In this document: piece by piece, positions 1-64,000 of the stretch
Numbering within the stretch: position 1 is the first letter of the stretch
Layout of the letters: each line of letters starts with the position of its first letter
Origin: an uncultured Chloroflexia bacterium
GTDB lineage: Bacteria > Chloroflexota > Anaerolineae > Anaerolineales > Anaerolineaceae
Direction: 5' to 3'
Length of the DNA stretch: 64,000 nucleotides
Assembly: GCA_963843535.1 (NCBI GenBank)
Contig: CAWJKU010000003.1
Coordinates: 192,156 to 256,155, forward strand
Notes under the pieces: generated by a model
What the model saw: only the letters and a program-made list of their open reading frames with translations
Databases searched by the model: none
What the model was told of the DNA's origin: nothing
Made by a program: the position numbers and the translations under genes

Positions 1-784
1 ATTTGCGCAGGGTCAAATGAGTTTGTTCACGATCCCAGGGGCACCCGTCCGGAGCGCGCAGCCGGGCGATAATTTCCTGAAAATTCTCAAATGAAGCATC
101 CACCGCTAAAGGCGGCACATACAGGGCGGTCAGCAAGCCAATCTCAGGACTGCGGTCGATCTCAAACAGCTCAATTTCCTCAATTTTCTGCCGGTTCGTC
201 CCCGCCGAATGCACCAATTTCACCGGATGGTGGTCTGGATAAACGGTATTCAACGTCAGCTTGACATTGGAGGCGATCTCGCGCGAATAGATTTGCGCCA
301 CCAGCACAGGCTGCGAGGGTGGGAACTGCGGCGTGAGGGTTGAAGCCAGGGTCAAAGCATCGACCAACCCCAGGTTGGGAAATGGATCCAATTCTAACGC
401 TGAAAATACCGGCTCAAGGAAACTCAGCCCCTCGATGACCCGCACTGGAATCCCTTCAATTTTTGCCCTACGAACAATTTCTGGGCTGGTAGCTTCAGCC
501 ACGAATGGATGCCCGGGAACGGCATAAGTCACCCCATCTTCCCCGCGGCCTGATTCAAGCACCTTCTCCACGATTTCCGCATAAACGCTTTCAAAATCGT
601 CGCCTTGTTCATATAAATCGTCGAATGAATTAACCTTTAGCGTGGTAGGGAGTGCGCTCACCACTGGGTGCTGCCGGGTGCGCAGCCACACTTCGCCGCA
701 CATTGACAGCCAATCCCAGGCTTGGCGGGTTAATTGCTCGGGCGCGCCTGGACCCAGACCGACAATAACAATTCCTTTTGCCAT
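1..784 (-). CDS. MazG/YabN-like protein, C-terminally truncated by the window edge
   Basis: Absent from ORF track (no stop inside window). My translation of the minus strand from ATG 784-782 stays open to base 1: [19 protein letters not shown]...[10 protein letters not shown]...[21 protein letters not shown]. It shows a methylase-like GLGPG N-domain followed by the CPWDxEQTH start of a MazG NTP-pyrophosphohydrolase domain. Confidence 0.7.
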
Positions 785-864
785 AAGTATCCTTTCAGTA
801 AAAACCGCATCTAATTTTAACAGAGAAACAAGTTCAAATCCATTGATATGAAAGGTCTTATCGC

Positions 865-1269
865 ATGAATCCGCAGCTCGGTTTTGAAGTCGAACTAAAT
901 CAATCTTTTGATCAGGCCATTGACACTGTGACCGCAGCATTAAAAACACAAGGTTTTGGCGTATTAACCCGGATCGATGTACAGGCGACCCTCAAAGAAA
1001 AGATAAACGCCGATTTCCGCCCTTATGTCATCCTGGGTGCTTGCAACCCCTCATTGGCTCACCAGGCATTGAGCACTGATCCTCGGATTGGTCTGCTCCT
1101 GCCGTGCAATGTCACCGTTGAAGCGGTTGATAACCGCCGCAGCCTGGTTCGTTTGACCGATCCCGGCGCAATGGTCAACCTATCTGAGAAAGCCAACGAA
1201 ATGCAAGAGCTTGCCAGCCTCGGTCATCAGAAAATGGCTGCCGTCGCCGCCGTTTTACAGGCGATCTAA
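865..1269 (+). CDS. DUF302 domain protein
   Basis: 134-aa [21 protein letters not shown]...[12 protein letters not shown]...LLPCNV pattern is typical of DUF302 family proteins. Confidence 0.65.
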
Positions 1270-1321
1270 TCAAACACGAGTTTCCCACTCGAAAGAGCCG
1301 GAAACTCGCATTTATTTCAGG

Positions 1322-1343
1322 AGCGGCTATCGCCGCTTTTTTG
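1322..1343 (+). terminator. Rho-independent terminator between convergent genes
   Basis: agcggc(1322-1327)-tatc-gccgct(1332-1337) stem-loop followed by a T6 run, 50 nt after the DUF302 stop and just beyond the rpsI stop. Confidence 0.6.
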
Positions 1344-1349
1344 TTTAGT

Positions 1350-1745
1350 TTAACGCTTGGTATAGGTCGGGGCCTTGCGGGCGCGCTTGAGACCTGGCTT
1401 CTTGCGCTCTTTGATCCGAGGATCGCGGGTCAGCAAACCAGCTTTGCGCAGCAAAGAAACGAAATCTATATTCATTTTTACCAAAGCGCGGGCCAGGCCA
1501 AGCTTCACTGAATCAGTCTGGCCTGTAATTCCACCACCGTTCACCTTGACGGTGACGTCAAAAGTGTTGGCTTCCTGGTTGGTGGTGTTGAAAACCGATA
1601 AAATCTCTTCTTTATCTCCCAGACGAGGGAAAAAATCTTCGATCGGTTTGTCGTTGACGGTAAATTTACCCGTTCCGCTCATCAAGCGAACACGCGCTGT
1701 GGCTTCCTTGCGTCGGCCAATTCCTTCAAAATATTGAACAGACAT
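1350..1745 (-). CDS. rpsI: 30S ribosomal protein S9 (uS9)
   Basis: MSVQYFEGIGRRKEATARV...ends RKAPTYTKR. Follows rplM as in the conserved rplM-rpsI pair. Confidence 0.97.
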   Translation of the reverse strand: MSVQYFEGIGRRKEATARVRLMSGTGKFTVNDKPIEDFFPRLGDKEEILSVFNTTNQEANTFDVTVKVNGGGITGQTDSVKLGLARALVKMNIDFVSLLRKAGLLTRDPRIKERKKPGLKRARKAPTYTKR

Positions 1746-1759
1746 ATTTCCTCTGCTCC

Positions 1760-2185
1760 TTAAGCAACCGGTTTAGGGTTCTGAGCTGCATGCGGATGTT
1801 CGCTGCCGCTGTAGACCTTCAGCTTCTTAATCAGCTGGCGGCCTATTTTATTGTGAGGCAGCATGCCCCACACTGCATGCCGGAGTACGCGGTCCGGGCG
1901 ATTCCGGATCTGGTCGCGTAAACTCACGGTCTTTAAACCACCAGGATAATTCGAATGATGATAATAGAATTTCGTATCCATTCGCTTATTGGTCAGCTTC
2001 AACCGGTTGGAGTTGATGACAACTACAAAATCACCGGTGTCGACGCCTGGGGTATAGATAGGCTTATGTTTTCCTTGCAAATAGGCGGCAACGATCGTCG
2101 CCATGCGGCCTAAACCCTGCCCATCCGCATCAACTAAAATCCATCCCGATTCAACTTTGCCTTTTGGGACGTACGTTTTTTCCAC
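1760..2185 (-). CDS. rplM: 50S ribosomal protein L13 (uL13)
   Basis: 141-aa ORF with WILVDADGQGLGRMAT...YYHHSNYPGGLK...MLPHNKIGR L13 signature. Confidence 0.97.
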   Translation of the reverse strand: MEKTYVPKGKVESGWILVDADGQGLGRMATIVAAYLQGKHKPIYTPGVDTGDFVVVINSNRLKLTNKRMDTKFYYHHSNYPGGLKTVSLRDQIRNRPDRVLRHAVWGMLPHNKIGRQLIKKLKVYSGSEHPHAAQNPKPVA

Positions 2186-2213
2186 TTTCTTACTCCTATC
2201 GACAGATAGTCCC

Positions 2214-2957
2214 TTAATCCTTCACCACGTACAAAACTTCTTTCAGAGCCAACCCATGCGCCGGGGCCAATCCAGGGGGCTGCGGTCGAGCCGCTTGCAC
2301 TGCCTGGGTAAAACTTTCCAGCTCCAGCTGGTTTCTTCCGATCAGCACCTGCAGATACACCATGCGGCGCACCATGTGGTACAGAAAGGCGTTGGCTGAC
2401 ACCTCAAACAGCAGGCCCCCGGAGTGCGGCTCCCAGGCTGCGGAAAAAACCTCACGCACGGTGCGGCCTCCGGGCCGGGGCGGGGTCCCGAAAGCAGCAA
2501 AATCATGCGTGCCTGGTAAAAGCCGTGCCGCTTGCTGGAGGAGGGCCAGATTTACTTCCGGCCAAACCCGCCAGGCATAGCGGTCGCGCAGAGGGTCGCG
2601 ATCAGGTTCGCAGTAGATCAGGTATTGGTAGGTGCGCCCCTTTGCATCGAAACGGGGGTGAAAATCTGGCGCAGCCACACATACTGAACGAACTGCTACA
2701 TCGGCAGGCAAATGAGCGTTGAGCGCCCGGCCCAGTTCTTCAACCGGATGGGGCCACTCAAAGTCAAACGCGGCTACCTGTCCCTGCGCATGCACCCCAC
2801 AATCGGTGCGTCCCGCGAAGACGGTTATCCGGTCCGACCAACCTAACCGGCTCAGAGCCGCTTCTAACTCACCCTGAACCGTCCGGCCTTTTGCCTGCCG
2901 TTGATAGCCCTGAAAGTCAGTGCCGTCGTAGGCGAGGATAATCTGGTAACGTGCCAT
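2214..2957 (-). CDS. truA: tRNA pseudouridine(38-40) synthase
   Basis: MARYQIILAYDGTDFQGYQRQ...GRTDCGVHAQGQV catalytic Asp motif. Position after rplQ and before rplM is a common synteny. Confidence 0.93.
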   Translation of the reverse strand: MARYQIILAYDGTDFQGYQRQAKGRTVQGELEAALSRLGWSDRITVFAGRTDCGVHAQGQVAAFDFEWPHPVEELGRALNAHLPADVAVRSVCVAAPDFHPRFDAKGRTYQYLIYCEPDRDPLRDRYAWRVWPEVNLALLQQAARLLPGTHDFAAFGTPPRPGGRTVREVFSAAWEPHSGGLLFEVSANAFLYHMVRRMVYLQVLIGRNQLELESFTQAVQAARPQPPGLAPAHGLALKEVLYVVKD

Positions 2958-2985
2958 TCCACTCCGGAATTAACCGGAAAGGAGA

Positions 2986-3363
2986 TTACTCTTCAACAAG
3001 CTCCAGCAGGACCATTTCGGCCGCATCACCCAACCGCGGGCCCAGCTTGAACATTCGCGTGTAGCCGCCGGGGCGGCTGGCAAAACGCGGCGCAATATCA
3101 TCAAACAACTTCTTTACCACTTCAGCGTCATCGAGACGAGCCGCGGCGGTGCGGCGAGCGTTCACTTTTTCGATATCACTGCCTTTGGCGCTGTTGCGCG
3201 CCAGGGTAATCAGTCGTTCAGCATCCCCACGGATCGCCAAAGCTTTCGTGCGGGTGGTTTGAATTCGTTCGTGAGTAAATAATTGCCGGATCAAAGTTCT
3301 CCGCAATCCCACACGTTGGTCAGTTGTTCTCCCAAGTCGATATCCAGCTACCTGATGTCGCAT
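2986..3363 (-). CDS. rplQ: 50S ribosomal protein L17 (bL17)
   Basis: MRHQVAGYRLGRTTDQR...RIQTT..KA...RPGGYTR L17 signature, downstream of rpoA. Confidence 0.97.
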   Translation of the reverse strand: MRHQVAGYRLGRTTDQRVGLRRTLIRQLFTHERIQTTRTKALAIRGDAERLITLARNSAKGSDIEKVNARRTAAARLDDAEVVKKLFDDIAPRFASRPGGYTRMFKLGPRLGDAAEMVLLELVEE

Positions 3364-3369
3364 CTCTCA

Positions 3370-4335
3370 TTACTCCGTAAGTTTCTCGTCGTGCATGTAG
3401 CCTTTTTCGCGCATTTTTTCGCGCAGCTCATCCAGCGACTTTTCACCGAAATTGCGGATCGACATCACTGCCTCATCACCCTTTTCAAGCAGGTCCAGCA
3501 CATCACCAACAGTGGTGATGCCAGTACGCTTGAGGGAGTTGAAGACCCGCACCGAGAGGTCGAGATTTTCGATCGGGGTCTCAGCCGCTTCACTGGTTAA
3601 CCGGCTGCCCGATACTTCCTTCTCGATGCCAACCACCAGTGTTTCTTCACTGATGCCTGCCACATAGCGCAGATGTTCGATTAAGATCTTCGATGCATCG
3701 CCCAGGGCCTTCTCGGGTGAGACTGTACCATCGGTCCAAATTTCAAGGATCAGCTTATCATAATTGGTCGACTGCCCCACGCGCGCTGAGGATACCGTCC
3801 AGTTGACCCGTCGAATCGGGCTGAAGATGGCATCCACCGGCAGCTCGCCAATGGGCAGGTGACCACTGCGGTCGTTGGCAGGTGAATACCCGCGCCCGCG
3901 CTCAACCGTCAGGTCAAACTCAAGCCGGATTTTACTGTCATCGACTGTGAACAGGTAAAGGTCAGGATTCATGATCTCAACCTCAGCCGGAGCCTGGATA
4001 TCTGCCGCGGTAACCTCGCCCTCACCCCGCACCTCCAGGTGCAGGTGAGCCGTATCGATATCGTGCAGGATCAAGCGCAGCTGCTTTACCTGGAGCGTAA
4101 CCTGGATAACATCCTCGCGCACACCCGGTATTTCACTGAATTCGTGCAGCACATCGGAAATTCGGACCGATGTGACCGCGGCGCCATCCAATGAAGAGTA
4201 GAGTACGCGGCGCAGGGCATTCCCAAGTGTTACGCCGTAGCCCCGTTCAAGCGGGCCGATTACAAATTTGCCATAATTGCGAGCTTCTGCTTCACGCTCG
4301 ACTTTTGGCGTTACCATATTGCTTAGAGTCGTCAA
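3370..4335 (-). CDS. rpoA: DNA-directed RNA polymerase subunit alpha
   Basis: 321 aa: FVIGPLERGYGVTLGNALRRVLYSS N-domain and C-terminal LDLSVRVFNSLKRTGITTVGDL alpha-CTD helix-hairpin-helix. Confidence 0.97.
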   Translation of the reverse strand: MTTLSNMVTPKVEREAEARNYGKFVIGPLERGYGVTLGNALRRVLYSSLDGAAVTSVRISDVLHEFSEIPGVREDVIQVTLQVKQLRLILHDIDTAHLHLEVRGEGEVTAADIQAPAEVEIMNPDLYLFTVDDSKIRLEFDLTVERGRGYSPANDRSGHLPIGELPVDAIFSPIRRVNWTVSSARVGQSTNYDKLILEIWTDGTVSPEKALGDASKILIEHLRYVAGISEETLVVGIEKEVSGSRLTSEAAETPIENLDLSVRVFNSLKRTGITTVGDVLDLLEKGDEAVMSIRNFGEKSLDELREKMREKGYMHDEKLTE

Positions 4336-4389
4336 GTTTCACCCCTTTCCGATGCACCCTTTGATACCGCGCACCGGACTGGTCAGCGA

Positions 4390-5034
4390 TTAACGCGAGT
4401 AGTACTCGACGATAAGCTGTTCATTGACATTGGCATCGATTTCCGAACGTTCCGGCAAGCGAAGCACACGACCAGACAAATCACTAAGGTCCCGATCCAG
4501 CCAGACGGCGCAGGTGCGTTGTTCTGATAGATCCGGCATCTCTTTGAAGTACGGATCGCTGCGGCTGCCTTCACGAACCCTGATGATATCTCCAGGATGC
4601 AGGACGGCCGAGGGAATATCCATCCGGGTCCCATTCACCAGGAAATGACCGTGGTTAACGATCTGGCGCGCCTGAGACCGGCTGTCAGCCAGGCCCATGC
4701 GGTAAACCACATTATCCAGACGGCATTCAAGGGTCTGCAGCAAGTTCAAACCGGTGATACCTTGTGTGCGCTGTGCACTGCCAAAGTAGCGGCGGAACTG
4801 GCGTTCGAGCACACCGTATACCCGGCGCGCGCGCTGCTTGGCTCGCAGCTGGCGAGCGTAATCTGATTCACGGTCGCTGCGGTTCCGGGTAGAGCCGGTC
4901 TTTCCATGTTGGCCGGGGGCAAACCCGCGGCGTTCAAAAGCGCACTTCGGCCCGTAGCAGCGTGCACCCTTCAAGAATAATTTGTCACCTTCTCGCCGGC
5001 ATAATCTACATACCGGTCCAATATACTTAGCCAT
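4390..5034 (-). CDS. rpsD: 30S ribosomal protein S4 (uS4), Zn-ribbon form
   Basis: ORF 4390-5109 trimmed to the internal ATG (5034-5032) giving [36 protein letters not shown], the canonical S4 N-terminus with four Cys. Confidence 0.95.
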
Positions 5035-5047
5035 TGAATCTCTCCTT

Positions 5048-5455
5048 TTACACGCGGCGCTTTTTCGGAGGCCGGCAACCATTATGTGCCACCGGGGTGA
5101 CATCGGCAATGGAACGAACCTTCACACCCATCGACTGCACGGCGCGGATAGCCGATTCACGCCCGGGACCCGGTCCCTTCACGATCAGATCCACTTCCTG
5201 GATCCCCATGGCCTGGGCGGCTTTCATAGCCTGCTCCGCTGCCAGGCGGGCAGCAAAGGGCGTGCTCTTGCGGGAGCCTTTGAAACCGGCTGAGCCCGCG
5301 CTGCCCCAACAAACCGCGTTGCCCTGGGTGTCAGTCACAGTCACAATCGTGTTATTAAAAGACGCATATACATGCACCTGCCCGGCGGATAAAGTTCGTT
5401 TGACTTTTCGCACAGACTGGGTACCGCGTCGCGTTTGGCGTACGTTTTGAGCCAT
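5048..5455 (-). CDS. rpsK: 30S ribosomal protein S11 (uS11)
   Basis: ...[43 protein letters not shown]11 signature. Confidence 0.97.
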
Positions 5456-5583
5456 AGTACCTTCCTATCAACCTCTCATAGTAACTGGTCGGGCGCTAAA
5501 CAACCCGGTGCCACCCTTTTCCAGTCATGCAGCCGCGGGGAGGAGAGGTCCCCAACATCACTGGATCCAGGTAGAACCACGGG

Positions 5584-5973
5584 CTATTTCTTTGCAGCCC
5601 CGCGGCGGCGACCGCGACCGGCAACTGTCTTTTTGATGCCCTTGCGTGTGCGAGAATTTGTGCGGGTTCTCTGACCACGGACGGGCAGGTTGCGGCGGTG
5701 CCGCAGACCACGATAGCAGCCGATTTCAATCAACCGCTTGATATTCATCTGAACTTCCCGGCGCAAATCACCTTCTACTTTGTAATTTTTCGAAATAAAA
5801 TCACGCAGCAGGTTAGCTTCCGATTCCGTCAAATCTTTCACCCGAATATCGGGGCTAATGTGAGTGGCGCCAAGAATCGCCTGAGATCGGCTGGGGCCAA
5901 TCCCAAACAGGTAGGTCAGACCTACCTCGATCCGCTTATTACGCGGAAGATCAACACCTTCAATTCTTGCCAT
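5584..5973 (-). CDS. rpsM: 30S ribosomal protein S13 (uS13)
   Basis: [26 protein letters not shown]...[23 protein letters not shown]. Confidence 0.97.
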
Positions 5974-5979
5974 ATTCTT

Positions 5980-6093
5980 TTATCCCTGTCGCTGTTTATG
6001 CTTTGGGTTATCGCAAATCACGTATAACCGGCCAGAGCGCTTAACGATCTTGCACTTGGCACAGCGCTTGCGAATGGATGGTGACACTTTCAT
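5980..6093 (-). CDS. rpmJ: 50S ribosomal protein L36 (bL36), Zn-binding type
   Basis: Too short for the ORF track. Hand-translated codon by codon from ATG 6093-6091 to TAA 5982-5980: [37 protein letters not shown] (37 aa, CxxC...CxxxxH). Confidence 0.93.
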
Positions 6094-6143
6094 GATTTGC
6101 TCCTTTACGATTGCGGTTGAGAACGCCAAAACCGCAATTATAC

Positions 6144-6971
6144 CTATTTATTCTTTAATTGTCCAGGTCCGCCGATTTGAGCCGGGGCTGAACCGTCCGC
6201 CAGGAGGGTGAAAATCTCAGGGCCGTTTTCCGTGATGGCGACCGTATGTTCAAAATGGCAGGTATAACTGTTATCTGCAGCGCAAACCGTCCATTCGTCG
6301 GACATCACTTTGGTCATCGGTGTTCCAACCAGGACCATGGGTTCAAGCGCAATGGTCATACCCGTCCGCAGCAGCATGCCGCGTCCTGGGATACCATAGT
6401 TCGGAACCTGAGGACCTTCATGCATGGCTCGTCCCACACCGTGCCCGGTGTATTCGCGCGTGACATACAGGTTGCGGCTCTCAACGACCTGTTGAACGGC
6501 GGCAGAGATATCTCCTATATGGTTTCCGGCAACCATCTTGCTGATCCCGGCATACAGCGCCTTTTCTGTGGTTTCCAGCAATTTTTTGGTAGTGGGTGAG
6601 ATTTCGCCCACGCCAACCGTAAATGCCGAATCTGCCACATAGCCTTCATACACTGTACCGCAATCCATGGTAACGATATCCCCTTCCTTGAGCTTCCGTT
6701 TTTTGTCCGGAATGCCGTGCACCAGCTCTTCGTTTACGCTTACACAGGTGCTGGCAGGATATGGATAAGGCCCCGGATAGTTCTTGAACGGTGAGTAAAC
6801 TCCGTATTTTTTCAGAACCTCCTCGGCTGCTGCGTTAAGATCTGCCGTCGAGACACCCGGTCTGACAATAGCACACGCCGCGGCCAACGCTTCAGCATTG
6901 ATCTGGCCGGCTTTACGCATGATATTGAGCTCTTCAGGGCTCTTGATGGTGATCTGTCGATCCCATGCCAT
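6144..6971 (-). CDS. map: Type I methionine aminopeptidase
   Basis: 275 aa. Metal ligand context [40 protein letters not shown]. Canonical position after adk. Confidence 0.93.
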
Positions 6972-6976
6972 AATGA

Positions 6977-7651
6977 TTACTTTTCCTTCACAATTGCCGC
7001 CATCAGGTCAGCCGTCACATCATCGATCGGCTGCATGCCGTCGATTTCAGCCAGCAAACCCTTGTTGCGGTAATATTCAATTAATGGCGATGTCTGCGCC
7101 ATATAAACCCGGATCCGATTTTCTACCGTGGCTGGCTTGTCATCATCCCGCTGGTAGAGTTCCGATCCATCCACGTCGCACTTTCCAGCCATTTTGGGTG
7201 GATTATGCTTCTCGTGGTAAACATGCCCTTCCAACCGGCAGGTCCACCGGCCGCTCAACCGTTCGATCAACACCTTTGCCGGCACCGAGATATATGGAAC
7301 GCTGTTTACCGCGCTGCCTAAGGTCGCAAGCATTTCAGAGAGCGCATCTGCCTGGGCCGGCGTGCGCGGGAAACCATCCAACAAGGCGCCTTTAGCGCAG
7401 TCAGCCCGGCTCAGCCGCTCGCGAATCATCGCGATGGTCACATCATCCGGAACCAGCTCGCCGCGGTTCATATAGACCTGCGCCATTTTACCCAGCTCTG
7501 TCTGCTGTTTCAGGTTTTCCCTGAAGATATCTCCAGATGAAACGTGGACCAATCCCAATTTTTCCGATACGATCTCGGCCTGGGTGCCTTTTCCCGCTCC
7601 GGGAGGTCCTAACAAGACAATGTACGTAGGCATGCGTTTTGCTCCGCTCAT
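6977..7651 (-). CDS. adk: Adenylate kinase
   Basis: LLGPPGAGKGTQA P-loop, LLDGFPRT, lid segment. ATG at 7651 overlaps the secY stop as ATGA. The alternative ATG at 7633 (MPTYIV...) is also possible. Confidence 0.93.
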   Translation of the reverse strand: MSGAKRMPTYIVLLGPPGAGKGTQAEIVSEKLGLVHVSSGDIFRENLKQQTELGKMAQVYMNRGELVPDDVTIAMIRERLSRADCAKGALLDGFPRTPAQADALSEMLATLGSAVNSVPYISVPAKVLIERLSGRWTCRLEGHVYHEKHNPPKMAGKCDVDGSELYQRDDDKPATVENRIRVYMAQTSPLIEYYRNKGLLAEIDGMQPIDDVTADLMAAIVKEK

Positions 7652-8991
7652 CCCTTGATCAGGCTTTCTTCATAACCATGCAGCTTGAGTTCTGTTTCGA
7701 TGATGGTGAAGGTATCCCGCACCACACCCACTACAATCAACAGGCCAGCCGATGAAATCAGAAGCAAACCGCCGCTTTGCATCGAAGTAGGCAATACTAA
7801 ACCCAATATATAAGGCAGAACCGCTACGAGACCCAGGAAAACAGCTCCAGGCAGTGTGATTCGTCGTTGAACTTTACTCAAATATTTCTGGGTCGGAGCC
7901 CCGCGGATGACACCCGGGATCTGCGCGCCTTGTTTCTTCAGATTATCGCCATAATTCTGTTGTTGGAACAACACATCGGTATAGAAAAACGTGAAGAGCA
8001 CAACCGCGAGGAAATACATGATCGCGTAGCCGGCATTTTGACCGCCGAAAGTTTGAGAAATACCTGTGGCCAGGCTGCGCACCCAATCAGTCGACGAATT
8101 AATGAAATAGGACGCAACAATTGCTGGGAACGTCAGGATAGATTGGGCGAAGATCAAAGGGATCATGCCCGCCATATTAACCATCAGGGGCAGATTGCTG
8201 CGCACCGGCATGCTCATCCGGTTGCCGACCCGCCGCCCCGGGAATAAAACCGGTACATTTCTGCGGCCTTGCTGTACAAAAACGATCGCAAAGATGGTCA
8301 AGACCAGGATGCTCAAAATTACCAGCAGCATCCACCACCAGTTATATTGATCCGCCAGAATTGAGCCTAAATGACTTGGCATTCGGGCCACAATTCCCGC
8401 AAAGATGATCAACGAAAGACCCTGTTTGGGGATACCGTATTCCGAGATTAACTGGCCCAGCCAGATGCCGAACATCGTGCCGCCGACCATGGTGGCCAGA
8501 GGTGTGACCGTTCGCAAGATCTCTGTGCCGCCAAAACCAGCCAGCACGGTTGAAACCGGCTGCTGAACCAGGGATGCGAAGATATTTACCTGCCCGATCG
8601 CCGATAGAAGCGCCATCGGAACCGTGAGGATCACCGTCCATCTTTCCTGCCACTTCTGATATTCGGTCGGGTTCTCTTTCATCCTGCGTTCCAGGGCTGG
8701 AATGATCGGGCCTAACAGCTGCAGGATAATCTGGGCCGTGATGTAAGGATAAACACCCATCGCGAGGATTGAGAAGCTGGATATTGTACCGCCCGAAAGC
8801 AGGTCCAACAGGTTTACCAGGTTTCCTGCCGCGCCTTGCACATTGGCCAACTGGCTTAACACTGCCTGGTTAATCCCTGGAACAGGGATATTGGCTGCCA
8901 GACGGTATAACACCAACAACAAGAACGTGATCAGTAGCTTGTTGCGGATGTCTTCCGTCTTCCACAGATAGCGCCAGGGTGACCGCTTCAT
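7648..8991 (-). CDS. secY: Preprotein translocase subunit SecY
   Basis: Multi-TM protein with the conserved SILAMGVYPYITAQII segment. Start trimmed from GTG 9024 to ATG 8991, which has AAGGAG 6 nt upstream and does not overlap rplO. Confidence 0.93.
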   Translation of the reverse strand: MKRSPWRYLWKTEDIRNKLLITFLLLVLYRLAANIPVPGINQAVLSQLANVQGAAGNLVNLLDLLSGGTISSFSILAMGVYPYITAQIILQLLGPIIPALERRMKENPTEYQKWQERWTVILTVPMALLSAIGQVNIFASLVQQPVSTVLAGFGGTEILRTVTPLATMVGGTMFGIWLGQLISEYGIPKQGLSLIIFAGIVARMPSHLGSILADQYNWWWMLLVILSILVLTIFAIVFVQQGRRNVPVLFPGRRVGNRMSMPVRSNLPLMVNMAGMIPLIFAQSILTFPAIVASYFINSSTDWVRSLATGISQTFGGQNAGYAIMYFLAVVLFTFFYTDVLFQQQNYGDNLKKQGAQIPGVIRGAPTQKYLSKVQRRITLPGAVFLGLVAVLPYILGLVLPTSMQSGGLLLISSAGLLIVVGVVRDTFTIIETELKLHGYEESLIKG

Positions 8992-9001
8992 GGATTTCTC
9001 C

Positions 9002-9451
9002 TTAGATAATTTCGACGCTGCCACCAGCAGCTTCGATCTTTGTGCGGGCGCTCTTGCTGATGCGCTGAACGCTGATCTTTAGCGGCACGGTAACCTCGCC
9101 CCGGCCCAGGATCACGACCGGATTATTCGGCTTGGACAACACGTTGGCCTTCGCTAAAACTTCCGGGGTGATCTCTGCTCCGCTCGTAAAATTCACGAGT
9201 TGATCGAGATTAACCTCATTGTATTCGACCCGATTTGGCGGGGTGAAACCCTCACCCCGGATAAAGGGCAGGCGCCGGAAAAACGGCAAGTTGCCGCCCT
9301 GGCGGTACAGGTGACCGCCCGAACCAGTGCGTGAAGCCTGGCCTTTTGTGCCTCGGCCGCCGGTTTTACCTTGTCCAGCTGAGGGACCATGCCCCTTACG
9401 CTTACGGGTTTTGGTCGAGCCGGGATTTGGAAACAAATCGTTTACTTTCAT
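9002..9451 (-). CDS. rplO: 50S ribosomal protein L15 (uL15)
   Basis: MKVNDLFPNPGSTKTRKRKGHG..GQGKTGGRGTKGQ L15 N-terminus. Confidence 0.96.
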   Translation of the reverse strand: MKVNDLFPNPGSTKTRKRKGHGPSAGQGKTGGRGTKGQASRTGSGGHLYRQGGNLPFFRRLPFIRGEGFTPPNRVEYNEVNLDQLVNFTSGAEITPEVLAKANVLSKPNNPVVILGRGEVTVPLKISVQRISKSARTKIEAAGGSVEII

Positions 9452-9463
9452 TTACCTGCTCTC

Positions 9464-9664
9464 CTATTCGGATTCTTCAACCCGAACCAGTTTTTTCACC
9501 AGGTACAGCATCCCGCGCAGGGTTGGGGTATCTTCATGCTCCACGGTTTGGTGAAGCCGGTGAAACCCCAAGGCCCGCACAGTGGCTTTATGGCGAAGGG
9601 TTTCGCCGATCGCGCTTCTCATCAAGGTGATGCGTACTTTCTTAACGGGTTGGTTTTCAGCCAT
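9464..9664 (-). CDS. rpmD: 50S ribosomal protein L30 (uL30)
   Basis: 66 aa, ...[31 protein letters not shown]. Lies between rpsE and rplO. Confidence 0.93.
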
Positions 9665-10190
9665 TCTTCCTCCGCTCCCAGAAAGGCATCAAGTCATGAG
9701 CAGACTTGCCGCGATGGGCGGCTTCCACTTCGGGGGACTTGAGCTGGTCCAGGGCTTCAAAGGTAGCCTTGACCACATTCAGGGTATTCGCGCTGCCCAA
9801 TGATTTGGTTAAGATATCGCGTACCCCAGCAGATTCGAGCACTGCGCGCACACCACCGGCGGCGATGACGCCCGTGCCGGGGGATGCTGGTTTAAGCAGA
9901 ACCACAGCGCCAGAAACACGGCCGATCACCTCGTGGGGAATGGTGGTGCCCATGGTGAACACCTGGCGCATATTTTTATGAGCGCGTTCTGTAGCCTTGC
10001 GCATCGCATCTGGCACGGCATTGGCTTTGCCTATACCCATGCCCACATTGCCGCGATTATCGCCAGCCACTACCGTTACCCGGAATTGGAAACGGCGGCC
10101 GCCCTTCACAACCTTGGCTACTCTGGCAATTTCGATCACACGTTCGTCGTATGCTGTTTCTACAGCTGCTTGATAATTCATCATTTCCAT
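9657..10190 (-). CDS. rpsE: 30S ribosomal protein S5 (uS5)
   Basis: [35 protein letters not shown]5 signature. Confidence 0.97.
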
Positions 10191-10229
10191 TGTTTCAGGC
10201 CCTCATTCCTGCATAGTTTGGCGGGGTCG

Positions 10230-10595
10230 CTAGAATTCCAGGCCAGCTTTGCGGGCGCCATCGGCCAGCGCTTTGACCCGGCCGATATAACGAAAACCGC
10301 CGCGGTCAAAAACGACTTGCTTGATGCCTTTATCTATTGCCCGCTTACCGACTAATTCACCGACTAGCCGCGCCTGCTCCGTCTTTTTCAGGCCCTTCAC
10401 TTTTTCACGGAGTTCATGATCGACAGTTGAGGCTGAAACGAGAGTCAGACCGGCCTCATCATCGATCACCTGGGCGTAAATTTCCGCCAGGCTGCGAAAT
10501 ACGCTGATTCGTGGGCGATCCAGCGTGCCAGTGACATTCTTGCGCACACGAACATGCCGCTTAAGGCGAGATTCAGTACGAGTTTTATTCGTCAT
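10230..10595 (-). CDS. rplR: 50S ribosomal protein L18 (uL18)
   Basis: ...[20 protein letters not shown]...[28 protein letters not shown]. Confidence 0.96.
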
Positions 10596-10603
10596 ACCAC
10601 TAC

Positions 10604-11158
10604 CTACCCCTTACCCTTGCCCTTACCGGCTTTACCAGCCTTGCGGCGAACTCTTTCTTCGTGGAAACGAATACCCTTGCCCTTGTAGGGTTCTGGGGGA
10701 CGAATCTGACGAAGATCTGCAGCCACCTGGCCGACTTGTTCCTTATCAAAGCCATTGACTTTGATCTGGCGAGCGCGGGTATCAACATCAAACGAGATAC
10801 CAGCCGGCGGCTCTACGGTGACAGGATGAGAATATCCCACGTACAGCACCAGATTGGCGCCGTTCATCTCTGGGCGGTATCCTACACCTTCAACATCAAG
10901 CAAACGGGTGAAGCCGGTGCTAACACCAGTCACCATGTTGTTGATCAAAGCTCGGGTCGTTCCATGCAGGGCGCGCACGCTGGGGGCCTCTGAACTGCGG
11001 GTGACTATCACCTGTCCATTTTCCAGGGCAATACCAACCACTGGAGTGAACTCTTTCTTCAATTCACCCTTCGGACCTTTTACGTGGACTTCCAGACCAT
11101 TTAATTTGACCTGGACGCCCGCCGGAACGGAAATCGGTAATCGACCAATCCGAGACAC
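10604..11158 (-). CDS. rplF: 50S ribosomal protein L6 (uL6) with Lys/Gly-rich C-terminal tail
   Basis: ORF 10604-11296 trimmed to GTG 11158-11156, preceded by GGAGG, giving (M)[16 protein letters not shown]..., the canonical L6 start. The tail reads [14 protein letters not shown]. Confidence 0.93.
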
Positions 11159-11181
11159 GTTCCTACCTCCTTTTCCCGGGT

Positions 11182-11595
11182 CTACCAGACCTTGCAGAGG
11201 ATCTCGCCGCCCACATTCAGCTGGCGAGCCCGCTGCCCGGTCATGATGCCCTTGGGGGTTGACAGGATGGCAACGCCCATGCCCGACAGTACCCACGGGA
11301 TATCCTGCTTGTGAGTGTAAACCCGCCGGCCTGGCCGGCTGACACGCACAAGACCGGTGATGACGGGGCGGCGCTCGCGGCGTTCACCCACGTACTTCAA
11401 CTTTACACGCAGTATCCGCTCGAATGTTTTCTCGCCATCGGCCACTTCGAAGCTCTCGATGAAACCCTCTTCCCGCAGAATGCGAGCAATTTCGGCTTTG
11501 AGAGATGAAGATGGCATAGCCACCAGGGGTTGGCCAATGGACACAGCATTGCGGATGCGCGTCAACATATCTGAAATAGGATCATTCACGCTCAT
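11182..11595 (-). CDS. rpsH: 30S ribosomal protein S8 (uS8)
   Basis: MSVNDPISDMLTRIRNA... canonical S8 N-terminus. Confidence 0.97.
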   Translation of the reverse strand: MSVNDPISDMLTRIRNAVSIGQPLVAMPSSSLKAEIARILREEGFIESFEVADGEKTFERILRVKLKYVGERRERRPVITGLVRVSRPGRRVYTHKQDIPWVLSGMGVAILSTPKGIMTGQRARQLNVGGEILCKVW

Positions 11596-11612
11596 TCTTA
11601 ACCTCCACCAGG

Positions 11613-11795
11613 CTACCAGGATGACTTGGTCACACCGGGAATTTGCCCTTGCAGAGCTAACTCACGGAAGCAAATGCGGCAGAGACCAAAGCGGCGCATA
11701 AAGCCGCGCGGACGACCGCACAACCGGCAGCGATTGCGGACCTGGATGGCATATTTTCTCCGCTGTTCACGAAAAGTCATGCACTTCTTCGCCAT
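11613..11795 (-). CDS. rpsN: 30S ribosomal protein S14 type Z (Zn-ribbon, 60 aa)
   Basis: [15 protein letters not shown]...[28 protein letters not shown] with CxxC...CxxC. Confidence 0.95.
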
Positions 11796-11797
11796 AA

Positions 11798-12340
11798 TTA
11801 ACCCTTCCTGAATGGCATGCCGAGCATTTGCAGCATGGCAGCCGCCTGATCATCTGATGGAGCATTCGTCACGATCGTAATTTCCAAACCGCGGATTTTG
11901 TCGATCTTATCGTATTCGATTTCCGGAAAGATCAACTGTTCCCGCAAGCCCAGGGTGTAATTACCACGCCCATCAAAGGCATCCGGTGAGACCCCGCGGA
12001 AGTCACGCACCCGCGGCAGCACAATATTCATCAACCGGTCGAGGAAGGACCACATACGCTCGCCGCGCAGCGTGACCTTGGCGCCAATCGCGCGCCCTTC
12101 GCGCAACTTGAAGTTCGCGATGGACTTGCGGGCCTTGGTTACTACCGGTTTCTGACCACTGATCGCGGTCATATCGGCTACTGCGGCTTCGAGCGCCTTG
12201 GGGTTATCCATTGCTTCTCCCAGGCCAATGTTGACCACCACCTTCTTCGGAGAGGGAACCTGCATAATATTCTGCAGATCCAATTCCTTAAATAAGGCAG
12301 GGACAATTTCTTTTTGATATCGTTCTTTCAACCTGTTCAT
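11798..12340 (-). CDS. rplE: 50S ribosomal protein L5 (uL5)
   Basis: ORF trimmed to ATG 12340-12338 ([16 protein letters not shown]...). Contains VVNIGLGEA and LGMPF motifs. Confidence 0.95.
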
Positions 12341-12362
12341 TCGTATTTCGCTCCCAGGTCGC

Positions 12363-12695
12363 CTAGTCGTCAATCACAGCCTGGCACTTCTTGCAAACCC
12401 GTCTGGAAACCCCGTCTTCGCGAGACAGGCTTACACGGGCGGCTTTATTGCACTTCGGGCACACCAACATCACATTCGAAATGTGGATGGGGCCTTCAAA
12501 GCGCACCTTGCCGGGTGCCATTGTGCGATTTTGTGCCTGTACCTGGCGCTGGTGCTTGGTCCGGATATTAATTCCCTGGACCGTCACCACGCCATCTTCA
12601 GGATTTACGCGGATTACTTCACCGCGTTTGTGTTTGTCTTCCAGGCGCCCGCTGATTATTTCAACCTGGTCACCTTTGCGAATCTTGACATCCAT
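12363..12695 (-). CDS. rplX: 50S ribosomal protein L24 (uL24) with CxxC...CxxC C-terminal segment
   Basis: [16 protein letters not shown]...[26 protein letters not shown]...[12 protein letters not shown]. Confidence 0.95.
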
Positions 12696-12718
12696 GGCTT
12701 CGCTCCTATCCTCTCTGC

Positions 12719-13090
12719 CTATATCACTTCCGGCGCGAGGGAAACAATTTTCATAAAACCTTTTTCACGCAGTTCGCGAGCCACCGGGCCAAAAATACGC
12801 GTGCCTTTGGGGTTCTGGCCATCGTTATCCAGGATCACGGCCGCATTATCATCAAAGCGGATGCTGGAACCATCGTCTCGCCGCCATTCCTTGGAAGTGC
12901 GCACAATCACCGCTTTGACAACTTCGCTCTTTTTCACCGAGCCTTGCGGAGCAGCCGATTTGACGGTAGCCACCACCACATCACCCACATGCCCATAACG
13001 TCGTGTTGAGCCGCCAATGACGTGAATGACCAGCAGCTCGCGCGCGCCGGTGTTATCGGCTACTTTTAAACGAGACTCTTGCTGAATCAT
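12719..13090 (-). CDS. rplN: 50S ribosomal protein L14 (uL14)
   Basis: [27 protein letters not shown]... canonical L14. Confidence 0.97.
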
Positions 13091-13093
13091 GGG

Positions 13094-13423
13094 TTATGCT
13101 CCCTGCTCTTCTTCAGTCACATCAGTCACATCTGGAACGTAAGGCGCCGCGACCAGCTCGTCAGCGGCAACTTCCGGTTCCACAGCTCGTTGGACAATTG
13201 ACTCGACCACAAAACGTGTTTGCGCTGAAAAAGGACGGCTTTCCACGATCTGTACCCTATCGCCAACTTCGCAGCCCAATTCATCATGGGCTTTGACCCT
13301 GTGCTGGGTGTGGACCACCTTGTGGTACAGCGGGTGTTGATAGGTCCGGCTGATCACAACCACAACGGTTTGCTGCATTTTGTTACTGGCGACCACGCCA
13401 GTTAACCTTCGCCGCTTGTTCAT
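13094..13423 (-). CDS. rpsQ: 30S ribosomal protein S17 (uS17) with acidic C-terminal extension
   Basis: ...LTGVVASNKMQQTVVVVISRTYQHPLYHKVV...KAHDE...GD.V.I.ESRP.S. Confidence 0.95.
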   Translation of the reverse strand: MNKRRRLTGVVASNKMQQTVVVVISRTYQHPLYHKVVHTQHRVKAHDELGCEVGDRVQIVESRPFSAQTRFVVESIVQRAVEPEVAADELVAAPYVPDVTDVTEEEQGA

Positions 13424-13635
13424 TATTTACCACCTTCCTGACCAATCCCTAATGCGCGTTCGTGCAGGATGGTCTCATATTTTGCTACCAGACGGCGGGT
13501 CTGCTTGAGACGGCTGGTGTCAGTCAGCTGGCCGGTGATGACCTGGAAACGCAGGTTCATTAATTCCTGCCGGGTGTCCGCCAACTTGGTCTTCAGTTCA
13601 GCATCACCAAGAAGTCGAATTTCTGACATTTTCAT
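13423..13635 (-). CDS. rpmC: 50S ribosomal protein L29 (uL29)
   Basis: 70 aa, ...[36 protein letters not shown]. Lies between rplP and rpsQ. Confidence 0.94.
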
Positions 13636-14084
13636 GCCGTTTCTCCTTGCGCAGCGCTTTCATGCGTTTCGAGCACATCATGCCGCGCGACCACTTTGGT
13701 CTGAATTGAGAACTTGTAAGCCGCCTGATTCAAGGCATCCAGGGCGATTTCACTGGGCAGGCCGCCTACTTCGAACATAATCCTACCAGGCCGCACAACC
13801 GCGACCCAGTATTCCACGCCGCCTTTACCTTTACCCATACGAGTCTCGGGGGGGCGGTGAGTATATGGCTTATCCGGGAAAATCCGGATCCAAACTTTCC
13901 CACGGCGCTTCATGATGCGCACCAGGGTGCGGCGGGCGGCTTCGATCTGCCGGGCAGAAACCCAACCGGGTTCCAATGCCTGCAGGCCGAATTCGCCGAA
14001 AGTCACTTCGGCGCCTCGCAAAGCCAGCCCAGTCATGCGACCGCGGTGCTGCTTGCGGTACTTGACACGCTTTGGCATCAACAT
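13632..14084 (-). CDS. rplP: 50S ribosomal protein L16 (uL16)
   Basis: [22 protein letters not shown]... canonical L16. Confidence 0.97.
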
Positions 14085-14130
14085 GGCTGCTACCTCTTTC
14101 GTACCACCAGGTTTTCACCCGGCGGGATAT

Positions 14131-14808
14131 TTACTCGCTAACGTACACGCCTTCAGTGGGTTGGGCTTGCTCTTCCACTTCGCGCAGTACTTCGCCCTTA
14201 TAAACCCACACCTTGATCCCAATCTGGCCGTAGGTGGTCAGGGCTGAGGTGCGAGCGAAATCCATGTCGGCGCGCAGGGTTTGCAGGGGAACTCGACCTT
14301 CGCGCAGCCAGACAGTGCGGGCCATTTCAGCACCGCTTAAGCGACCGGCAACCTGAATACGGATGCCCTGGGCGCCCTGGCGCTGTGCCTGTTGGATCGC
14401 CCGCTTCATTGCACGGCGGTAAGATACGCGCCGTTGAATCTGCCCGGCGATATTCGTGGCGATCAACCAGGCATCGGTATCGGGGGTCTTAATCTCTTTA
14501 ATTTCGAGATCAATTTTCTTTCCGGTCAGTGCTTCCAGATTCTGGCGAATCACTTTGACCGTCTCGCCTTTACGACCGATTAAAATACCGGGTTTAGCGG
14601 TATGAACAACCACTTTCACCTTACCGGGGTAGCGCTCCACTTCCACCTGTGAAACGCCGGCTTTCTCGGCATCCTTATGGATCATATTGCGGATGGCAAA
14701 ATCCTGGTGAAGCTGGTCAGTATATTCTGTACCTTCGGCATACCATCGCCCCATCCAGGGTTGATTGATGCCCAGACGAAAACCTATCGGGTGAACTTTT
14801 CTACCCAT
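14131..14808 (-). CDS. rpsC: 30S ribosomal protein S3 (uS3)
   Basis: MGRKVHPIGFRLGINQPW...KH domain ILIGRKGETV. Confidence 0.97.
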   Translation of the reverse strand: MGRKVHPIGFRLGINQPWMGRWYAEGTEYTDQLHQDFAIRNMIHKDAEKAGVSQVEVERYPGKVKVVVHTAKPGILIGRKGETVKVIRQNLEALTGKKIDLEIKEIKTPDTDAWLIATNIAGQIQRRVSYRRAMKRAIQQAQRQGAQGIRIQVAGRLSGAEMARTVWLREGRVPLQTLRADMDFARTSALTTYGQIGIKVWVYKGEVLREVEEQAQPTEGVYVSE

Positions 14809-14866
14809 ATGCTCTCCTGCTTTCTCATGCGAAATCTATCTCGGTCGATCTGGTTATCGCCATCAG

Positions 14867-15208
14867 TTACTCGCGCTCGCGCAGCACAATTGTGATGTGC
14901 GAAGCCCGGCGCAGCAACGGTTTGAAACGGCCGCGGGCGCCAAACCTGCGCCACTTGCGCGTCGGCGCCTCATCAGCGGTGATCCGGTAAACAACCAGGT
15001 CGTCGCGGCTTACACCAAAGTTTTCTTCGGCATTGGCAACGGCCGAGACCAATAGCTTGCGTACATGGTGTGCAGCGATCTTCGGCGTAAACTGCAGGGT
15101 ATTCAGCGCCTGCACTGCAGGTTTGCCGCGCACCAGGTCAATCACCAGGCGAACCTTCTGGGCTGAAACGCCGCAGAAACTTAATTGAGCTCGAATATCA
15201 GTTGCCAT
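14867..15208 (-). CDS. rplV: 50S ribosomal protein L22 (uL22)
   Basis: 113 aa, ...SAQKVRLVIDLVRGKPAVQALNTLQFTPK.AA. Confidence 0.95.
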   Translation of the reverse strand: MATDIRAQLSFCGVSAQKVRLVIDLVRGKPAVQALNTLQFTPKIAAHHVRKLLVSAVANAEENFGVSRDDLVVYRITADEAPTRKWRRFGARGRFKPLLRRASHITIVLRERE

Positions 15209-15211
15209 GGC

Positions 15212-15493
15212 TTATTTAACCTTCGCAGATGACTTCTCAGCCATATGACCGCGGAAATGGCGGGTCGGAGCGAATTCGCCCAGACGGTGGCCGATCATGT
15301 TCTCGGTGATATAGATCGGAACATGGCGGCGGCCATCATGCACGGCAATCGTATGGCCCAAAAGCTGGGGAAAAATCGTCGAAGCCCGGCTCCAGGTGCG
15401 AATCACTTTCTTGTCACCCTTTGCGTTCATCGCTTCGATTTTCTTCAGAAGCTTTGGTTCAATAAATGGTCCCTTTTTCAGCGAACGTGACAT
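15212..15493 (-). CDS. rpsS: 30S ribosomal protein S19 (uS19)
   Basis: [20 protein letters not shown]...[27 protein letters not shown]. Confidence 0.97.
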
Positions 15494-15535
15494 ATTATCG
15501 TCCCTCTTTCTCGCTTATTGGCTCAGTAACTTGCA

Positions 15536-16375
15536 TTACCGGCCGCTCCCCGCGTTGCGTCGGCGGATAATATACTGATCCGTCTTCTTATTCTTACGGG
15601 TCTTATAGCCCATTGTGGGTTTACCCCACGGGCTCTTCGGGCTGGGCATACCAATCGGCTGCCGGCCTTCGCCACCACCATGCGGGTGGTCGCGCGGGCT
15701 CATTGCTGAACCGCGCACGGTCGGGCGGATACCCATATTGCGCTTACGGCCAGCCTTGCCCAACTTGATATTGCTGTGATCCAGGTTGCCCACCTGGCCG
15801 ATGGTTGCATAGCACACCTGCCGGACAAGGCGAACCTCGCCGGAAGGCAGGCGGACCTGGGCATACTCGCCTTCTTTCGCCAGCAGTTGAGCCGCGGTTC
15901 CAGCAGCACGCGCCAACTGGCCGCCCTTATTCGCCTGCAGCTCCACGTTGTGGATCAAGGTGCCGACCGGAATATTGGCCAGAGGCAGGTTGTTCCCGGG
16001 ACGAATATCGGCTGTGGGTCCAGAAACGACCGTGTCGCCGACTTTCAAACCCAGGGGGGCCACAATGTAGCGCTTTTCGCCATCGGCATAAGATAACAGG
16101 GCCAGGCGAGCCGTGCGAATCGGGTCGTACTCAATCGCCGTTACCTTCGCGGGGATGTCGCGTTTTTCACGTTTGAAATCAACCATGCGAACGTACTGGC
16201 GCGATCCACCACCTTGGTGCCGCACTGTGATCCGGCCGTAGCTGTTGCGCCCGGCCATGCGGCGGCGGATCACGATCAAAGACTTCTCGGGCTTAGATTT
16301 CGTGATCTCTTCAAAGGTATATCCAGTCATGCCGCGCAGACTGGGGGTTACTGGTTTATAAATCTTGACGGCCAT
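15536..16375 (-). CDS. rplB: 50S ribosomal protein L2 (uL2)
   Basis: [15 protein letters not shown]...[18 protein letters not shown]. Confidence 0.98.
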
Positions 16376-16677
16376 TACTCCACCCCTTCAAAGAATGGGA
16401 TCCGATCTTCGGCTGCCAGCGTGACAATTGCTTTCTTGAAACCGCTGTCTCGCACCGCTAATCGGCGGCTTTTCGCCCGGCGAGTTCGTTTGGCCGGAAC
16501 ATTGATCACGTTCACCCGCAAAACCGTTACGTCAAACAGGGTTTCAACGGCATCCTTCACCAGGGTTCGGGTGGCATCACTGGCCACTTCAAAAACGAAT
16601 TGGTGCAGGCGATTGTTGAGATAATTCGACTTTTCGGTCACCAGCGGGCGGTGGAGAACATCATAAATCGTAGACAT
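16375..16677 (-). CDS. rplW: 50S ribosomal protein L23 (uL23)
   Basis: ORF trimmed to ATG 16677-16675 ([17 protein letters not shown]...). Lies between rplD and rplB. Confidence 0.94.
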
Positions 16678-16678
16678 G

Positions 16679-17317
16679 TTATCCTCCTGCCTGACCCAGG
16701 TGGGCCTTAATCGCATCCAGGGCTGAGAGGGGCAGAACCAGCTTTTCGAAGGTCAGCAAGTCCCGGATGTTGAGATAACTCGCCAGCATAATTTTTGCAT
16801 CCGGAATGTTATTCGTCGAGCGGATCACGCCTTCATAGGCAGCCTTTTCGGGAATAAGCACCAGCGCACTGGATTCGCCAACCAGACTGTTTAAAGCTGC
16901 AGCCATCAGGCGAGTTTTCGGCTCAACCAGAGCCAGCTCATCGACCACAACCACGCATTCCTCGGCAGCTTTCACCGAAAGCGCTGAACGCAGGGCAGTC
17001 TGGCGCATTTTTCGCGGCATCGACAGTGTATAGCCATGCGGGTGCGGGGTATGCACACCACCACCGCCCTTCCAGTGAGGAGCGCGGGTTGAACCCTGGC
17101 GGGCGCGCCCGGTGCCTTTTTGCTTCCAGGGCTTGCGGCCGCCGCCAGCAACATCGCTGCGCGTCTTGGTCTGATGCGTACCCAGGCGCGCATTAGCCAT
17201 CTGGCGTACGTAAGCCTGGTGCATTAAGTCAATATAAATTGGGGCTTCAAAAATCCCAGCGGGAAGCTCAACCGTGCTGACCTTCACGCCTTCCATGTTA
17301 AGAACATCCACTTCCAT
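16679..17317 (-). CDS. rplD: 50S ribosomal protein L4 (uL4)
   Basis: 212 aa, ...GGGRKPWKQKGTGRARQGSTRAPHW.GGG L4 signature. Confidence 0.96.
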   Translation of the reverse strand: MEVDVLNMEGVKVSTVELPAGIFEAPIYIDLMHQAYVRQMANARLGTHQTKTRSDVAGGGRKPWKQKGTGRARQGSTRAPHWKGGGGVHTPHPHGYTLSMPRKMRQTALRSALSVKAAEECVVVVDELALVEPKTRLMAAALNSLVGESSALVLIPEKAAYEGVIRSTNNIPDAKIMLASYLNIRDLLTFEKLVLPLSALDAIKAHLGQAGG

Positions 17318-17363
17318 TTTTCCATCGCTCCTTGTGCTGAACAGCAGTCTCAGGCAAGCCTGA

Positions 17364-17993
17364 TTACTGCTTTCGAGCCTCGTTGATCAGCACCAGACCG
17401 CCCTTCGCACCGGGGACAGCACCGCGCACACCTAACAGATGGCGCTCTGCATCCACCAGCACGACTTTAAGGCTCTGCGATGTAACCCGGTCACTGCCCA
17501 TGTGACCTGGTCCGCGAGAACCTTTATAGACGCGTCCTGGGGTTGTTGTGGAACTGCGCGAGCCAGGACCGCGTTCACGGTCTGACTGGCCGTGCGTGCG
17601 AGGACCACCACGGAAGTGGTAGCGTTTCACGCCACCCTGGAACCCTTTGCCTTTGCTGACGCCGACAACATCAACTTTCTCCCCCACAGTAAAAACAGAA
17701 ACGTTTACCGTTTCCCCTTCTTTTACCTGTGGATCCTTGGCGCGAAATTCGCGGATAAAACGGAGTGGGGGCAGACTGTTACGCTTGAGGTGCCCCATCT
17801 CGCCGCCGGTCAGACGCTTAGGCTTCACTTCATCGAAACCCAGTTGAACCGCCTGATAGCCGTCAGTTTCGGCTGTGCGCACCTGGGTAACGAAACATGG
17901 CCCAGCTTCGATGAGTGTTATCGGGATTGCAACACCGTCCACGTCGAAAATCTGGGTCATGCCGACTTTCTTGCCAATGAGCCCTTTAAACAT
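17364..17993 (-). CDS. rplC: 50S ribosomal protein L3 (uL3)
   Basis: MFKGLIGKKVGMTQIFD... Start set at ATG 17993 (AAGGAG 9 nt upstream) rather than ATG 18011, which lacks an SD. Confidence 0.94.
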   Translation of the reverse strand: MFKGLIGKKVGMTQIFDVDGVAIPITLIEAGPCFVTQVRTAETDGYQAVQLGFDEVKPKRLTGGEMGHLKRNSLPPLRFIREFRAKDPQVKEGETVNVSVFTVGEKVDVVGVSKGKGFQGGVKRYHFRGGPRTHGQSDRERGPGSRSSTTTPGRVYKGSRGPGHMGSDRVTSQSLKVVLVDAERHLLGVRGAVPGAKGGLVLINEARKQ

Positions 17994-18207
17994 CTCGATT
18001 GTCTCCTTCATAAAATATTTCCGGGACTGTCAGCCTGGGCTTGGCTGCATCATCCCTGTCCGCAGCGCAGTCAGCTGCCGGGGCGAGGCTCAAATATTTT
18101 TTCAGCCCGCCGTGAGACTGCTCTTACGCTGCCTGTTTACCTGTCTTTCGACCGCAAACCTGTCAATGTTACCACTAACCTGGATTAATGTCCAGAGTAA
18201 GTCGTAG

Positions 18208-18261
18208 ATTGGCAGTTGACACAAAGCAGATACGATCATCCACCCTCTGTCAACTGCCAAT
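18208..18261 (-). repeat. Perfect 14-bp inverted repeat (stem-loop) in the rpsJ-rplC spacer
   Basis: attggcagttgaca (18208-18221) and tgtcaactgccaat (18248-18261) are exact reverse complements separated by 26 nt. Confidence 0.85.
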
Positions 18262-18273
18262 CCGCTATCAAAG

Positions 18274-18582
18274 TTAGATCTTGATTTCGATGTCCACCCC
18301 AGCCGGCAGGCTGAGACGCATTAACATATCGATTGTCTTGGAATCAGGTTCCAATACATCGATCAACCGGTTATGCGTACGAATCTCGAAATGCTCGTGA
18401 GAATCCTTGTCAATAAAGGCCGAGCGTCGAACGGTAAACCGCTCCACCTTGGTAGGCAGCGGAACCGGGCCAACAACCTGGGCGCCGCTGCGCTCAGCAG
18501 TTTCGACAATCCGTTTGGCGGATTGATCGAGAACTCGATGATCATATGCTTTCAGGCGAATGCGTATTTTCTGCTTAGCCAT
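18274..18582 (-). CDS. rpsJ: 30S ribosomal protein S10 (uS10)
   Basis: [29 protein letters not shown]...canonical S10. Starts 9 nt after the tuf stop. Confidence 0.97.
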
Positions 18583-18591
18583 TTTTTCTGC

Positions 18592-19794
18592 CTAGTCGAG
18601 AATCTTGGTGATCACGCCGGCGCCAACCGTCAGACCACCTTCGCGAATTGCAAACTTTGAGCCCTGCTCCAACGCCACCGGGATGATCAATTCCACCGTC
18701 AGGTTCACGTTGTCGCCGGGCATCACCATTTCCACATCCTTGGGCAGCGTGATCGAGCCCGTTACGTCCATCGTGCGGATGTAGAACTGCGGCCGGTAGC
18801 CGTTGAAAAACGCCTTGTGCCGCCCGCCTTCTTCCTTCTTCAGCACGTACACTTCACTCAAAAACTTCTTGTGCGGCGTGATCGACCCCGGTTTGGCGAT
18901 CACCTGCCCGCGCTCCACGTCCGCGCGCTCGATCCCGCGCAGCAGCAGCCCCAGGTTGTCTCCCGCCATCCCCTCGTCCAACAGCTTGTGGAACATCTCC
19001 ACACCCGTCACCACCGAGTTCCGGCTCTTTTCCTGCAGCCCGACGATCTCCACCGGCTCGCCTACCTTGATCTTGCCCCGGTCCACGCGCCCCGTCACCA
19101 CCGTCCCCCGCCCTTTGATCGAGAACACGTCTTCCACCGGCATCATGAACGGCAGTTCCACCAACCGCTTCGGCTCCGGAATGTATTCATCCACCACCCG
19201 CAGCAGCTCTTTGATCGATTCGTACTCCGGCGCATTCGGGTCCGTCGACGTGCTCTCGTTCGCCTGCAGCGCCGACCCGCGCACTATCGGGATCGTATCC
19301 CCGGGATACCCGTACCCGCTCAGCATCTCCCGCAGCTCCAGCTCCACCAGCTCCAACAGCTCCGGATCGTTCATCTGGTCGATCTTGTTCAGGTACACCA
19401 CGATGCTCGGCACTTCCACCTGCCGCGCTAACAGCACATGCTCTTTCGTCTGCGGCATCGGCCCATCCGGCGCCGCGACCACCAGAATCGCCCCGTCTAC
19501 CTGCGCCGCCCCCGTGATCATGTTCTTGATGTAATCCCGGTGACCAGGCATGTCTACATGCGCGTAGTGCCGCTTGTCCGTCTCGTATTCGACGTGCGCT
19601 ATGTTGATCGTGATCCCGCGCGCTTTCTCTTCCGGCGCGTTGTCGATCTGATCGTATGCCTTGTACGTGCCGTGCCCTTTCAGCGCGCAGTACTTCGTGA
19701 TCGCTGCCGTCAGCGTCGTCTTCCCGTGGTCGATGTGTCCCATCGTCCCTACGTTCAAATGCGGTTTGCTTCGGTCAAATTTCTGCTTTGCCAT
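18592..19794 (-). CDS. tuf: Elongation factor Tu
   Basis: 400 aa, [33 protein letters not shown]-motifs. Note DMPGHRDY in place of the usual DCPGHADY, and strongly NNG-biased codons. Confidence 0.97.
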
Positions 19795-19848
19795 AAGATC
19801 GAACTCTCCTTTAGAAAAATTCCAAGGTTGCGGTTAGTAAATAATTCC

Positions 19849-21921
19849 TTAACTTTTTAATATCTTTTCGGCTACTGCCGCAGGCACCGGGGCGTAGTGG
19901 TCAAACTCCATCGAAAACACACCGCGTCCCTGGGTGATCGATCGCAGCACCGTTGCGTAGCCAAACATTTCCGCCATGGGCACTAGCGCCTTAGCGGCCT
20001 GGGCATTTCCAGGACGCATTTCCATCCCCTGGATTAATGCGCGCCGCGCGTTCAACTGCCCCAACACATCGCCCAGGAATTGATCCGAGACGATAACTTC
20101 AACCTTCATAATCGGTTCCAGTAATACTGGCGCTCCCTTTTGGAAACCTTCCTTAAATGCCAGGCTGGCAGCCACTTTGAAGGCCATTTCATTCGAGTCG
20201 ACTTCGTGGTACGATCCGTCGATCAGGGTCACCTTGAGGTCTGTAACCGGGTACCCCGCCAAAACACCGCTTTCAGCCGATTCACGAACGCCTTTCTCCA
20301 CCGCGGGAATATATTCCATCGGGATTGAGCCGCCAGTAATTTTGTTTTCAAACACGATCCCGTTGCCCCGGTCAAGCGGCGCCATGGCGATCACCACATG
20401 GCCGTATTGGCCCCGGCCGCCAGATTGCCGGGCGTACTTATAATTGACTTTTTCAACCGGGCGGGTGATGGTTTCGCGGTAAGACACCCGTGGGCGTCCC
20501 ACATTGGCCTGAACGCGGAATTCACGCAGCATGCGGTCGACCAGAACATCCAGGTGCAGCTCACCCATCCCCGAAATAATGGTTTGCCCGGTAGCTTCGT
20601 CAAAATGCACGCGGAAGGTTGGGTCTTCTTCCGAAAGCTTGCGCAGGGCATCGCCCATCCTATCTTGATCAGCAGAGGTCTTGGGTTCAATTGCCACGGA
20701 AATAACCGGTTCAGGGAATGTGATGCGCTCCAGGACCATCCTATGCTGTGCATCGCACAGCGTGTCACCGGTAAAGCTTTCTTTTAATCCCAGAACGGCA
20801 GCGATATCACCCGCATGGACCTCGGTAATATCTTCGCGGCGATCAGCATACATGCGCAGCAAGCGTCCAATCCGTTCACGTTTTCCCTTGAGCGGGTTGT
20901 ATGCCATCATACCGGTCGCCAACGTTCCTGAATAAACCCTGAAGTATGATAGACGGCCAACGTAAGGATCGGTTACGATCTTAAATACCAGGGCGCTGAG
21001 CGGTTCATCATCCTCGGCTGCAAATTCTACCAGATCATTCGAGTCGGGATCGATCCCGCGCACCGGCGGGATATCCGCGGGGGAAGGGAGGTAATCGATC
21101 ACAGCGTCCAGCACATTCTGCACGCCCTTATTGCGTAGGGCAGAGCCGCAAAAAACCGGTGTGGCTTGATTGGCGATGACCGCCTTGCGCAGACCGGCTT
21201 TCAACTCATCGATTGAAATTTCATCGCCTTCCAGGAATTTGACCGTTAACCCATCGTCAAATTCGGCGATTCGTTCTACCAGGGTGGCTCGCATTTCCTT
21301 GGCCTGTTCCTCAAGGTCTGCCGGAACAGGGCCAAAGCTCATCTCCTTGCCCAACTCATCTTCCCAGTAGATCGCCTGCATCGTCAGCAAGTCGACCACA
21401 CCTTTAAAATTTTGTTCGTTGCCAATCGGCAGCTGCATGGCAAGTGGACGCGCGCCTAAACGCTGCCGGATGGAATCGATGGTCATCTCATAGGATGCGC
21501 CAAGCCGGTCCATCTTATTGGCGAAGCAGATTCGCGGGACTTGATAACGATCAGCCTGACGCCAGACGGTTTCGCTCTGAGGCTCAACACCCTGGGTCGA
21601 GTCAAATACCACGACCCCACCATCCAGAACGCGTAAACTGCGCTGAACTTCTGCGGTGAAATCGATATGTCCGGGAGTATCGATCAAATTGATCTGGTAT
21701 CCCTTCCATTCCGCCGTCACCGCCGCAGAAACGATGGTGATGCCGCGTTCGCGTTCCTGGACCATCCAATCCGTCACAGTAGTACCGTCATCGACCGACC
21801 CTATGCGATAGGTTTTGCCTGTATAAAACAAAATCCGCTCGGTCGTCGTGGTTTTACCAGCGTCGATATGAGCAATAATGCCGATATTTCGGTACTTCTC
21901 TAACGGAAAATTACGGGCCAT
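19849..21921 (-). CDS. fusA: Elongation factor G
   Basis: 690 aa, [33 protein letters not shown]. Confidence 0.97.
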
Positions 21922-21966
21922 CTCGCTACCTGAGGTCTCTGCCTTTAATGATAGAATCTGATGCGT

Positions 21967-22434
21967 CTACAGCCGGTAGTGAGAGAAAGCGCGGTTGGCT
22001 TCAGCCATTTTATGAGTCTCTTCGCGTTTCCGGACCGAAGTGCCCTGGTTATTGTAGGCATCCAGCAGTTCGCCCGACAGCTTCTCGGCAAATGATTTGC
22101 CGGCGCGGGCTTTGGAAGCAGTGATAATCCAGCGCATTGCCAGAGTCATCCGGCGCGATGAAGGAACTTCCATGGGAACCTGGTAAGTTGCGCCACCCAC
22201 ACGGCGGGGGCGAACTTCCATCACGGGACCCACATTCCTGAGGGCCTGTTCAAAAACGTCGATGGGGTTCTTCCCGGTCTTTTCTGCCATGATGTCAAAC
22301 GCATCGTAGATAGACGAAGTGGCAACACTTTTCTTGCCGCGCCGCATGATGCGATTTATAAATGAGGTTACGACGGTGCTTTGATAGCGCACGTCCGGGG
22401 TAATTTCCCGTTCTTCAGGTTTCGACCTTCGCAT
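21967..22434 (-). CDS. rpsG: 30S ribosomal protein S7 (uS7)
   Basis: 155 aa, ...GKKSVA..I...A......PRRVGGATYQVP.EV...R. Confidence 0.96.
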   Translation of the reverse strand: MRRSKPEEREITPDVRYQSTVVTSFINRIMRRGKKSVATSSIYDAFDIMAEKTGKNPIDVFEQALRNVGPVMEVRPRRVGGATYQVPMEVPSSRRMTLAMRWIITASKARAGKSFAEKLSGELLDAYNNQGTSVRKREETHKMAEANRAFSHYRL

Positions 22435-22462
22435 GCATTTACTCCATCAAATGGATCTGAAA

Positions 22463-22882
22463 TTAGGACTTGGGACGCTTTGAGCCGTATTTTGAGCGGC
22501 TCTGAGAGCGTTTGGCAACACCGGTCGTATCCAGCGTACCGCGAACAATGTGGTAGCGGACACCGGGCAGATCCTTAACACGACCTCCGCGCACCAGCAC
22601 CACCGAGTGTTCCTGCAGTGCGTGACCTTCACCTGGAATATAGGCAGTCACTTCAATACCGTTGGTCAGGCGCACGCGGGCGATCTTGCGCAGCGCAGAA
22701 TTCGGCTTCTTGGGGGTCATCGTACGGACCACGGTGCACACGCCGCGTTTTTGCGGCGCGCCGGTATCCTGGCGAATACGGCGCTGTTTGTACGAATTGA
22801 GCGTGTACAGCAGCGCAGGCGCATTGCTCTTGATCTTTTTCGATTGGCGACCTTTTCGGACCAATTGGTTAATTGTGGGCAC
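22463..22882 (-). CDS. rpsL: 30S ribosomal protein S12 (uS12)
   Basis: [12 protein letters not shown]...[33 protein letters not shown]-like core. Confidence 0.97.
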
Positions 22883-23021
22883 TTTCTTTTGCCTCCGTCA
22901 GATATCCTGGGCGTTCTACGCCGCATTTATCAATTCTTTTGCCAAACTCTATTGAGTTTTGCATGATTTCTTATGCAATGGGCACGATATGCCTACCCCT
23001 AGCGGGGCACAACGAGGAAAG

Positions 23022-23050
23022 ATTGTATCACACGCCTATCTTACCGTCAA
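23022..23050 (-). promoter_or_regulatory. Predicted sigma-70-type promoter of the str/S10/spc array
   Basis: Minus strand reads TTGACG (23050-23045), a 17-nt spacer, then TACAAT (23027-23022), about 140 nt upstream of rpsL. Confidence 0.55.
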
Positions 23051-23145
23051 GCTGTCTGACACTCTTCCTTTCAAATTTCAATCTTCTGCCGTCGAAATAC
23101 ACCAGCATAATTTCTTCTACAAATTAGTTGACCGCAGCGCCTTTG

Positions 23146-23207
23146 ACAAAAATTCACCGCCGCCAGGAATTAAGGTCCAGAGATGCAACCACGCCGGCGG
23201 CGGTGAA
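23146..23207 (-). terminator. Predicted intrinsic terminator after rpoB
   Basis: Exact 12-bp arms ttcaccgccgcc (23153-23164) and ggcggcggtgaa (23196-23207). On the minus strand they are followed by TTTTTG, 25 nt after the rpoB stop. Confidence 0.6.
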
Positions 23208-23231
23208 GCGATGACGGTGAATTGTCGAGGA

Positions 23232-26200
23232 TCAGGATAGGCGGTCCAGTTCCTCGCCCAGGCCTAACAGGCCGGTCTCAAGTTTGGGTGGGCGCACTCG
23301 CTCTTCATCTTTGCCAAAGCGAATCACCTCGCCGCTGTCCATGACGGCCTCGACTGCCAGGCCCAGACTTTGCAGTTCTTTTACCAGGACCCGGAAGGAT
23401 GCCGGTAGACTGGGCTCTTCGATCGATTCGCCCTTTACAATGGCTTCGTAGGTATTTACCCGGCCTTGCACATCGTCCGATTTCACGGTGAGCATTTCTT
23501 GCAAGGTATAAGCCGCGCCGTATGCTTCCAGGGCCCACACTTCCATCTCTCCAAACCGCTGCCCGCCAAACTGTGCTTTGCCGCCCAACGGCTGCTGGGT
23601 CACCAGGCTGTACGGTCCGGTAGACCGGGCATGCACCTTGTCTTCCACCAGATGGTGAAGTTTGAGCATGGTCATTACCCCGACGGTAACTGGTTGATCA
23701 TACGGCTGACCGCTCTTGCCATCTCGTAAGACCTGCTTGCCCAAAATTGGCATGGGGTTGCCGGTCATCTCGGTCTGTTTTTCAGCCCGAGCATGGATTT
23801 CTTTGTCAGTCATGCCTTCTACATCGACTTCATGCCGCTTTTTGAGCCACATACGCAGCGCGGTGTGAATGGCATAATTATCGTGCTGCTCCATCTCGGC
23901 GCGTGTGAGAGATGGGTTATTGAATACCTGGGCAGGGTCAAATCCACCTTCGATCAACCATTCGCGCAGAACTGATTCACGGGAATATGCCGGATCGGAT
24001 GAAAGCTTGTAAATATCATAGCCCTTCTCACCCAACCATTGTTCCATATACAACATGCGGACTTCATCATCATCCTTGATGGTGGTCGGATCGTATTCCT
24101 GTTCTTTTAGCCAGTTCCAGGCATTCTGGGCTATATCCATCCAGGCCAGATCGGTCAGGTAAGCCCGGCCGAGTTCGGCTTCAATTTCTTCCTCGGTGGC
24201 GCCATCAAAAACTGGGGTCAAAGCTCTGAAACCCAGATGGCGCGCGGCCCAACCCAGATGTGTCTCCAGAACCTGGCCTATATTCATACGACCGGGTACG
24301 CCCAACGGGTTAAGGATGATATCAACTGGGGTGCCATCCTCAAGGAACGGCATATCTTCTTCCGCCACCACGCGAGAAACCACACCCTTATTGCCATGCC
24401 GCCCGGCCATTTTGTCGCCTGCGGTGATCTTGCGGCGCTGTGCGACGGAAACGCGCACCATCATGTCCACGCCTGCAGCCAGGTCGGTATTATCTTCTCG
24501 AGTAAAGACTTTGACGTCTACCACCTTGCCCCGTTCACCGTGCGGCATGCGCAGCGAGGTGTCTTTTACGTCCCTGGATTTCTCGCCAAAGATGGCGCGC
24601 AGCAGGCGTTCTTCGGGCGTCAATTCTTTCTCACCTTTGGGAGTAATCTTCCCAACCAAAATGTCGTTCGGGCCGACTTCCGCGCCGATGCGAATAATAC
24701 CGTGTTCGTCCAGATCCTTGATCGCGTCTTCACCAACGTTGGGTATGTCGCGGGTAATTTCTTCAGGACCCAGCTTGGTGTCACGAGCTTCCACTTCATA
24801 TTTTTCAATATGAACCGAAGTAAATTTATCGTCCTGGACTAGCTTTTCGGAGATCAGGATGGCGTCTTCGAAGTTGCCGCCTTCCCATGAAACGAAGGCT
24901 ACCACCACGTTCTGGCCCAAAGCCAGTTTACCTTGCACCGTGGAAGATGAATCGGCCAGGATATCCTGGCGATGGACGCGCTGTCCCTTAATCACTGCGG
25001 GGCGCTGGTCGATGCACGTGCTCTGGTTTGAGCGCTGGTATTTGCGCAGGTGATAGGTGCGCACGGCTCCACTGTTATTGCGTACGGCAACCGCATTGCC
25101 GGTGACCGAGACAACCTGCCCGTCTTCTTCGGCGATCATCACCTGACCCGAATCAATCGCGGCATAGGCTTCCATGCCGGTCGAAATGAGCGGGATATCG
25201 GGTTGGATCAGCGGAACAGCCTGAGCCATCATGTTTGAGCCCATCAAGGCCCGGTTGGCATCATCATGCTCCAGGAAGGGGATCAAAGAAGCGCTGACGC
25301 CCACTACCTGGTGCGGCGCCACATCCATATAATTGACGCTGTCAGGGCCTGAGATCGTAAAATCTGAATGGTGCCGGCAGGAAATTCGTTCAAAGGCAAA
25401 CTCGTTGAGATCGGTGAGTTCGGAATTGGCCTGGGCGATAACAAACTTATCCTCTGCATCCGCCGAAAGATATTCAACTTCATTGGATACAAACGGGGCC
25501 ACGAAGATCGAGCTCTTATTCAATTTAACAATCGCCGGCAGCATTTCTTTCGTTACCCGCTCACCCTGTCTGGCGATGACTTCGCCAGTTTCAGAATCGG
25601 TCAGTGTTTCACGCAGCAGCCGGGTTTCCAGGCGGGGATCATCAGAAGATAATACCTTTACCACTCGCCGGTATGGGGTTTCAATGAAACCATATTCATT
25701 CACCCGGGCAAAACTTGCCAGGCGGCCGATCAAACCAATGTTCGGACCTTCTGGCGTTTCGATCGGGCAAATACGGCCATAATGAGAATGGTGCACGTCA
25801 CGCACATCGAACCCGGCCCGCTCGCGGCGCAATCCGCCAGGACCAAGAGCCGAAAGGGTGCGCTTGTGGCGCAGCTCAGCCAGCGGGTTCGTCTGGTCCA
25901 TGAACTGTGAAAGCTGGCTGGAGCCAAAGAATTCACGCAGCGCGGCTACTACCGGGCGAATGTTTACCAGGCTGACCGGAGAAATGGTATCCTGGTCGCG
26001 GATCGACATGCGCTCTTTGATCACCCGCTCCATGCGGCGCAAACCAATGCGCAGCTTGTTCTGGATAAGCTCGCCGACCGTCTTTACCCGGCGGTTGCCG
26101 AGGTGGTCGATATCATCTTTATCTTCGACTTCATTATTAATCTGGATCATGCGCTTGATCAGAAACACGATATCCCAGCGGCTGACCGTGCGGTGTGAAA

Positions 26201-27150
26201 CCGGGATCTTATCGGTCAAATCCAGTTTCTGGTTCAGCTTATACCGCCCGACCCGTTCCAAATCATAATGGCGCTGATCGAACAGCTGCTCCTCAAGGAA
26301 CTGCTTGGCATTTTCCAGCGTAGCCGGATCGCCTGGGCGCATGCGCTTGAAGAACTCCATCAATGCCACCTGGGCAATCGTGTAATTGCCGGTCAAATCC
26401 CAGGCAGGTTCCTGGCGCAAGGTGGAGGGGATGAATAAACGATCGGGATTGTTATCAACATCCTGGAAGAGGGCGATCAATTCTTCATCACTGCCCTCTT
26501 TAATCGGCGAATCGCTCCGACCGTCATCAATTGCTGCCAGGGCGCGTAAGAAATATCGTAATCGGCACCGTGCGCTTGCGGTTGAATTTGAGAATCAGGT
26601 AATCATTCTTACGGGTTTCAAATTCCATCCAGGCGCCGCGGTCTGGGATCAACTTGGCCATCGCCAGACGACGACCAGTCGCACGGTCCACCGGGGCTTC
26701 AAAATAGACACCCGGGGAACGAATCAGCTGCGATACGACCACCCGTTCCGTACCATTAATAATGAAAGTGCCTTTCTCGGTCATTTCCGGGAAATCGCCC
26801 AGGAAAATGTCCTGGCGAATGGGCTCCGGAACTTCAGATCCGGCTAACAATACCGACACATACATTGGGCTGGCATAGGTCAAATCACGTTCGACGCATT
26901 CATCAATGGAATGCTTGGGTTCACCAAACCAGTATTTCAGCCCCCACTGTTGTGATTCGGGTGTCTTGCTGGGGAAGAAAAGCTTCATACCTTTGTTGTA
27001 TGATTCTATGGGGGAAATTTCGTTGAGCAGATCCCCCAGCCCCTCCGATTTAAGCCGCCGGAATGAATCCAGCTGGACCTCAATCAGATCAGGCATATTG
27101 AAAATTACAGGAATTCGAGCGTAGGTCTTGGTCGGAAGAACTGAAGCCAT
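23232..27150 (-). CDS. rpoB: DNA-directed RNA polymerase subunit beta, interrupted by a 1-nt frameshift near 26550
   Basis: N-terminal 207-aa ORF (27150-26527, ...[13 protein letters not shown] then TRPGSN*) and 1082-aa ORF (to 23232) are consecutive parts of beta. The second frame already reads [28 protein letters not shown] upstream of its listed start. Confidence 0.9.
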
Positions 27151-27239
27151 TGGTTTCTCCTAAAAAATCACAACCTGGCCGATAAAACTGGTCAAAATAC
27201 CTGCGCATTAGCAGATAGGCCTATAAGACGCAATTTTGC

Positions 27240-27268
27240 ATTATAACAATCCATGAAGGAAAAATCAA
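27240..27268 (-). promoter_or_regulatory. Predicted promoter of rpoB
   Basis: Minus strand reads TTGATT (27268-27263), a 17-nt spacer, then TATAAT (27245-27240), about 90 nt upstream of the rpoB ATG. Confidence 0.55.
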
Positions 27269-27286
27269 GTTAATTTAAGAATTCTC

Positions 27287-27892
27287 TTAATCTTTTCGAA
27301 CCCATTGTCCATTTTCCAACTGAAATCCTGTGAGTGCGATGACTTTCGCGGTCACATTTCCATCCGAGAAAATATCCAAAATCCCCCAGCTGGGATTTTT
27401 TCCGCGCTTACTGCCAAATCCTGCCGAACCCGGATTGAATAACAACTGGCCGTTATCCCAGATGATTTCCGGATGATGGGTATGCCCAAACACGATCACC
27501 TTTGCCCCCTGCCCTGCTCGCTTTAACAGCGAACGGTAGCGTTTGAACCGGTAGCCTTGAAATATATAAAACCATTTATCCACGAAATAGTTCAGCCATG
27601 AACCATGCCCGTGCATCAAAGCTACACTTACGCCGGCCAGATCGAGACGATTGACGCCGCGACCTTTCCGGCGCAAAGGCCAATCCCGGTTGCCGAGCGC
27701 TATTTCTACCGGGGCAATTTTCGCCAGCGTTTCGAGCACTGCCAGCGTTGAAACATCCCCCGCGTGTAAAATGCAATCTGGTCGCGCGGCTTGTAGAGCC
27801 GGGATAAGACCCGGATGAATCTCGTTTGCCCGATCGGGAACATGCGTGTCTGCGACAATGCCTGCGCGATAAATGGGGAGGGGTGTTTCTAT
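27287..27892 (-). CDS. YfcE-like metallophosphoesterase (start codon uncertain, possibly ATA)
   Basis: Track ORF starts at GTG 27739, but the same frame stays open upstream and encodes motif I: IETPLPIYRAGIVADTHVPDRA. Later motifs are GNRD, MHGHG and GHTHHPE. No ATG/GTG/TTG lies upstream of motif I. AAGGAG sits 8 nt before ATA 27892-27890. Confidence 0.7.
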   Translation of the reverse strand: METPLPIYRAGIVADTHVPDRANEIHPGLIPALQAARPDCILHAGDVSTLAVLETLAKIAPVEIALGNRDWPLRRKGRGVNRLDLAGVSVALMHGHGSWLNYFVDKWFYIFQGYRFKRYRSLLKRAGQGAKVIVFGHTHHPEIIWDNGQLLFNPGSAGFGSKRGKNPSWGILDIFSDGNVTAKVIALTGFQLENGQWVRKD

Positions 27893-28506
27893 GCGAAAAG
27901 CTCCTTCAATTCGTCACGAACCTGCTGCGAACTGCGAAAATGGATCGCATGCATGCCGACCGCGCGCGCGCCTTCGACATTTTCAATAAAATCATCGACA
28001 AAAACCCCGGATTGCGGCTCAATTCCCAGCCGGTCGAGCATCAAACGATAAATCTGGGGATTGGGCTTTGCCATCCCAACTTCAGCGGAATAAATGGTTA
28101 CATCAAACAGGTCATAAAAATGCGGGAAGCGTCTCGCCAGGCTGGCCCTGGTTTCGGGATAAGCATTGGAAAGCAGGCCGACTCGATATCTCGGTTTTAA
28201 CTGCATGGTGAAGGTATACAAATCTTCATCGAACTTATCGCAGGAGTAAAAGGTATCGATAAATTCTGCCATCTTTTCAGCCGGAATATTGAGCTTTTTT
28301 TGTACATATTTCCAGGAATCGGCTTCCGTAGCCTGCCCGATCGAGGCTTGTACGGCAACCTCGTTCCCAAAAAACAGGTTCTCCAGATCCAGATAAGACA
28401 TGCCGTACGGCGCAGCTAACCTTCCGCGGATCGATGGGTCCATATTGCGGACCAGAACTCCCCCCATATCCCAGATTAATGCCCGGTAATGGTTCGGTAT
28501 GATCAT
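27889..28506 (-). CDS. HAD-superfamily hydrolase
   Basis: 205 aa. IWDMGGVLV (motif I), GLLSNA, VFVDDFIENVEGA (motif IV). Confidence 0.8.
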   Translation of the reverse strand: MIIPNHYRALIWDMGGVLVRNMDPSIRGRLAAPYGMSYLDLENLFFGNEVAVQASIGQATEADSWKYVQKKLNIPAEKMAEFIDTFYSCDKFDEDLYTFTMQLKPRYRVGLLSNAYPETRASLARRFPHFYDLFDVTIYSAEVGMAKPNPQIYRLMLDRLGIEPQSGVFVDDFIENVEGARAVGMHAIHFRSSQQVRDELKELFA

Positions 28507-28604
28507 TTATATTGCCTCCGGGTGAAATCGCTGGCAAATTGTATCATAGATCAAATTGGATTCTAAAATCACGAGCAAGAATTGTCTCACTCGTTTAATT
28601 TAAA

Positions 28605-28841
28605 GAGGCTGTCTCAAAACTCCACCCCCACCCCGACCCGCCACCTCACACCCCTTCGGGTGGCCGAAGCGGCGGGGGCGGGAGAAAGAGGAAGTGGGGA
28701 GTTTTGGCCGCATTTTGCGGCCAAAACTCCCCAAACCTCTGAATTTCACCCCCTTCCCGCCCTCGCGCTGCGCGCTGAAGGACAGCTGGGAAGGGGGTTA
28801 GGGGGATGGGTCTTAGAAAAATCTTCTTTTAGGACAGCCCC
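28605..28841. repeat. Structured GC-rich intergenic element with imperfect inverted termini and several internal hairpins
   Basis: Termini gaggctgtctcaaaac (28605-28620) and cttttaggacagcccc (28826-28841) match 12/16 as inverted repeats. There is a perfect 16-bp hairpin ggggagttttggccgc/gcggccaaaactcccc (28696-28732) and a 10-bp hairpin cccccttccc/gggaaggggg (28749-28797) followed by ttagggggatgggt. Confidence 0.8.
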
Positions 28842-28852
28842 AGATAGCGATT

Positions 28853-29866
28853 CTACTTCATCTCTTTACGCCAGTTGGACGAACGGCGCACCGGGCGATA
28901 ACCCATGCTTTCATACAGGCGCAATGCCCCCGATAAGTTCTGCGTATCAACTCCCAGGCAGGCTTCATTCATCCCCTTTTCTTTTAATAGGGATAAACTC
29001 CGGGCGATAAGCGCTTTCGCGAGACCTTTTCCACGCCACGGTCGCCTGACGCAGATATTCTCGGTCCATCCGCGCTTGCGCTGGTATTCAACATTCTCCA
29101 GTTCATCGATAAACGACAAAACCATCCCTGCCACTTCATTCCCGTCCCAGGCCACCTGCCACAATTCGGGCTGCTGGTTGCGGCGATCGATCCAGGCTTC
29201 ATAAGGTTCTCCATCCGGATCGTACCCCCAATGATCGCGGAAAGCCTCGTCGCTGGCCTGCCAGATCTGGTGATACTGTTCAGGTTTCGCCGGACGGATA
29301 TCAACGCCAGGTGGAAGTGCTAGAACAGGTATATTTTCAAGATCTGGCCGCACCATGATATTGAAATGGCGTATGGGTTGGTAGCCTTCGGCCGTCAACA
29401 ATGCCGCAGCACCTATCTCGCTGTCGCTGCAGAATGCTTCAAAGAAACGAGGGCCATCCTGCGGGTGTTTCGCGGCGGCCTGGAGCAGATGTTCCTGGTT
29501 CCAATGCAGCATCGCCCTGCCTATGCCCTTGCGCCGCCAATTGGGATGCAAATAGCCAAAGCTGACGTAGATCCGTTCCTGGCTCGATTCTACCCGGTAC
29601 CAGAATGTACGGCTGTAAGCGATCATTTCACCATACATTTCGGCAATTAAGACATCCTGGTACGGGTCGCAATTCACCAGGTGGCTGTAAGAGCGCCGGA
29701 TATCCTCTACAGTATCCGCTCTTTCAATTTTATCGATGGTCTTGCTGGCATGGATGATCCCGACCATGCCGGAAAAATCATCGTCACCGGAAAATAATCG
29801 AAACCGCAGCCCAGGAACGGCAGGGGCCTCGCTCAATACAATTTCCTTTTGCAAAATAGTATCCAT
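28853..29866 (-). CDS. Tandem-domain GNAT N-acetyltransferase (MshD-like architecture)
   Basis: 337 aa, two acetyltransferase halves (HPNWRRKGIGRAML; VRRPWRGKGLAKALI...CLGVDTQNLSGALRLYESMGY). Paralog of the upstream gene. Confidence 0.8.
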   Translation of the reverse strand: MDTILQKEIVLSEAPAVPGLRFRLFSGDDDFSGMVGIIHASKTIDKIERADTVEDIRRSYSHLVNCDPYQDVLIAEMYGEMIAYSRTFWYRVESSQERIYVSFGYLHPNWRRKGIGRAMLHWNQEHLLQAAAKHPQDGPRFFEAFCSDSEIGAAALLTAEGYQPIRHFNIMVRPDLENIPVLALPPGVDIRPAKPEQYHQIWQASDEAFRDHWGYDPDGEPYEAWIDRRNQQPELWQVAWDGNEVAGMVLSFIDELENVEYQRKRGWTENICVRRPWRGKGLAKALIARSLSLLKEKGMNEACLGVDTQNLSGALRLYESMGYRPVRRSSNWRKEMK

Positions 29867-29874
29867 TTTTTCTC

Positions 29875-30918
29875 CTACGGATGCAGTGCGCTTGTAGTGA
29901 TGTCAACACCTTCGCGCAGCACTTTCTGAAATGAATGCAGGTTCCTGGCAACATGCATGCCGGCTTTTTCATACAGGGCTAATGCCCCAGTCAGGTTGGT
30001 GGCATCCACGCCCAGTCCGGCCCGCTTCTTCCCACGCCGGTAAAATTCGGCAAATGCTTGCTGCAGCAAGGCCAAACCGAGCCCATTTTTCCGGTGTTTT
30101 CGCAGCACGCCCAGCATATTTACCCAACCCATCTGCGGGTCCTCCGTTCGCTCAGACATACACAGGCAACCGCCGGCGATTTCACCATCTTTGACAGCGA
30201 TATACCACAGCGAAGGATCCATGTTCTTAATATTTTCAGCCCAATGCAGCCAGCGTTCGAGGTAATTTTCGAATGGCTCGTCCACAAAACCCCAATGATC
30301 CTTGAATGATTCCCATAAAACGCGGATCATTTCCCGGCGTTCATCCTCCCCATGGTAAGGGCGAATCTCGTAGCCGACCGGAATCTCAGGAAGGGCGGGC
30401 TCCTGGTCCAAATCGATGTGCATATGATAGAAATTGCGCACCAGCTTGAAACCGTGATCCTGTATGAAAGCTATGTTCTTTTTCATGCGCGAATCTTCGC
30501 CCTGCTGCAAGACGACCAAAGTTCCTGGTGGGGAAACCGTCAAAGCGCTCTGGGCACGCTGTTCTACCCATGCCAGCAGGTAGCTGTCAATTCCCAAATC
30601 TTCATAATCGGGATGAACCAAAATTTCGATATTGAAGCGGACATGCGGCTCGACAATATCCCAGAATTCACCATACCCGACCATTTTCTGCTGTTCGTTA
30701 AAAACAACGCAGGAATCAGTGTCGAGGTTAAAGCCGGGTGTCTGCCAGAATACCAGGTCATCCTCCAAGTTCTCGGTATTAACACCCAAATACTTCTGGG
30801 TAAACGTGTTGAACAATTCCACCGCCTGGGCTGCATCATCCAGGCACATTGACCGGCTGGTGAAATTTGGGGGTAAACGGTATGTAGTGATCGTCTCGAT
30901 TTCCATAGTGTTATCCAT
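29875..30918 (-). CDS. Tandem-domain GNAT N-acetyltransferase (MshD-like architecture)
   Basis: 347 aa. VLRKHRKNGLGLALLQQAF...GLGVDATNLTGALALYEKAGM. The start overlaps the permease stop by 8 nt. Confidence 0.8.
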   Translation of the reverse strand: MDNTMEIETITTYRLPPNFTSRSMCLDDAAQAVELFNTFTQKYLGVNTENLEDDLVFWQTPGFNLDTDSCVVFNEQQKMVGYGEFWDIVEPHVRFNIEILVHPDYEDLGIDSYLLAWVEQRAQSALTVSPPGTLVVLQQGEDSRMKKNIAFIQDHGFKLVRNFYHMHIDLDQEPALPEIPVGYEIRPYHGEDERREMIRVLWESFKDHWGFVDEPFENYLERWLHWAENIKNMDPSLWYIAVKDGEIAGGCLCMSERTEDPQMGWVNMLGVLRKHRKNGLGLALLQQAFAEFYRRGKKRAGLGVDATNLTGALALYEKAGMHVARNLHSFQKVLREGVDITTSALHP

Positions 30919-31741
30919 TTCGATGTAATTTTCCGGTACGTTTTGCGTACACTTCTGCCTGCTTGAAGACCCACATGCCCAAAGGCAGCAGCACGGCGCC
31001 CATGATCAATACCGGCCAGATAAATCCCCACAGGTTCAGGGTAGGCACACCTTCTAATATTGCCTGGCGCACGCCAGTCAGCACATAGGTGGCAGGACTG
31101 AACACGGAAATTTTTTGGAGCGCTGCGGGCAGCACATCGACCGGGTAATAGACGCCTGACACCAGCAGCATCAAGGCGATAAACACGTGGGTCATCTGCG
31201 AACCGCGCTCCGGAAACAGCAAAGGCAGGGTGGATGCCATGATCCCAACCCCAATGAAGGAAAAGCTTCCGGCCAGCAAGATCAGCACCCCTCCCAACAG
31301 GTTGGATTTGCTCAAATCCAGATCAAAAACCAGGGTAGTGATGATCAAGATCACCCCGGTAAACAGGATGCTGTAGGCCACGGCGAACATCGTTTGCCCG
31401 GCCATGTGAGTGACCCGGCGAATTGGCGCCATTAATGTGTATTCAATCGTTCCTTCCCAGCGCTCGATGTTGATCAGATCGGTGATCCAATAAAAGATCT
31501 GGGATAAGAAACGCCACACCAATGTGCCGATCAACAGGTATAAAACCATATAGCGGGTATCCAGGGTGCCAGCCCCACCCCCGATGCGTTCCATGCCCAG
31601 GCCAATAAAACTGACCGCCAGGCTGTCGGCAGCGGAATAGACCAGCCAGACCAGCTCCCACGACCAGTAGCGTTTAATTAGGTTGAAATTGCGCTCCACA
31701 AATGCAAAAGAAGCGCGCATTTGATGCGTCATCGTAGTCAT
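30911..31741 (-). CDS. ABC-2 type transporter permease
   Basis: 276 aa, about 6 predicted TM helices, typical ABC-2 exporter membrane-subunit layout. Confidence 0.8.
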   Translation of the reverse strand: MTTMTHQMRASFAFVERNFNLIKRYWSWELVWLVYSAADSLAVSFIGLGMERIGGGAGTLDTRYMVLYLLIGTLVWRFLSQIFYWITDLINIERWEGTIEYTLMAPIRRVTHMAGQTMFAVAYSILFTGVILIITTLVFDLDLSKSNLLGGVLILLAGSFSFIGVGIMASTLPLLFPERGSQMTHVFIALMLLVSGVYYPVDVLPAALQKISVFSPATYVLTGVRQAILEGVPTLNLWGFIWPVLIMGAVLLPLGMWVFKQAEVYAKRTGKLHRNG

Positions 31742-31744
31742 TTT

Positions 31745-32293
31745 CTAACCTGTATTTTTTGCTTCCCACTCCGATTTTAGTATGCCCATATACACGACAT
31801 CCCAGCGTTTGCCATTGCGCATCATCGATTTCCGCGTGCGGCCTTCTTCAACGAAACCGCATTTCAAATATGATTTTTGCGCCCGCAGATTGTATTCAAA
31901 TACATCCAGGTTGACCCGGTTCAGGTTTAATTCCTGAAAGGCAAAACGCAAGGCGATCTGCATCGCTTCGGTGCCGTATCCCTTGCCCCAGAACTCCCGC
32001 TCACCGAGGCCGATGCCCACCCAGGCATTCCGGGCCGCCCAATTGAAACCCGAAAGATCTACCAGCCCAATCGGCCGGTCATCTGTCATGGTGCGGATGA
32101 TGAAGTAATAGATATTCTTTTCCTTCTCGATCCACTCCTTGACCTGTTTGGGCGTCCACATGTAGGCCGCATCGTCGTTCAGCAAACGGGAGTATTCACT
32201 ATCCTGATTCCATTTCGCCAGAAATTCGGCGTCCTTATCCGGATCTACGATCGTCAGGCGGACCAGTTTTCCATCAAAAATGGAGCTGTTCAT
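31745..32293 (-). CDS. RimJ/RimL-like GNAT N-acetyltransferase
   Basis: 182 aa. ...VGIGLGEREFWGKGYGTEAMQIALRFAFQELNLNRVNLDVFEYNLRAQKSYLKCGF. Confidence 0.8.
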   Translation of the reverse strand: MNSSIFDGKLVRLTIVDPDKDAEFLAKWNQDSEYSRLLNDDAAYMWTPKQVKEWIEKEKNIYYFIIRTMTDDRPIGLVDLSGFNWAARNAWVGIGLGEREFWGKGYGTEAMQIALRFAFQELNLNRVNLDVFEYNLRAQKSYLKCGFVEEGRTRKSMMRNGKRWDVVYMGILKSEWEAKNTG

Positions 32294-32871
32294 GCCACCG
32301 CCTCCTCAACCGCTTCTGGTTTCCATTCCGTGTGAAGCATGCCAAAATGGAGGGCATCATAGTACCGGCCGTTACGATACAGGGCCTGGCGCCGGCGAAC
32401 TTCCATTAAGAAACCGGCATTTTCCAGCAGCGCGACCAGGTCTTTTTGATATTCTGCCAGGACAGTCTCTATCCGGTAGAGGTTGAGCTCACGGAAACCA
32501 TATTGGAGCGCCAGATCCAACGCTTCTCGACCAAAACGCTGCAAGATGGATGGGTCGGCAATCGCCAGGCGCAGCCATGCGCTGGCATGCATCCAATGGA
32601 CAAACGGAAAGCGGATGAACCCGGCTAACTGGTTGCCTTCCTTGAGGCGGATGGCGAAGTAATACTGGTTACCGCGTTCTTCGGCGTGTTTCTGGTGTTC
32701 TTCGTGGATTTTCTTGATTTCCACCGGACCCAGGGGGCGCGCAGGCATCTCCATCAAGTCCATGGCATAATCCAGATCGTAAGTCCAGGCCGTTTCGATC
32801 TTTCCGTCCTCTTCCGGGTTGATAAACGTCAATCGCAGATTTGGACTTTCAAACAACTGTTTGTGCATCAT
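32290..32871 (-). CDS. RimJ/RimL-like GNAT N-acetyltransferase
   Basis: 193 aa paralog of the next gene. ...FGREALDLALQYGFRELNLYRIETVLAEYQKDLVALLENAGF. ATGA overlaps at both ends. Confidence 0.75.
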   Translation of the reverse strand: MMHKQLFESPNLRLTFINPEEDGKIETAWTYDLDYAMDLMEMPARPLGPVEIKKIHEEHQKHAEERGNQYYFAIRLKEGNQLAGFIRFPFVHWMHASAWLRLAIADPSILQRFGREALDLALQYGFRELNLYRIETVLAEYQKDLVALLENAGFLMEVRRRQALYRNGRYYDALHFGMLHTEWKPEAVEEAVA

Positions 32872-33821
32872 ACGCCCTCCTCTTCCTTTACCAACTTCTT
32901 GCCTGTCAGGTCCAAGAAGACATCTTCTAAAGTGGTTTCTTTACCGTCTTTGATGGGCAGTCGGCTTTTTAAGACTGCCGGGGTATCCATTGCCATAATC
33001 TTGCCGCTGTTCATGATCGCCACCCGGTCGCATAACTGGTCGGCTTCCATCATGTCATGGGTGGTCAGCAAAATTGTGGTACCGTGTTTTTCACGAAGTT
33101 CCTTCACCACTTCCTGTACCTCTTTCTTTGAGCGCGGATCCAAACCGGTGGTCGGCTCATCCAGCAGGAGCAGCTTTGGCTTGGAAAGTAAAGCCCTGGC
33201 AATTGCCACTTTTTGCTGCATCCCGCGCGACATCTCTTCCATTGGATTGGTGATCGAGCGTTTCTCCAGGCCCAATCGGGTCAGGATCTCGAACACTTGA
33301 ATGTAGGTTTCTTTGCCGTCCATCCCATATAGCCGCGCTCCATACATCAAATTTTCTAACGGTGAAAGTTTTTTGAAGAATGAAGCTTCCACCGAAACCC
33401 GGTTGATCCGCTGCTGAACCTGCACCGGCTGGCGCACGACATCGTATCCAAACACGCTGATCGTGCCGCTGTCCGGCAGGAGCAAGGTTGAAATCAAACG
33501 GATCAATGTTGATTTGCCGCCGCCGTTTGGCCCCAAAACACCGAAGATTTCACCTTCTGTGATCTCAAAAGACACGTGATCCACGGCGATGGTAAAGTGC
33601 TGATTTCCGTTCACAGATTTTGTCTGATCTGCTTTCAGGTCGTGCTCATTACCATTGGTTTTACCGTTGCGGTTACCATCTCCGTTTCCATTACCGTGTC
33701 CGTTGCCATTTAAGTGATCCGGCTGAATGGCGCCTTTTCCGCGCAGCAAACGCTTCCATAACGGTTCTCCTGGCTTGCCAAACTTCTTATATGCATCCCG
33801 TACGATCACTGCGTTGCCCAT
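32868..33821 (-). CDS. ABC transporter ATP-binding protein with Asn/Gly-rich N-terminal insertion
   Basis: Walker A GPNGGGKST, signature MSRGMQQKVAIA, Walker B LLLLDEPT. Start moved from GTG 33839 to ATG 33821, which has AAGGAGG 5 nt upstream. Confidence 0.9.
   Translation of the reverse strand: MGNAVIVRDAYKKFGKPGEPLWKRLLRGKGAIQPDHLNGNGHGNGNGDGNRNGKTNGNEHDLKADQTKSVNGNQHFTIAVDHVSFEITEGEIFGVLGPNGGGKSTLIRLISTLLLPDSGTISVFGYDVVRQPVQVQQRINRVSVEASFFKKLSPLENLMYGARLYGMDGKETYIQVFEILTRLGLEKRSITNPMEEMSRGMQQKVAIARALLSKPKLLLLDEPTTGLDPRSKKEVQEVVKELREKHGTTILLTTHDMMEADQLCDRVAIMNSGKIMAMDTPAVLKSRLPIKDGKETTLEDVFLDLTGKKLVKEEEGV
33648..33710 (-). repeat. Imperfect hexanucleotide repeat encoding NGNGHGNGNGDGNRNGKTNGN
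   Basis: Plus strand att acc att ggt ttt acc gtt gcg gtt acc atc tcc gtt tcc att acc gtg tcc gtt gcc att. Lies between the first two beta strands of the ABC domain. Confidence 0.8.
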
Positions 33822-33840
33822 TTTTGCCTCCTTGCTCACA

Positions 33841-33882
33841 TAAAAAAACCGCCCACCCCAAGATTCGGCCCGGGTTGGACGG
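33841..33882 (-). terminator. Intrinsic terminator/attenuator 2, immediately before the ABC ATPase RBS
   Basis: Minus strand ccgtccaaccc-12 nt-ggggtgggcgg followed by TTTTTTT. The stem has one G-U pair and one mismatch. It ends about 10 nt before AAGGAGG. Confidence 0.55.
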
Positions 33883-33894
33883 CTATGCCATCTA

Positions 33895-33928
33895 TAAAAA
33901 AACCACGGGCACTGGAGTGTGCCCGTGG
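33895..33928 (-). terminator. Intrinsic terminator/attenuator 1
   Basis: Perfect 10-bp stem ccacgggcac (33903-33912) / gtgcccgtgg (33919-33928) with a 6-nt loop. A T7 run follows on the minus strand. Confidence 0.7.
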
Positions 33929-33948
33929 TATCGCGTTAATTTTGCGTA

Positions 33949-34050
33949 TTACCTGGAAGTAGGCGCACTCCGATAAGGAACCTGTCCAGCCCCACCCGCA
34001 TCGACGGTAGAGCAGAACACCTTGATGTAATTGGAGAAATTCTTTACCAT
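33949..34050 (-). CDS. 33-codon leader ORF (MVKNFSNYIKVFCSTVDAGGAGQVPYRSAPTSR)
   Basis: Hand-translated codon by codon. ATG 34050-34048 is preceded by AAGGA at 7-nt spacing. TAA at 33951-33949 lies 18 nt before terminator 1. Below the ORF-track size cutoff. Confidence 0.4.
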   Translation of the reverse strand: MVKNFSNYIKVFCSTVDAGGAGQVPYRSAPTSR

Positions 34051-34085
34051 TCGTACATCCTTAAGAACATTGATATTACCGGTTA

Positions 34086-34114
34086 ACTTTACATGATCCT
34101 GGCGCACTTGTCAA
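34086..34114 (-). promoter_or_regulatory. Predicted promoter of the leader/ABC-GNAT operon
   Basis: Minus strand reads TTGACA (34114-34109), a 17-nt spacer, then TAAAGT (34091-34086). Confidence 0.55.
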
Positions 34115-34165
34115 GGGGTTTAAGAAAATTTAATGTTACCAACTTTTAAATTCTGATACTACCAG

Positions 34166-35194
34166 TCAATGCTTGACGAACGGCAGCCAGATGGCGCGGT
34201 CTAGCGGCCCATGCACCATGCCTGAATCTGCAGAGATCATCAACCCAGAGCTATCCACCGCCTCAAAATTACTTCCCAACACACCGCCGATCGTACGCAG
34301 GATGTCGTTATCCCATCGCTCATCCGGCACCCCGCTGATGTACCAGTTTGAGCCGTTATCGGCCAGGATCATCCCGTATGTCTTCAGCGCCTCCAGGATC
34401 ACGCGCGCCTGGCTGGAATAGCGGCTGGTATCAAACGATGCCTTAAGGCGGAAGCGCATTCCCATGGGCGGCAGGGAAAGGGATGTATTTGATGAAGCAT
34501 AATGCCGCGCAGGCCAGACGTACGCTCGTTGAGTCTGGCTGACCGTGAAGCGCAAGGCATGGTTGATCTGCCCGGATGCGGCTTCCTCGTAGCGCACCAA
34601 TCCTGGGAGGATCGGCAGGCCAGCTGCGTCCGCGGAAGTCCACCCGGCGGGGCGCAGCGCATTAGATTTCAGATCATATATGGCACCCGAACCTGCCTGC
34701 CAACCGGCCCCATCTTTCGGGGGGTAGGCCGAATACAGCTCATACAGCACACAGGCATCCGTATCTACTAATAAAATATGCCGGTCGCCATCACTTTGCG
34801 GCCCGCCTTCGATCAAAGGATTGGCAGGCAGCGGATATGGCCCGAGATCGCTCTCATCATCATAATCAAATGTTACTTGGGATTTCGCCTGGCTGGATGT
34901 TACCAGCGTGTAGGGAATCCCGATCGGACCTCCGTCCCACAGCCCGGAGCCAAAATCGGCATGCAAACCTGCATTTGCGCCGATCGATTGGATATACTCG
35001 TTGGAACGCGGGTGGACTGGAAGATTGGTCACCGGTTGATTCCAGATATTGTTTGCAGGCAAAATATTGCAGCCCGCCAGGTTGGATTGAGCCGCGGAAA
35101 AAACCTGCCCGATCGGATTGACCAGGCTCCACACAGTCAGGCCCATCAAGACCAGGATACAGGTCCAACGCGCACTCAAGTTTGACCATTTCAT
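34166..35194 (-). CDS. Secreted conserved hypothetical protein
   Basis: 342 aa. N-terminal signal-like MKWSNLSARWTCILVLMGLTVWSLV. No family recognised with confidence. Confidence 0.6.
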   Translation of the reverse strand: MKWSNLSARWTCILVLMGLTVWSLVNPIGQVFSAAQSNLAGCNILPANNIWNQPVTNLPVHPRSNEYIQSIGANAGLHADFGSGLWDGGPIGIPYTLVTSSQAKSQVTFDYDDESDLGPYPLPANPLIEGGPQSDGDRHILLVDTDACVLYELYSAYPPKDGAGWQAGSGAIYDLKSNALRPAGWTSADAAGLPILPGLVRYEEAASGQINHALRFTVSQTQRAYVWPARHYASSNTSLSLPPMGMRFRLKASFDTSRYSSQARVILEALKTYGMILADNGSNWYISGVPDERWDNDILRTIGGVLGSNFEAVDSSGLMISADSGMVHGPLDRAIWLPFVKH

Positions 35195-35444
35195 GCCACC
35201 AGTGTACCCATTTCAGGAGCGACGCGGTTATACAAATATGAAAACCGTGAGTCGGATTTTGATATCAAAGCAGCATCGTGCTCTCTAATCCTGAGTGAGC
35301 GAGCAAAAGTTTATGCTAGTATTCTGGCAACCATGCTTTGTTTTGTTGCAGTTCTTTAACATTGTCAATCGCATGGATAATTGGATACAACCTTTTGCGT
35401 TTACGGCTTGCAACCGAGGAAGTGATAAGTTCAGGCGACTAGGA

Positions 35445-36143
35445 TCAAAAGATTGTGATCGATCGAGCATAAGCAATAGCCTGTTCCAGGTCGAATCCCC
35501 GACCCTCAGCCTCCACTGCTGCACAGCGTGTCTCTCCCAATTGGCTGCGGGCTGGGCCTAGTATTCGCTCTTCACTCGCGAGCATCGCCGGAACAGTGTG
35601 CTGCATACCGTGCTGCTCACGGATCGCTGTTGACGCGGCGTATAGACGTAGTCCCGGCTCGATCATTCCGAGCCCGATCAAGGCTTTGGCTATAAGTTCA
35701 AGCCCATGACAGGTCCCTCCCGGATCGCCTACCTGGAAGAACCACGGAACCAATTGCTGTATCTTAGTGAACGCGATGTGATAGTTACCAGCATCTAAAT
35801 CTAACCGGGCCAGGTCAAGTGCAGCGGGCTGGATGTAGAGGTCCGTGCCAATCTGCTGCGCCACATGCATTGCTTCTTCAATGAAAGGGCGTGCAAGGGC
35901 AGGATCGTATCCTGGGGTATATTGCATGGCTTGTGTGATGTGAAGAAGTGCGTAAAAGATCCCTTCTTTTCTGCCTATCGATCGCCAGGTGGAGAGAACC
36001 TGTTCAAATAACTGCTGTGAGCGAGTGAAATCTCCTGCCATCCAGGCTTGCCGCGCTTCGGCATCCCAGGTCTCAGCATTAGAAATCGTCGGATCATTGG
36101 AGGTCATCTTATCCATCTCCTTTTTATCGTGTTCGTGCGACAA
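35445..36143 (-). CDS. Hypothetical protein, TPR-like helical repeats
   Basis: 232-aa ORF with all-alpha repeat character. No catalytic motif recognised. Confidence 0.5.
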   Translation of the reverse strand: MSHEHDKKEMDKMTSNDPTISNAETWDAEARQAWMAGDFTRSQQLFEQVLSTWRSIGRKEGIFYALLHITQAMQYTPGYDPALARPFIEEAMHVAQQIGTDLYIQPAALDLARLDLDAGNYHIAFTKIQQLVPWFFQVGDPGGTCHGLELIAKALIGLGMIEPGLRLYAASTAIREQHGMQHTVPAMLASEERILGPARSQLGETRCAAVEAEGRGFDLEQAIAYARSITIF

Positions 36144-36269
36144 CGAAGATGCACGAATACTTGCTTTGTGTTACTTTTCGCCGAGTCATTCATCTTTCAG
36201 TGTTTATAGAAGGATTCTAATGCAAAATAAATGCTAACTCACATAGTAGCTGGGTATAATTAACCATCC

Positions 36270-36983
36270 ATGGAAAAGATGAGACAAGCCGTCCTACAAC
36301 TGACCGGCCTCAGTTTGTCATCTTCTCAACTCTCAGCATTTGAACGCTACGAACAAGAACTGATCGAGTGGAACAGCCGGATTAACCTGACTGCGATCCG
36401 CGAAGTGGAAGCGATCCGCGCCAAACACTTCCTGGATTCTTTGAGCTGTCTGCTTGTCTTGCGCGATCCGCTTCCCAACCGAATGATCGATATCGGCACG
36501 GGCGCGGGGTTTCCGGGAATCCCCCTCAAAATCGCCCTTCCGAACCTGAAAATCACCCTGGTCGAATCGGTAGGGAAAAAAGCCGATTTCTGCCGGCATA
36601 TCGTCCAGGTCTTGAAGCTGGACCAGGTTGAAGTGCTCCAGGCCAGGGCGGAAGAAATGGGACTGGATCAAAAACACCGCGAGCGTTATGACTGGGCCGT
36701 GGCGCGTGCGGTGGCTACCATGCCTATCCTGGCTGAATATCTGCTCCCGCTGGTCCGCATCGGCGGGGCAGTGCTGGCGCAAAAAGGGGAGTCGGGGCCG
36801 GCGGAAGTACACGCTGCCGCCCAGGCGATTAAGCTCCTGGGCGGGCGACTGCGTAAATTGCAGAAACTGAACCTGCCGGGGGTTACCGAAGATCGCTACC
36901 TGGTCGTGGTCGAAAAATGCGTCACTACCCCGCCAGGTTATCCGCGCCGAGTAGGACTGCCTGCAAAGAGGCCGATTAAATAA
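36270..36983 (+). CDS. rsmG: 16S rRNA (guanine527-N7)-methyltransferase
   Basis: 237 aa. ...WNSRINLTAIRE....KHFLDS...DIGTGAGFPGIPLKI... Confidence 0.88.
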   Translation: MEKMRQAVLQLTGLSLSSSQLSAFERYEQELIEWNSRINLTAIREVEAIRAKHFLDSLSCLLVLRDPLPNRMIDIGTGAGFPGIPLKIALPNLKITLVESVGKKADFCRHIVQVLKLDQVEVLQARAEEMGLDQKHRERYDWAVARAVATMPILAEYLLPLVRIGGAVLAQKGESGPAEVHAAAQAIKLLGGRLRKLQKLNLPGVTEDRYLVVVEKCVTTPPGYPRRVGLPAKRPIK

Positions 36984-36988
36984 CGGGC

Positions 36989-38188
36989 TTAAATTTCAAT
37001 CCGGCCGTCTTTAACCTTCCAAATCGTTGTGCTCTGCAAAAATTCATCTGCAAAAAGACCCAGGTCCGTGGTCGTCAAAACGGCTTGTTCGCGTTCCGCT
37101 AATGTCTCTAATAAATCACGGCGGCGTTCCACATCCAGCTCTGCCAGAATCTCATCCAACAGCAGAACAGGCCACTGCCCTGTCCGATCTTTCAACCAGC
37201 TTGTTTCGGCAAGCTTGAGCGACATCAATGCGGTGCGAACCTGACCGCGCGAGCCAAAGTCGCCCAGGTCAATCCCATTGCTGAGAAAACGAATTTCGTC
37301 GCGGTGCGGGCCGATGGTCGTCACTCCCCGGATGATTTCTTCCGAGCGCAGCGCTTCCAGCCGCGCCAGGAAACCCTGCCGGATTTGCTCTTGGGTGAGG
37401 CTGCCCCGCTTAACACTGGTTTGGATTGGCAGCGCATACTGGTCTTCTGGCTGAGCCAGAGGATCGTACGCGGGCTGGTAGATCATGCGCAAAATCTCGC
37501 GGGTGTGCGTCAGGCGGTGGTGCAGCCGGGCTGCCAGGCGTTCCATTTCTTGAATGGCGCCGATCCTGGCTTGAATAAGGATGCTGCCGCGGTCCGCCAA
37601 CAGTTCATCCCAGCTGCGCAGTTGTTCCGGATCTCCGCCGCGTTCTGCCAGCAGCCGCAGCAGGGCGTTGCGCTGCGCCAGAGCCTTTTCATATTCCGAT
37701 AATGCCAGGGCATATCCCGGCACAGCCTGGCTCAATGCCAGGTTGAGATATCGCCGGCGTTCCTCCGGTTCTCCGTCTATGATCCGCGTCATCTGAGGCA
37801 GGAAAATCACGGCTGTGAAAGTGCCCAACACATCGTTCGGGGAGCGCTTCACCCCGTCCAGTAAAATCTCTCGGCGGAAGCGCCCATTCCCATTCCCGCC
37901 ATTTTCAAGGATCAGACGAACTTCGATACGGTGGGCGCGGTCAGAGCGTTGGAAATGAGCCACAATCCGCGCCACAGCCGGGTTGCGTTCGCAAGCCAGG
38001 AAATTGATCAGCTGCCGGTCCGTGTGAGTATGAAATGAGTCGAAAGTCGCCAGATAATAAATGGCTTCGAGGATGCTGGTTTTACCCTGCGCGTTTCCCC
38101 CCACTAACACCAAAACCCGCCGGGGCACGTCCATGTCCAGGCGGGTAAAAGTCCGGTAATCGGTTAACGAAAGATGAGTCAGATGCAT
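36989..38188 (-). CDS. recF: DNA replication and repair protein RecF
   Basis: MHLTHLSLTDYRTF...LVGGNAQGKTSILEAI Walker A. C-terminal LLLDEILAELD. Confidence 0.9.
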   Translation of the reverse strand: MHLTHLSLTDYRTFTRLDMDVPRRVLVLVGGNAQGKTSILEAIYYLATFDSFHTHTDRQLINFLACERNPAVARIVAHFQRSDRAHRIEVRLILENGGNGNGRFRREILLDGVKRSPNDVLGTFTAVIFLPQMTRIIDGEPEERRRYLNLALSQAVPGYALALSEYEKALAQRNALLRLLAERGGDPEQLRSWDELLADRGSILIQARIGAIQEMERLAARLHHRLTHTREILRMIYQPAYDPLAQPEDQYALPIQTSVKRGSLTQEQIRQGFLARLEALRSEEIIRGVTTIGPHRDEIRFLSNGIDLGDFGSRGQVRTALMSLKLAETSWLKDRTGQWPVLLLDEILAELDVERRRDLLETLAEREQAVLTTTDLGLFADEFLQSTTIWKVKDGRIEI

Positions 38189-38707
38189 TTAATCTCTGAT
38201 GACCAGCTCTTCGTCCTCCTTGGGTTTCCAAACCCGGGTTGCCCGGTCTGGGAAGACGATGCCCTCCAGGTGGTCGATCTCATGCTGGAAGATTCGTGCC
38301 AGCCAATCCTCAGCAGTAATTTTAACAGGCTTACCGTATCGGTTCAACCCTTTAACCACGATCTTTTTGGATCGCTCCACTTCTCCGACAAAACCCGGGA
38401 TCGATAGACAGCCTTCGAGCCCGGTCTCCTTTTCTTCGGAGGCCTGTACGATCTCAGGGTTCACGACCACATATAGTTTCTTGGGTCCAACCTGATTGCC
38501 TTCTTCATCCTCATCGCCATATTCCACCACAACCAGCCGGCTGGATATCGAGACCTGGGGCGCGGCCAACCCTACCCCTGGGGCTTCACGCAGGGTTTCA
38601 ATCATATTGTCGACGAGGGTCTGTAAATCTTTATCAAATGTGGTAATTTTTTTAGCTTTCCGCCGTAGAACGGGATCGGGAAGCAGTGCTATTTCTAAAA
38701 TCGCCAT
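38189..38707 (-). CDS. def: Peptide deformylase
   Basis: GVGLAAPQV, EGCLSIPG, QHEIDHLEG motifs. Confidence 0.95.
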   Translation of the reverse strand: MAILEIALLPDPVLRRKAKKITTFDKDLQTLVDNMIETLREAPGVGLAAPQVSISSRLVVVEYGDEDEEGNQVGPKKLYVVVNPEIVQASEEKETGLEGCLSIPGFVGEVERSKKIVVKGLNRYGKPVKITAEDWLARIFQHEIDHLEGIVFPDRATRVWKPKEDEELVIRD

Positions 38708-38772
38708 ACGTCCTCAATCAATCACTAATCAGAGAAATATTATGGCTATTCTACCGCGAACGCAAATATTTT

Positions 38773-40437
38773 TCAAATCTGCGGGTTACCGGTGGGTGGT
38801 GAATTGCGGGTGACTTCGTGGTAGGCTTCGAGTACATCCAAAATTCGCTGGCGTTCAGCATCCGCTTCGCGCCGCCGGTCTCGGTCTGCCTGAGTGGCAA
38901 TCCGGCGAAATAAATCACGCTGAACTTCCGATGGGTTATATACATTGTCGAACGAAAAACGCGTATCGCCAATCCGGATATACACCGTTCCATAGTTCAG
39001 GATTAATCCAATGATGCCTAACCTTTCAAATTCCACACTCTGGATGGATTTTAAAGGAGCCACCCGCTTCTCTTCCTGTCCCAGCGGTCGTTTATACACA
39101 TCGATGATCTGTTCATCACTCACAATATATTGATCGTTGACCCAATCTTCAAACTGGTACCACAACCAGAAAGCAGCGATCAAGACCAGGACCAGCCAGA
39201 TCGGCCAGAAAGCCAGGCCGCTTAGAAAATTGAGCCGTCTCATGAGAAATAGCACCGCCAAAACCAGGACGGCGATCATTGCCAGCCCGGGTAAAAAAAC
39301 CTTGCGCAGCATGATCAACCAATGGGTGCGGTAAGTGATCACACCATTCTTCTCCGTCCTCATCCTGAAAAAATTTGCGAGACGTTCGCCCATAGAGATG
39401 CGGGGCGTTTCCTGTGTCAGGATGCGCTGCACGCCAGGGGTTGGTCCGGCCAGACCCAGCCGCTGGCGCACCTGGGTTTGTATGGTTTGCTTTTCCTGCT
39501 GAAGGGAGGTTTCACGGGCGCGCATCCGGCGATCATCGACCAGCATGCGAACCGTATCCTTTTGGGGAATGTTAGGGAAAAGCAGCGTCCCGGTATAGGT
39601 TTTCATCACCACGTCCCCATACCCAAGGATGCGCCCGATTTGGCTGGAATCAAGCGAGGTCGCCAGGATTGCATCCAACGGGGTTTCTAAACGGCTGTCG
39701 TATAACAGCACCACCCTCTCCTGAAAAACAGCCCGCTGGTTGGTCAAAATCGCATAATCGTTGGACCAATCGACGTAATTCCAGATCGCCCACAATCCAC
39801 CGATTACAGCGACCAGACCCGCCACCACTCCCGCCAGGATCATCCCTGCTGAATTCAAAACAATCAAAGCTAATAAAATTGCCATCCCGAAACCAAACAA
39901 GATCACCGGAATAACTAACCGGTAAATCAAGAAAACGAAACTGCGGCGCGACATGAAGATGACCGCTTCATCCGGATTGCGCCACGGAAGATCGACTTTT
40001 AGAAACAGCTTCAGGCTGGACAACATGAGCATCAAAACATCGTAAGGAAGCGCGTTGGCTTCAAAATAAGGATCCAGAAATTCCAGGGGGAAGCGAGCAA
40101 TTCTTATCTGGCCTAAAGCAACCGCATTTTCGGTATATTTGCTTTCATCTTCCAGAGCTTCCAGGCCAAATACGTCCCCAGGTTCCAGATTGCCCAGGCT
40201 TATTTCCCCCGCGTCCTCATCTTCTTCATCCAGCATCCAATATAAGTGCACTTCGCCCGAGAGGATCAGGTTAAGTGAGGCGGCTTCATCATGTTCACGA
40301 TAAATAATTTTTCCGTCTTCAATCTCTTCGACCACCGCGGCGGCGGCAATTTCCTCTTTTTGCTGGTCGGTAAAAAGCTTGAGCGGGTAAGTTTTATTCA
40401 GTACACTCAGAATGCGAGCACTTTGATCGTCCATCAC
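38773..40437 (-). CDS. Membrane protein: N-terminal cyclic-nucleotide-binding-like domain plus two YdbT-like (bPH/DUF304) TM-flanked modules
   Basis: 554 aa. The N-terminal 130 aa has a cNMP-binding beta-barrel pattern (GKIIYREHDEA..LNLILSGEV...GDVFGLEAL). Two repeats of a TM pair followed by a W..Y.DW.ND.Y.. segment. Confidence 0.65.
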   Translation of the reverse strand: MMDDQSARILSVLNKTYPLKLFTDQQKEEIAAAAVVEEIEDGKIIYREHDEAASLNLILSGEVHLYWMLDEEDEDAGEISLGNLEPGDVFGLEALEDESKYTENAVALGQIRIARFPLEFLDPYFEANALPYDVLMLMLSSLKLFLKVDLPWRNPDEAVIFMSRRSFVFLIYRLVIPVILFGFGMAILLALIVLNSAGMILAGVVAGLVAVIGGLWAIWNYVDWSNDYAILTNQRAVFQERVVLLYDSRLETPLDAILATSLDSSQIGRILGYGDVVMKTYTGTLLFPNIPQKDTVRMLVDDRRMRARETSLQQEKQTIQTQVRQRLGLAGPTPGVQRILTQETPRISMGERLANFFRMRTEKNGVITYRTHWLIMLRKVFLPGLAMIAVLVLAVLFLMRRLNFLSGLAFWPIWLVLVLIAAFWLWYQFEDWVNDQYIVSDEQIIDVYKRPLGQEEKRVAPLKSIQSVEFERLGIIGLILNYGTVYIRIGDTRFSFDNVYNPSEVQRDLFRRIATQADRDRRREADAERQRILDVLEAYHEVTRNSPPTGNPQI

Positions 40438-40470
40438 AATTTAGTATAACTCAACCGTGGAATTAAATAG

Positions 40471-40504
40471 AGCGTTCGGCAGGCATATTTACCTGCCGAA
40501 CGCT
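40471..40504 (-). terminator. Predicted terminator after clpC
   Basis: Perfect 13-bp stem agcgttcggcagg/cctgccgaacgct with an 8-nt loop, 15 nt after the clpC stop. The downstream tract on the minus strand is only moderately T-rich. Confidence 0.5.
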
Positions 40505-40518
40505 GATCGTAAAAAGAT

Positions 40519-42981
40519 TCAGGCCTCTTGCTTGTCCTTACCGTCTTCAGCCTTTCGAAAAACCAGCTCTTTCTTTTCCGGATCCAGATCCACAATCACG
40601 GTATCCCCGTCTGTAAATTGGCCTGAAAGCAAGCTGATGGATAAGGGGCTCTCGACATGTTTTTGTAGAGCCCTGCGTAGTGGACGGGCGCCGAATACCA
40701 GATCAAAACCCTGTTCTGCCAGCCAATCGCGGGCTGTATCGGTCAGAGACACATCCAACCCATGTTCTTGCAAGCGTCCAGACACCTCTTTCATTTGCAA
40801 GACCACGATTTCCTTCATCTGCTCTAACTGCAGGGGTGAGAAAGTAATAATTTCATCGATCCGGTTGAGAAATTCAGGCCGGAAAGTGGCCTTTAGCGCT
40901 TTGTAAATCTTATCATGCGCCTGCCGGTCTTCCTCCGATGCGGCATTTTGCAGGAAACCAAGCGTCCCACCCCGGCTGACAAACTCGGTGCCCACATTGC
41001 TGGTCATGATCAATACCGTGTTGCGGAAGTCGACCACGCGCCCCTGGCCGTCCGTCAGCCGGCCGTCATCCAGGATTTGCAGTAGAGCATTCCACACTTC
41101 AGGGTGTGCTTTTTCGATTTCATCAAACAAGATCACCCGGTACGGACGCCGCCGAACTGCCTCGGTCAGCTGCCCGCCTTCTTCGTACCCAACGTATCCT
41201 GGAGGTGCCCCAAACAGGCGGCTGGCGGTATGCTGCTCGCGGTACTCAGACATATCCAGCCTGACCATGGCTTCCTCATCGCCGAACATAAATTCAGCCA
41301 GGGCTTTTGCCAACTCTGTCTTACCCACGCCAGAAGGCCCGATAAAGATAAAGGACCCAATCGGCCGGCGCGGGTCTTTCAAGCCGGACCGGGCGCGGCG
41401 GATTGCATCTGCGATAGCGTGGATCGCCTCTTCTTGCCCAATGATCCGTTCGTGCAGGCGCTCTTCCATGTGAAGCAGTTTCTCCTGCTCGGTTTCCATC
41501 ATCTGATTAACCGGGATGCCGGTCCACTGCTCTACCACCTCGGCAATATCGTTGACATCGACCTGTTCGTCCAGTTTATATTTCTCTTCCCAGTCCACAC
41601 GCTGTTCATTGAACATTGTTTCAAGACGCAGCCGTTCGGCCTTTTTGTTCGCGGCGCGCTCATAATCCCGCGCCATGCTGGACTGCTCTTCCTCGGCCTG
41701 TAAACGCTCGATTTCACTTTTCATGCGTTTCAATTCGGGCGGCAGCGAATACAGCGCGACCCTGAGCTTGGCGGCCGCTTCATCCATCAAATCGATGGCT
41801 TTGTCCGGCAGCCGGCGGTCGGTCACGTAACGGGTCGAGAGGCGGGCGGCAGCCACCAGTGCGTCATGGGTAAAACTGACTTTGTGATGCGCCTCATAAC
41901 GATCCTTGAGGCCTTCCAGCATCTTGATTGTATCTTCTACGTTCGGTTCATCCACGTAAACCGGAGCGAAGCGCCGTTCGAGCGCGGCGTCTTTCTCAAT
42001 ATGCTTGTGATATTCGTCCAGGGTTGTTGCGCCCACGCACTGCAATTCGCCGCGCGCCAGGGCTGGTTTCAACATATTCGAAGCATCCATCGCGCCCTGG
42101 GCCGCACCTGCGCCAATCACAGTATGCAGCTCATCTATAAACAGGATGATTTCACCTTCGGCACGCTGGACTTCTTCAATCGCTGCTTTCAATCGCTCTT
42201 CGAATTCGCCGCGAAACCGCGAGCCGGCGATCATCGCCCCTAAATCCAGGGCAACGACGCGCTTGCCCATTAAAATTTCCGGCACATCATTGGCAGCGAT
42301 TTTTTGGGCCAGGCCTTCTACGATCGCCGTCTTGCCTACCCCGGCTTCGCCGATCAGAACCGGGTTGTTCTTGGTGCGCCGTGAAAGAATCTGCATCACC
42401 CTCAGGATTTCTGTCTCGCGGCCAATCACCGGATCCAGTTTTCCTTCACGCGCCAGCTGGGTCATATCTCGAGAATATTTTTCAAGCATACGGTAGCGCG
42501 TTTCGGCCTGGGGGTCGGTCACCCGCTGCCCGCCGCGCAGCTGCATCACTGCGTCATACACCCGTTCGCGGGTCAACCCGGCGTTTTCTAGCACGCGGGC
42601 AGCCGGAGTATTGCGTTCGCTTAAAATTGCCAGAAAAATATGTTCGGTCGAGATGTATTCGTCTTTGAGGCGGCTGGCTTCTTCATTGGCCAGGTCGATA
42701 ATGCGTTTCACACGTGGTGTAATAAAAATTTGCCCTGCGCCGCCCCCAAAAATGCTTGCCTTCGGGCTTGTTCGCAGGGTATAGTCCAGCCGGTCCATGA
42801 GAGTCTGCGCGTCAACCTTTAAAATTTCCAAAATCTGGGGGATCACACCTTGCGGCTGTTCGATTAACGCCAACAAGATATGTTCCGTGTCAATCTGATT
42901 ATGCCCATATCGCTGGATAATTTCAGCGGCTCGCTGCGCGGCTTCCTGGGCTCTTTCAGTAAATCGATCAAATCGCATCAT
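40519..42981 (-). CDS. clpC: Clp/Hsp100 AAA+ chaperone, ClpC-type
   Basis: 820 aa. Clp_N repeats, two Walker A sites ([16 protein letters not shown]), a short UVR-like middle domain, and a GTLGF ClpP-docking-like loop. Confidence 0.85.
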
Positions 42982-43119
42982 AAAAAACCATCCTTTTAAC
43001 CGCTTTGCGTGCAGGCATTATAGCATCGCGTATATTACTGAACCATCTGTAAAATATAAGAGATATGTTAGAGTCTTGCACCATTCTCCTTCTCTCAATT
43101 TTACCGGGTTTAAGGCAAT

Positions 43120-44148
43120 ATGCAAGCTGAAAATCTGGATTTGAATCCGGTGTACAATAAACTGGTGCCTGCATCCAATCTCACCGGTCATATCCGCGCC
43201 GTCGACCCAGCACACGATCTGGAAAAAATCGCAGACCTGATTGAGCTGTGTTTTGCGCAGCAGATGGATGACGACGGGCGTGATTATTTGCGCCATATCC
43301 GGCGGGCTGCGCGCGATGCAAACTTCCAGCGTTGGGCGCGCGGATCCAATGAGCAGGTGCCTGTCCCACTGTTTGGCTATGTGTGGGAAGAAAATGGGGC
43401 GATCGTCGGCAACCTGACCTTGATCCCCTTCCAACGGGGCGGCGTCTGGCGTTATCTGGCAGCCAACATCGCCACCCACCCCGATTACCGGGGAAAAGGC
43501 ATTGCCTACCAGCTTACCCAAACAGCGATCGAACACGTTCGCTACCACAAAGCATCAGCCATCTGGCTGCAGGTGCGCGACGACAACCCCATCGCTCATC
43601 ATTTATACCTGACCCTTGGCTTTGTCGAGCGCTCCAGGCGCACCACCTGGGAAGTAAGTGAACCTCCCCCACCCCTTCTATCGCTTGATGATCACCAAAT
43701 CACCGCGCGCAGAAAGATCGAATGGCCATTGGAAGAGAAATGGCTGCAAAATATTTACCCTCCAGAAGTGTCGTGGAACCTGAATTTTAGGATTGAAAGA
43801 TATGCGCCGGGACTCTTTCGCAACCTGACGCGTTTATTTTATAGCGACCATATCGAACAATGGGCCGTTCATCGCGATCATGTGCTGCTGGGCGTAAGCA
43901 TTTGGGACGCGGGTGTATATAATGCTGAAACCGTTTGGGTTGCGCCGAACCCCACCTGTGAAGACGAATCACTGTGCGCCTTGCTGACTCTGCTGCGCCG
44001 TGAAGTCCTGGCTCCGCGCCCAATGATGATCAATTACCCCGCCGGCAGAGGCAGCAGGGCATTTTTAGAGGCCGGCTTCACCATCCATAATACATTGATC
44101 TGGATGGAGATAAACTTTGACCAGGAAGCGCAACTTAAAGCGACCTGA
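43120..44148 (+). CDS. GNAT family N-acetyltransferase with C-terminal extension
   Basis: 342 aa. NIATHPDYRGKGIAYQLTQTAIE...LYLTLGF acetyl-CoA-binding core. Confidence 0.7.
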   Translation: MQAENLDLNPVYNKLVPASNLTGHIRAVDPAHDLEKIADLIELCFAQQMDDDGRDYLRHIRRAARDANFQRWARGSNEQVPVPLFGYVWEENGAIVGNLTLIPFQRGGVWRYLAANIATHPDYRGKGIAYQLTQTAIEHVRYHKASAIWLQVRDDNPIAHHLYLTLGFVERSRRTTWEVSEPPPPLLSLDDHQITARRKIEWPLEEKWLQNIYPPEVSWNLNFRIERYAPGLFRNLTRLFYSDHIEQWAVHRDHVLLGVSIWDAGVYNAETVWVAPNPTCEDESLCALLTLLRREVLAPRPMMINYPAGRGSRAFLEAGFTIHNTLIWMEINFDQEAQLKAT

Positions 44149-44191
44149 AACGTTATATACAATAACGGAATGAAGCTGAAAGGAGAACACG

Positions 44192-44557
44192 ATGAAATTT
44201 ATTCTGCGTTTGATTGTGAATGCGGTTGCAATTTATGTAGCTGTCGCGTTATTGAACGGCAACGGTCTCGTTATGGAAACCACCGGTTGGGTTGCTTTCA
44301 TATGGTTGGCTTTAATTTTCGCAGGCGTCAACGCGCTGATCAAACCCATATTGATGACTTTGGGATGCCCCTTCATCATTCTTACCCTGGGCCTGGGCAC
44401 CTTGCTGATCAATACCCTCATGTTTTATCTCACAGCAGCGATCGGCAACTATTTCAACATCGGCTTTTCGGTAACAACCTTTTGGGGCGCGTTTTTAGGC
44501 TCGATCATCGTCTCCATCGTCAGCGTTATTTTGAACTCGATCCTGCGCGATCGTTAA
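44192..44557 (+). CDS. DUF360 / phage-holin-family-IV-like small membrane protein
   Basis: 121 aa, four hydrophobic segments, MKFILRLIVNAVAIYVA...LIKPIL..L..PFIILTLGL pattern. Confidence 0.65.
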   Translation: MKFILRLIVNAVAIYVAVALLNGNGLVMETTGWVAFIWLALIFAGVNALIKPILMTLGCPFIILTLGLGTLLINTLMFYLTAAIGNYFNIGFSVTTFWGAFLGSIIVSIVSVILNSILRDR

Positions 44558-44591
44558 AAAGATCACCGCATACTGTTTTAAAGGTGTCATT

Positions 44592-44626
44592 AAAAAAACG
44601 CCCCGCGCGTGTATGCGCGCGGGGCG
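44592..44626 (-). terminator. Intrinsic terminator after the GT-C/NHL gene (hairpin shared with the convergent + gene)
   Basis: cgccccgcgcg (44599-44609) / cgcgcggggcg (44616-44626). The A7 on the plus strand gives T7 after the stem on the minus strand. Confidence 0.7.
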
Positions 44627-44637
44627 TCGCTCATTAA

Positions 44638-47600
44638 CTATTGAGGTGAGGATGTCGGCGTGGGCTGCGCATCCTGGGGACCGATTTGCGGTTCAGATTG
44701 CGCCGGAGGTTGCACCTGGGATGGCAGCGGCGCCAGGGGCAGGTTGAAATGGATCAAGTGGTTGGTACTTGCGTCACTCACCCACAATCCTCCCAACGGA
44801 TCAATCGCTAATCCGGCGGGCATCACCAATTCCGGAATGTCGCCGATCAATTCAGACCAGCCGCGTAAAAATTGGCCGTCCGAATTAAACTGCAGCACCC
44901 GCCCACTTTCCGGGTCATTGGTGTAAACATACCCGTTTTGGTCCACCGTGATAAAGGGTTTATTATCCAGCGATTGTCCGTACCAGGCACTCACGTCCCA
45001 TTGGCGTAAAGGGGTGAAAATGGTTCCAGCCTCATCCGGTTGGAAAACCTGGATGCGCTGGTTCCATGTGTCGGTGATAAAGATCAGCCCGCTGTTGCTA
45101 AATGCGATCCCCACCGGCTCATCAAACTGGCCAGGGTCAAATCCGGCGCTGCCAAATGAGGTGATTGCTTCTCCATTAGAACCAAAAACAACCACCCGCT
45201 TGTTGCCTGTGTCTACCACAAACACCCGGCCTTTCGCATCCACCGCGATTCCACGCGGCCCCCAGAATGCTTCCGGTTTTTCAGCCTGGCCAAAATATCC
45301 CCACATGGTGACAAACTGGCCGCCCGCTGTGAACTTCTGCACGCGGTGGTTCCACGTATCTGTCACATAGACCGAGCCATCCGGCCCGACAGCAATCCCC
45401 CAGGGCTCATAGAATGTCCCACCGGGGGCTGCTCCCTTCGCAATATCGGCAAAGGTGCCCCAGGTTTGCAGAACCTGTCCATCCGCGGTCAAATGCTGCA
45501 CCCGGTTGTTGCGCGAGTCGGCCACATAAACCGAGCCGTCCTGGGCGACAGCCACCCCACGTGGGGCGGTAAACTGACCGGGATTAACCCCAACCGAACC
45601 GATGATCTGGTCGTAAGCCAGCTTGATCATCCCTTTTTCGTATGGATCTCCTGCTCCACCCTGGGAAATGCTGGGTGAAGCGCCGTAATTCCACATCTGC
45701 GCGATGACATCTTTGCGGATGTAAAGGCGCAGACGGGCAGCCGGGACCCAGGTCTCGAGAGTAAGGTCCTTGTTATTCGTGATCTGGGCATATAGCGTGT
45801 AATCGCGCTTGAACCAGATGTTGAATAAAGCCTGGCGCATATTCGGATCTTTTACCGCATTCCAGATCCGCTCCCATGTCAGGTTGAAATAATCCTGCAT
45901 CGGCCACCACAAACGGGTGTACTCAAAATATACGTAATTATCCTTGACGATCGGCTCGATCTTTCCATAATTCGGATCGCCAACGATAATCACCGGCGCA
46001 TCCCGCACATCCCGACCCGGGTTTTCCGCGAAATATTTCTTGTTTGGATAATCGCGGAAATACCACCAGTATGGGTAAAGTGACTCGTTGTCGTATGCGA
46101 CGACGATATTTTTGCCCATGGTAGTGCGCTTGGAAATTTCCTCAACCTGCGCCAGCACGTCTTTCGGACCCCGGGCGGCATGAGCATAAACCAGGTATTC
46201 CGTTGCCAGGTCGTAGTTAATAAAGGAGGCCATAAATGCAGCGTGGGCAGTTAAGATTCCCAATAATCCAAAAAAGCTCAAAAGGATCAGCCGCGCAATA
46301 TTCCTATACTGCCAGGAAGCCAGCAGGTAAATCAGCCCAATCCCGCTGGCTACGGTTCCTACCAGGCCTAAGAAGAAGTTGCTGGTGGCATTCAGCGCCT
46401 CCAGGCTGTTCCCCGAAAGTGGGGATGGCGAACCGAGCAACGCGATGAAGAATCCGGACGCTGCGGCAATGAATACCGGCAGTAAAAGAATAACCAGCAG
46501 TCCGCGCCTGTGCGCCAGGTCTTTCCAGGGCGTGGTATCCACCAGGTAGCCCAGGCCCCAGCTTGCGGCTAAAATCATAGCAGCCGTGATATGCACGGTG
46601 AGCCAGGGCATTTTTTCGCCCGCCAGTGAGTAGGCAACCAGGCTGGTGAGCGACCAGAATAACAGCAGGGCTAAAACCGGTATCCGGCGAGGCGCTTCAT
46701 CCGGGGTTTCTTCATCACCCACCGCCATCGTGGCGCGCAGCCACCCCGGCAGATGGATTGGTCCGACCGGCTCTTCCCCATGCTGCGCATCCTCCTGATC
46801 CTGGCTTTCATCCGCGGTAACATCCATTTCGCTTGTTTCAACTTGCGCCAGATTACCAGGATCGAACGGCTCTTCGCCAGGCAGCTCCGGCTGGCTGCCT
46901 GGGGCATGACCGGCAACCTGGGTAAATAAGCGGTGGCGCAGGCCAATGACAAATGCCGCCAACGCACCCAGCGCCGGAAGATATTCGTAAATCGGGATTT
47001 GGACCAGTGCGTAATAATAAAGAGGTTGGCTTCCGCGTTGGACGCCTTGCTGTGAAAGCCAATAGCCGAGCGAGGCAATCAGCCCCATAAAAAATCCCTT
47101 ACCGTTGGTAAAAAAGGTGGTAAATAAAATGGTAAAAATGGCAAAAAAGATCGCAGCGGCGCCCAGCCAGAACTTTGGTTTCCACCACAATCCGAGGGCC
47201 ACCCCCAGAACAGTGCAGATCACCAGAAAAATGGATGTCTGTGCCATACCGGTTGGGGTGTAATTCAAAGGATCCCAGCCGAGCATGCGTACCGGGAAAG
47301 CTGCCAATAACGGCAGCGTCAGCGTCCCGGCCAGCATAATCAGGTCGAACGAACGCTGTTTGCGAATGACCGCCCAACCCAGGTTTTTAACCAAAGTATA
47401 CAGGGCATAAACCACAAACACCCCGGCCGCGGCAACCAGGAGAATCTCAACGATTCTGGCAAGAGACATGCCGGTCGGCGCAGCGCCAGGTATTTCACTG
47501 CTCGCATCAAGAGCCGGACCCCCGGCGGTGATCACTGCCACTCCCAATGCTGCGGCCAATAAAGCTACCGCCCCGATGATGCCAAACAGGAATCGGTTGC

Positions 47601-48267
47601 GCGAACCCTGGTGCGTCCACGGCAGGCGCAGGACCTGTTCCAGGAAAACAAACCCCATAAAAAGCATTAATTGCGCGTTATAAATGTATGCGGTGGCTTT
47701 ATCCGTAAAATGCAGCGCCATGACTACTGTAAGCAGGTAAAGCGAGCTTTTCTCCCCTTTTTCCAGGTAGCGCAGTGCGCCGTAGATCATCAGCACGGTC
47801 CATAAGCCGCCGAAAGCTTCATTGCGCGTATAACGCCCGTAGAACAACATAAATGGAGAAATCAGCATCAAAACACCGGCGATGATTGCGCCCCTGCGTC
47901 CAAGAAAACGCCGGTAGCCGATCAGTGCCACCGCTACCGTGGCGATGCTGAATAACACTGCCGGCACACGTGCGCTAAAATCGCTGTCTCCCAATATAAA
48001 ATATGACAGGGCGATCAGGTGAAATTGGAGCGGGCCATGGGTTACCGGATCGTAAGCATAGCCCTGACCCTGGAAAAGGTTATAGGACGGGACGACATGG
48101 TTCACTTCATCGTGACTCATCACCCGCGCATCAACTTCGTAAAAGCGGCTGATCACGGCTGCAATCAAGATCAGGACGATTAACCCGGTTTCAATATTCA
48201 GCTTTGGTAGAAAGGAGGTAAGCGGCTTATCCAGCCAGCCAGATTTATCGGTGATGTTAGATTCCAT
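44638..48267 (-). CDS. Large membrane protein: GT-C (PMT/ArnT-like) glycosyltransferase-like N-terminal region fused to C-terminal NHL-repeat beta-propeller
   Basis: 1209 aa. Many TM helices with a DEVNH.. loop near the N-terminus. C-terminal repeats of the G.A....G.VYV.D..N.R.Q.F type (NHL). Confidence 0.7.
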   Translation of the reverse strand: MESNITDKSGWLDKPLTSFLPKLNIETGLIVLILIAAVISRFYEVDARVMSHDEVNHVVPSYNLFQGQGYAYDPVTHGPLQFHLIALSYFILGDSDFSARVPAVLFSIATVAVALIGYRRFLGRRGAIIAGVLMLISPFMLFYGRYTRNEAFGGLWTVLMIYGALRYLEKGEKSSLYLLTVVMALHFTDKATAYIYNAQLMLFMGFVFLEQVLRLPWTHQGSRNRFLFGIIGAVALLAAALGVAVITAGGPALDASSEIPGAAPTGMSLARIVEILLVAAAGVFVVYALYTLVKNLGWAVIRKQRSFDLIMLAGTLTLPLLAAFPVRMLGWDPLNYTPTGMAQTSIFLVICTVLGVALGLWWKPKFWLGAAAIFFAIFTILFTTFFTNGKGFFMGLIASLGYWLSQQGVQRGSQPLYYYALVQIPIYEYLPALGALAAFVIGLRHRLFTQVAGHAPGSQPELPGEEPFDPGNLAQVETSEMDVTADESQDQEDAQHGEEPVGPIHLPGWLRATMAVGDEETPDEAPRRIPVLALLLFWSLTSLVAYSLAGEKMPWLTVHITAAMILAASWGLGYLVDTTPWKDLAHRRGLLVILLLPVFIAAASGFFIALLGSPSPLSGNSLEALNATSNFFLGLVGTVASGIGLIYLLASWQYRNIARLILLSFFGLLGILTAHAAFMASFINYDLATEYLVYAHAARGPKDVLAQVEEISKRTTMGKNIVVAYDNESLYPYWWYFRDYPNKKYFAENPGRDVRDAPVIIVGDPNYGKIEPIVKDNYVYFEYTRLWWPMQDYFNLTWERIWNAVKDPNMRQALFNIWFKRDYTLYAQITNNKDLTLETWVPAARLRLYIRKDVIAQMWNYGASPSISQGGAGDPYEKGMIKLAYDQIIGSVGVNPGQFTAPRGVAVAQDGSVYVADSRNNRVQHLTADGQVLQTWGTFADIAKGAAPGGTFYEPWGIAVGPDGSVYVTDTWNHRVQKFTAGGQFVTMWGYFGQAEKPEAFWGPRGIAVDAKGRVFVVDTGNKRVVVFGSNGEAITSFGSAGFDPGQFDEPVGIAFSNSGLIFITDTWNQRIQVFQPDEAGTIFTPLRQWDVSAWYGQSLDNKPFITVDQNGYVYTNDPESGRVLQFNSDGQFLRGWSELIGDIPELVMPAGLAIDPLGGLWVSDASTNHLIHFNLPLAPLPSQVQPPAQSEPQIGPQDAQPTPTSSPQ

Positions 48268-48390
48268 AGTCCCTGTTTATCAATGGTATAGAATAGCGTC
48301 ATTATCATTGAAAGTTGATTTTCTGGCAAGGTGTCTGAGTCACCTATCCCCTCAGCCTCCGCGGGGGTACCCATAGGTCAGTTCATCCAA

Positions 48391-48440
48391 AGGGATGAGC
48401 GCCCTTCTCACTCACAGGGAGAAGGGACGGGGATGAGGGT
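48391..48440. repeat. Hairpin plus G-tract motif related to the 28.7-kb element
   Basis: cccttctc (48402-48409) / gagaaggg (48419-48426) followed by acggggatgagggt. agggatgag also precedes the hairpin. Confidence 0.6.
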
Positions 48441-48493
48441 TCGCCTGTTTTTGCGCCAGAATAGAATTGCTTCCCGGCAGGCATATTTCTTTC

Positions 48494-48522
48494 TTGTCAA
48501 TCGATTAAGAGCACGTTATAAT
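48494..48522 (+). promoter_or_regulatory. Predicted promoter of the alaS leader
   Basis: TTGTCA (48494-48499), a 17-nt spacer, then TATAAT (48517-48522). Confidence 0.6.
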
Positions 48523-48528
48523 GAATCC

Positions 48529-48792
48529 AACATCGTTGAAAGGGATCAAGCACTTGCCCGGGGTCCAGAGAGCCGGATTGACTGGTGTGAGACCGGCACC
48601 CCAACAGGCAAGAGTTCGCCGCCCTGGAGGTGCGAGCCGAAAGCCAGATGGCAAGTAGACCTCGCCGGGATCTCCCGTTATCGAGTAGGCCGGTATTTGC
48701 CGGCTGCAGAGGCCTGTTTTGCAAGAAACCGGCAAAAAGAGGTGGTACCACGGGTAATTCTCGTCCTCAGCACAGGCTGAGGATATTTTTTT
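48529..48792 (+). promoter_or_regulatory. T-box riboswitch leader (probable Ala specifier) with terminator
   Basis: AGAGAG (48567-48572), GGTGTGAGA distal motif, GAAA-GCC-A candidate specifier (GCC 48643-48645), T-box core GGTGGTACCACG (48741-48752). Terminator cctcagc/gctgagg (48765-48782) plus T7. Confidence 0.8.
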
Positions 48793-48828
48793 AATCAGCC
48801 GAAAGCCTTGTAGGAATAGGAGGTCGTT

Positions 48829-50592
48829 TTGAACACACATGAATTCAGGGAAATGTATTTACATTTTTTTGAGGAGCGCGGGCATAAACGCATCCCATCC
48901 GCTCCGCTTCTCCCAGAAAATGATCCTTCGGTGCTGTTCACCACGGCTGGAATGCATCCGCTTGTCCCTTTCTTGCTCGGTGAACCCCATCCGTTAGGAA
49001 AACGCATCACCAATTTTCAAAAATGCATCCGCACCAACGACATCGATGAAGTCGGCGACGCCTCTCACCTCACGTTTTTTGAAATGCTGGGAAACTGGTC
49101 GTTGGGAGATTATTTTAAGGAAGAATCGCTCGCCTGGAGCGATGAATTTCTAACCGAGGTTTTATCCATACCGCGTGACCGCCTGGCAGTCACCGTGTTT
49201 GCCGGAGATAATGATGCCCCGCGCGACGACCTCGCAGCCAGCATCTGGCGGAAACTTGGCATCCCTGCGGAAAGGATCTTCTTCCTGCCAAAAACGGATA
49301 ATTGGTGGGGGCCAGCTGGCGTGACTGGCCCATGCGGTCCCGATTCAGAGATCTTTTATGACACCGGAAAGCCTGACCATGCTGGCTGCCGCCCGGGTTG
49401 TTCATGCGGAAAGTGGTTTGAAATCTGGAATAACGTCTTTCTAGAATACGAAAAAACATCGGCAGGGACCTTCCGGCGCTTGCCCAGGCATAATGTGGAT
49501 ACCGGATTGGGGGTAGAACGAACGCTGGCTGTTCTGCAAGGATTGGACGATATTTTCCATATCGAAACTTTGCAGCCCCTGGTGCAGTCGGTGGAAGACC
49601 TCTCGGGACGCAGATACGCCGTTCAGCCGGTGCCGTTTCGCGTGATTGTCGACCACTTGCGCGCAGTGACTTTTGCTATCGGTGATGGGGCGGTTCCATC
49701 CAACGTGGAAGCCGGCTACGTGGTCAGGCGGATGATCAGGCGCGCGGTGCGGTACGGTCGCGACCTGGGCATCACCGGCAATTTTCTCGGCCCGCTGGCC
49801 AATACGGTAATCGACCTGTTTGGCGGCACCTACCCAGAGCTGTTTGCCGGTCGGGCGCGCATCACTGCGGCAATCGATGATGAGGAAAGTAAATTTAAAT
49901 CTACCCTCGAACGAGGCATGCGCCAGTATCAAAAAACTTCGTCTCAGGTGCTGGAAAGAGGCGAGCGTATCATCCAGGGACCTGACGCGTTTGACCTGTT
50001 CGAAACCTACGGCTTTCCACTCGAGCTAACTGTCGAGCTGGCTCATGAACAGGATATGCTCGTGGATGAAGCAGGCTTTCAAGCAAGTTATACCGCGCAC
50101 CGCGAACAATCTCGCCGCAACCTGGATCAAAAATTTAAAGGCGGCCTGGCTGATCACACCCAGCGCACCACCCGCCTGCATACCGCATCGCATCTGCTCC
50201 AACAGGCGCTGCGCCAGGTGCTCGGCGAACATGTCCGGCAGATGGGCTCAAACATTACCCCAGAAAGGCTGCGCTTTGACTTCACCCACCCGGAAAAGAT
50301 CACGCCGGAACAGGCCGCCGAAGTGGAGCGGATCGTCAACCAGCAAATTCAAGCCGGCCTGCCGGTTACAATGGAAATCATGCCGCTGGACGAGGCTGTG
50401 AATAAAGGAGCGCTGGCGTTCTTCGGTGAAAAATACGGCGAGCTGGTAAAGGTTTATTCAATTGGCGATTTCTCCAAGGAAGTCTGCGGCGGGCCGCATG
50501 TGACCAATTCCGCCGAACTTGGTCGCTTTATAATTCAAAAAAGTGAAGCAGTGGGGCATGGAGTCAGGCGCATTCGTGCGACCCTCGAATAA
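48829..50592 (+). CDS. alaS: Alanine--tRNA ligase, short form lacking the C-Ala domain
   Basis: 587 aa, TTG start with AGGAGG 5 nt upstream. FTTAGM, FFEMLGNWS, WNNVF catalytic motifs. Editing-site HTASHLL and CGGPH. Ends right after the editing domain. Confidence 0.85.
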   Translation: MNTHEFREMYLHFFEERGHKRIPSAPLLPENDPSVLFTTAGMHPLVPFLLGEPHPLGKRITNFQKCIRTNDIDEVGDASHLTFFEMLGNWSLGDYFKEESLAWSDEFLTEVLSIPRDRLAVTVFAGDNDAPRDDLAASIWRKLGIPAERIFFLPKTDNWWGPAGVTGPCGPDSEIFYDTGKPDHAGCRPGCSCGKWFEIWNNVFLEYEKTSAGTFRRLPRHNVDTGLGVERTLAVLQGLDDIFHIETLQPLVQSVEDLSGRRYAVQPVPFRVIVDHLRAVTFAIGDGAVPSNVEAGYVVRRMIRRAVRYGRDLGITGNFLGPLANTVIDLFGGTYPELFAGRARITAAIDDEESKFKSTLERGMRQYQKTSSQVLERGERIIQGPDAFDLFETYGFPLELTVELAHEQDMLVDEAGFQASYTAHREQSRRNLDQKFKGGLADHTQRTTRLHTASHLLQQALRQVLGEHVRQMGSNITPERLRFDFTHPEKITPEQAAEVERIVNQQIQAGLPVTMEIMPLDEAVNKGALAFFGEKYGELVKVYSIGDFSKEVCGGPHVTNSAELGRFIIQKSEAVGHGVRRIRATLE

Positions 50593-50616
50593 TTCGAATT
50601 CGACCTTTTTCTTTCC

Positions 50617-50645
50617 TTGCTCCTGGTAAATGTTTGTGTTATAAT
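50617..50645 (+). promoter_or_regulatory. Predicted promoter of rplS
   Basis: TTGCTC (50617-50622), a 17-nt spacer, then TATAAT (50640-50645). Confidence 0.5.
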
Positions 50646-50702
50646 CCTGCCTCGCCCTCAAAGGCACAATGCAATTATTAACGAAAAGGCAAGGACGATC
50701 AA

Positions 50703-51053
50703 ATGAGTGACGAGTTGTTAAAATCTGTGGCAGCCCCCGTTAACCCGAACATTCCCCACCTGCAGCCAGGCGACACGGTTAGTGTTCATGTGAAAATTAA
50801 GGAAGGCAATCGCGAGCGTATTCAGGAGTTTAAAGGGACCGTGCTTTATAACCATAATGACGGCACCAACTCGACCTTTACCGTTCGCCGCGTGGCTTCC
50901 AATGGGGTAGGCGTCGAGCGCACGTTCCTGCTCCGCTCCCCCCGCATTGATAAGGTCGTCGTCGACCGGCACAATGTCGTCCGCCGGGCGCGCCTGTTTT
51001 ACCTGCGCGTACGCACCGGTAAGAGCGCTCGCCTGAAGCAGAAATTCTCCTGA
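50703..51053 (+). CDS. rplS: 50S ribosomal protein L19 (bL19)
   Basis: 116 aa. ...[30 protein letters not shown]......STFTVRR...GVGVERTF. Confidence 0.95.
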
Positions 51054-51129
51054 TCTGTTTTCTTTCGCCAATACTTGAAGGGTGTGGCCATACGCCGGGC
51101 TACGCCCTTTTCATTTACACGGAGGATGT

Positions 51130-51853
51130 ATGAGCACCCCAATCATCGGCATCACCACCCAGCGCAATGCCACTTCTGGATCCATTCCAGTGGTAGGTTC
51201 GCCAGAAAGCTATATCCAAGCCGTGCAAAATGCCGGCGGACTGCCTTTATTGATCCCCCTGGACCTGACCACCTCTGAGCTGAACGAGGTATCTCAACCG
51301 GATCGACGGAGTGCTTTTACACGGCGGAGGCGACGTGGACCCGGCGTTTTTCCAGGGTCCAGCTCATGCTGAGGTTTACGGGATCGATCCCGACCGCGAC
51401 CGGGTGGAGCTAGAGCTGGTCCGCCTGGCGGCTGGCTCAAAAAAACCTTTCTTTGGCATCTGCCGCGGAATCCAGGTGATCAACGTTGCCCTGGGGGGGA
51501 CGCTGTACACCCACATACACGACCAGCACCCTGGCGCTCTGCGCCATGACTGGTACCCCAACATCCCTCGTGACTACCTGGCGCATACCGTCAAGGTACA
51601 GGAAAGCAGCAGCCTGTCCAGGATCCTGGGCAAAACCACCGTTGAGACCAACAGCCTGCACCACCAGGCGGTCCATCAGTCGGCGCCGCGGCTGACCGCG
51701 GTTGCCTGGGCTCCAGATGGCATTATCGAAGCCGTGGAGCTTTCCGATCACCCCTTTGGACTTGGCGTTCAATGGCACCCGGAAAACTTGCAGGCTCATC
51801 CCGAAATGCGCGCGCTGTTCCAGGCGCTGGTCGCGGCGTCCAGCCAGGCATAG
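51130..51853 (+). pseudogene. PuuD-like class I glutamine amidotransferase (peptidase C26) with an apparent 1-nt insertion near 51292
   Basis: Frame 1: MSTPIIGITTQR...GGLPLLIPLDLTTSELNEV, then nonsense and a stop at 51370. Frame 2 is open from 51284: LNRIDGVLLHGGGDVDP...FFGICRGIQVINVALGG...WHPE. Removing one base gives SELNEVLNRIDGVLLHGGGD. Confidence 0.75.
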
Positions 51854-51905
51854 AAACCGGCCAATTATATTCTCTTTTCCATCCAGAACGGATAAAATAA
51901 CACCT

Positions 51906-52733
51906 ATGGATTCAATCCCAATGGGTGTCTTTGATTCAGGTGTTGGCGGGCTTTCCGTTTTACGAGCGATTCGCCGCCAGATTCCCGCTCATCCCATCCT
52001 CTATTTTGCAGACCAGATCCATGTACCCTACGGTTCGCGCTCTGTGGGGGAAGTGCGCGCATATTCTCGAGAAATCACCCGTTTTCTGCTCGAAAAGGGA
52101 GCAAGACTGGTTGTGGTCGCCTGCAACACGGCTTCCGCGGCTGCCCTGCATGACTTGCGCCAGACATTCACCAGTGTACCCTTCGTGGGCATGGAACCCG
52201 CCGTGAAACCTGCCGCGGAAGGCACCCAGACAGGCGTTGTGGGGGTATTGGCCACGCCTGCCACTTTCCAATCCGAATTGTATTTCTCGGTGGTCGAACG
52301 ATTCGCCAGGGATGTGAAAATTATGCAGGATCCCTGTCCAGGACTGGTCCAGCAAATTGAAGCCGGTGATCTCACCGGGTTTAAAACGCGCCGAATACTG
52401 GAAAATGCGCTGCGTCCCATGCTCAAGTCAGGCATAGATACCATCGTTATGGGCTGCACACATTATCCATTTGTAATTCCCCTGATCCAGGAAATAACCG
52501 GGCCTGGGGTGCGCGTAATCGACCCGGCGCCGGCTGTCGCTCGCCAGGCTGGAAGGTTGATCACTGCCCATGGCTGGATGAGCGAAGATCTACAATCCGG
52601 TTGGATGAAGTTCTTCACCAGCGGCGATCCGCGTCTTTTTGCCCGAATGCTGCCGGTGCTTTTAGGAGAGACGGGCGAGGTTGATCATATCGACTGGGAA
52701 GTGGAACGTATCAGTACAGTTCTGCATTTGTAA
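51906..52733 (+). CDS. murI: Glutamate racemase
   Basis: Trimmed to ATG 51906 (MDSIPMGVFDSGVGGLSV...). ACNTAS and GCTHYP catalytic Cys motifs. Confidence 0.93.
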   Translation: MDSIPMGVFDSGVGGLSVLRAIRRQIPAHPILYFADQIHVPYGSRSVGEVRAYSREITRFLLEKGARLVVVACNTASAAALHDLRQTFTSVPFVGMEPAVKPAAEGTQTGVVGVLATPATFQSELYFSVVERFARDVKIMQDPCPGLVQQIEAGDLTGFKTRRILENALRPMLKSGIDTIVMGCTHYPFVIPLIQEITGPGVRVIDPAPAVARQAGRLITAHGWMSEDLQSGWMKFFTSGDPRLFARMLPVLLGETGEVDHIDWEVERISTVLHL

Positions 52734-52904
52734 CTTATTTAACGTCAAGTTAGATTAGTGAAATATCGCCCAATCACTTATCGCGAACTCTCTTTTTTTC
52801 ATGAAAATAAGGCTATCCGGGACTCTTATAATTTTAATCGGGCGATGAATTCAGGTTTGAGCGCTATGGTATACTTGGCCTTATCAAAAAGAAGGAGCCT
52901 TTAT

Positions 52905-53438
52905 ATGGCGCGCACCGAAATCGATGTCAACCCCGTTTTTCACATCACCATCGACGCCATTGGTAAACCCGGGCAGCGTGTTTTTTATATTCAAGGTTGG
53001 CAGTCAGATACACAGGTCATTACCTTGATTTTAGAGAAGGCCCAGGTACAGACCCTGGCCATGGGGATCGAACAGTTCCTGGCCGAAGTTCAACAGAAAT
53101 ATCCTGAGCTGGTCGAAGCATCCTCCGATTTCGACGAAAGTAAGATGAAGATCAGCCCTCCGGTAGATCCCATGTACCGTGTAGGTGAGTTAGGTCTGGC
53201 GTATGACGCGGATCAGGACAAGCTGGTACTGGTCGCCAGGGAAATATTGACAGAAGGCACTGAGCCTGAAGAGGCCAGCCTGGTCCGATTTTGGTGTTCA
53301 AGGTCACAAATGCGAGCTTTGGCCACATGGGGGCTGGATGTCACAAACCGTGGGCGGCCAATCTGCCCCCAGTGTGGTGAACCAATGGACCCGGAAGGCC
53401 ACTTCTGCCCGAAAAAGAATGGGCATAACCGAAATTAA
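52905..53438 (+). CDS. DUF3090 family protein
   Basis: Trimmed to ATG 52905 (GAAGGAG upstream). ...ITIDAIGKPGQRVFYIQ...C-terminal RPICPQCGEPMDPEGHFCPKKNGH. Confidence 0.7.
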   Translation: MARTEIDVNPVFHITIDAIGKPGQRVFYIQGWQSDTQVITLILEKAQVQTLAMGIEQFLAEVQQKYPELVEASSDFDESKMKISPPVDPMYRVGELGLAYDADQDKLVLVAREILTEGTEPEEASLVRFWCSRSQMRALATWGLDVTNRGRPICPQCGEPMDPEGHFCPKKNGHNRN

Positions 53439-53446
53439 TTTCTCCC

Positions 53447-54172
53447 ATGACCCCCGAGAAATCCACAATTTTGAATGCCTTGCAGAACGGTGAATACCAG
53501 CTGCAAGGCCAATTTTTAAGTGGGTCCAATTACACTTTCATGGTCGACCTCGTCTATGAGGATCTGGCCTTAACCGCCGTATATAAGCCCATGCGCGGCG
53601 AACAGCCTTTATGGGATTTTCCTGCCGGTTCCCTCAGCAAACGTGAAGTGGCTGCTTTTGAAGTCAGCGAAATTCTTGGCTGGGATTTAGTCCCGCCCAC
53701 GATCTTCCGCCGGAAAGGTCCTTTGGGGGCCGGCTCCTTGCAGCAGTATATAGAACACAACCCGGAATACCACTTTTTTAATTTTAATGAAGAAGACCGC
53801 CAGCGTCTGCGGCCTGTGGCCTTGTTCGACCTTTTGATTAATAACGCCGACCGCAAAGGCGGACATATTCTCAAGTCGGCCGACGGCCACCTGTGGCTCA
53901 TCGATCACGGTATTTGTTTTCACGTGGAAGACAAGCTGCGCACGGTCGTCTGGGATTTCTCCGGCGAACTGATCCCGGCTGCTTTACTCTCAGATGTGTG
54001 CCGCCTGGTCGAACAGGAGGAAAAACATCAGCTGCTTACTCAAAAGCTGGATCAGCTGCTGCGAAAAGGAGAAATTTCCGCTTTAATCACCCGGGCACAA
54101 CGCCTGGCAGACCAGGGGATCTTTCCGACCCCATTGGGCACCAGGCGTTCCTACCCCTGGCCCCCGGTTTAG
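53447..54172 (+). CDS. SCO1664-family protein (PI3/PI4-kinase-like fold)
   Basis: 241 aa. LINNADRKGGHIL catalytic-loop-like and WLIDHGICFH DFG-like motifs. Adjacent to DUF3090, as in the known conserved pair. Confidence 0.65.
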   Translation: MTPEKSTILNALQNGEYQLQGQFLSGSNYTFMVDLVYEDLALTAVYKPMRGEQPLWDFPAGSLSKREVAAFEVSEILGWDLVPPTIFRRKGPLGAGSLQQYIEHNPEYHFFNFNEEDRQRLRPVALFDLLINNADRKGGHILKSADGHLWLIDHGICFHVEDKLRTVVWDFSGELIPAALLSDVCRLVEQEEKHQLLTQKLDQLLRKGEISALITRAQRLADQGIFPTPLGTRRSYPWPPV

Positions 54173-54202
54173 AAAATCCTGCTCTTGGATAACAGGAGGT
54201 AT

Positions 54203-55234
54203 ATGGCGCACCTATCTCTGGCATTGGTAGGATTTGGAAATGTCGGTCGCGCGCTGGCGAGCTTGCTGATGCGTAAGCGAATCGAATTAATCGAAAAATA
54301 CGGCCTTACATTCCAGATCAATGGGATTGCTACCGGACGGCATGGTACGGTGATCGATCCCTCCGGAATCGATATTCAACGAGCACTGGAGCTCGCAGAC
54401 GGGGACCATCCGATCACCGAACTCAACCGTCAACCGCCGGTTGGCTCGGTCATTGAATTTATCCAGATCGTACCCGCGGACATTCTTTTTGAAAACTCGC
54501 CAGTCAACCACCACACCGGCCAACCTGCCACCGATTATCTGAAGGCTGCCTTGCAGCGAGGCATGCACGCCATTACGGCCAACAAGGGGCCGGTAGCGCA
54601 TGCGTTCGAAGAGTTAAATGCGCTGGCAGCCCGCCAAAACCGGCGCTTCTTATTCGAATCAACCGTCATGGATGGAGCGCCTATATTCTCGCTCTTTCGC
54701 GGTCCCCTGCCCTGCGCTGAGCTGCGAGGATTTCGCGGAATCTTAAATTCTTGCACCAATTTAATCCTGGGACTGATGGAAGAGGGGCAGTCATTTGACC
54801 AGGCCGTCGCCTATGCGCAATCTATCGGAATCACTGAAACCGACCCCGGCGCTGACATCGACGGATGGGACGCCGCCATCAAGGTGGCGGCTCTGGCAAC
54901 CGTTTTGCTGGGCGTTCCTCTTAAACCGCAAGAAGTAGAACGCACCGGCATCCGCGGAATCACCCAGACGCAGATAAGCGAAGCTCACCAACTGGGCCAC
55001 CGCTGGAAATTGGTGTGCGAATGCACTCATCATGGGGATCAGTTGGAAGCGCGCGTCGCCCCAGAAAAGGTTGCACCCGACTCACCATTTTTTTCAATTA
55101 ACGGCACCAGCTCTTACGTCCAGTTCGAGCTGGATGTGCTGCCTGGCCTGGGCATCGTTGAGACCAACCCCGGACCTGAAACCACGGCCTACGGCCTGCT
55201 TGCGGATATGATCAACGCGTTCCGCGGGATGTGA
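54203..55234 (+). CDS. Homoserine dehydrogenase family protein (no ACT domain)
   Basis: Start ATG 54203 after AGGAGG. LVGFGNVGRAL Rossmann motif, ITANKGPVA, GILNSCTNLIL, GITETDPGADIDGWDAA. Confidence 0.75.
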   Translation: MAHLSLALVGFGNVGRALASLLMRKRIELIEKYGLTFQINGIATGRHGTVIDPSGIDIQRALELADGDHPITELNRQPPVGSVIEFIQIVPADILFENSPVNHHTGQPATDYLKAALQRGMHAITANKGPVAHAFEELNALAARQNRRFLFESTVMDGAPIFSLFRGPLPCAELRGFRGILNSCTNLILGLMEEGQSFDQAVAYAQSIGITETDPGADIDGWDAAIKVAALATVLLGVPLKPQEVERTGIRGITQTQISEAHQLGHRWKLVCECTHHGDQLEARVAPEKVAPDSPFFSINGTSSYVQFELDVLPGLGIVETNPGPETTAYGLLADMINAFRGM

Positions 55235-55758
55235 TTACGGTGGGGAGACGTGAGGGAACTGTGAAACGGGAGCACAAACCCGTCGTGATCTACCTGGGCC
55301 TGGGCACAAATCTTGGCGACCGGCTGGATAATTTGCGCGCTGCCAGGGTCGCCCTGTCACCTCGGGTATTCGTCCTGCGCGCTTCACAGGTATACGAAAC
55401 GCTTCCCTGGGGGTACGCCGACCAGCCGTCATTTCTCAACCAGGTGCTTGAAGCTCAAACCCTCCTTACCCCTCGGCGGCTGCTGGCGCATTTGAAATCC
55501 ATCGAAAGCCGCCTGGGGCGGACACCCACCTTTCGTTATGGTCCGCGCCTGATCGATATCGATATCTTGTTTTATGGCAGCCAGATCATTGAAATGGATG
55601 GATTGATTATCCCTCATCCGCACCTGGCGGAACGCGCTTTTGTGCTGTTTCCGCTGGCTGAACTGGCGCCAGACCTGGTTCATCCCCATAGCGGCCTTTC
55701 TGTCCAACAACTTTTAGGGCAGTTCGATTCAAGCGGCGTGGAGGTATATCATGGTTAA
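55231..55758 (+). CDS. folK: 2-amino-4-hydroxy-6-hydroxymethyldihydropteridine diphosphokinase
   Basis: IYLGLGTNLGDR...VYETLPWGY.DQP.FLN...RYGPRLIDIDILFY...PHP. Start uncertain: GTG 55231 overlaps the upstream stop, with GTG 55261 as the alternative. Confidence 0.88.
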   Translation: MITVGRREGTVKREHKPVVIYLGLGTNLGDRLDNLRAARVALSPRVFVLRASQVYETLPWGYADQPSFLNQVLEAQTLLTPRRLLAHLKSIESRLGRTPTFRYGPRLIDIDILFYGSQIIEMDGLIIPHPHLAERAFVLFPLAELAPDLVHPHSGLSVQQLLGQFDSSGVEVYHG

Positions 55759-56623
55759 ACTGAATTATCCTTTTCACTGGGGCAGCCGGACTTTTATTAT
55801 GGGTATCTTGAATATCACTCCCGACAGTTTTTCCGGGGACGGACTCCTCCAGCAGGAAGACTCAGTTCAATATGCCGTTGAGCAGGCCAGGCAGTTTATA
55901 AAAGCCGGGGCTGACATATTGGATATCGGCGGTGAATCGACCCGTCCCGGCTCACAGCCGGTGGATGCCGTGGAGGAATTAGAGCGGATTTTACCTGTGC
56001 TGCGCGCCATTGTGCGGGAAGACCTGGATGTACTGCTGTCTGTGGATACTTATAAAGCGGCAGTGGCAGAAGCAGCCCTGCAGGTCGCGCCTGTTTGGAT
56101 CAACGATATCTGGGGGCTGCGCGCCGATCCGACTCTTGCCCCACTTGCCGCCCGCAGCGGGGTGCCTGTCATTCTAATGCATAACCGTCTAAAACCTGCC
56201 AGCGCGGAGTTGGAAGCGCGCCTGGGTGGACGCTACGTGGGCGTAAAGTACGATAACCTCCTGGAAGACATCAAACGCGAGCTGATGGAGAGCGTTGCCC
56301 TTGCACGCCAGGCAGGCATACGCGATGAAAATATTATTCTCGATCCGGGAATCGGGTTTGGCAAGACCGTTGAGCAAAATCTGGAGCTGCTCAACAGGCT
56401 GGACGAAATACGCGCGCTCGGTTTCCCCCTCTTATTAGGCCCGTCACGCAAATCATTCATCGGCTACACTCTGAATCTGCCCCCCGACCAGCGCATGGAG
56501 GGCACCGCGGCGGCTGTCGCGGTGGGGATCGTGCGCGGTGTGGATATCATGCGCATCCACGACGTAGAACCCATCACGCGCGTCGCCCGGATGGCTGATG
56601 CCATTGTCAGAAAATTGGTATAA
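55751..56623 (+). CDS. folP: Dihydropteroate synthase
   Basis: IMGILNITPDSFSGDG, DIGGESTRPG, GPSRKSFIG motifs. 8-nt overlap with folK. Confidence 0.93.
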   Translation: MVKLNYPFHWGSRTFIMGILNITPDSFSGDGLLQQEDSVQYAVEQARQFIKAGADILDIGGESTRPGSQPVDAVEELERILPVLRAIVREDLDVLLSVDTYKAAVAEAALQVAPVWINDIWGLRADPTLAPLAARSGVPVILMHNRLKPASAELEARLGGRYVGVKYDNLLEDIKRELMESVALARQAGIRDENIILDPGIGFGKTVEQNLELLNRLDEIRALGFPLLLGPSRKSFIGYTLNLPPDQRMEGTAAAVAVGIVRGVDIMRIHDVEPITRVARMADAIVRKLV

Positions 56624-56721
56624 TGACCTCGTTCGTCAATAATTGGGAATCACTGTATCTTTTCCCCTTTTTTGCGATCAAATTAATGACTGAACAAGAT
56701 TAACCAACAACGAGGTTGCCC

Positions 56722-58119
56722 ATGTCCAATTATGATGTCATCGTTATAGGCGCTGGTCCAGGCGGTTATGTAGCCGCTATTCGAGCCGCGCAATTAGGAA
56801 AAAAAACCGCAATCATCGACAAGCAGTGGTTGGGAGGTGTCTGCCTGAATGTGGGCTGCATTCCTTCAAAATCACTGCTTAAAAATGCAGATGTCGCGCA
56901 CACCTTGCGTGAACGCGGCAAGGAATTCGGTTTTTCATTCGAAAACTTGAAGCTCGATTATTCGGTGGCGGTCAAACGCAGCCGCTCGGCTTCAGACCGC
57001 CTCACCCGCGGGGTAGGTTTTCTGATGCGCAAGAACCAGATCGATGTGCTGATGGGTGCTGCCAGGCTGCTGTCCAAAGACAAGGTGGAAGTAACCGATA
57101 AAGACGGCAAAGCCAGCCAGCATACCGCCAAAGACATCATTATCGCCACCGGCGCCACGGCGGTCATGATCCCCGGCATCCAGGCTGACGGCGAGCGCGT
57201 CCTCACATATGGGGAGGCTATTCTGCAAGAAACCCTGCCAAAATCAGTTGTGATCATTGGCGCGGGCGCTATTGGGGTCGAATTTGCCACGGTGTGGAAC
57301 TCATACGGCGCGAAAGTCACGCTGGTTGAAATGCTCCCTCGCATTGTGCCCCTGGAAGATGAAGAAATCTCTGCAGAGCTCGCTAAAGCATTTCAAAAAA
57401 GAGGCATCTCGATATTAACCGGCACAAAGGTTCAGTCCATTGAAACGAAGAAAAACGGGGTAACGGTCAAAGTAGCGGCCCCGGATGGGGAAAAACTTCT
57501 CGAAGCTGAGCAGGCATTGGTTGCGATCGGTTTCAAACCTAACACCAAAGATATCGGATTGGAAGCCGCGGGAGTAAAGACCAGCCCGCGCGGCTTCATC
57601 GAAATCGATGAGCGCATGGCGACCAATGTGCCTGGGATCTGGGCTATTGGCGATGTTTCCGGAAAACTGCTGCTGGCGCATGTTGCCTCAGCGCAAGGGA
57701 TCATCTGTGCCGAAAATATAGCCGGCGCCGAAACCATCACCCTCGATTACACCATGATGCCGCGCGCTACGTACTGCCATCCCCAGGTGGCTTCCTTTGG
57801 ATTAACCGAAGCGCAAGCCAAAGAACAGGGCCACGCGATAAAAGTCGGCCGCTTCCCCTTCCAGGCCAACGGGAAAGCGCTCGGCCTGGGAGATTATGCA
57901 GGCTTTGTGAAAATTATTCGCGACGAGAAATACGGTGAAATTTTGGGGGCACATATGATTGGACCAGATGTGTCTGAACTGCTCCCTGAATTGACCCTGG
58001 CTCAGCGGATGGAGATGACCACTGAGGAAATCGCTCGCAACGTGCATGCCCACCCGACGCTCAGCGAAGCGCTGATGGAAGCCGCGGAAGGCGCAGAAGG
58101 TCGCGCCATTCAAATATAG
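56722..58119 (+). CDS. lpdA: Dihydrolipoyl dehydrogenase
   Basis: VIGAGPGGY, GGVCLNVGCIPSK redox disulfide, HAHPTLSE. Confidence 0.93.
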   Translation: MSNYDVIVIGAGPGGYVAAIRAAQLGKKTAIIDKQWLGGVCLNVGCIPSKSLLKNADVAHTLRERGKEFGFSFENLKLDYSVAVKRSRSASDRLTRGVGFLMRKNQIDVLMGAARLLSKDKVEVTDKDGKASQHTAKDIIIATGATAVMIPGIQADGERVLTYGEAILQETLPKSVVIIGAGAIGVEFATVWNSYGAKVTLVEMLPRIVPLEDEEISAELAKAFQKRGISILTGTKVQSIETKKNGVTVKVAAPDGEKLLEAEQALVAIGFKPNTKDIGLEAAGVKTSPRGFIEIDERMATNVPGIWAIGDVSGKLLLAHVASAQGIICAENIAGAETITLDYTMMPRATYCHPQVASFGLTEAQAKEQGHAIKVGRFPFQANGKALGLGDYAGFVKIIRDEKYGEILGAHMIGPDVSELLPELTLAQRMEMTTEEIARNVHAHPTLSEALMEAAEGAEGRAIQI

Positions 58120-58136
58120 AAAGTTCGCTCGAGATG

Positions 58137-58176
58137 GGTTCGATCTGCCTGTTTGGGTCGAACCTTTCTTTTTTTT
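58137..58176 (+). terminator. Intrinsic terminator after lpdA
   Basis: ggttcga (58137-58143) / tcgaacc (58158-58164) followed by tttcttttttttt. Confidence 0.65.
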
Positions 58177-58245
58177 CAGGAAGCCTGCATACGAGATGGT
58201 ATAATCTTGCGGTATTTATAAAATTTTAGGAATGAAAGAACTCAC

Positions 58246-59601
58246 ATGGCAAAATCCCAGACTTCATGCCCGCGTTGCAAACAGCCCGTACTCGTAGAAA
58301 TGGAACAGCTTTTCGATGCGGGAGCCGATCCTGAGGCCAAACAGCGCCTGCTCTCCGGCCAATATAACTTGATCCAGTGCCAAAGTTGTGGCTATGTCGG
58401 CAATCTCAGCACCCCCCTGGTGTACCATGATCCTGCCAAAGAACTGCTGCTGACCTTTTTCCCACCCGATCTTGGCGTGCCCATAAACGAACAGGAACGG
58501 ATGATCGGGCCAATGATCAATCAGGTGGTGAACCGCCTGCCGAATGAGAAACGTAAGGCATATTTGCTCCGCCCGCGGACCATGTTCACCATGCAGACAA
58601 TGGTCGAAACCATTCTGCAGGCGGATGGGATCACTAAGGAAATGTTAGATGCCCAGCAGAAGCGCCTGGGGCTGCTCCAGCGGTTGATGTCCACACCCGA
58701 CCCGGCTGCCCGGGTGGAAATTATCAAGCAGGAAACGGCGTTGATTGATGAGAATTTCTTCACCATCCTCAGCCGGCTGGGCGAGGCATCGATGGCGCAG
58801 GGAGACCAGCAGATGGCGCGCTCCCTGGCAGCGATCCAGCAGGATGCATTGAATAACACAGAATTGGGCCAAAAATTAAGGACCCAGGCCAAGGAAACCG
58901 AGGCCGCCATCAAATCATTACAGGAAGCCAACCAAAAGGGCCTGACTCGCGAAACGCTGCTCGACCTGCTAACCGAAGCGAAATCAGAAACGACCCTTTT
59001 GACCCTGGTCAGCATGGCCCGTTCTGGTTTGGATTACCAATTCTTTCAGCTGCTCAGCGACCGGATCGAAAAAGCCGGGGAGGATGAAAAAGCCCGGCTG
59101 ATCGAATTGCGCGAAAAGCTGCTGGAAATGACGCAGGAAATTGACAAAGCCGTAAAGGCCCAATATGATTCCGCTCGGACACTGCTGGATAAAATTGCTT
59201 CCTCCCCGGATGTCAGCAAGGCCACCGAGGAAAATCTGGCCCAAATTTCCGATGTTTTTGTCGAAGTTTTGGATACCGAGATAAAACTTGCTCGTCAAAA
59301 GGCAGACCTGGACCGCTCGGGCAAGCTCAACACGATCTTAAACATTATCCAGGAGGCATCCGCCCCCCCACCAGAAGTGGAGTTTATCAACGACCTGGTT
59401 GAAGCCCAATCTGACGAAGACCGGCAAAAAATTCTCAACGAGCATGCCGAGATGATTACCCCGGAACTGCTCGACATGATGAACAATCTCATCGCGCAAA
59501 TGGACAAGCAAAACCAGCCAGCCGAGGTGAAAACCCAGGTAGAAAAGGCCTACCGGGCAGCCTTGCGTTTCTCGATGCAAGCCAGTATTAAGAAAGCATA
59601 A
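58246..59601 (+). CDS. CpXC-type zinc-ribbon protein with long helical C-terminal region
   Basis: 451 aa. N-terminal CPRCKQ...CQSCGY, the remainder Glu/Lys/Leu/Gln-rich helical. Confidence 0.55.
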   Translation: MAKSQTSCPRCKQPVLVEMEQLFDAGADPEAKQRLLSGQYNLIQCQSCGYVGNLSTPLVYHDPAKELLLTFFPPDLGVPINEQERMIGPMINQVVNRLPNEKRKAYLLRPRTMFTMQTMVETILQADGITKEMLDAQQKRLGLLQRLMSTPDPAARVEIIKQETALIDENFFTILSRLGEASMAQGDQQMARSLAAIQQDALNNTELGQKLRTQAKETEAAIKSLQEANQKGLTRETLLDLLTEAKSETTLLTLVSMARSGLDYQFFQLLSDRIEKAGEDEKARLIELREKLLEMTQEIDKAVKAQYDSARTLLDKIASSPDVSKATEENLAQISDVFVEVLDTEIKLARQKADLDRSGKLNTILNIIQEASAPPPEVEFINDLVEAQSDEDRQKILNEHAEMITPELLDMMNNLIAQMDKQNQPAEVKTQVEKAYRAALRFSMQASIKKA

Positions 59602-59610
59602 TTCAAAAAT

Positions 59611-59643
59611 AAAAAAAACGCCGGAAAACCCCGGCGTTTTTTA
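59611..59643. terminator. Bidirectional intrinsic terminator between convergent genes
   Basis: A8 - acgccgg (59618-59624) - aaaacc - ccggcgt (59631-59637) - T6. Confidence 0.75.
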
Positions 59644-59644
59644 T

Positions 59645-60310
59645 TTAATCCTGTGAATTATCCAGGCGTAGACCGTGACCGCGCACGGTGATAATATAGG
59701 CGTGCTCGGCATCGATGGATGCCAGGCGGTCGCGCAGCCGGCGAACCAACGCATCCAAGGCCTCTTCCGAAACACCCTCCGACTCGGATTCCCCCCAAAT
59801 GGAGTTTACTAATTCATCCCGCGGCACGACCTGCCCGCGGTGTTCGTATAGAGTGTGCAGCAGACGGAACTGCGGCAGTGAAAGCGGCGGCACAATTTCA
59901 TCCAAATCGATCCATACCCTGCGCGACCGGACATCCAGGAAAAGCCGTCCGCCCATCGGTTCCACCGGAAGCACCCCCTGACCAAGGGGCATCGTAGAAT
60001 CCGAGCTGAGGAACACGAAATTCTGAACCAGGGCAATTTGGATCAAACCCCCATCTTGGATATAGATGGGGCCATCCACGCGCTTACCTTCATAAAAGGT
60101 TCCATTTTTACTGCCAAGATCTTCCAGTAAAACGCCTTCTTCCTTTACCAGCAAACGCGCGTGAAACCTTGACACCTGGCGGTCTGGGACTACGACCACA
60201 CATGCATCATCTCGACCTATCGTTACCGCATCTTCGATTAACCAGCGTCCCCCATTTAAAGGTCCCGCCTGGCCAATTAAGACCGGAAGTTCGGCCCCCG
60301 TTTTTCCCAT
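59645..60310 (-). CDS. FHA domain fused to OmpR/PhoB-type winged-helix DNA-binding domain
   Basis: Start ATG 60310 after GGAGG. IGRDDACVVVVPDRQVSRFHARL...LGSKNGTF (FHA). C-terminal LSLPQFRLLHTLYEHRGQVVPRDELVNSIWG...ITVRGHGLRL (Trans_reg_C). Confidence 0.8.
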   Translation of the reverse strand: MGKTGAELPVLIGQAGPLNGGRWLIEDAVTIGRDDACVVVVPDRQVSRFHARLLVKEEGVLLEDLGSKNGTFYEGKRVDGPIYIQDGGLIQIALVQNFVFLSSDSTMPLGQGVLPVEPMGGRLFLDVRSRRVWIDLDEIVPPLSLPQFRLLHTLYEHRGQVVPRDELVNSIWGESESEGVSEEALDALVRRLRDRLASIDAEHAYIITVRGHGLRLDNSQD

Positions 60311-60455
60311 TCTTCGCCTCCGTTTCCTCTCTGCGGTATAATAAAGCACAAAGACGTTTTTGTGAAGTATTTCATCTCAGTTCGCCCCTTCCGGTACAAC
60401 GCCGAAAAAAAACCGACGGGCGATTAGTATATTTTACCGTTAAGGAACACAAATT

Positions 60456-61445
60456 ATGCCAGCTCCTCTCAAAACCGGAGAGGTCCTGCGGAATCGCTAT
60501 AAGATCCAAAGGATCATCGGACAGGGTGGGATGGGGTGCATTTATCTGGCGGACGATTTACGTTTGATAGGCCGCCAGTGCGCCCTCAAGGAAGTCGAAA
60601 ACGACCGCTCCTTGCCGCCCGAACTGCTTAGAGAGGCTCGCGATCAATTCTTGCGCGAGGCTACTGTGTTGGCGCGCCTGGACCATCCCAACCTGCCAAA
60701 AGTTTCGGATTTCTTTTCTGTCGGCAACCGTGATTACCTGGTGATGGATTTTGTACCAGGCAAAGACCTGCGCACATTGATGTTGGAAGCCAAACAGGCG
60801 TCTACCTATTTACCGGAAACTGAGGTGTTAAATTGGGCTGGGCAGTTATGTGATGCTCTCACCTACCTGCACAGCCAGGAGCCTCCCATTTTACACCGCG
60901 ACATCAAGCCCAGCAATCTGAAATTAACCCCCAGCGGGCTGCTCAAACTGGTCGATTTTGGCCTGGTGAAGGTGCTTGCACCGGGCGAGATAACCATTAC
61001 CGTTCTGCAAGGGCAGGGCACGGCTTTGTATACACCGCTCGAACAGTATGGGGGCGACTCAGGTCATACCGACGTCCGCAGCGATATTTACGCCTTTGCC
61101 TCGACCCTTTACCACTTGTTGACCAACCAGCCGCCCGCCGGTGCGCGCGAAAGGTTTCTGGATCCAGAGAACCTGGTTCCCATCCGCCAGATCAACTCCT
61201 CCGTCAGCCAGCGCACCGAGCGCGCGATCCTTTGGGCAATGAGCCTCCACCCGGATGAACGTCCCGAAGATGTCGACCAATTTCGTGAAAGCCTGCTAGG
61301 CGACCAGGTCACCCTGCCGCGACCGCCTGGCCGCATTGTGCGCGTCAGGATGAAGGATGTGCTGCGTGCTCGGCCTGAACGTGCGCTGCTCCTCATCACA
61401 GTTCTATTATCAATTCTCAGCCTGGTCGCCACCATCTTGCGGTAG
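60456..61445 (+). CDS. Ser/Thr protein kinase with C-terminal membrane anchor
   Basis: [26 protein letters not shown], hydrophobic tail [18 protein letters not shown]. Confidence 0.9.
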
Positions 61446-61586
61446 TTTTCAGCATTCCCCCTTTTCATCGTCCGCAACTGAAACTTTCATATTTTCTTCT
61501 GGCATAATCTATTGCCAGGATTTTTTGAGTATCTATCCAGAAATTGTTAGGATATTTTTGGGATAGGTTCCGAATAATTTTGTTCC

Positions 61587-61614
61587 TTGACTTTCTCGTC
61601 TTCTAATTTATAAT
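61587..61614 (+). promoter_or_regulatory. Predicted promoter of the rhodanese-sufE pair
   Basis: TTGACT (61587-61592), a 16-nt spacer, then TATAAT (61609-61614), in a markedly AT-rich spacer. Confidence 0.5.
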
Positions 61615-61651
61615 AATTAAGATATAAAAAATAAATAATTCGAGGAAAACT

Positions 61652-62503
61652 ATGACTCTTAATTATGCTCATCCTGAAGTTCTGGTAGAAACTGAGTGGG
61701 TAGCTGCCCATCTTGAGGATCCGAGTATTCGTCTGATTGAATCCGATGAAGATGCTCTGCTGTACGAAACCGGTCATATTCCGGGCGCTGTGAAAGTGGA
61801 TTGGTTTACAACTTTGCAGGCGCCGGTTTTGCGCGACTTTCTCACCAAGGCCAGTTTTGAACAGCTGTGTTCCAGCCTTGGGATCACCAACGACACAACC
61901 ATTATCTTTTATGGTGATAAAAACAATTGGTTTGCCTGTTATGCCTTCTGGTTGTTCGACTATTATGGGCATCAGAAACTACGTATCATGAACGGTGGCC
62001 GTTTAAAATGGATACAGGAAAAACGCCCGCTAACCAAAGAAGTGCCATCAGTCAACCATACCCTTTATATTGCCAAACCCCCGAAGACCGAAACCCGGGC
62101 TTTCAGGGATGACGTCTTCAACCAGATCGGACGAAAGCTTCCTTTGGTCGATGTACGTTCTCCCCAGGAATATTCCGGAGAGCTTCTTCACATGGCGAAT
62201 TACCCTCAGGAAGGCGCGATGCGCGGCGGGCACATTCTCGGCGCAGTGAATATCCCCTGGTCAAAGGCCGTGAACACCGAGCTTGGAACATTCCTCCCGG
62301 CAGGCGAGCTAAAAGCGCTATATGAGGGAAAAGGTATCACCCCGGATAAAGAAACGGTGGCTTACTGCCGGATTGGTGAGCGGAGCTCACTGACCTGGTT
62401 CGTGCTAAAATACCTGTTGGGTTACCCCCGTGTACGAAATTATGATGGTTCGTGGACCGAATGGGGTAATTTAGTTGGCGCCCCAATTGAGAAAGATGTG
62501 TAG
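61652..62503 (+). CDS. Two-domain rhodanese (thiosulfate/3-mercaptopyruvate sulfurtransferase)
   Basis: 283 aa. Active-site loop CRIGERSS in the second domain. Confidence 0.85.
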
Positions 62504-62505
62504 TC

Positions 62506-62946
62506 GTGACCGCTAATGCTGAGATACCGGCCAGATTGGCGGAAATTGTAGAAGATTTCCGGTTCGCGGAAGGCCGCGAAAAGCTGGAACTGCTGCTGCA
62601 ATTTGCTGAAAGCCTCCCTGCGCTGCCCGCGAAGTATGCCGGAAAGTTAGCCGAAATGGAGGCCGTTCCGGAATGTATGTCACCGGTTTCTATCGCCGCT
62701 GAGTTGGTTGACGGCGGGATGGTTTATTACTTCGCCGTCCCGGAAGAATCACCTACCGTGCGCGGTTACGCTGCTATTCTGGCTGAAGGTTTGCGTGGCG
62801 CTTCACCTCAGCAGGTGATGCAGATCCCGGCGGACTTTTATTTGCAAATGGGGCTGCAAACGGTGCTGACTATCCAGCGGCTAAACGGCATGGCTGGGAT
62901 GGTCGCTCACATCAAACGACTGGCATTTGAAAGAATGACCGCATAA
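62506..62946 (+). CDS. SufE-like sulfur acceptor protein
   Basis: 146 aa. ...FRFAEGREKLELLLQFAE.LP......VPECMSPV... pattern of the SufE/CsdE family. Confidence 0.6.
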   Translation: MTANAEIPARLAEIVEDFRFAEGREKLELLLQFAESLPALPAKYAGKLAEMEAVPECMSPVSIAAELVDGGMVYYFAVPEESPTVRGYAAILAEGLRGASPQQVMQIPADFYLQMGLQTVLTIQRLNGMAGMVAHIKRLAFERMTA

Positions 62947-64000
62947 TTACGTCAAATTTTTATTTAAAAACGCTTTAATCCGCGGAATCTCAGACCCAAT
63001 GTGCTCGACCAGGGTGTCACCGCCTGTCAAGTCTCCGGCTTTAGCCTGCATCTCCAATTCCCTGGCGTAAGCGCCCAAGGGATCAGCCGCCAGGTTCAGC
63101 GCGGCTCCTTTAATATAATGAGCCAATTCGGCCAGGTTCTGGTAATCCTTCTGCTGATAGTATTCAACCATTTTTGGGTACCTTTGGTTAAGGTCAGCCA
63201 AAAAGTCCGATAAGAGCGATTTATAAATTTCTTTTTCACCCATCAAGCGCGACAGGCCGTTCTCCAAGTTGATGGGATCAGGTTGATCGTTTTCAATCAT
63301 CGTTTTCCGCGCACTATCTTCCACAGAATTCTCCGTTTGACGAAAGGCCCAATATTCGACCGCCGCCAGCACTTCTTTGGGATTGAGCGGCTTTGATATA
63401 TAACCGTCCATGCCGGCCTCAATACACCGTTCCTGGTCGCCTTTCATCGCGTAAGCCGTCATGGCGATGATCGGGATGTGTTTTCCGGGCTGTTCCTGCT
63501 GCCGGACTAAACGTGTAGCCTCCAGACCGCCTAAAACAGGCATCTGCACATCCATCAAGACCATTTGGTAATTTCCATGAAGCACTGCATTCACAGCTTG
63601 TTGACCGTCTCCCGCCACGTCCACTTTAAAACCAGATTTAGCCAGCATGATCACTGCCAATTTCTGATTAATCAGGTTATCCTCCGCCAATAAGATCCGC
63701 GCCTGGTGGCGCTGGCTTTCACTGAGCGTGTGGCGCGTCACCAGGTGAGGTGGCGGGGCATCCATTCCACCGGTTTCACTATTGGCTACGGTGACAATCG
63801 CCTCATGTAGTTGAGATTGCCGAATAGGCTTTAACAGGTAACCAGAACAACCCATCGCTTCCAGCCGATTTGCATCACCCCGTTGACCCATCGAAGTAAG
63901 GATGATCACCTTCGCCGGACGAGTGAGTGGATCGTCTTTAATCACTTTGAGCACCTCTTCGCCGTCCATGCCTGGCATTTGCATATCGAGAATGACCACC
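62947..64000 (-). CDS. REC-REC-HPt signalling protein, N-terminus beyond window edge
   Basis: The frame is open to the window end. LDMQMPGMDG (partial REC), a second REC with ILLAEDN...LMDVQMPVLGG, and C-terminal HPt HYIKGAALNLAA. Confidence 0.8.
   Translation of the reverse strand, partial: VVILDMQMPGMDGEEVLKVIKDDPLTRPAKVIILTSMGQRGDANRLEAMGCSGYLLKPIRQSQLHEAIVTVANSETGGMDAPPPHLVTRHTLSESQRHQARILLAEDNLINQKLAVIMLAKSGFKVDVAGDGQQAVNAVLHGNYQMVLMDVQMPVLGGLEATRLVRQQEQPGKHIPIIAMTAYAMKGDQERCIEAGMDGYISKPLNPKEVLAAVEYWAFRQTENSVEDSARKTMIENDQPDPINLENGLSRLMGEKEIYKSLLSDFLADLNQRYPKMVEYYQQKDYQNLAELAHYIKGAALNLAADPLGAYARELEMQAKAGDLTGGDTLVEHIGSEIPRIKAFLNKNLT

Follow-up and report, generated by a model that had tools for sequence, protein, structure and literature searches.

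Here we describe an operon of exporter and acetyltransferase genes preceded by a conserved, predicted RNA switch that had not been described before. Its sequence recurs in genomes and metagenomes of Anaerolineae, 38 distinct examples in all, always upstream of the module and co-oriented with it. In our reading, the module is wired in cis, behind a ribosome-dependent attenuator, to answer translation stress by acetylation and export; we give this reading a rough probability of 0.55. The first-pass annotation had proposed an acetylation-plus-efflux cassette, and that proposal holds in part: the operon and its leader are borne out, while the identity of the core, the number of catalytic enzymes and the likeness to MshD have to be revised.

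Operon layout

The operon occupies positions 33821-28853 on the minus strand of the window (the whole stretch of 64,000 nucleotides analysed). Its six tightly packed genes code for an ABC ATPase, a pair of RimJ/RimL-type GNATs, an ABC-2 permease and a pair of tandem-GNAT proteins; their coordinates are those first assigned, and Pfam matches bear out the domains.

32868..33821, minus strand: ABC transporter ATPase, DrrA-like (PF00005, 111 bits)
32290..32871, minus strand: GNAT1 (PF13302, 34 bits, a weak match)
31745..32293, minus strand: GNAT2 (PF13302, 79.6 bits)
30911..31741, minus strand: ABC-2 type permease (PF01061 ABC2_membrane, 54.5 bits; PF12698, 43.4 bits)
29875..30918 (start may be 30906), minus strand: tandem-GNAT protein 1, ~340 aa, two Acetyltransf_1 stretches
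28853..29866, minus strand: tandem-GNAT protein 2, ~340 aa, two Acetyltransf_1 stretches
28695..28733, minus strand: strong terminator closing the operon, 18-bp stem (terminator scan)

Adjacent genes overlap by 4 nt at the ATPase/GNAT1 and GNAT1/GNAT2 junctions, and are separated by 3 nt between GNAT2 and the permease and by 8 nt between the two tandem GNATs. The permease and tandem-GNAT 1 overlap by 8 nt if the latter starts at 30918, or are 4 nt apart if it starts at 30906, as does the 343-aa database protein P0001. The ATPase start (ATG 33821) is backed by ortholog alignment, and as only ~20 nt lie between it and the U-run of terminator 2, a separate promoter would not fit. Simple scans of the operon region gave values not above those of shuffles; what lifts operon and leader above chance is that both reappear, with the gene order kept, at dozens of diverged loci. 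The operon is real, and a neighbourhood survey found the order ATPase-GNAT-GNAT-permease-tandem GNAT conserved in at least 17 distinct loci.

A conserved leader with two terminators

The promoter, the 33-codon ORF and the two intrinsic terminators noted upstream in the first reading were all found at the locus, together with further elements:

34086..34114, minus strand: sigma-70-type promoter, TTGACA-17 nt-TAAAGT, 10/12 matches
33949..34050, minus strand: leader ORF MVKNFSNYIKVFCSTVDAGGAGQVPYRSAPTSR, 33 codons, with SD AAGGA at 34062-34058
33983..34019, minus strand: hairpin P1 within the leader ORF, -18.6 kcal/mol (z -2.4 in the window)
33960..33972, minus strand: almost invariant 13-nt RNA motif CGGAGUGCGCCUA, the antiterminator 5' strand, overlapping the final codons of the leader ORF
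33895..33929, minus strand: terminator 1 (hairpin 33929-33902 plus U7), 11-bp stem ACCACGGGCAC/GUGCCCGUGGU, loop ACUCCA
33842..33882, minus strand: terminator 2 (hairpin 33882-33849 plus U7), stem CCGUCCAACCC.../...GGGGUGGGCGG, -19.6 kcal/mol

A TTGACA with a -10-like hexamer occupies the equivalent site in other loci (L001, L010, L011, L012, L017, L019, L009, L006 and L002), and all 37 complete leaders carry an SD-preceded ORF of 29-34 codons whose stop falls 17-24 nt after the start of the motif. Hairpin P1 has a mean z of -2.1 over 33 leaders, with differing sequences folding at the same place, and may serve to pause or synchronise RNA polymerase. An Rfam search with the leader matched no family.

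The motif is present in all 38 loci. Its nucleotides are read in two different frames, giving RSAP in 28 leaders and SECAY in nine, and synonymous variation is absent from its GCG and CCU codons, which together indicate a constraint at the RNA level. In the antiterminator, the motif is paired with terminator 1 across the 5' arm and loop of that hairpin (88.2% of cells paired, vs 29-68% for slid registers), the duplex having an energy of -19.0 kcal/mol in the window and a mean of -18.4 kcal/mol (z -3) across leaders. In distant leaders bases have changed on both sides and pairing is preserved, e.g. CGCAG with CUGCG. Five pairs show double changes, and 0/500 shuffles reach the covariation score; as the motif is almost invariant, this score rests on few events, and the slid register -2 equals it, though with only 68% of cells paired. 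The helix of terminator 1 itself (-22.1 kcal/mol in the window) is 84.6% paired over 32 distinct sequences, with 40 double-change cells.

A second terminator was detected in 28 of 33 leaders. In the window its 5' half is complementary to the 3' arm of terminator 1 (-15.1 kcal/mol, z -2.7); 26 of the 28 leaders can form the same duplex (~-14 to -25 kcal/mol, z ~-3 to -6), as can the additional leaders L002, L006, L009 and L104. These energies and the shared arm sequences are what points to a relay between the terminators. At equilibrium, terminator 1 beats the antiterminator in nearly all leaders, at any simulated ribosome position, so a switch of this kind must be kinetic. Judged by comparative sequence analysis, the upstream ORF and two terminators form a conserved, predicted ribosome-dependent leader-peptide transcription attenuator with a covariation-supported antiterminator, as the first-pass annotation had suspected.

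The same anatomy might be taken for that of a RiPP cluster, in which the 33-residue ORF would encode a precursor that the GNATs acetylate and the ABC-2 pump exports, the terminators merely setting the ratio of precursor to enzymes. Many bacteriocin loci do look like this, with a short SD-bearing ORF and then terminators directly ahead of an exporter and modifying enzymes, and the centre of the peptide contains Gly-Gly. However, lineages differ in the frame in which the conserved 3' part is read (RSAPxxR vs SECAY) while its nucleotides are invariant, this stretch is complementary to a terminator loop, and neither the domain search at the locus nor the 38 module architectures showed a protease, cyclase or other RiPP enzyme. 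We regard this explanation as already disfavoured and highly improbable. The earlier reading had allowed for a peptide substrate; one encoded by the leader is likewise unlikely given that the frame differs between lineages.

Acetyltransferases of the module

GNAT1 and GNAT2 share 27% identity. GNAT2 retains motif A (FWGKGYGTEA) as well as the alpha4 Asn and the Tyr when aligned to AAC(6'), YdaF and SpeG, and is predicted to be a canonical RimJ/RimL/SpeG/AAC(6')-like N-acetyltransferase. GNAT1 belongs to a narrow family of 56 clusters, throughout which the Q/RxxGxG/A of motif A is replaced by I-L-Q-R-F-G, and the positions of the SpeG Asn and Tyr are occupied by Q and L, so that the alpha4 Asn and catalytic Tyr are lost. 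We assign it a fold of the RimJ/RimL/SpeG kind in which the acetyl-CoA and catalytic motifs are degenerate; it is probably a non-catalytic partner. Four GNAT acetyltransferases had been counted in the first reading; all have GNAT domains, but the count of catalytic enzymes must exclude GNAT1. None of the GNATs reaches the curated thresholds for RimJ, RimI, SpeG, MshD or AAC (GNAT2 is below the cut-off of every NCBIfam equivalog), from which it follows that they are not ordinary RimJ/RimI/MshD orthologues; all lie far under every curated cut-off, and no specific substrate family is indicated.

The two tandem GNATs are paralogs (28% identical), both with the motif LGVDxxNLxGALxLYE; L012 and L013 have tandem-GNAT 2, and the close relatives L001 and L011 lack it. 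The C-terminal motif had been noted as MshD-like, but the MshD model scores only 48.5 bits on tandem-GNAT 1 (cut-off 163), and an AF2 model of that protein (pLDDT 94.9) is closer in Foldseek TM-score to MAB_4324c (7Q3A; 0.84) and 3TT2 (0.78/0.84) than to MshD (0.65-0.69). By structure and sequence comparison they are not Eis-like either. The nearest characterised structural relative is MAB_4324c (phmmer E 1.8e-16), a direct, drug-induced WhiB7 target that weakly acetylates amikacin (PMC10727445). A glucosamine N-acetyltransferase is also among the fold neighbours. In L002 and L006 the tandem GNATs stand alone behind the leader.

The SpeG-like features of the small GNATs raise the question of polyamine homeostasis, whereby GNAT2/GNAT1 would acetylate spermidine or a diamine, the exporter would remove the acetylated or free polyamine, and the leader would sense polyamine-induced stalling of ribosomes, a mechanism put forward for mdtU-mdtJI and speFL. 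In B. subtilis, the blt-bltD operon couples an efflux pump to a spermidine acetyltransferase. Compared by sequence with the PDB, the GNAT1 family profile has its best hits in SpeG enzymes (E 4e-15), which also match GNAT2 (E 6e-12), the top NCBIfam match of GNAT1 is spermidine N1-acetyltransferase, and a uORF-controlled spermidine exporter has precedent (PMC7815308). Yet the SpeG scores (29.7 and 45.9 bits) fall far short of the cut-off of 218, AAC(6') and YdaF fit GNAT2 at least as well as SpeG, and the C terminus of the leader, unlike that of MdtU, is not conserved as a peptide. Nor do the tandem GNATs, which can be the leader's sole cargo, have a polyamine link, their characterised relative being antibiotic-induced. 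We therefore consider a polyamine function unlikely, if the most plausible of the alternatives.

Exchangeable exporters and genomic setting

The ATPase scores 256.8 bits against TIGR01188 drrA, under the cut-off of 312, and has an Asn/Gly-rich insertion near its N terminus that varies from 0 to ~60 aa among orthologs. ATPase orthologs occupy the same position behind 20 of the 38 leaders, and the permease follows GNAT2 in most ATPase-carrying loci (tblastn). The GNAT pair lies behind 35 of the 38 leaders, with exporters that vary: ABC-2 in 20, the module MFS in seven, a second MFS in three and a type-I ABC pair in L009. The ABC-2 pump is thus missing from 18 leaders, some of which have no exporter nearby, which argues that export is not obligatory. 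What the loci share as a core is the leader together with the GNAT pair; the ABC-2 pump is accessory. The proposed link between acetylation and efflux is itself reinforced, since three unrelated exporter types swap behind the same leader. Some module operons are lengthened by isochorismatase and nucleoside hydrolase genes.

In the window and in many genomes, diverged ones among them, the module adjoins rpoB and the ribosomal-protein (str/S10) operons, and its GC content is ordinary, a setting also compatible with a housekeeping role. The operon looks chromosomal and vertically inherited in Anaerolineae. One housekeeping role would be RimJ/RimL-type N-terminal acetylation of ribosomal proteins under feedback from translation efficiency, the transporters being unrelated passengers. 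Besides location and apparent vertical inheritance, the membership of both small GNATs in PF13302, the RimJ/RimL family, speaks for it. Against it, the RimJ equivalog gives 37.5 and 22 bits (cut-off 190) and RimI 19.9 (cut-off 86), the GNAT pair is flanked by ABC-2 genes with 4-nt overlaps, and three exporter families behind one leader are hard to fit with a ribosomal-protein target. We find this explanation doubtful.

Next to the operon lies a further gene that recurs with the module:

27889..28506, minus strand: HAD-IA phosphatase (PF00702), its own transcription unit here

Of the 38 module architectures, 15 have this gene next to the module, and L022 and L034 carry it between GNAT2 and the module MFS. 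Whether so frequent a neighbour belongs to the module is uncertain. Classical leader-peptide attenuators sense charged tRNA, and were the present leader to do so through the Ala/Gly-rich centre that its peptide has in most loci, the operon could answer to amino-acid supply, making and exporting an N-acetylated metabolite (an N-acetyl amino acid or amino sugar, for example) in a pathway that includes the HAD enzyme. The recurrence of the HAD gene, the isochorismatase and nucleoside hydrolase of some operons and the glucosamine N-acetyltransferase fold neighbour would suit such a pathway, and the Ala-enriched whiB7 uORF senses alanine starvation (PMC10274678). The leader ORF, however, has no run of a single codon, and RNA structure can account for its Ala/Gly codons, which lie where hairpin P1 has its two GC-rich arms. 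GNATs aside, the module has no conserved biosynthetic genes, and the HAD gene, which here lies behind a strong terminator, is also part of a conserved HAD-phosphoesterase-rpoB synteny. A supply-sensing role therefore seems improbable to us, about as much so as ribosomal-protein acetylation.

Proposed mechanism

For the acetylate-and-export response that we favour, we propose the following. RNA polymerase would start at the promoter and transcribe the leader ORF, and a ribosome translating smoothly to the stop codon would cover the motif; terminator 1 would then fold, followed by terminator 2, and transcription would stop ~20 nt before the first structural gene. If the ribosome were instead delayed within the first ~22 codons, whether by a ribosome-targeting compound, a shortage of charged tRNA or a general slowdown, the motif would be left free to pair with the emerging 5' arm and loop of terminator 1, whose released 3' arm could in turn capture the 5' arm of terminator 2. 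With both terminators disabled in this way, the operon would be transcribed. Catalytic GNAT2 and degenerate GNAT1, probably as a heterodimer, may then act jointly with the two tandem-GNAT enzymes and the ABC-2 exporter to N-acetylate a small molecule that carries an amine and hampers translation, and to expel it. If this is correct, the module would be a built-in, inducible means of detoxifying a compound that disturbs protein synthesis.

Such control has precedents. The ABC exporter of bmrB-bmrCD is under leader-peptide attenuation (PMC4191407), and another case is toiL, a uORF that senses antibiotics targeting the ribosome (PMC12121999).

The operon and its leader

All six minus-strand open reading frames (ORFs) proposed in the first-pass annotation were found exactly where it had placed them, joined by 4-nt overlaps or by gaps of at most 8 nt. 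The sole ambiguity concerns the start of the first tandem GNAT (an acetyltransferase-like protein with two GNAT domains), which lies at 30918 or, as in the 343-aa database protein P0001, at 30906.

Features of the leader and operon in the window
34114-34086, minus: promoter, TTGACA-17-TAAAGT
34050-33949, minus: leader ORF of 33 codons, with an AAGGA Shine-Dalgarno sequence upstream
33929-33902, minus: hairpin of terminator 1 (T1), followed by U7
33882-33849, minus: hairpin of terminator 2 (T2), followed by U7
33821-32868, minus: ABC ATPase, PF00005 at 111 bits
32871-32290, minus: GNAT1, weak PF13302 match (34 bits)
32293-31745, minus: GNAT2, strong PF13302 match (79.6 bits)
31741-30911, minus: ABC-2 permease, PF01061 at 54.5 bits
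30918-29875, minus: tandem GNAT 1, two GNAT stretches by Pfam
29866-28853, minus: tandem GNAT 2, two GNAT stretches by Pfam

Only about 20 nt separate the U-run of T2 from the start codon of the ATPase gene, and transcription of the operon must therefore cross both terminators. The ATPase and permease make up an ABC-2 exporter of the DrrAB-like kind, pairing an ABC_tran ATPase with an ABC2_membrane permease, and the operon contains no gene for a substrate-binding protein. Orthology with DrrA and DrrB is not supported by the NCBIfam cut-offs (drrA, 256.8 bits vs 312; drrB, 37 vs 223). In a PADLOC search for known anti-phage defence systems, the ATPase showed generic ATPase similarity only, and there was no match for the GNATs, the permease, the HAD phosphatase encoded downstream or the 150-aa accessory protein of some related loci.

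Several further features of the locus deserve mention. The ATPase carries an Asn/Gly-rich low-complexity insertion (NGNGHGNGNGDGNRNGKTNGNEH...) between its first two strands (residues ~42-80, window ~33600-33700), which ranges in length from 0 to ~60 residues across orthologues. Between the last tandem GNAT and the HAD gene lies an unusually long perfect hairpin (28695-28733, minus strand), whose 18-bp stem closes a loop of 3 nt and whose U-tract is weak. The gene immediately before the leader (34166-35194, minus strand) codes for 342 aa; its product has a hydrophobic, signal-like segment at the N terminus and no Pfam or NCBIfam family. It occupies the same position in close relatives (74-77%) and in a more distant locus, L055 (56%).

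A conserved leader with an invariant RNA motif

Inspection of upstream regions in related Anaerolineae loci showed that the element occurs whether or not a locus has ABC genes; a pattern search gave 38 loci (33 distinct). Its parts are, in order, promoter, Shine-Dalgarno sequence, leader ORF with a hairpin (P1) inside it, the 13-nt motif CGGAGUGCGCCUG (33960-33972 in the window), stop codon, T1 and T2. A Shine-Dalgarno sequence and a predicted ORF of 29-34 codons occur in all 37 complete leaders, and the stop codon falls 17-24 nt past the start of the motif in every leader. P1 is a stable hairpin (mean z -2.1) about 10 nt upstream of the motif; RNAalifold found no consensus for it over the ORF region because MAFFT leaves its arms unaligned, and its support is thus per sequence. 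Another hairpin, P2, suspected between the stop codon and T1, was not significant (mean z -0.3) and was dropped.

T1 has the arms CCACGG and CCGUGG and a loop containing CUCC, and its helix is 84.6% paired with 40 double-change cells. T2, found in 28 of the 33 leaders, mostly has the same arms. In 26 of these 28, a duplex of about -14 to -25 kcal/mol (z about -3 to -6) can form between the 3' arm of T1 and the 5' arm of T2, and this inter-terminator duplex holds in the window's clade too, where the T2 sequence is a different one. In one locus with a pair of tandem GNATs (L006, ~7830-7975), tandem short repeats (CGACTACC[C/T]GACTA-like units) lie between T2 and the first tandem-GNAT gene.

A short ORF with its own Shine-Dalgarno sequence ahead of modifying enzymes and an exporter could suggest a peptide product, as in a RiPP cluster, and the first-pass annotation had entertained a peptide substrate. 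The same motif nucleotides, however, read R-S-A-P in 28 leaders and S-E-C-A-Y in nine; by eye, a 5-nt length difference just upstream of the motif accounts for the change of frame between the window and a related locus, L019. The motif codons GCG and CCU show zero synonymous variation, despite flanking proteins that are only 37-45% identical. Since these codons never vary synonymously and are read in two frames, the constraint acts on the RNA; the RiPP reading was rejected on the same ground, and the leader ORF is unlikely to encode a substrate. Elsewhere in the ORF, codons 10-12 encode a conserved basic-hydrophobic-basic/aromatic triplet. Most leaders of type II have RIR here, those of type I KVF, RMF or RIF. 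We liken this triplet to the '+x+' drug-dependent arrest motifs, a likeness that offers only a lead.

An antiterminator strand and a proposed relay

The complement of the motif lies in the 5' arm and loop of T1. Antiterminator pairs were counted on an alignment of 33 joined motif/T1 segments, from which the three most distant leaders were left out, since a single bulged base displaces their upper helix. The 12-bp motif:T1 helix has 88.2% of its cells paired, with five pairs changed on both sides, and none of 500 shuffles reached its covariation score; registers slid along the helix were 29-68% paired. The duplex averages -18.4 kcal/mol (z about -3), and the distant leaders keep it by means of altered bases, CGCAG with CUGCG (-19 to -26 kcal/mol). 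The element thus has the parts of an attenuator: a short ORF, predicted to be translated, with a ribosome-binding site; intrinsic terminators before the first structural gene; and a mutually exclusive antiterminator that uses the 5' arm of T1.

We propose the following mechanism. A ribosome that reaches the stop codon would cover the motif, leaving T1 and T2 to fold and transcription to stop. Were the ribosome instead delayed in the first ~22 codons, the motif would be free to capture the 5' arm of T1, and the 3' arm of T1, so released, could in turn capture the 5' arm of T2, such that both terminators are bypassed. The distance of 17-24 nt between motif start and stop codon, kept in every leader, suits this geometry. 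P1 sits where a pause hairpin would synchronise ribosome and polymerase, and may serve as one. Equilibrium folding of 12 leaders, with a ribosome footprint masked at every codon, left T1 dominant almost everywhere and gave no switch; the decision would therefore have to be kinetic, as in the trp operon.

Distribution of the leader

A covariance model built from 26 leader sequences recovered every leader of the pattern search (63-86 bits) and found new copies. Those in L002 and L006, at 43-54 bits, stand before tandem-GNAT pairs without GNAT1 and GNAT2; in L009, another copy is followed by a heterodimeric type-I ABC exporter and then by a tandem GNAT. At a further locus, L104, a leader of 80.9 bits precedes a GNAT-GNAT-tandem GNAT-isochorismatase-MFS-unknown-nucleoside hydrolase series. 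The window contains a single copy (33982-33894, minus strand), and the scan gave no leader on the wrong strand or in unrelated places. The association of leader and cargo is not universal: L101, a locus in a high-GC genome with tandem GNATs and a type-I ABC pair, had no leader match.

No Rfam family was found in the 64-kb window at the gathering score, and a literature search for an Anaerolineae attenuator found nothing. The best sub-threshold Rfam match, to the trpB ncRNA motif (26.8 bits vs 59, E 0.15), covers exactly the two terminators (33837-33929, minus strand) and probably reflects the generic resemblance of double hairpins.

A constant GNAT pair and interchangeable pumps

The GNAT1 family is narrow (56 clusters at 90% identity, almost all of 191-193 aa). 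Its alignment was used as a probe, which returned 39 genome and 52 metagenome loci, onto which the window proteins were mapped by tblastn. The order ATPase-GNAT1-GNAT2-permease-tandem GNAT recurs in Anaerolineae metagenome-assembled genomes with GNAT1 identity as low as 37%. The syntenic locus L001, with a tandem GNAT 71% identical to that of the window, reads ATPase-GNAT-GNAT-permease-tandem GNAT-HAD-rpoB and has one tandem GNAT only. Other loci lack ABC genes and read GNAT1-GNAT2-tandem GNAT-HAD or GNAT1-GNAT2-HAD. In several loci of the whole set, GNAT2 or the permease is followed by an MFS transporter (PF07690, E 1e-48 to 1e-53). In L051 (GNAT1 70% identical), ~180 nt with only a short ORF lie between T2 and GNAT1, at the position of the window's ATPase, an arrangement that suggests loss of the pump. 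Relatives of GNAT2 in Cyanobacteria and Bacillus are single genes outside the module context.

Counted over 38 distinct leaders, the GNAT pair is present behind 35 and the ABC-2 ATPase behind 20; other exporters are the module MFS (seven), a second MFS with an isochorismatase (three) and a type-I ABC pair (one). The remaining three leaders precede tandem GNATs without the GNAT pair, two of them with tandem GNATs only and the third, that of L009, with the type-I ABC pair. The first-pass interpretation, an acetylation and efflux cassette induced by translation stress, largely stands, with its core shifted to the leader and GNAT pair and the ABC-2 pump demoted to an accessory. The swapping of exporter families behind a shared sensor speaks for a cargo whose target is a small molecule that can be exported, and the design of the sensor speaks for disturbed translation as the signal.

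Two kinds of additional gene occur among these loci. Two separate lineages have, inserted after the leader and ahead of the first module gene, an accessory protein of 149-160 aa with no Pfam or PADLOC match, 33-35% identical from one lineage to the other (L015, 667-1149; L022, 7529-7978; L034; L060; L084; L085). In one lineage (L014, L104 at ~8100-11900, and L013), the operon runs on into genes for an isochorismatase-family hydrolase, a second MFS transporter, an uncharacterised protein of 211-265 aa and an inosine-uridine nucleoside hydrolase. To judge from gene content, this extension and the nucleotidase-like HAD neighbour hint at a nucleoside-type substrate.

The acetyltransferases

The operon had been credited with four acetyltransferases, a count that probably overstates its catalytic content. 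In alignments with AAC(6'), YdaF and SpeG structures, motif A of GNAT2 (FWGKGYGTEA) is intact, as are its Asn and Tyr in helix alpha4. GNAT1, which is 27% identical to GNAT2, is degenerate, and its family has ILQRFG, Gln and Leu at the motif A, Asn and Tyr positions throughout. GNAT1 is thus probably a non-catalytic partner.

All four GNATs fall far below every curated NCBIfam cut-off for RimJ, RimI, SpeG, PseH, AAC and MshD. For the two small proteins, which do belong to Pfam PF13302, the scores are 37.5 (GNAT2) and 22.2 bits (GNAT1) vs 190 for RimJ (PRK10809), and 45.9 (GNAT2) and 29.7 (GNAT1) vs 218 for SpeG (PRK15130), whose motif A and Tyr are present in GNAT2 and both absent from GNAT1. 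Scores to the RimI equivalog reach at most 40.7 bits vs 86.4. The best score to the curated AAC(6') models is 42.8 bits vs 400 and covers the C-terminal 74 residues only. A structure labelled AAC(6'), PDB 6ERD, matches GNAT2 over its full length (E 3e-15), a match that speaks for relatedness only. Detoxification of aminoacyl-nucleotides of the MccE/RimL type, suggested by PF13302 membership and by the nucleoside hydrolase and HAD neighbours of some loci, may be followed up as a lead but as nothing firmer.

The tandem GNATs, whose C-terminal motif had been likened to that of MshD-type enzymes, are of neither the MshD nor the Eis type. They score 48.5 and 37.6 bits against MshD (TIGR03448; cut-off 163.1), with which they have the fold in common (TM 0.65-0.69); mycothiol is not known in Chloroflexota. 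At 337 and 347 aa they consist of GNAT domains only, rather than the ~400-aa GNAT-GNAT-SCP2 architecture of Eis, and Eis structures are absent from the top 50 fold matches of the confident tandem GNAT model (pLDDT 94.9). Nearest to this model (TM 0.78-0.85) come the Sphaerobacter structure 3TT2 and the Mycobacterium abscessus protein MAB_4324c, followed by MshD, glucosamine N-acetyltransferase and VipF. MshD, MAB_4324c (7Q3A) and 3TT2 share with the tandem GNATs a two-GNAT-domain fold of ~340 aa and a canonical motif A in the C-terminal domain. MAB_4324c is a direct WhiB7 target that is induced by ribosome-targeting drugs, acetylates amikacin weakly and partially complements a whiB7 mutant (PMC10727445); its own substrate is uncertain. 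Exact-sequence look-ups of the window's tandem GNAT and an identical database protein returned no record, and literature searches by the PDB codes 6ERD and 7Q3A found nothing.

Chromosomal setting

Downstream of the module, the HAD phosphatase gene (27889-28506, minus strand) forms a separate transcription unit in the window and belongs to a conserved HAD-phosphoesterase-rpoB synteny; it may therefore not be an obligatory member. The arrangement of module, HAD, phosphoesterase and rpoB is kept in several diverged Anaerolineae. This placement, together with ordinary GC content, points to an old chromosomal trait rather than a recently acquired cassette. In both the window (21967-27150) and L001 (12567-21032), rpoB is followed directly by rpsL-rpsG-fusA-tuf, with rpoC not adjacent and no rplL upstream. 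The window's rpoB (23232-27150, minus strand) is split by a frameshift at 26548-26552 (relative to the intact 1305-aa orthologue of L001, residues 1-201 in frame -2 and 200-1305 in frame -3). The most likely cause is an indel error of the assembly, a warning that the window may contain further single-base errors.

Joint reading and significance

Taken together, these observations may point to an undescribed class of ribosome-dependent attenuator RNA, in which a leader peptide is combined with a 13-nt antiterminator strand of invariant sequence and with two terminators, relay-coupled such that one pairing disables both, and which wires inducible GNATs and interchangeable pumps in cis across the Anaerolineae. 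The module would then be a cis-encoded counterpart of the actinobacterial WhiB7 intrinsic resistome, with a heterodimeric GNAT that has a dedicated pseudo-enzyme subunit. We hold this reading tentatively, at slightly less than even odds (about 0.45).

Anaerolineae are abundant in soils, sediments and wastewater sludge; they are almost intractable genetically, and knowledge of their gene regulation is very scant. A conserved, sequence-defined attenuator provides a concrete regulatory element for this understudied phylum. The leader marks a set of genes (the GNAT pair, tandem GNATs, and ABC-2, MFS and type-I ABC pumps) proposed to respond to disturbed translation, and thereby a candidate intrinsic, inducible repertoire of resistance or detoxification in an environmental reservoir. 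If real, the two-terminator relay would allow tight off-states without loss of inducibility, and GNAT1 with GNAT2 would be a further case of a split GNAT in which one subunit is a pseudo-enzyme.

Comparison with known systems

Among described systems, bmrB-bmrCD of Bacillus subtilis places a multidrug ABC exporter under ribosome-mediated transcriptional attenuation and is induced by antibiotics that target protein synthesis (PMC4191407). Common to both are a short leader ORF, alternative stem-loops and an intrinsic terminator before an ABC exporter, and the type-I ABC pair of L009 is heterodimeric with the domain make-up of BmrCD. The sequences, however, are unrelated and the phylum here is Chloroflexota; there are two terminators, with mutually complementary arms, and they follow the ORF instead of lying within it; and the main cargo is acetyltransferases, with a pump of the ABC-2 type in the window.

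Trp-type attenuators set an antiterminator against an intrinsic terminator; the antiterminator's 5' strand overlaps the leader ORF and is masked by a ribosome at the stop codon. The overlap recurs here, the masking is proposed to do so, and P1 could serve as the pause hairpin. No regulatory codon run and no 1:2 anti-antiterminator was detected in the leaders, however; two serial terminators with a proposed relay take the place of one, and the state without translation is predicted to be ON, not OFF.

A GNAT coupled with an efflux pump acting on the same substrate is known from blt-bltD, which combines export and acetylation of polyamines. The polyamine exporter operon mdtU-mdtJI is controlled by a uORF that works together with Rho and whose peptide is conserved at its C terminus (PMC7815308). 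As proposed here, a uORF governs premature termination before an exporter, in that case of amines, but nothing in the present loci points specifically to polyamines. In E. coli, topAI-yjhQ is preceded by toiL, a multipurpose uORF in which the position of the ribosome and alternative pairings of the RNA report on ribosome-targeting antibiotics of several classes (PMC12121999). It differs in acting by occlusion of the ribosome-binding site and Rho-dependent termination, not intrinsic terminators, and in its cargo, a toxin-antitoxin pair rather than an acetylation and efflux module. We take that operon to include a GNAT, YjhQ.

The WhiB7 regulon of mycobacteria relies on uORF-dependent antitermination of whiB7 (PMC10274678), whose product activates eis, tap, erm, hflX, MAB_4324c and others (PMC10274678, PMC10727445). 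Stalled uORF translation is the input there and the proposed input here, GNATs and efflux pumps are among the outputs, and the tandem GNATs belong to the fold family of the target MAB_4324c (TM 0.84). In contrast to WhiB7, the present system has no transcription factor, each operon having its own attenuator in cis; the leaders are unrelated in sequence, and no erm, hflX or ABC-F genes were seen. The parallel, extending to the tandem-GNAT fold family, suggests that the coupling of ribosome stalling to acetyltransferases and efflux recurs across phyla. The system works like bmrB-bmrCD, the WhiB7 regulon, toiL and mdtU-mdtJI, but belongs to no described family.

Follow-up and report, generated by a model that had tools for sequence, protein, structure and literature searches.

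The leader of an exporter and acetyltransferase operon in an uncultured Chloroflexia bacterium is a real RNA switch that is conserved across Anaerolineae and absent from Rfam. We consider it probable that this switch is a ribosome-mediated transcription attenuator in which six RNA segments pair in two registers. Most likely, the choice of RNA polymerase between stopping at two look-alike terminators and transcribing the operon is made by translation of a short leader ORF. The evidence comprises the anatomy of the leader, its conservation in related genomes, covariation in its alternative helices, and the pattern of selection on the leader ORF. All positions given are those of the window, i.e., the whole 64,000-nucleotide stretch of DNA analyzed, and the leader is read from its minus strand.

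Organization of the leader and its operon

The elements of the leader and the genes downstream are listed in Table 1. The promoter, the Shine-Dalgarno (SD) sequence, and the 33-codon ORF described in the first-pass annotation of this DNA were all present where it had placed them on the minus strand, and small corrections apply to the spacing of T1 and the stem of T2. Terminator T1 is indeed a 10-pair hairpin followed by U7, but the spacer between the stop codon and T1 measures 19–20 nt rather than the 18 nt claimed; its stem consists of 10 G/C-rich pairs and a closing A-U pair, with a 6-nt loop and a predicted energy of -22.1 kcal/mol. Terminator T2 is likewise a hairpin followed by U7, but in place of the perfect 11-bp stem that had been described we found one mismatch and a G-U pair, with 8 + 6 pairs around an internal loop. 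T2 ends 8 nt upstream of the AAGGAGG of the ATPase gene, and a simple terminator scan picked up T1 only, not T2.

Promoter-like and terminator-like matches in a single sequence occur at chance level, with shuffled sequences giving 1.8 and 2.1 sites per 2 kb scanned. The anatomy described here stands above chance because the architecture is conserved in relatives, not because of consensus matches in one sequence. A CCCTTGAC...TA(A/G)ACT promoter is found at the equivalent site in related leaders. The box is unique within the 3.27-Mb source genome, where just four strict CCACGGG...CCCGTGG hairpins are found, three of them in leaders. The promoter spacer contains a copy of AGTGCGCC (34108-34101); this copy is not conserved in the two congeners and was treated as a chance occurrence.

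The operon encodes an ABC ATPase, an ABC-2 permease, and GNAT acetyltransferases. NCBIfam searches returned a DrrA-like match (256.8 bits) and DrrB-like matches, and the GNATs resemble AAC(6'), Sat4, RimJ, and MshD models, all of these matches being under the curated cut-offs. What is conserved behind the leader is the pair of ATPase and permease; between them lie 0–4 GNATs in other genomes, and many orthologous operons have no GNAT at this position.

Table 1. Positions of the leader elements and downstream genes within the window
Feature	Position	Strand	Description
Sigma-70-type promoter (predicted)	34086..34114	-	TTGACA 34114-34109, 17 nt, TAAAGT 34091-34086; 10/12 positions match
SD	34062-34058	-	AAGGA
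Segment 1	34044..34062 (including SD)	-	SD-to-start spacer and first codons; 5' strand of anti-antiterminator
Leader ORF	33949..34050	-	MVKNFSNYIKVFCSTVDAGGAGQVPYRSAPTSR; 33 codons, ATG at 34050, TAA 33951-33949
Internal hairpin within ORF	33989..34013	-	GCUCUACC...GGUGGGGC
Conserved box (segment 2)	33961..33978	-	CCUUAUCGGAGUGCGCCU; 5' strand of AT1 and 3' strand of anti-antiterminator
Antiterminator AT1	33971-33962 with 33923-33914	-	GGAGUGCGCC with GGCACACUCC; 9/10 paired
Terminator T1 (predicted)	33896..33929	-	Stem-loop 33929-33902, U7, U-run to 33896; 5' arm and loop = segment 3, 3' arm = segment 4
Terminator T2 (predicted)	33842..33883	-	Stem-loop 33883-33848 (-21.6 kcal/mol), U7 33848-33842; 5' arm = segment 5, 3' arm = segment 6
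Operon downstream of leader	28853..33833	-	
RBS of ATPase gene	33833-33827	-	AAGGAGG
ABC ATPase	33821-32868	-	ATG 33821; Pfam
GNAT, first	32871-32290	-	Pfam
GNAT, second	32293-31745	-	Pfam
ABC-2 permease	31741-30911	-	Pfam
Two double-domain GNATs	30918-29875 and 29866-28853	-	Pfam

Conservation across Anaerolineae

The same leader was found at 56 related Chloroflexota loci, ahead of the orthologous DrrAB-like ABC-2 exporter, and a covariance model recovered it in 66 of the 151 sampled genomes of the class. Cultured carriers include Anaerolinea thermolimosa IMO-1 (leader at approximately 361.1 kb of NZ_DF967965.1) and Ornatilinea apprima P3M-1. A DNA-level search of 60 relatives gave only 4 matches, a consequence of rapid divergence of the leader outside the box, and the covariance model was therefore needed. 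Two U-tailed hairpins are present in 55 of the 56 leaders. We scored an ORF where an SD and a start codon were followed by a reading frame ending 10–36 nt past the first base of the box's CGN codon. By this rule, 47 of the 56 leaders carry SD, start, and ORF, compared to 2.6 expected from dinucleotide shuffles, a contrast whose independence is overstated since the related sequences are kin; the remaining nine fail the SD/start rule. A further match in the source genome itself (C2:48106-48225; E = 0.019) was rejected as the 3' end of a gene with an ordinary terminator and no leader.

Sister leaders were found upstream of genes for ABC-F proteins, an MFS pump, GNATs, RsgA, and a RIO kinase, as well as upstream of ABC_membrane half-transporters and BmrCD-like ABC_membrane+ABC_tran pairs. 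One sister leader precedes carA, which is a poor fit to a pure drug-response regulon. Sister leaders encode unrelated peptides, ending for instance in ...LSAPALPR* or ...ETSASARR*.

In line with the first-pass annotation, which had recognized no known riboswitch class, no family was returned from Rfam 15 even at permissive E-values. The best match was to trpB (RF04312), scoring 26.8 bits compared to a gathering score of 59 (E = 0.25) and spanning the two hairpins only; no other Rfam 15 match had E < 1. The trpB ncRNA motif shares with the leader two successive hairpins followed by U-runs, but its model lacks the conserved box and the ORF, and the Anaerolineae leader is not a member. Our literature search found no paper on this leader module.

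Covariation in two alternative sets of helices

Covariation among homologous leaders, a check that the first-pass annotation had proposed, revealed compensatory changes in both terminators, in the antiterminator AT1 (box with T1 5' arm and loop), and in a second antiterminator AT2 (T1 3' arm with T2 5' arm). For the OFF structure as a whole, 92.2% of alignment cells were paired and 14 of 18 pairs showed compensatory changes, compared to 36–50% of cells paired when the partners were slid. T1 was paired in 96.4% of cells, with compensatory changes at 5 of 9 pairs; the corresponding values for T2, the stem of which copies the T1 stem sequence, were 88% and 9 of 9. For the ON structure, 85.4% of cells were paired. 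Within it, AT2 was paired in 93.9% of cells and had compensatory changes at 6 of 9 pairs. T2 has drifted in the source genus, and AT2 reaches only -15.5 kcal/mol in the source leader.

The nine-of-ten pairing between the 3' end of the ORF and T1 that had been proposed as an antiterminator was confirmed, with a duplex energy of -19.0 kcal/mol (RNAduplex) and covariation across 55 leaders. Complementarity between the box and the T1 5' arm and loop is kept in these leaders through compensatory changes; the AT1 column pair 11-94, for example, occurs as six pair types (GC 19, CG 7, UA 6, GU 5, UG 3, AU 1). Cognate box/T1 duplexes averaged -17.2 kcal/mol, compared to -13.7 kcal/mol for duplexes across box classes, and none of 10,000 permutations was as good. 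This per-sequence duplex test is a better measure of AT1 than column-wise counting, by which only 76% of cells in AT1 helix 2 were paired, in part because GGGUGC and GGUGC variants are aligned one base out of register. The near-constancy of the UGCGCC core also leaves no room for covariation in most of AT1 helix 2 and the anti-antiterminator.

In the anti-antiterminator (spacer:box), approximately 38 of 53 folded leaders have the UGCGCCU of the box paired to spacer positions -1 to -16 relative to the start codon, the partner usually being (A)GGCGCA. The helix is further supported by leaders with a variant box: GACGC is found upstream in 3 of 6 leaders with a GCGUC box, as opposed to 3 of 50 with a GCGCC box. 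The first-pass annotation did not describe the spacer:box helix, T2 as a copy of T1 that a relay could open, or the breadth of conservation.

Stage-wise folding of the source leader, also among the checks previously proposed, gave spacer:box and then AT1 as the minimum-free-energy structures at successive transcript stages. When the transcript was folded up to the box, AGG.UGUAC...UGGUAA paired with UUAUCG..GUGCGCCU at -33.9 kcal/mol. Once the T1 5' arm and loop were present, AT1 became the preferred fold, with one mismatch in this leader. In a masked fold with a ribosome placed at the stop codon, AT1 was blocked. With T1 complete, T1 together with spacer:box outcompetes AT1 thermodynamically (-59.2 kcal/mol), and the switch therefore has to be kinetic.

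Selection on the leader ORF

The box (consensus CCUUNUCGNANUGCGCCU) lies just ahead of the stop codon, within the last 9 codons of an ORF that is open over approximately 30 codons in conserved leaders. The start codon is 60–96 nt ahead of the first base of the CGN codon in the box. In the 47 leaders with an assigned start, the stop codon begins 2–9 nt past the box with four exceptions, among them L035, L060, and L076 at 12–21 nt. Among 43 leaders, the synonymous sites of the box are fixed (GCG) or nearly so (the final CCU), and the residue that follows Arg varies between S, N, I, and G. [quoted passage not shown] The N-terminal part of the leader peptide is not conserved, and no NCBIfam family was found for the peptide. 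Given that the synonymous sites of the box are invariant or nearly so and that a second frame is used in 10 leaders, the peptide is not the product. As judged from the aligned leaders, selection demonstrably acts on the RNA rather than on the peptide. We infer that the ORF is translated as a ruler for ribosome position and not for what it encodes.

We also searched the leader ORFs for a regulatory amino acid. No residue was enriched more than 1.9-fold (Asn being the highest) and no codon runs were conserved; an amino-acid-sensing attenuator of the trp/his/leu type was rejected for want of a codon excess. Most leaders carry a hairpin at an equivalent position within the ORF (mean -14.6 kcal/mol; mean z = -1.6), with z < -1 in 38 of 56, and the 3' arm of this conserved hairpin explains the recurring Gly-Gly codons. 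The internal hairpin might serve as a pause site for RNA polymerase or as a brake on the ribosome.

A model for ribosome-mediated attenuation

The leader shows the hallmarks of an attenuator: a maintained leader ORF with an SD, a hairpin with U7 before the first gene, and an antiterminator strand inside the ORF. Of the two readings put forward in the first-pass annotation, ribosome-dependent attenuation gains support from the compensatory changes between box and T1 and from the open ORF with its fixed stop position. We propose a relay of helices that passes from spacer:box through box:T1-5', T1, and T1-3':T2-5' to T2. In the OFF state, segment 1 would pair with segment 2 (the box), segments 3 and 4 would form T1, and segments 5 and 6 would form T2. 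The same outcome would be expected when a ribosome at the stop codon covers the box. The ON state would arise with a ribosome that has started on the leader ORF and is delayed within the first two thirds of it. With segment 1 then occupied, the box would be free as the T1 5' arm emerges, allowing AT1 to form; the orphaned T1 3' arm could pair with the T2 5' arm, which has the identical sequence to the T1 5' arm, to give AT2. With neither terminator formed, polymerase would enter the exporter/GNAT operon.

The most likely signal is slowed or stalled translation in general, as caused by ribosome-targeting compounds or translation stress, rather than the shortage of one amino acid. We favor this reading because no amino acid is enriched in the leader ORFs and because of the DrrAB-like exporter and GNAT genes of the operon and the gene classes found behind sister leaders. 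Ribosome proximity might add an opposite effect at T1, since the stop-to-T1 spacing of approximately 19 nt falls in a suppressible range: in E. coli, terminators 17–18 nt past a stop codon have a termination efficiency of 0.12–0.8, and full termination needs >27 nt (PMC4824070).

Alternative explanations

Two alternatives assign the ORF a meaningful peptide. The other reading in the first-pass annotation was an expressed precursor or substrate, i.e., a functional 33-residue peptide that is RiPP-like or serves as a substrate for acetylation by the GNATs and export through the ABC-2 pump, with the hairpins setting stoichiometry. This would account for a small ORF with a good SD directly ahead of modifying-enzyme-like and exporter genes, but we find it scarcely credible: there is no conservation at the amino-acid level, the N-terminus is variable, the box is constrained at synonymous sites and read in a second frame, sister peptides are unrelated, NCBIfam holds no corresponding family, GNATs are missing between ATPase and permease in many genomes, and leaders of this type also lie ahead of unrelated genes (ABC-F, RsgA, MFS, carA). 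A RiPP precursor or exported peptide was rejected, as no conserved core co-occurs with modifying enzymes. It is also most unlikely that a C-terminal P-x-R-S-A-P-x-x-R parks the ribosome on the box through peptide-specific arrest, with modulation by a ligand or factor setting read-through. Known arrest motifs include RAGP of SecM and RAPG/RAPP of ApdA/ApdP; the leader motif resembles these R-A-P/G-P motifs, and tblastn found ...P(S/C/Y)RSAP..R* at many loci, fixed three codons from the stop. However, the tblastn check that had been suggested for the peptide led elsewhere, as the apparent conservation of ...PxRSAPxxR* traced to the nucleotide level (GCG invariant, CCU nearly so), with S, N, I, or G after Arg. 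Furthermore, 10 leaders read the box nucleotides in the other frame, sister leaders have different C-termini, and a ribosome parked on the box would favor termination rather than its relief. A nascent-chain arrest peptide of the SecM/ApdA/ApdP kind was rejected on codon-level inspection and the second frame, there being no amino-acid-conserved motif in one frame.

The other two alternatives retain an RNA switch and change what operates it. A protein, sRNA, or small molecule could bind the AGUGCGCCU box or the twin GGCCACGGG hairpins, with the ORF secondary or merely tuning; such a factor would fit the conservation of the UGCGCCU core far beyond pairing needs in orthologous and sister leaders, the identical stem sequence retained by T1 and T2, and the genomic rarity of strict CCACGGG...CCCGTGG hairpins outside leaders. 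We nevertheless judge it quite improbable, given that a factor-only switch needs none of the SD, start, and fixed stop that are kept far above chance, that having to pair with two partners (spacer and T1-5') by itself slows the evolution of the box, and that we found neither a conserved multi-helix junction resembling a ligand pocket nor an Rfam 15 match. A reverse logic of the pyrBI type would have a ribosome closely coupled to RNA polymerase sterically hinder T1 from the stop codon, such that efficient translation gives read-through and slow translation gives termination. The stop-to-T1 spacing of 18–21 nt is consistent with this, as E. coli terminators at 17–18 nt are repressed (PMC4824070). 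The antiterminator would then be unneeded, yet the pairing of the ORF-internal box with T1-5' is conserved and covarying, and the anti-antiterminator is conserved likewise. Moreover, T2 lies approximately 68 nt past the stop, beyond the reach of the ribosome, and would still terminate. The exporter, ABC-F, and GNAT genes are also in keeping with a system that, like bmrB and vmlR, is induced when translation is impaired, and we regard the reverse logic as very improbable.

Comparison with known attenuators

Induction of the bmrB-bmrCD system of Bacillus subtilis is triggered by 50S-targeting drugs and depends on translation of the leader (Reilman et al. 2014, PMC4191407), and the ribosome serves as the sensor of translation inhibitors (PMC4191407). 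Like the Anaerolineae leader, the bmrB leader combines a short ORF ahead of an ABC multidrug exporter with a terminator, an antiterminator, and an anti-antiterminator, and it has no run of regulatory amino-acid codons; BmrCD-like ABC_membrane+ABC_tran pairs also lie behind Anaerolineae sister leaders. In contrast, bmrB is 162 nt long, has all three structures inside its coding region, and has one terminator, whereas the Anaerolineae terminators are past the stop codon, with only the 5' strand of the antiterminator in the ORF, and are two in number, with identical stems and relay pairing. The two leaders come from different phyla and have no sequence similarity.

In vmlR, also of B. subtilis, a ribosome stalled on a uORF keeps the anti-antiterminator from forming; the antiterminator can then fold, and transcription escapes intrinsic termination (Takada et al. 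2022, PMC9226507). This is the same logic as proposed here, and ABC-F genes are among those behind Anaerolineae sister leaders. The vmlR leader contains an element that pauses RNA polymerase, of which the conserved ORF-internal hairpin could be the Anaerolineae counterpart; NusG-dependent pausing and the involvement of (p)ppGpp were shown for vmlR (PMC9226507). The two leaders differ in that they lack homology and vmlR has a single terminator.

The classical trpL, hisL, and pheL leaders of E. coli share with the Anaerolineae leader mutually exclusive 1:2 / 2:3 / 3:4 helices, a stop codon whose position lets a ribosome that finishes translation mask segment 2, and, as predicted for the Anaerolineae leader, termination of untranslated RNA ('superattenuation') (PMC1183508). 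The Anaerolineae leader differs from them in having no run or enrichment of codons for a single amino acid, in preceding exporters and acetyltransferases rather than biosynthetic genes, and in a chain that runs to six segments and a second terminator. The ermK leader of Bacillus licheniformis is reportedly an antibiotic-inducible leader-peptide attenuator with two rho-independent terminators; it precedes a Firmicutes resistance methylase gene and has no sequence relation to the Anaerolineae leader.

Implications

The six-segment relay, if true, would be an undescribed way of opening two terminators by one decision. Capture of the T2 5' arm by the freed 3' arm of T1 would give a tight OFF state while inducibility is kept. 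A broader reading, which we put forward tentatively and think unlikely, is that one RNA chassis, used repeatedly, links the genes of a translation-stress regulon across the class, with a shared trans-acting factor reading the near-invariant AGUGCGCCU box and the copied GGCCACGGG hairpins. Conservation beyond pairing needs would then reflect this factor, be it a protein, an sRNA, or the ribosome itself. The regulon would comprise ABC-2, BmrCD-like, and MFS pumps, ABC-F factors, GNATs, RsgA, and the RIO kinase, placing coordinated control atop the cis-acting six-segment relay.

The Anaerolineae, a class of Chloroflexota abundant in sludge, sediments, and soils, are to our knowledge almost unstudied genetically. 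The leader provides a concrete conserved regulatory element for this class and could seed a new Rfam family. It may also improve the annotation of metagenome-assembled genomes, because the small ORF would otherwise likely be called a hypothetical gene or missed, and it flags uncharacterized GNATs and ABC systems as likely responsive to drugs or stress. The candidate regulon, with its pumps, acetyltransferases, ABC-F ribosome factors, and RsgA, points to Anaerolineae sensing and answering translation inhibitors.

Leader anatomy and downstream operon

The first-pass annotation had described a promoter, a Shine-Dalgarno (SD) sequence, a 33-codon open reading frame (ORF) and two tandem terminators (T1 and T2) ahead of an ABC ATPase gene. 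Promoter, SD and ORF were all located on the minus strand, as were the T1 hairpin with its U-run and the antiterminator pairing AT1, which joins a conserved motif at the 3' end of the ORF (the box) to the 5' arm and loop of T1. Two details changed: the spacer between stop codon and T1 is 19 rather than 18 nt, and T2 retains its hairpin and U7 but has an imperfect stem instead of one of 11 bp, with the ribosome-binding site 8 rather than about 10 nt further on. The 266-nt leader folds more stably than shuffles (z = -2.6), but promoter-like and terminator-like consensus matches in the window alone were equally common in shuffled sequence; by itself, the window sequence proves little about these elements. 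The box core also occurs between -35 and -10 of the promoter; this copy is probably due to chance, since it is absent from two congeneric genomes, which read AGCCTGCC and AGCCAGCC.

Features of the leader and associated loci (window positions unless stated)
Feature	Position	Strand	Basis or energy
Predicted promoter, TTGACA-17 nt-TAAAGT	34114-34109 / 34091-34086	-	sequence
Box-core copy in promoter spacer, AGTGCGCC	34101-34108	-	
SD, AAGGA	34062-34058	-	sequence
Leader ORF, 33 codons, MVKNFSNYIKVFCSTVDAGGAGQVPYRSAPTSR	ATG 34050, TAA 33951-33949	-	sequence
AT1, GGAGUGCGCC : GGCACACUCC, 9/10 pairs	33971-33962 : 33923-33914	-	-19.0 kcal/mol
Spacer between leader stop codon and T1, 19 nt		-	sequence
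T1 hairpin, ACCACGGGCAC-ACUCCA-GUGCCCGUGGU, then U-run	33929-33902	-	-22.1 kcal/mol
T2 hairpin, imperfect stem, then U7	33883-33848	-	-21.6 kcal/mol
AAGGAGG 8 nt past T2 U7, then ABC ATPase start	ATG 33821	-	sequence
ATPase Asn/Gly-rich insert, NGNGHGNGNGDGNRNGKTNGNEH	33600-33760	-	
rpoB, split	23232-27150	-	
Diverged twin-hairpin leader L087, outside window	G000 (own genome) C4:702413-702745	+	

Downstream of the leader lie six tightly packed genes, encoding an ABC_tran ATPase with an Asn/Gly-rich insert, two Acetyltransf_3-type GNATs, an ABC2_membrane permease and two double-domain GNATs. The nearest NCBIfam models are DrrA for the ATPase, DrrB for the permease, and AAC(6'), Sat4, RimJ, PseH and MshD for the GNATs, all with scores below curated cut-offs. 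Close relatives of the ATPase number in the hundreds, in Anaerolineales, Thermoflexales, Caldilineales and others. Because alignments of many orthologues to the query begin only near residue 65-79, the N-terminal part is variable, including the low-complexity insert that separates the Walker A region from the N-terminal strand. At seven related loci (L019, L020, L024, L025, L026, L034, L039), leader and ATPase are separated by a further gene, about 150-195 aa in length and with no relation to the window's proteins; there the leader sits some 700 nt ahead of the ATPase. Elsewhere in the window, rpoB is split into two ORFs of 207 and 1082 aa, suggesting that the sequence is frameshifted or misassembled near 26.5 kb.

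Conservation of the box and leader ORF

A tblastn search with the leader peptide returned an apparently conserved C-terminus, ...P(S/C/Y)RSAPxxR*. The codon layout overturned this peptide-level conservation. The conserved nucleotides read CCU-UNU-CGN-ANU-GCG-CCU, in which the synonymous third position never varies in GCG and hardly varies in the final CCU, and the variable bases alter the amino acid (S, N, I or G; and S, C, Y or F). Searching at the nucleotide level located the box ahead of the ATPase at 56 loci; it is read in the window's frame from an SD-preceded start in about 40 of the 56 leaders and in another frame in 10 (L027, L030, L036, L062, L064, L065, L069, L074, L081, L082), whose peptides end ...SECAC*, ...SYCAYRP* or ...SQCAFR*. 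Both frame groups share an ORF length of about 28-40 codons, a start 60-96 nt before the first base of the box's CGN codon, and a stop beginning 2-9 nt past the box in all but four of 47 start-assigned leaders (12-21 nt in L035, L060 with two alternative starts, and L076). An SD, a start and an ORF ending in the narrow stop window occurred in 47/56 leaders, compared with 2.6 expected from dinucleotide shuffles. Judged from these alignments, selection is on translation and ribosome position and not on peptide sequence, for which reason we dismiss both an arrest-peptide model and the reading, one of two in the first-pass annotation, of a genuinely expressed small peptide.

Covariation of predicted terminators and antiterminators

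Two U-tailed hairpins were present in 55/56 leaders, with T1 starting 24-48 nt (usually 29-33) past the box. We counted pairs in an alignment of 55 leaders from box to T2, and all leader statistics were computed on related sequences. The OFF register (T1 and T2) was paired in 92.2% of cells with compensatory change in 14/18 pairs (T1 alone, 96.4% and 5/9; T2 alone, 88.0% and 9/9); sliding the partners by 1-3 columns reduced OFF pairing to 36-50%. The ON register, comprising AT1 and a pairing of the T1 3' arm with the T2 5' arm (AT2), was paired in 85.4% of cells with compensatory change in 9/20 pairs (AT2, 93.9% and 6/9). T1 and T2 change in concert among CCACGG/CCGUGG, CCGUGG/CCACGG and CCGCGG versions, so that the T1 3' arm pairs better with the T2 5' arm than T2 does with itself. 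T2 has drifted in the window's genus, where AT2 is weak (-15.5 kcal/mol).

Compensatory changes extended to AT1, whose column pair 11-94 reads GC in 19 leaders, CG in 7, UA in 6, GU in 5, UG in 3 and AU in 1. Boxes with CGG-AGU accompany loops with ...ACUCC, CGC-AAU accompanies ...UUGC, UUGUCGU accompanies ACGACAA, and CGA-AAU accompanies AAUUCGAA. The mean RNAduplex energy of box with T1 was -17.2 kcal/mol for cognate partners, -13.7 for boxes set against the T1 of a different box class and -13.0 for shuffled boxes; none of 10,000 permutations matched the cognate mean. These figures overstate independence given the relatedness of the sequences. A matrix of box classes against T1 classes agrees; for example, T1s of the CGGAGU class score -18.5 with a CGGAGU box vs -10.7 with a CGUAUU box.

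A predicted ribosome-controlled switch

When each of 53 leaders was folded only up to the box, the box sequence UGCGCCU paired with the SD-start spacer in most, about 38 by count. The spacer partner is typically (A)GGCGCA at positions -1 to -16, and its window equivalent is AGG.UGUAC...UGGUAA. An upstream GACGC was found in 3/6 leaders with a GCGUC box vs 3/50 with a GCGCC box, a small but consistent sign of compensation in this anti-antiterminator. Most leaders also form a hairpin within the ORF whose end lies 10-15 nt ahead of CCUU (mean -14.6 kcal/mol, mean z -1.6); its sequences differ, its 3' arm gives rise to the recurring Gly-Gly codons, and it may serve as a polymerase pause or ribosome brake.

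We consider it likely that the leader is a ribosome-mediated attenuator of six segments: the SD-start spacer (1), the box (2), the T1 arms (3, 4) and the T2 arms (5, 6). Pairings 1:2, 3:4 and 5:6 would constitute the OFF register and 2:3 and 4:5 the ON register. If the ORF is untranslated, 1:2 would form, followed by T1 and T2; if a ribosome reaches the stop codon, which would hold it about 19 nt short of T1, the box would be covered and T1 would form. A loaded but lagging ribosome would keep segment 1 open and the box free as the T1 5' arm emerges, whereupon AT1 would form and the freed T1 3' arm would capture the T2 5' arm, bypassing both terminators. The shared stems would let a single decision open both.

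Constrained folding of the window, stage by stage, is in accord with this proposed switch. The minimum-free-energy fold is 1:2 up to the box and AT1 as soon as the 5' arm and loop of T1 are present; a ribosome placed on the stop codon rules AT1 out. Completed T1 wins thermodynamically, and the choice of register must therefore be kinetic. In E. coli, terminators can lose efficiency (down to 0.12-0.8) when a ribosome occupies a stop codon 17-18 nt away, and distances >27 nt are required for full termination (PMC4824070). T1 falls within this interference zone and T2 lies about 68 nt past the stop; by analogy, a possible rationale for T2 is that it could catch leak-through beyond ribosome reach.

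Relation to known leaders and distribution

The leader passed the structural tests for membership of the leader-ORF attenuators and, as read from sequence, would work like bmrB, vmlR and trpL. In contrast to these, the stop codon precedes both terminators, their stems are copied and linked by a relay pairing backed by covariation, the short box is nearly invariant across orthologous and sister leaders, and the leader is reused before many operons within one bacterial class. No family in Rfam 15 matches it, in line with the first-pass annotation, which recognised no known riboswitch class in it, and full-text literature searches found no paper describing this element.

A covariance model of the box-to-T2 region (E <= 1e-3) matched 66/151 genomes sampled from the class, at most four copies in any one, and 22/151 genomes sampled across the phylum, other classes included. 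We inspected twenty secondary copies (L122-L141). Those whose first downstream gene was run against Pfam precede ABC-F genes with two ABC_tran domains and ABC_tran_Xtn (L122, L132, L135, L137), a tandem, BmrCD-like pair of ABC_membrane+ABC_tran half-transporters (L125), an MFS transporter (L127), a GNAT-domain protein (L129), RsgA (L123), a RIO kinase (L128) and, in one case, carA (L134). Judged only by size and BLAST match, L126 and L138-L140 resemble additional half-transporter pairs in tandem, and the genes behind L141 start with a double-domain GNAT. In most copies ...AGUGCGCCU still adjoins a stop codon and the T1 loop is complementary to it; the variant GUAGCACGCC of the carA copy is matched by its GGCAUGCUAC loop. 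Five (L122, L124, L125, L126, L132) have a single terminator only.

The window's own genome holds a second, diverged leader of this design, L087, with TTGACA-17-TAAACT, SD GAAAGGA, a short ORF (e.g., VCFMSNTASVLVREYIA*) and twin hairpins that have their stem in common (AGCCACGGGUGCAUUCAUGCCCCGUGGCU and AGCCACGGGAUUCGUCCCGUGGCU); a U-run comes after the second hairpin. The gene immediately behind this leader encodes a 335-aa RsgA GTPase (Pfam RsgA_GTPase, 4.7e-52). Strict CCACGGG...CCCGTGG hairpins number only four in this 3.27-Mb genome.

Among 53 leader peptides, no amino acid was enriched more than 1.9-fold and a search for conserved codon runs found none, which makes a trp/his-type amino-acid sensor unlikely. 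We lean towards slowed or stalled translation as the sensed signal, because the gene set parallels control of B. subtilis bmrCD (PMC4191407) and vmlR (PMC9226507) by antibiotic-responsive leader attenuators. The sister copies suggest that one RNA chassis drives a regulon across the class.
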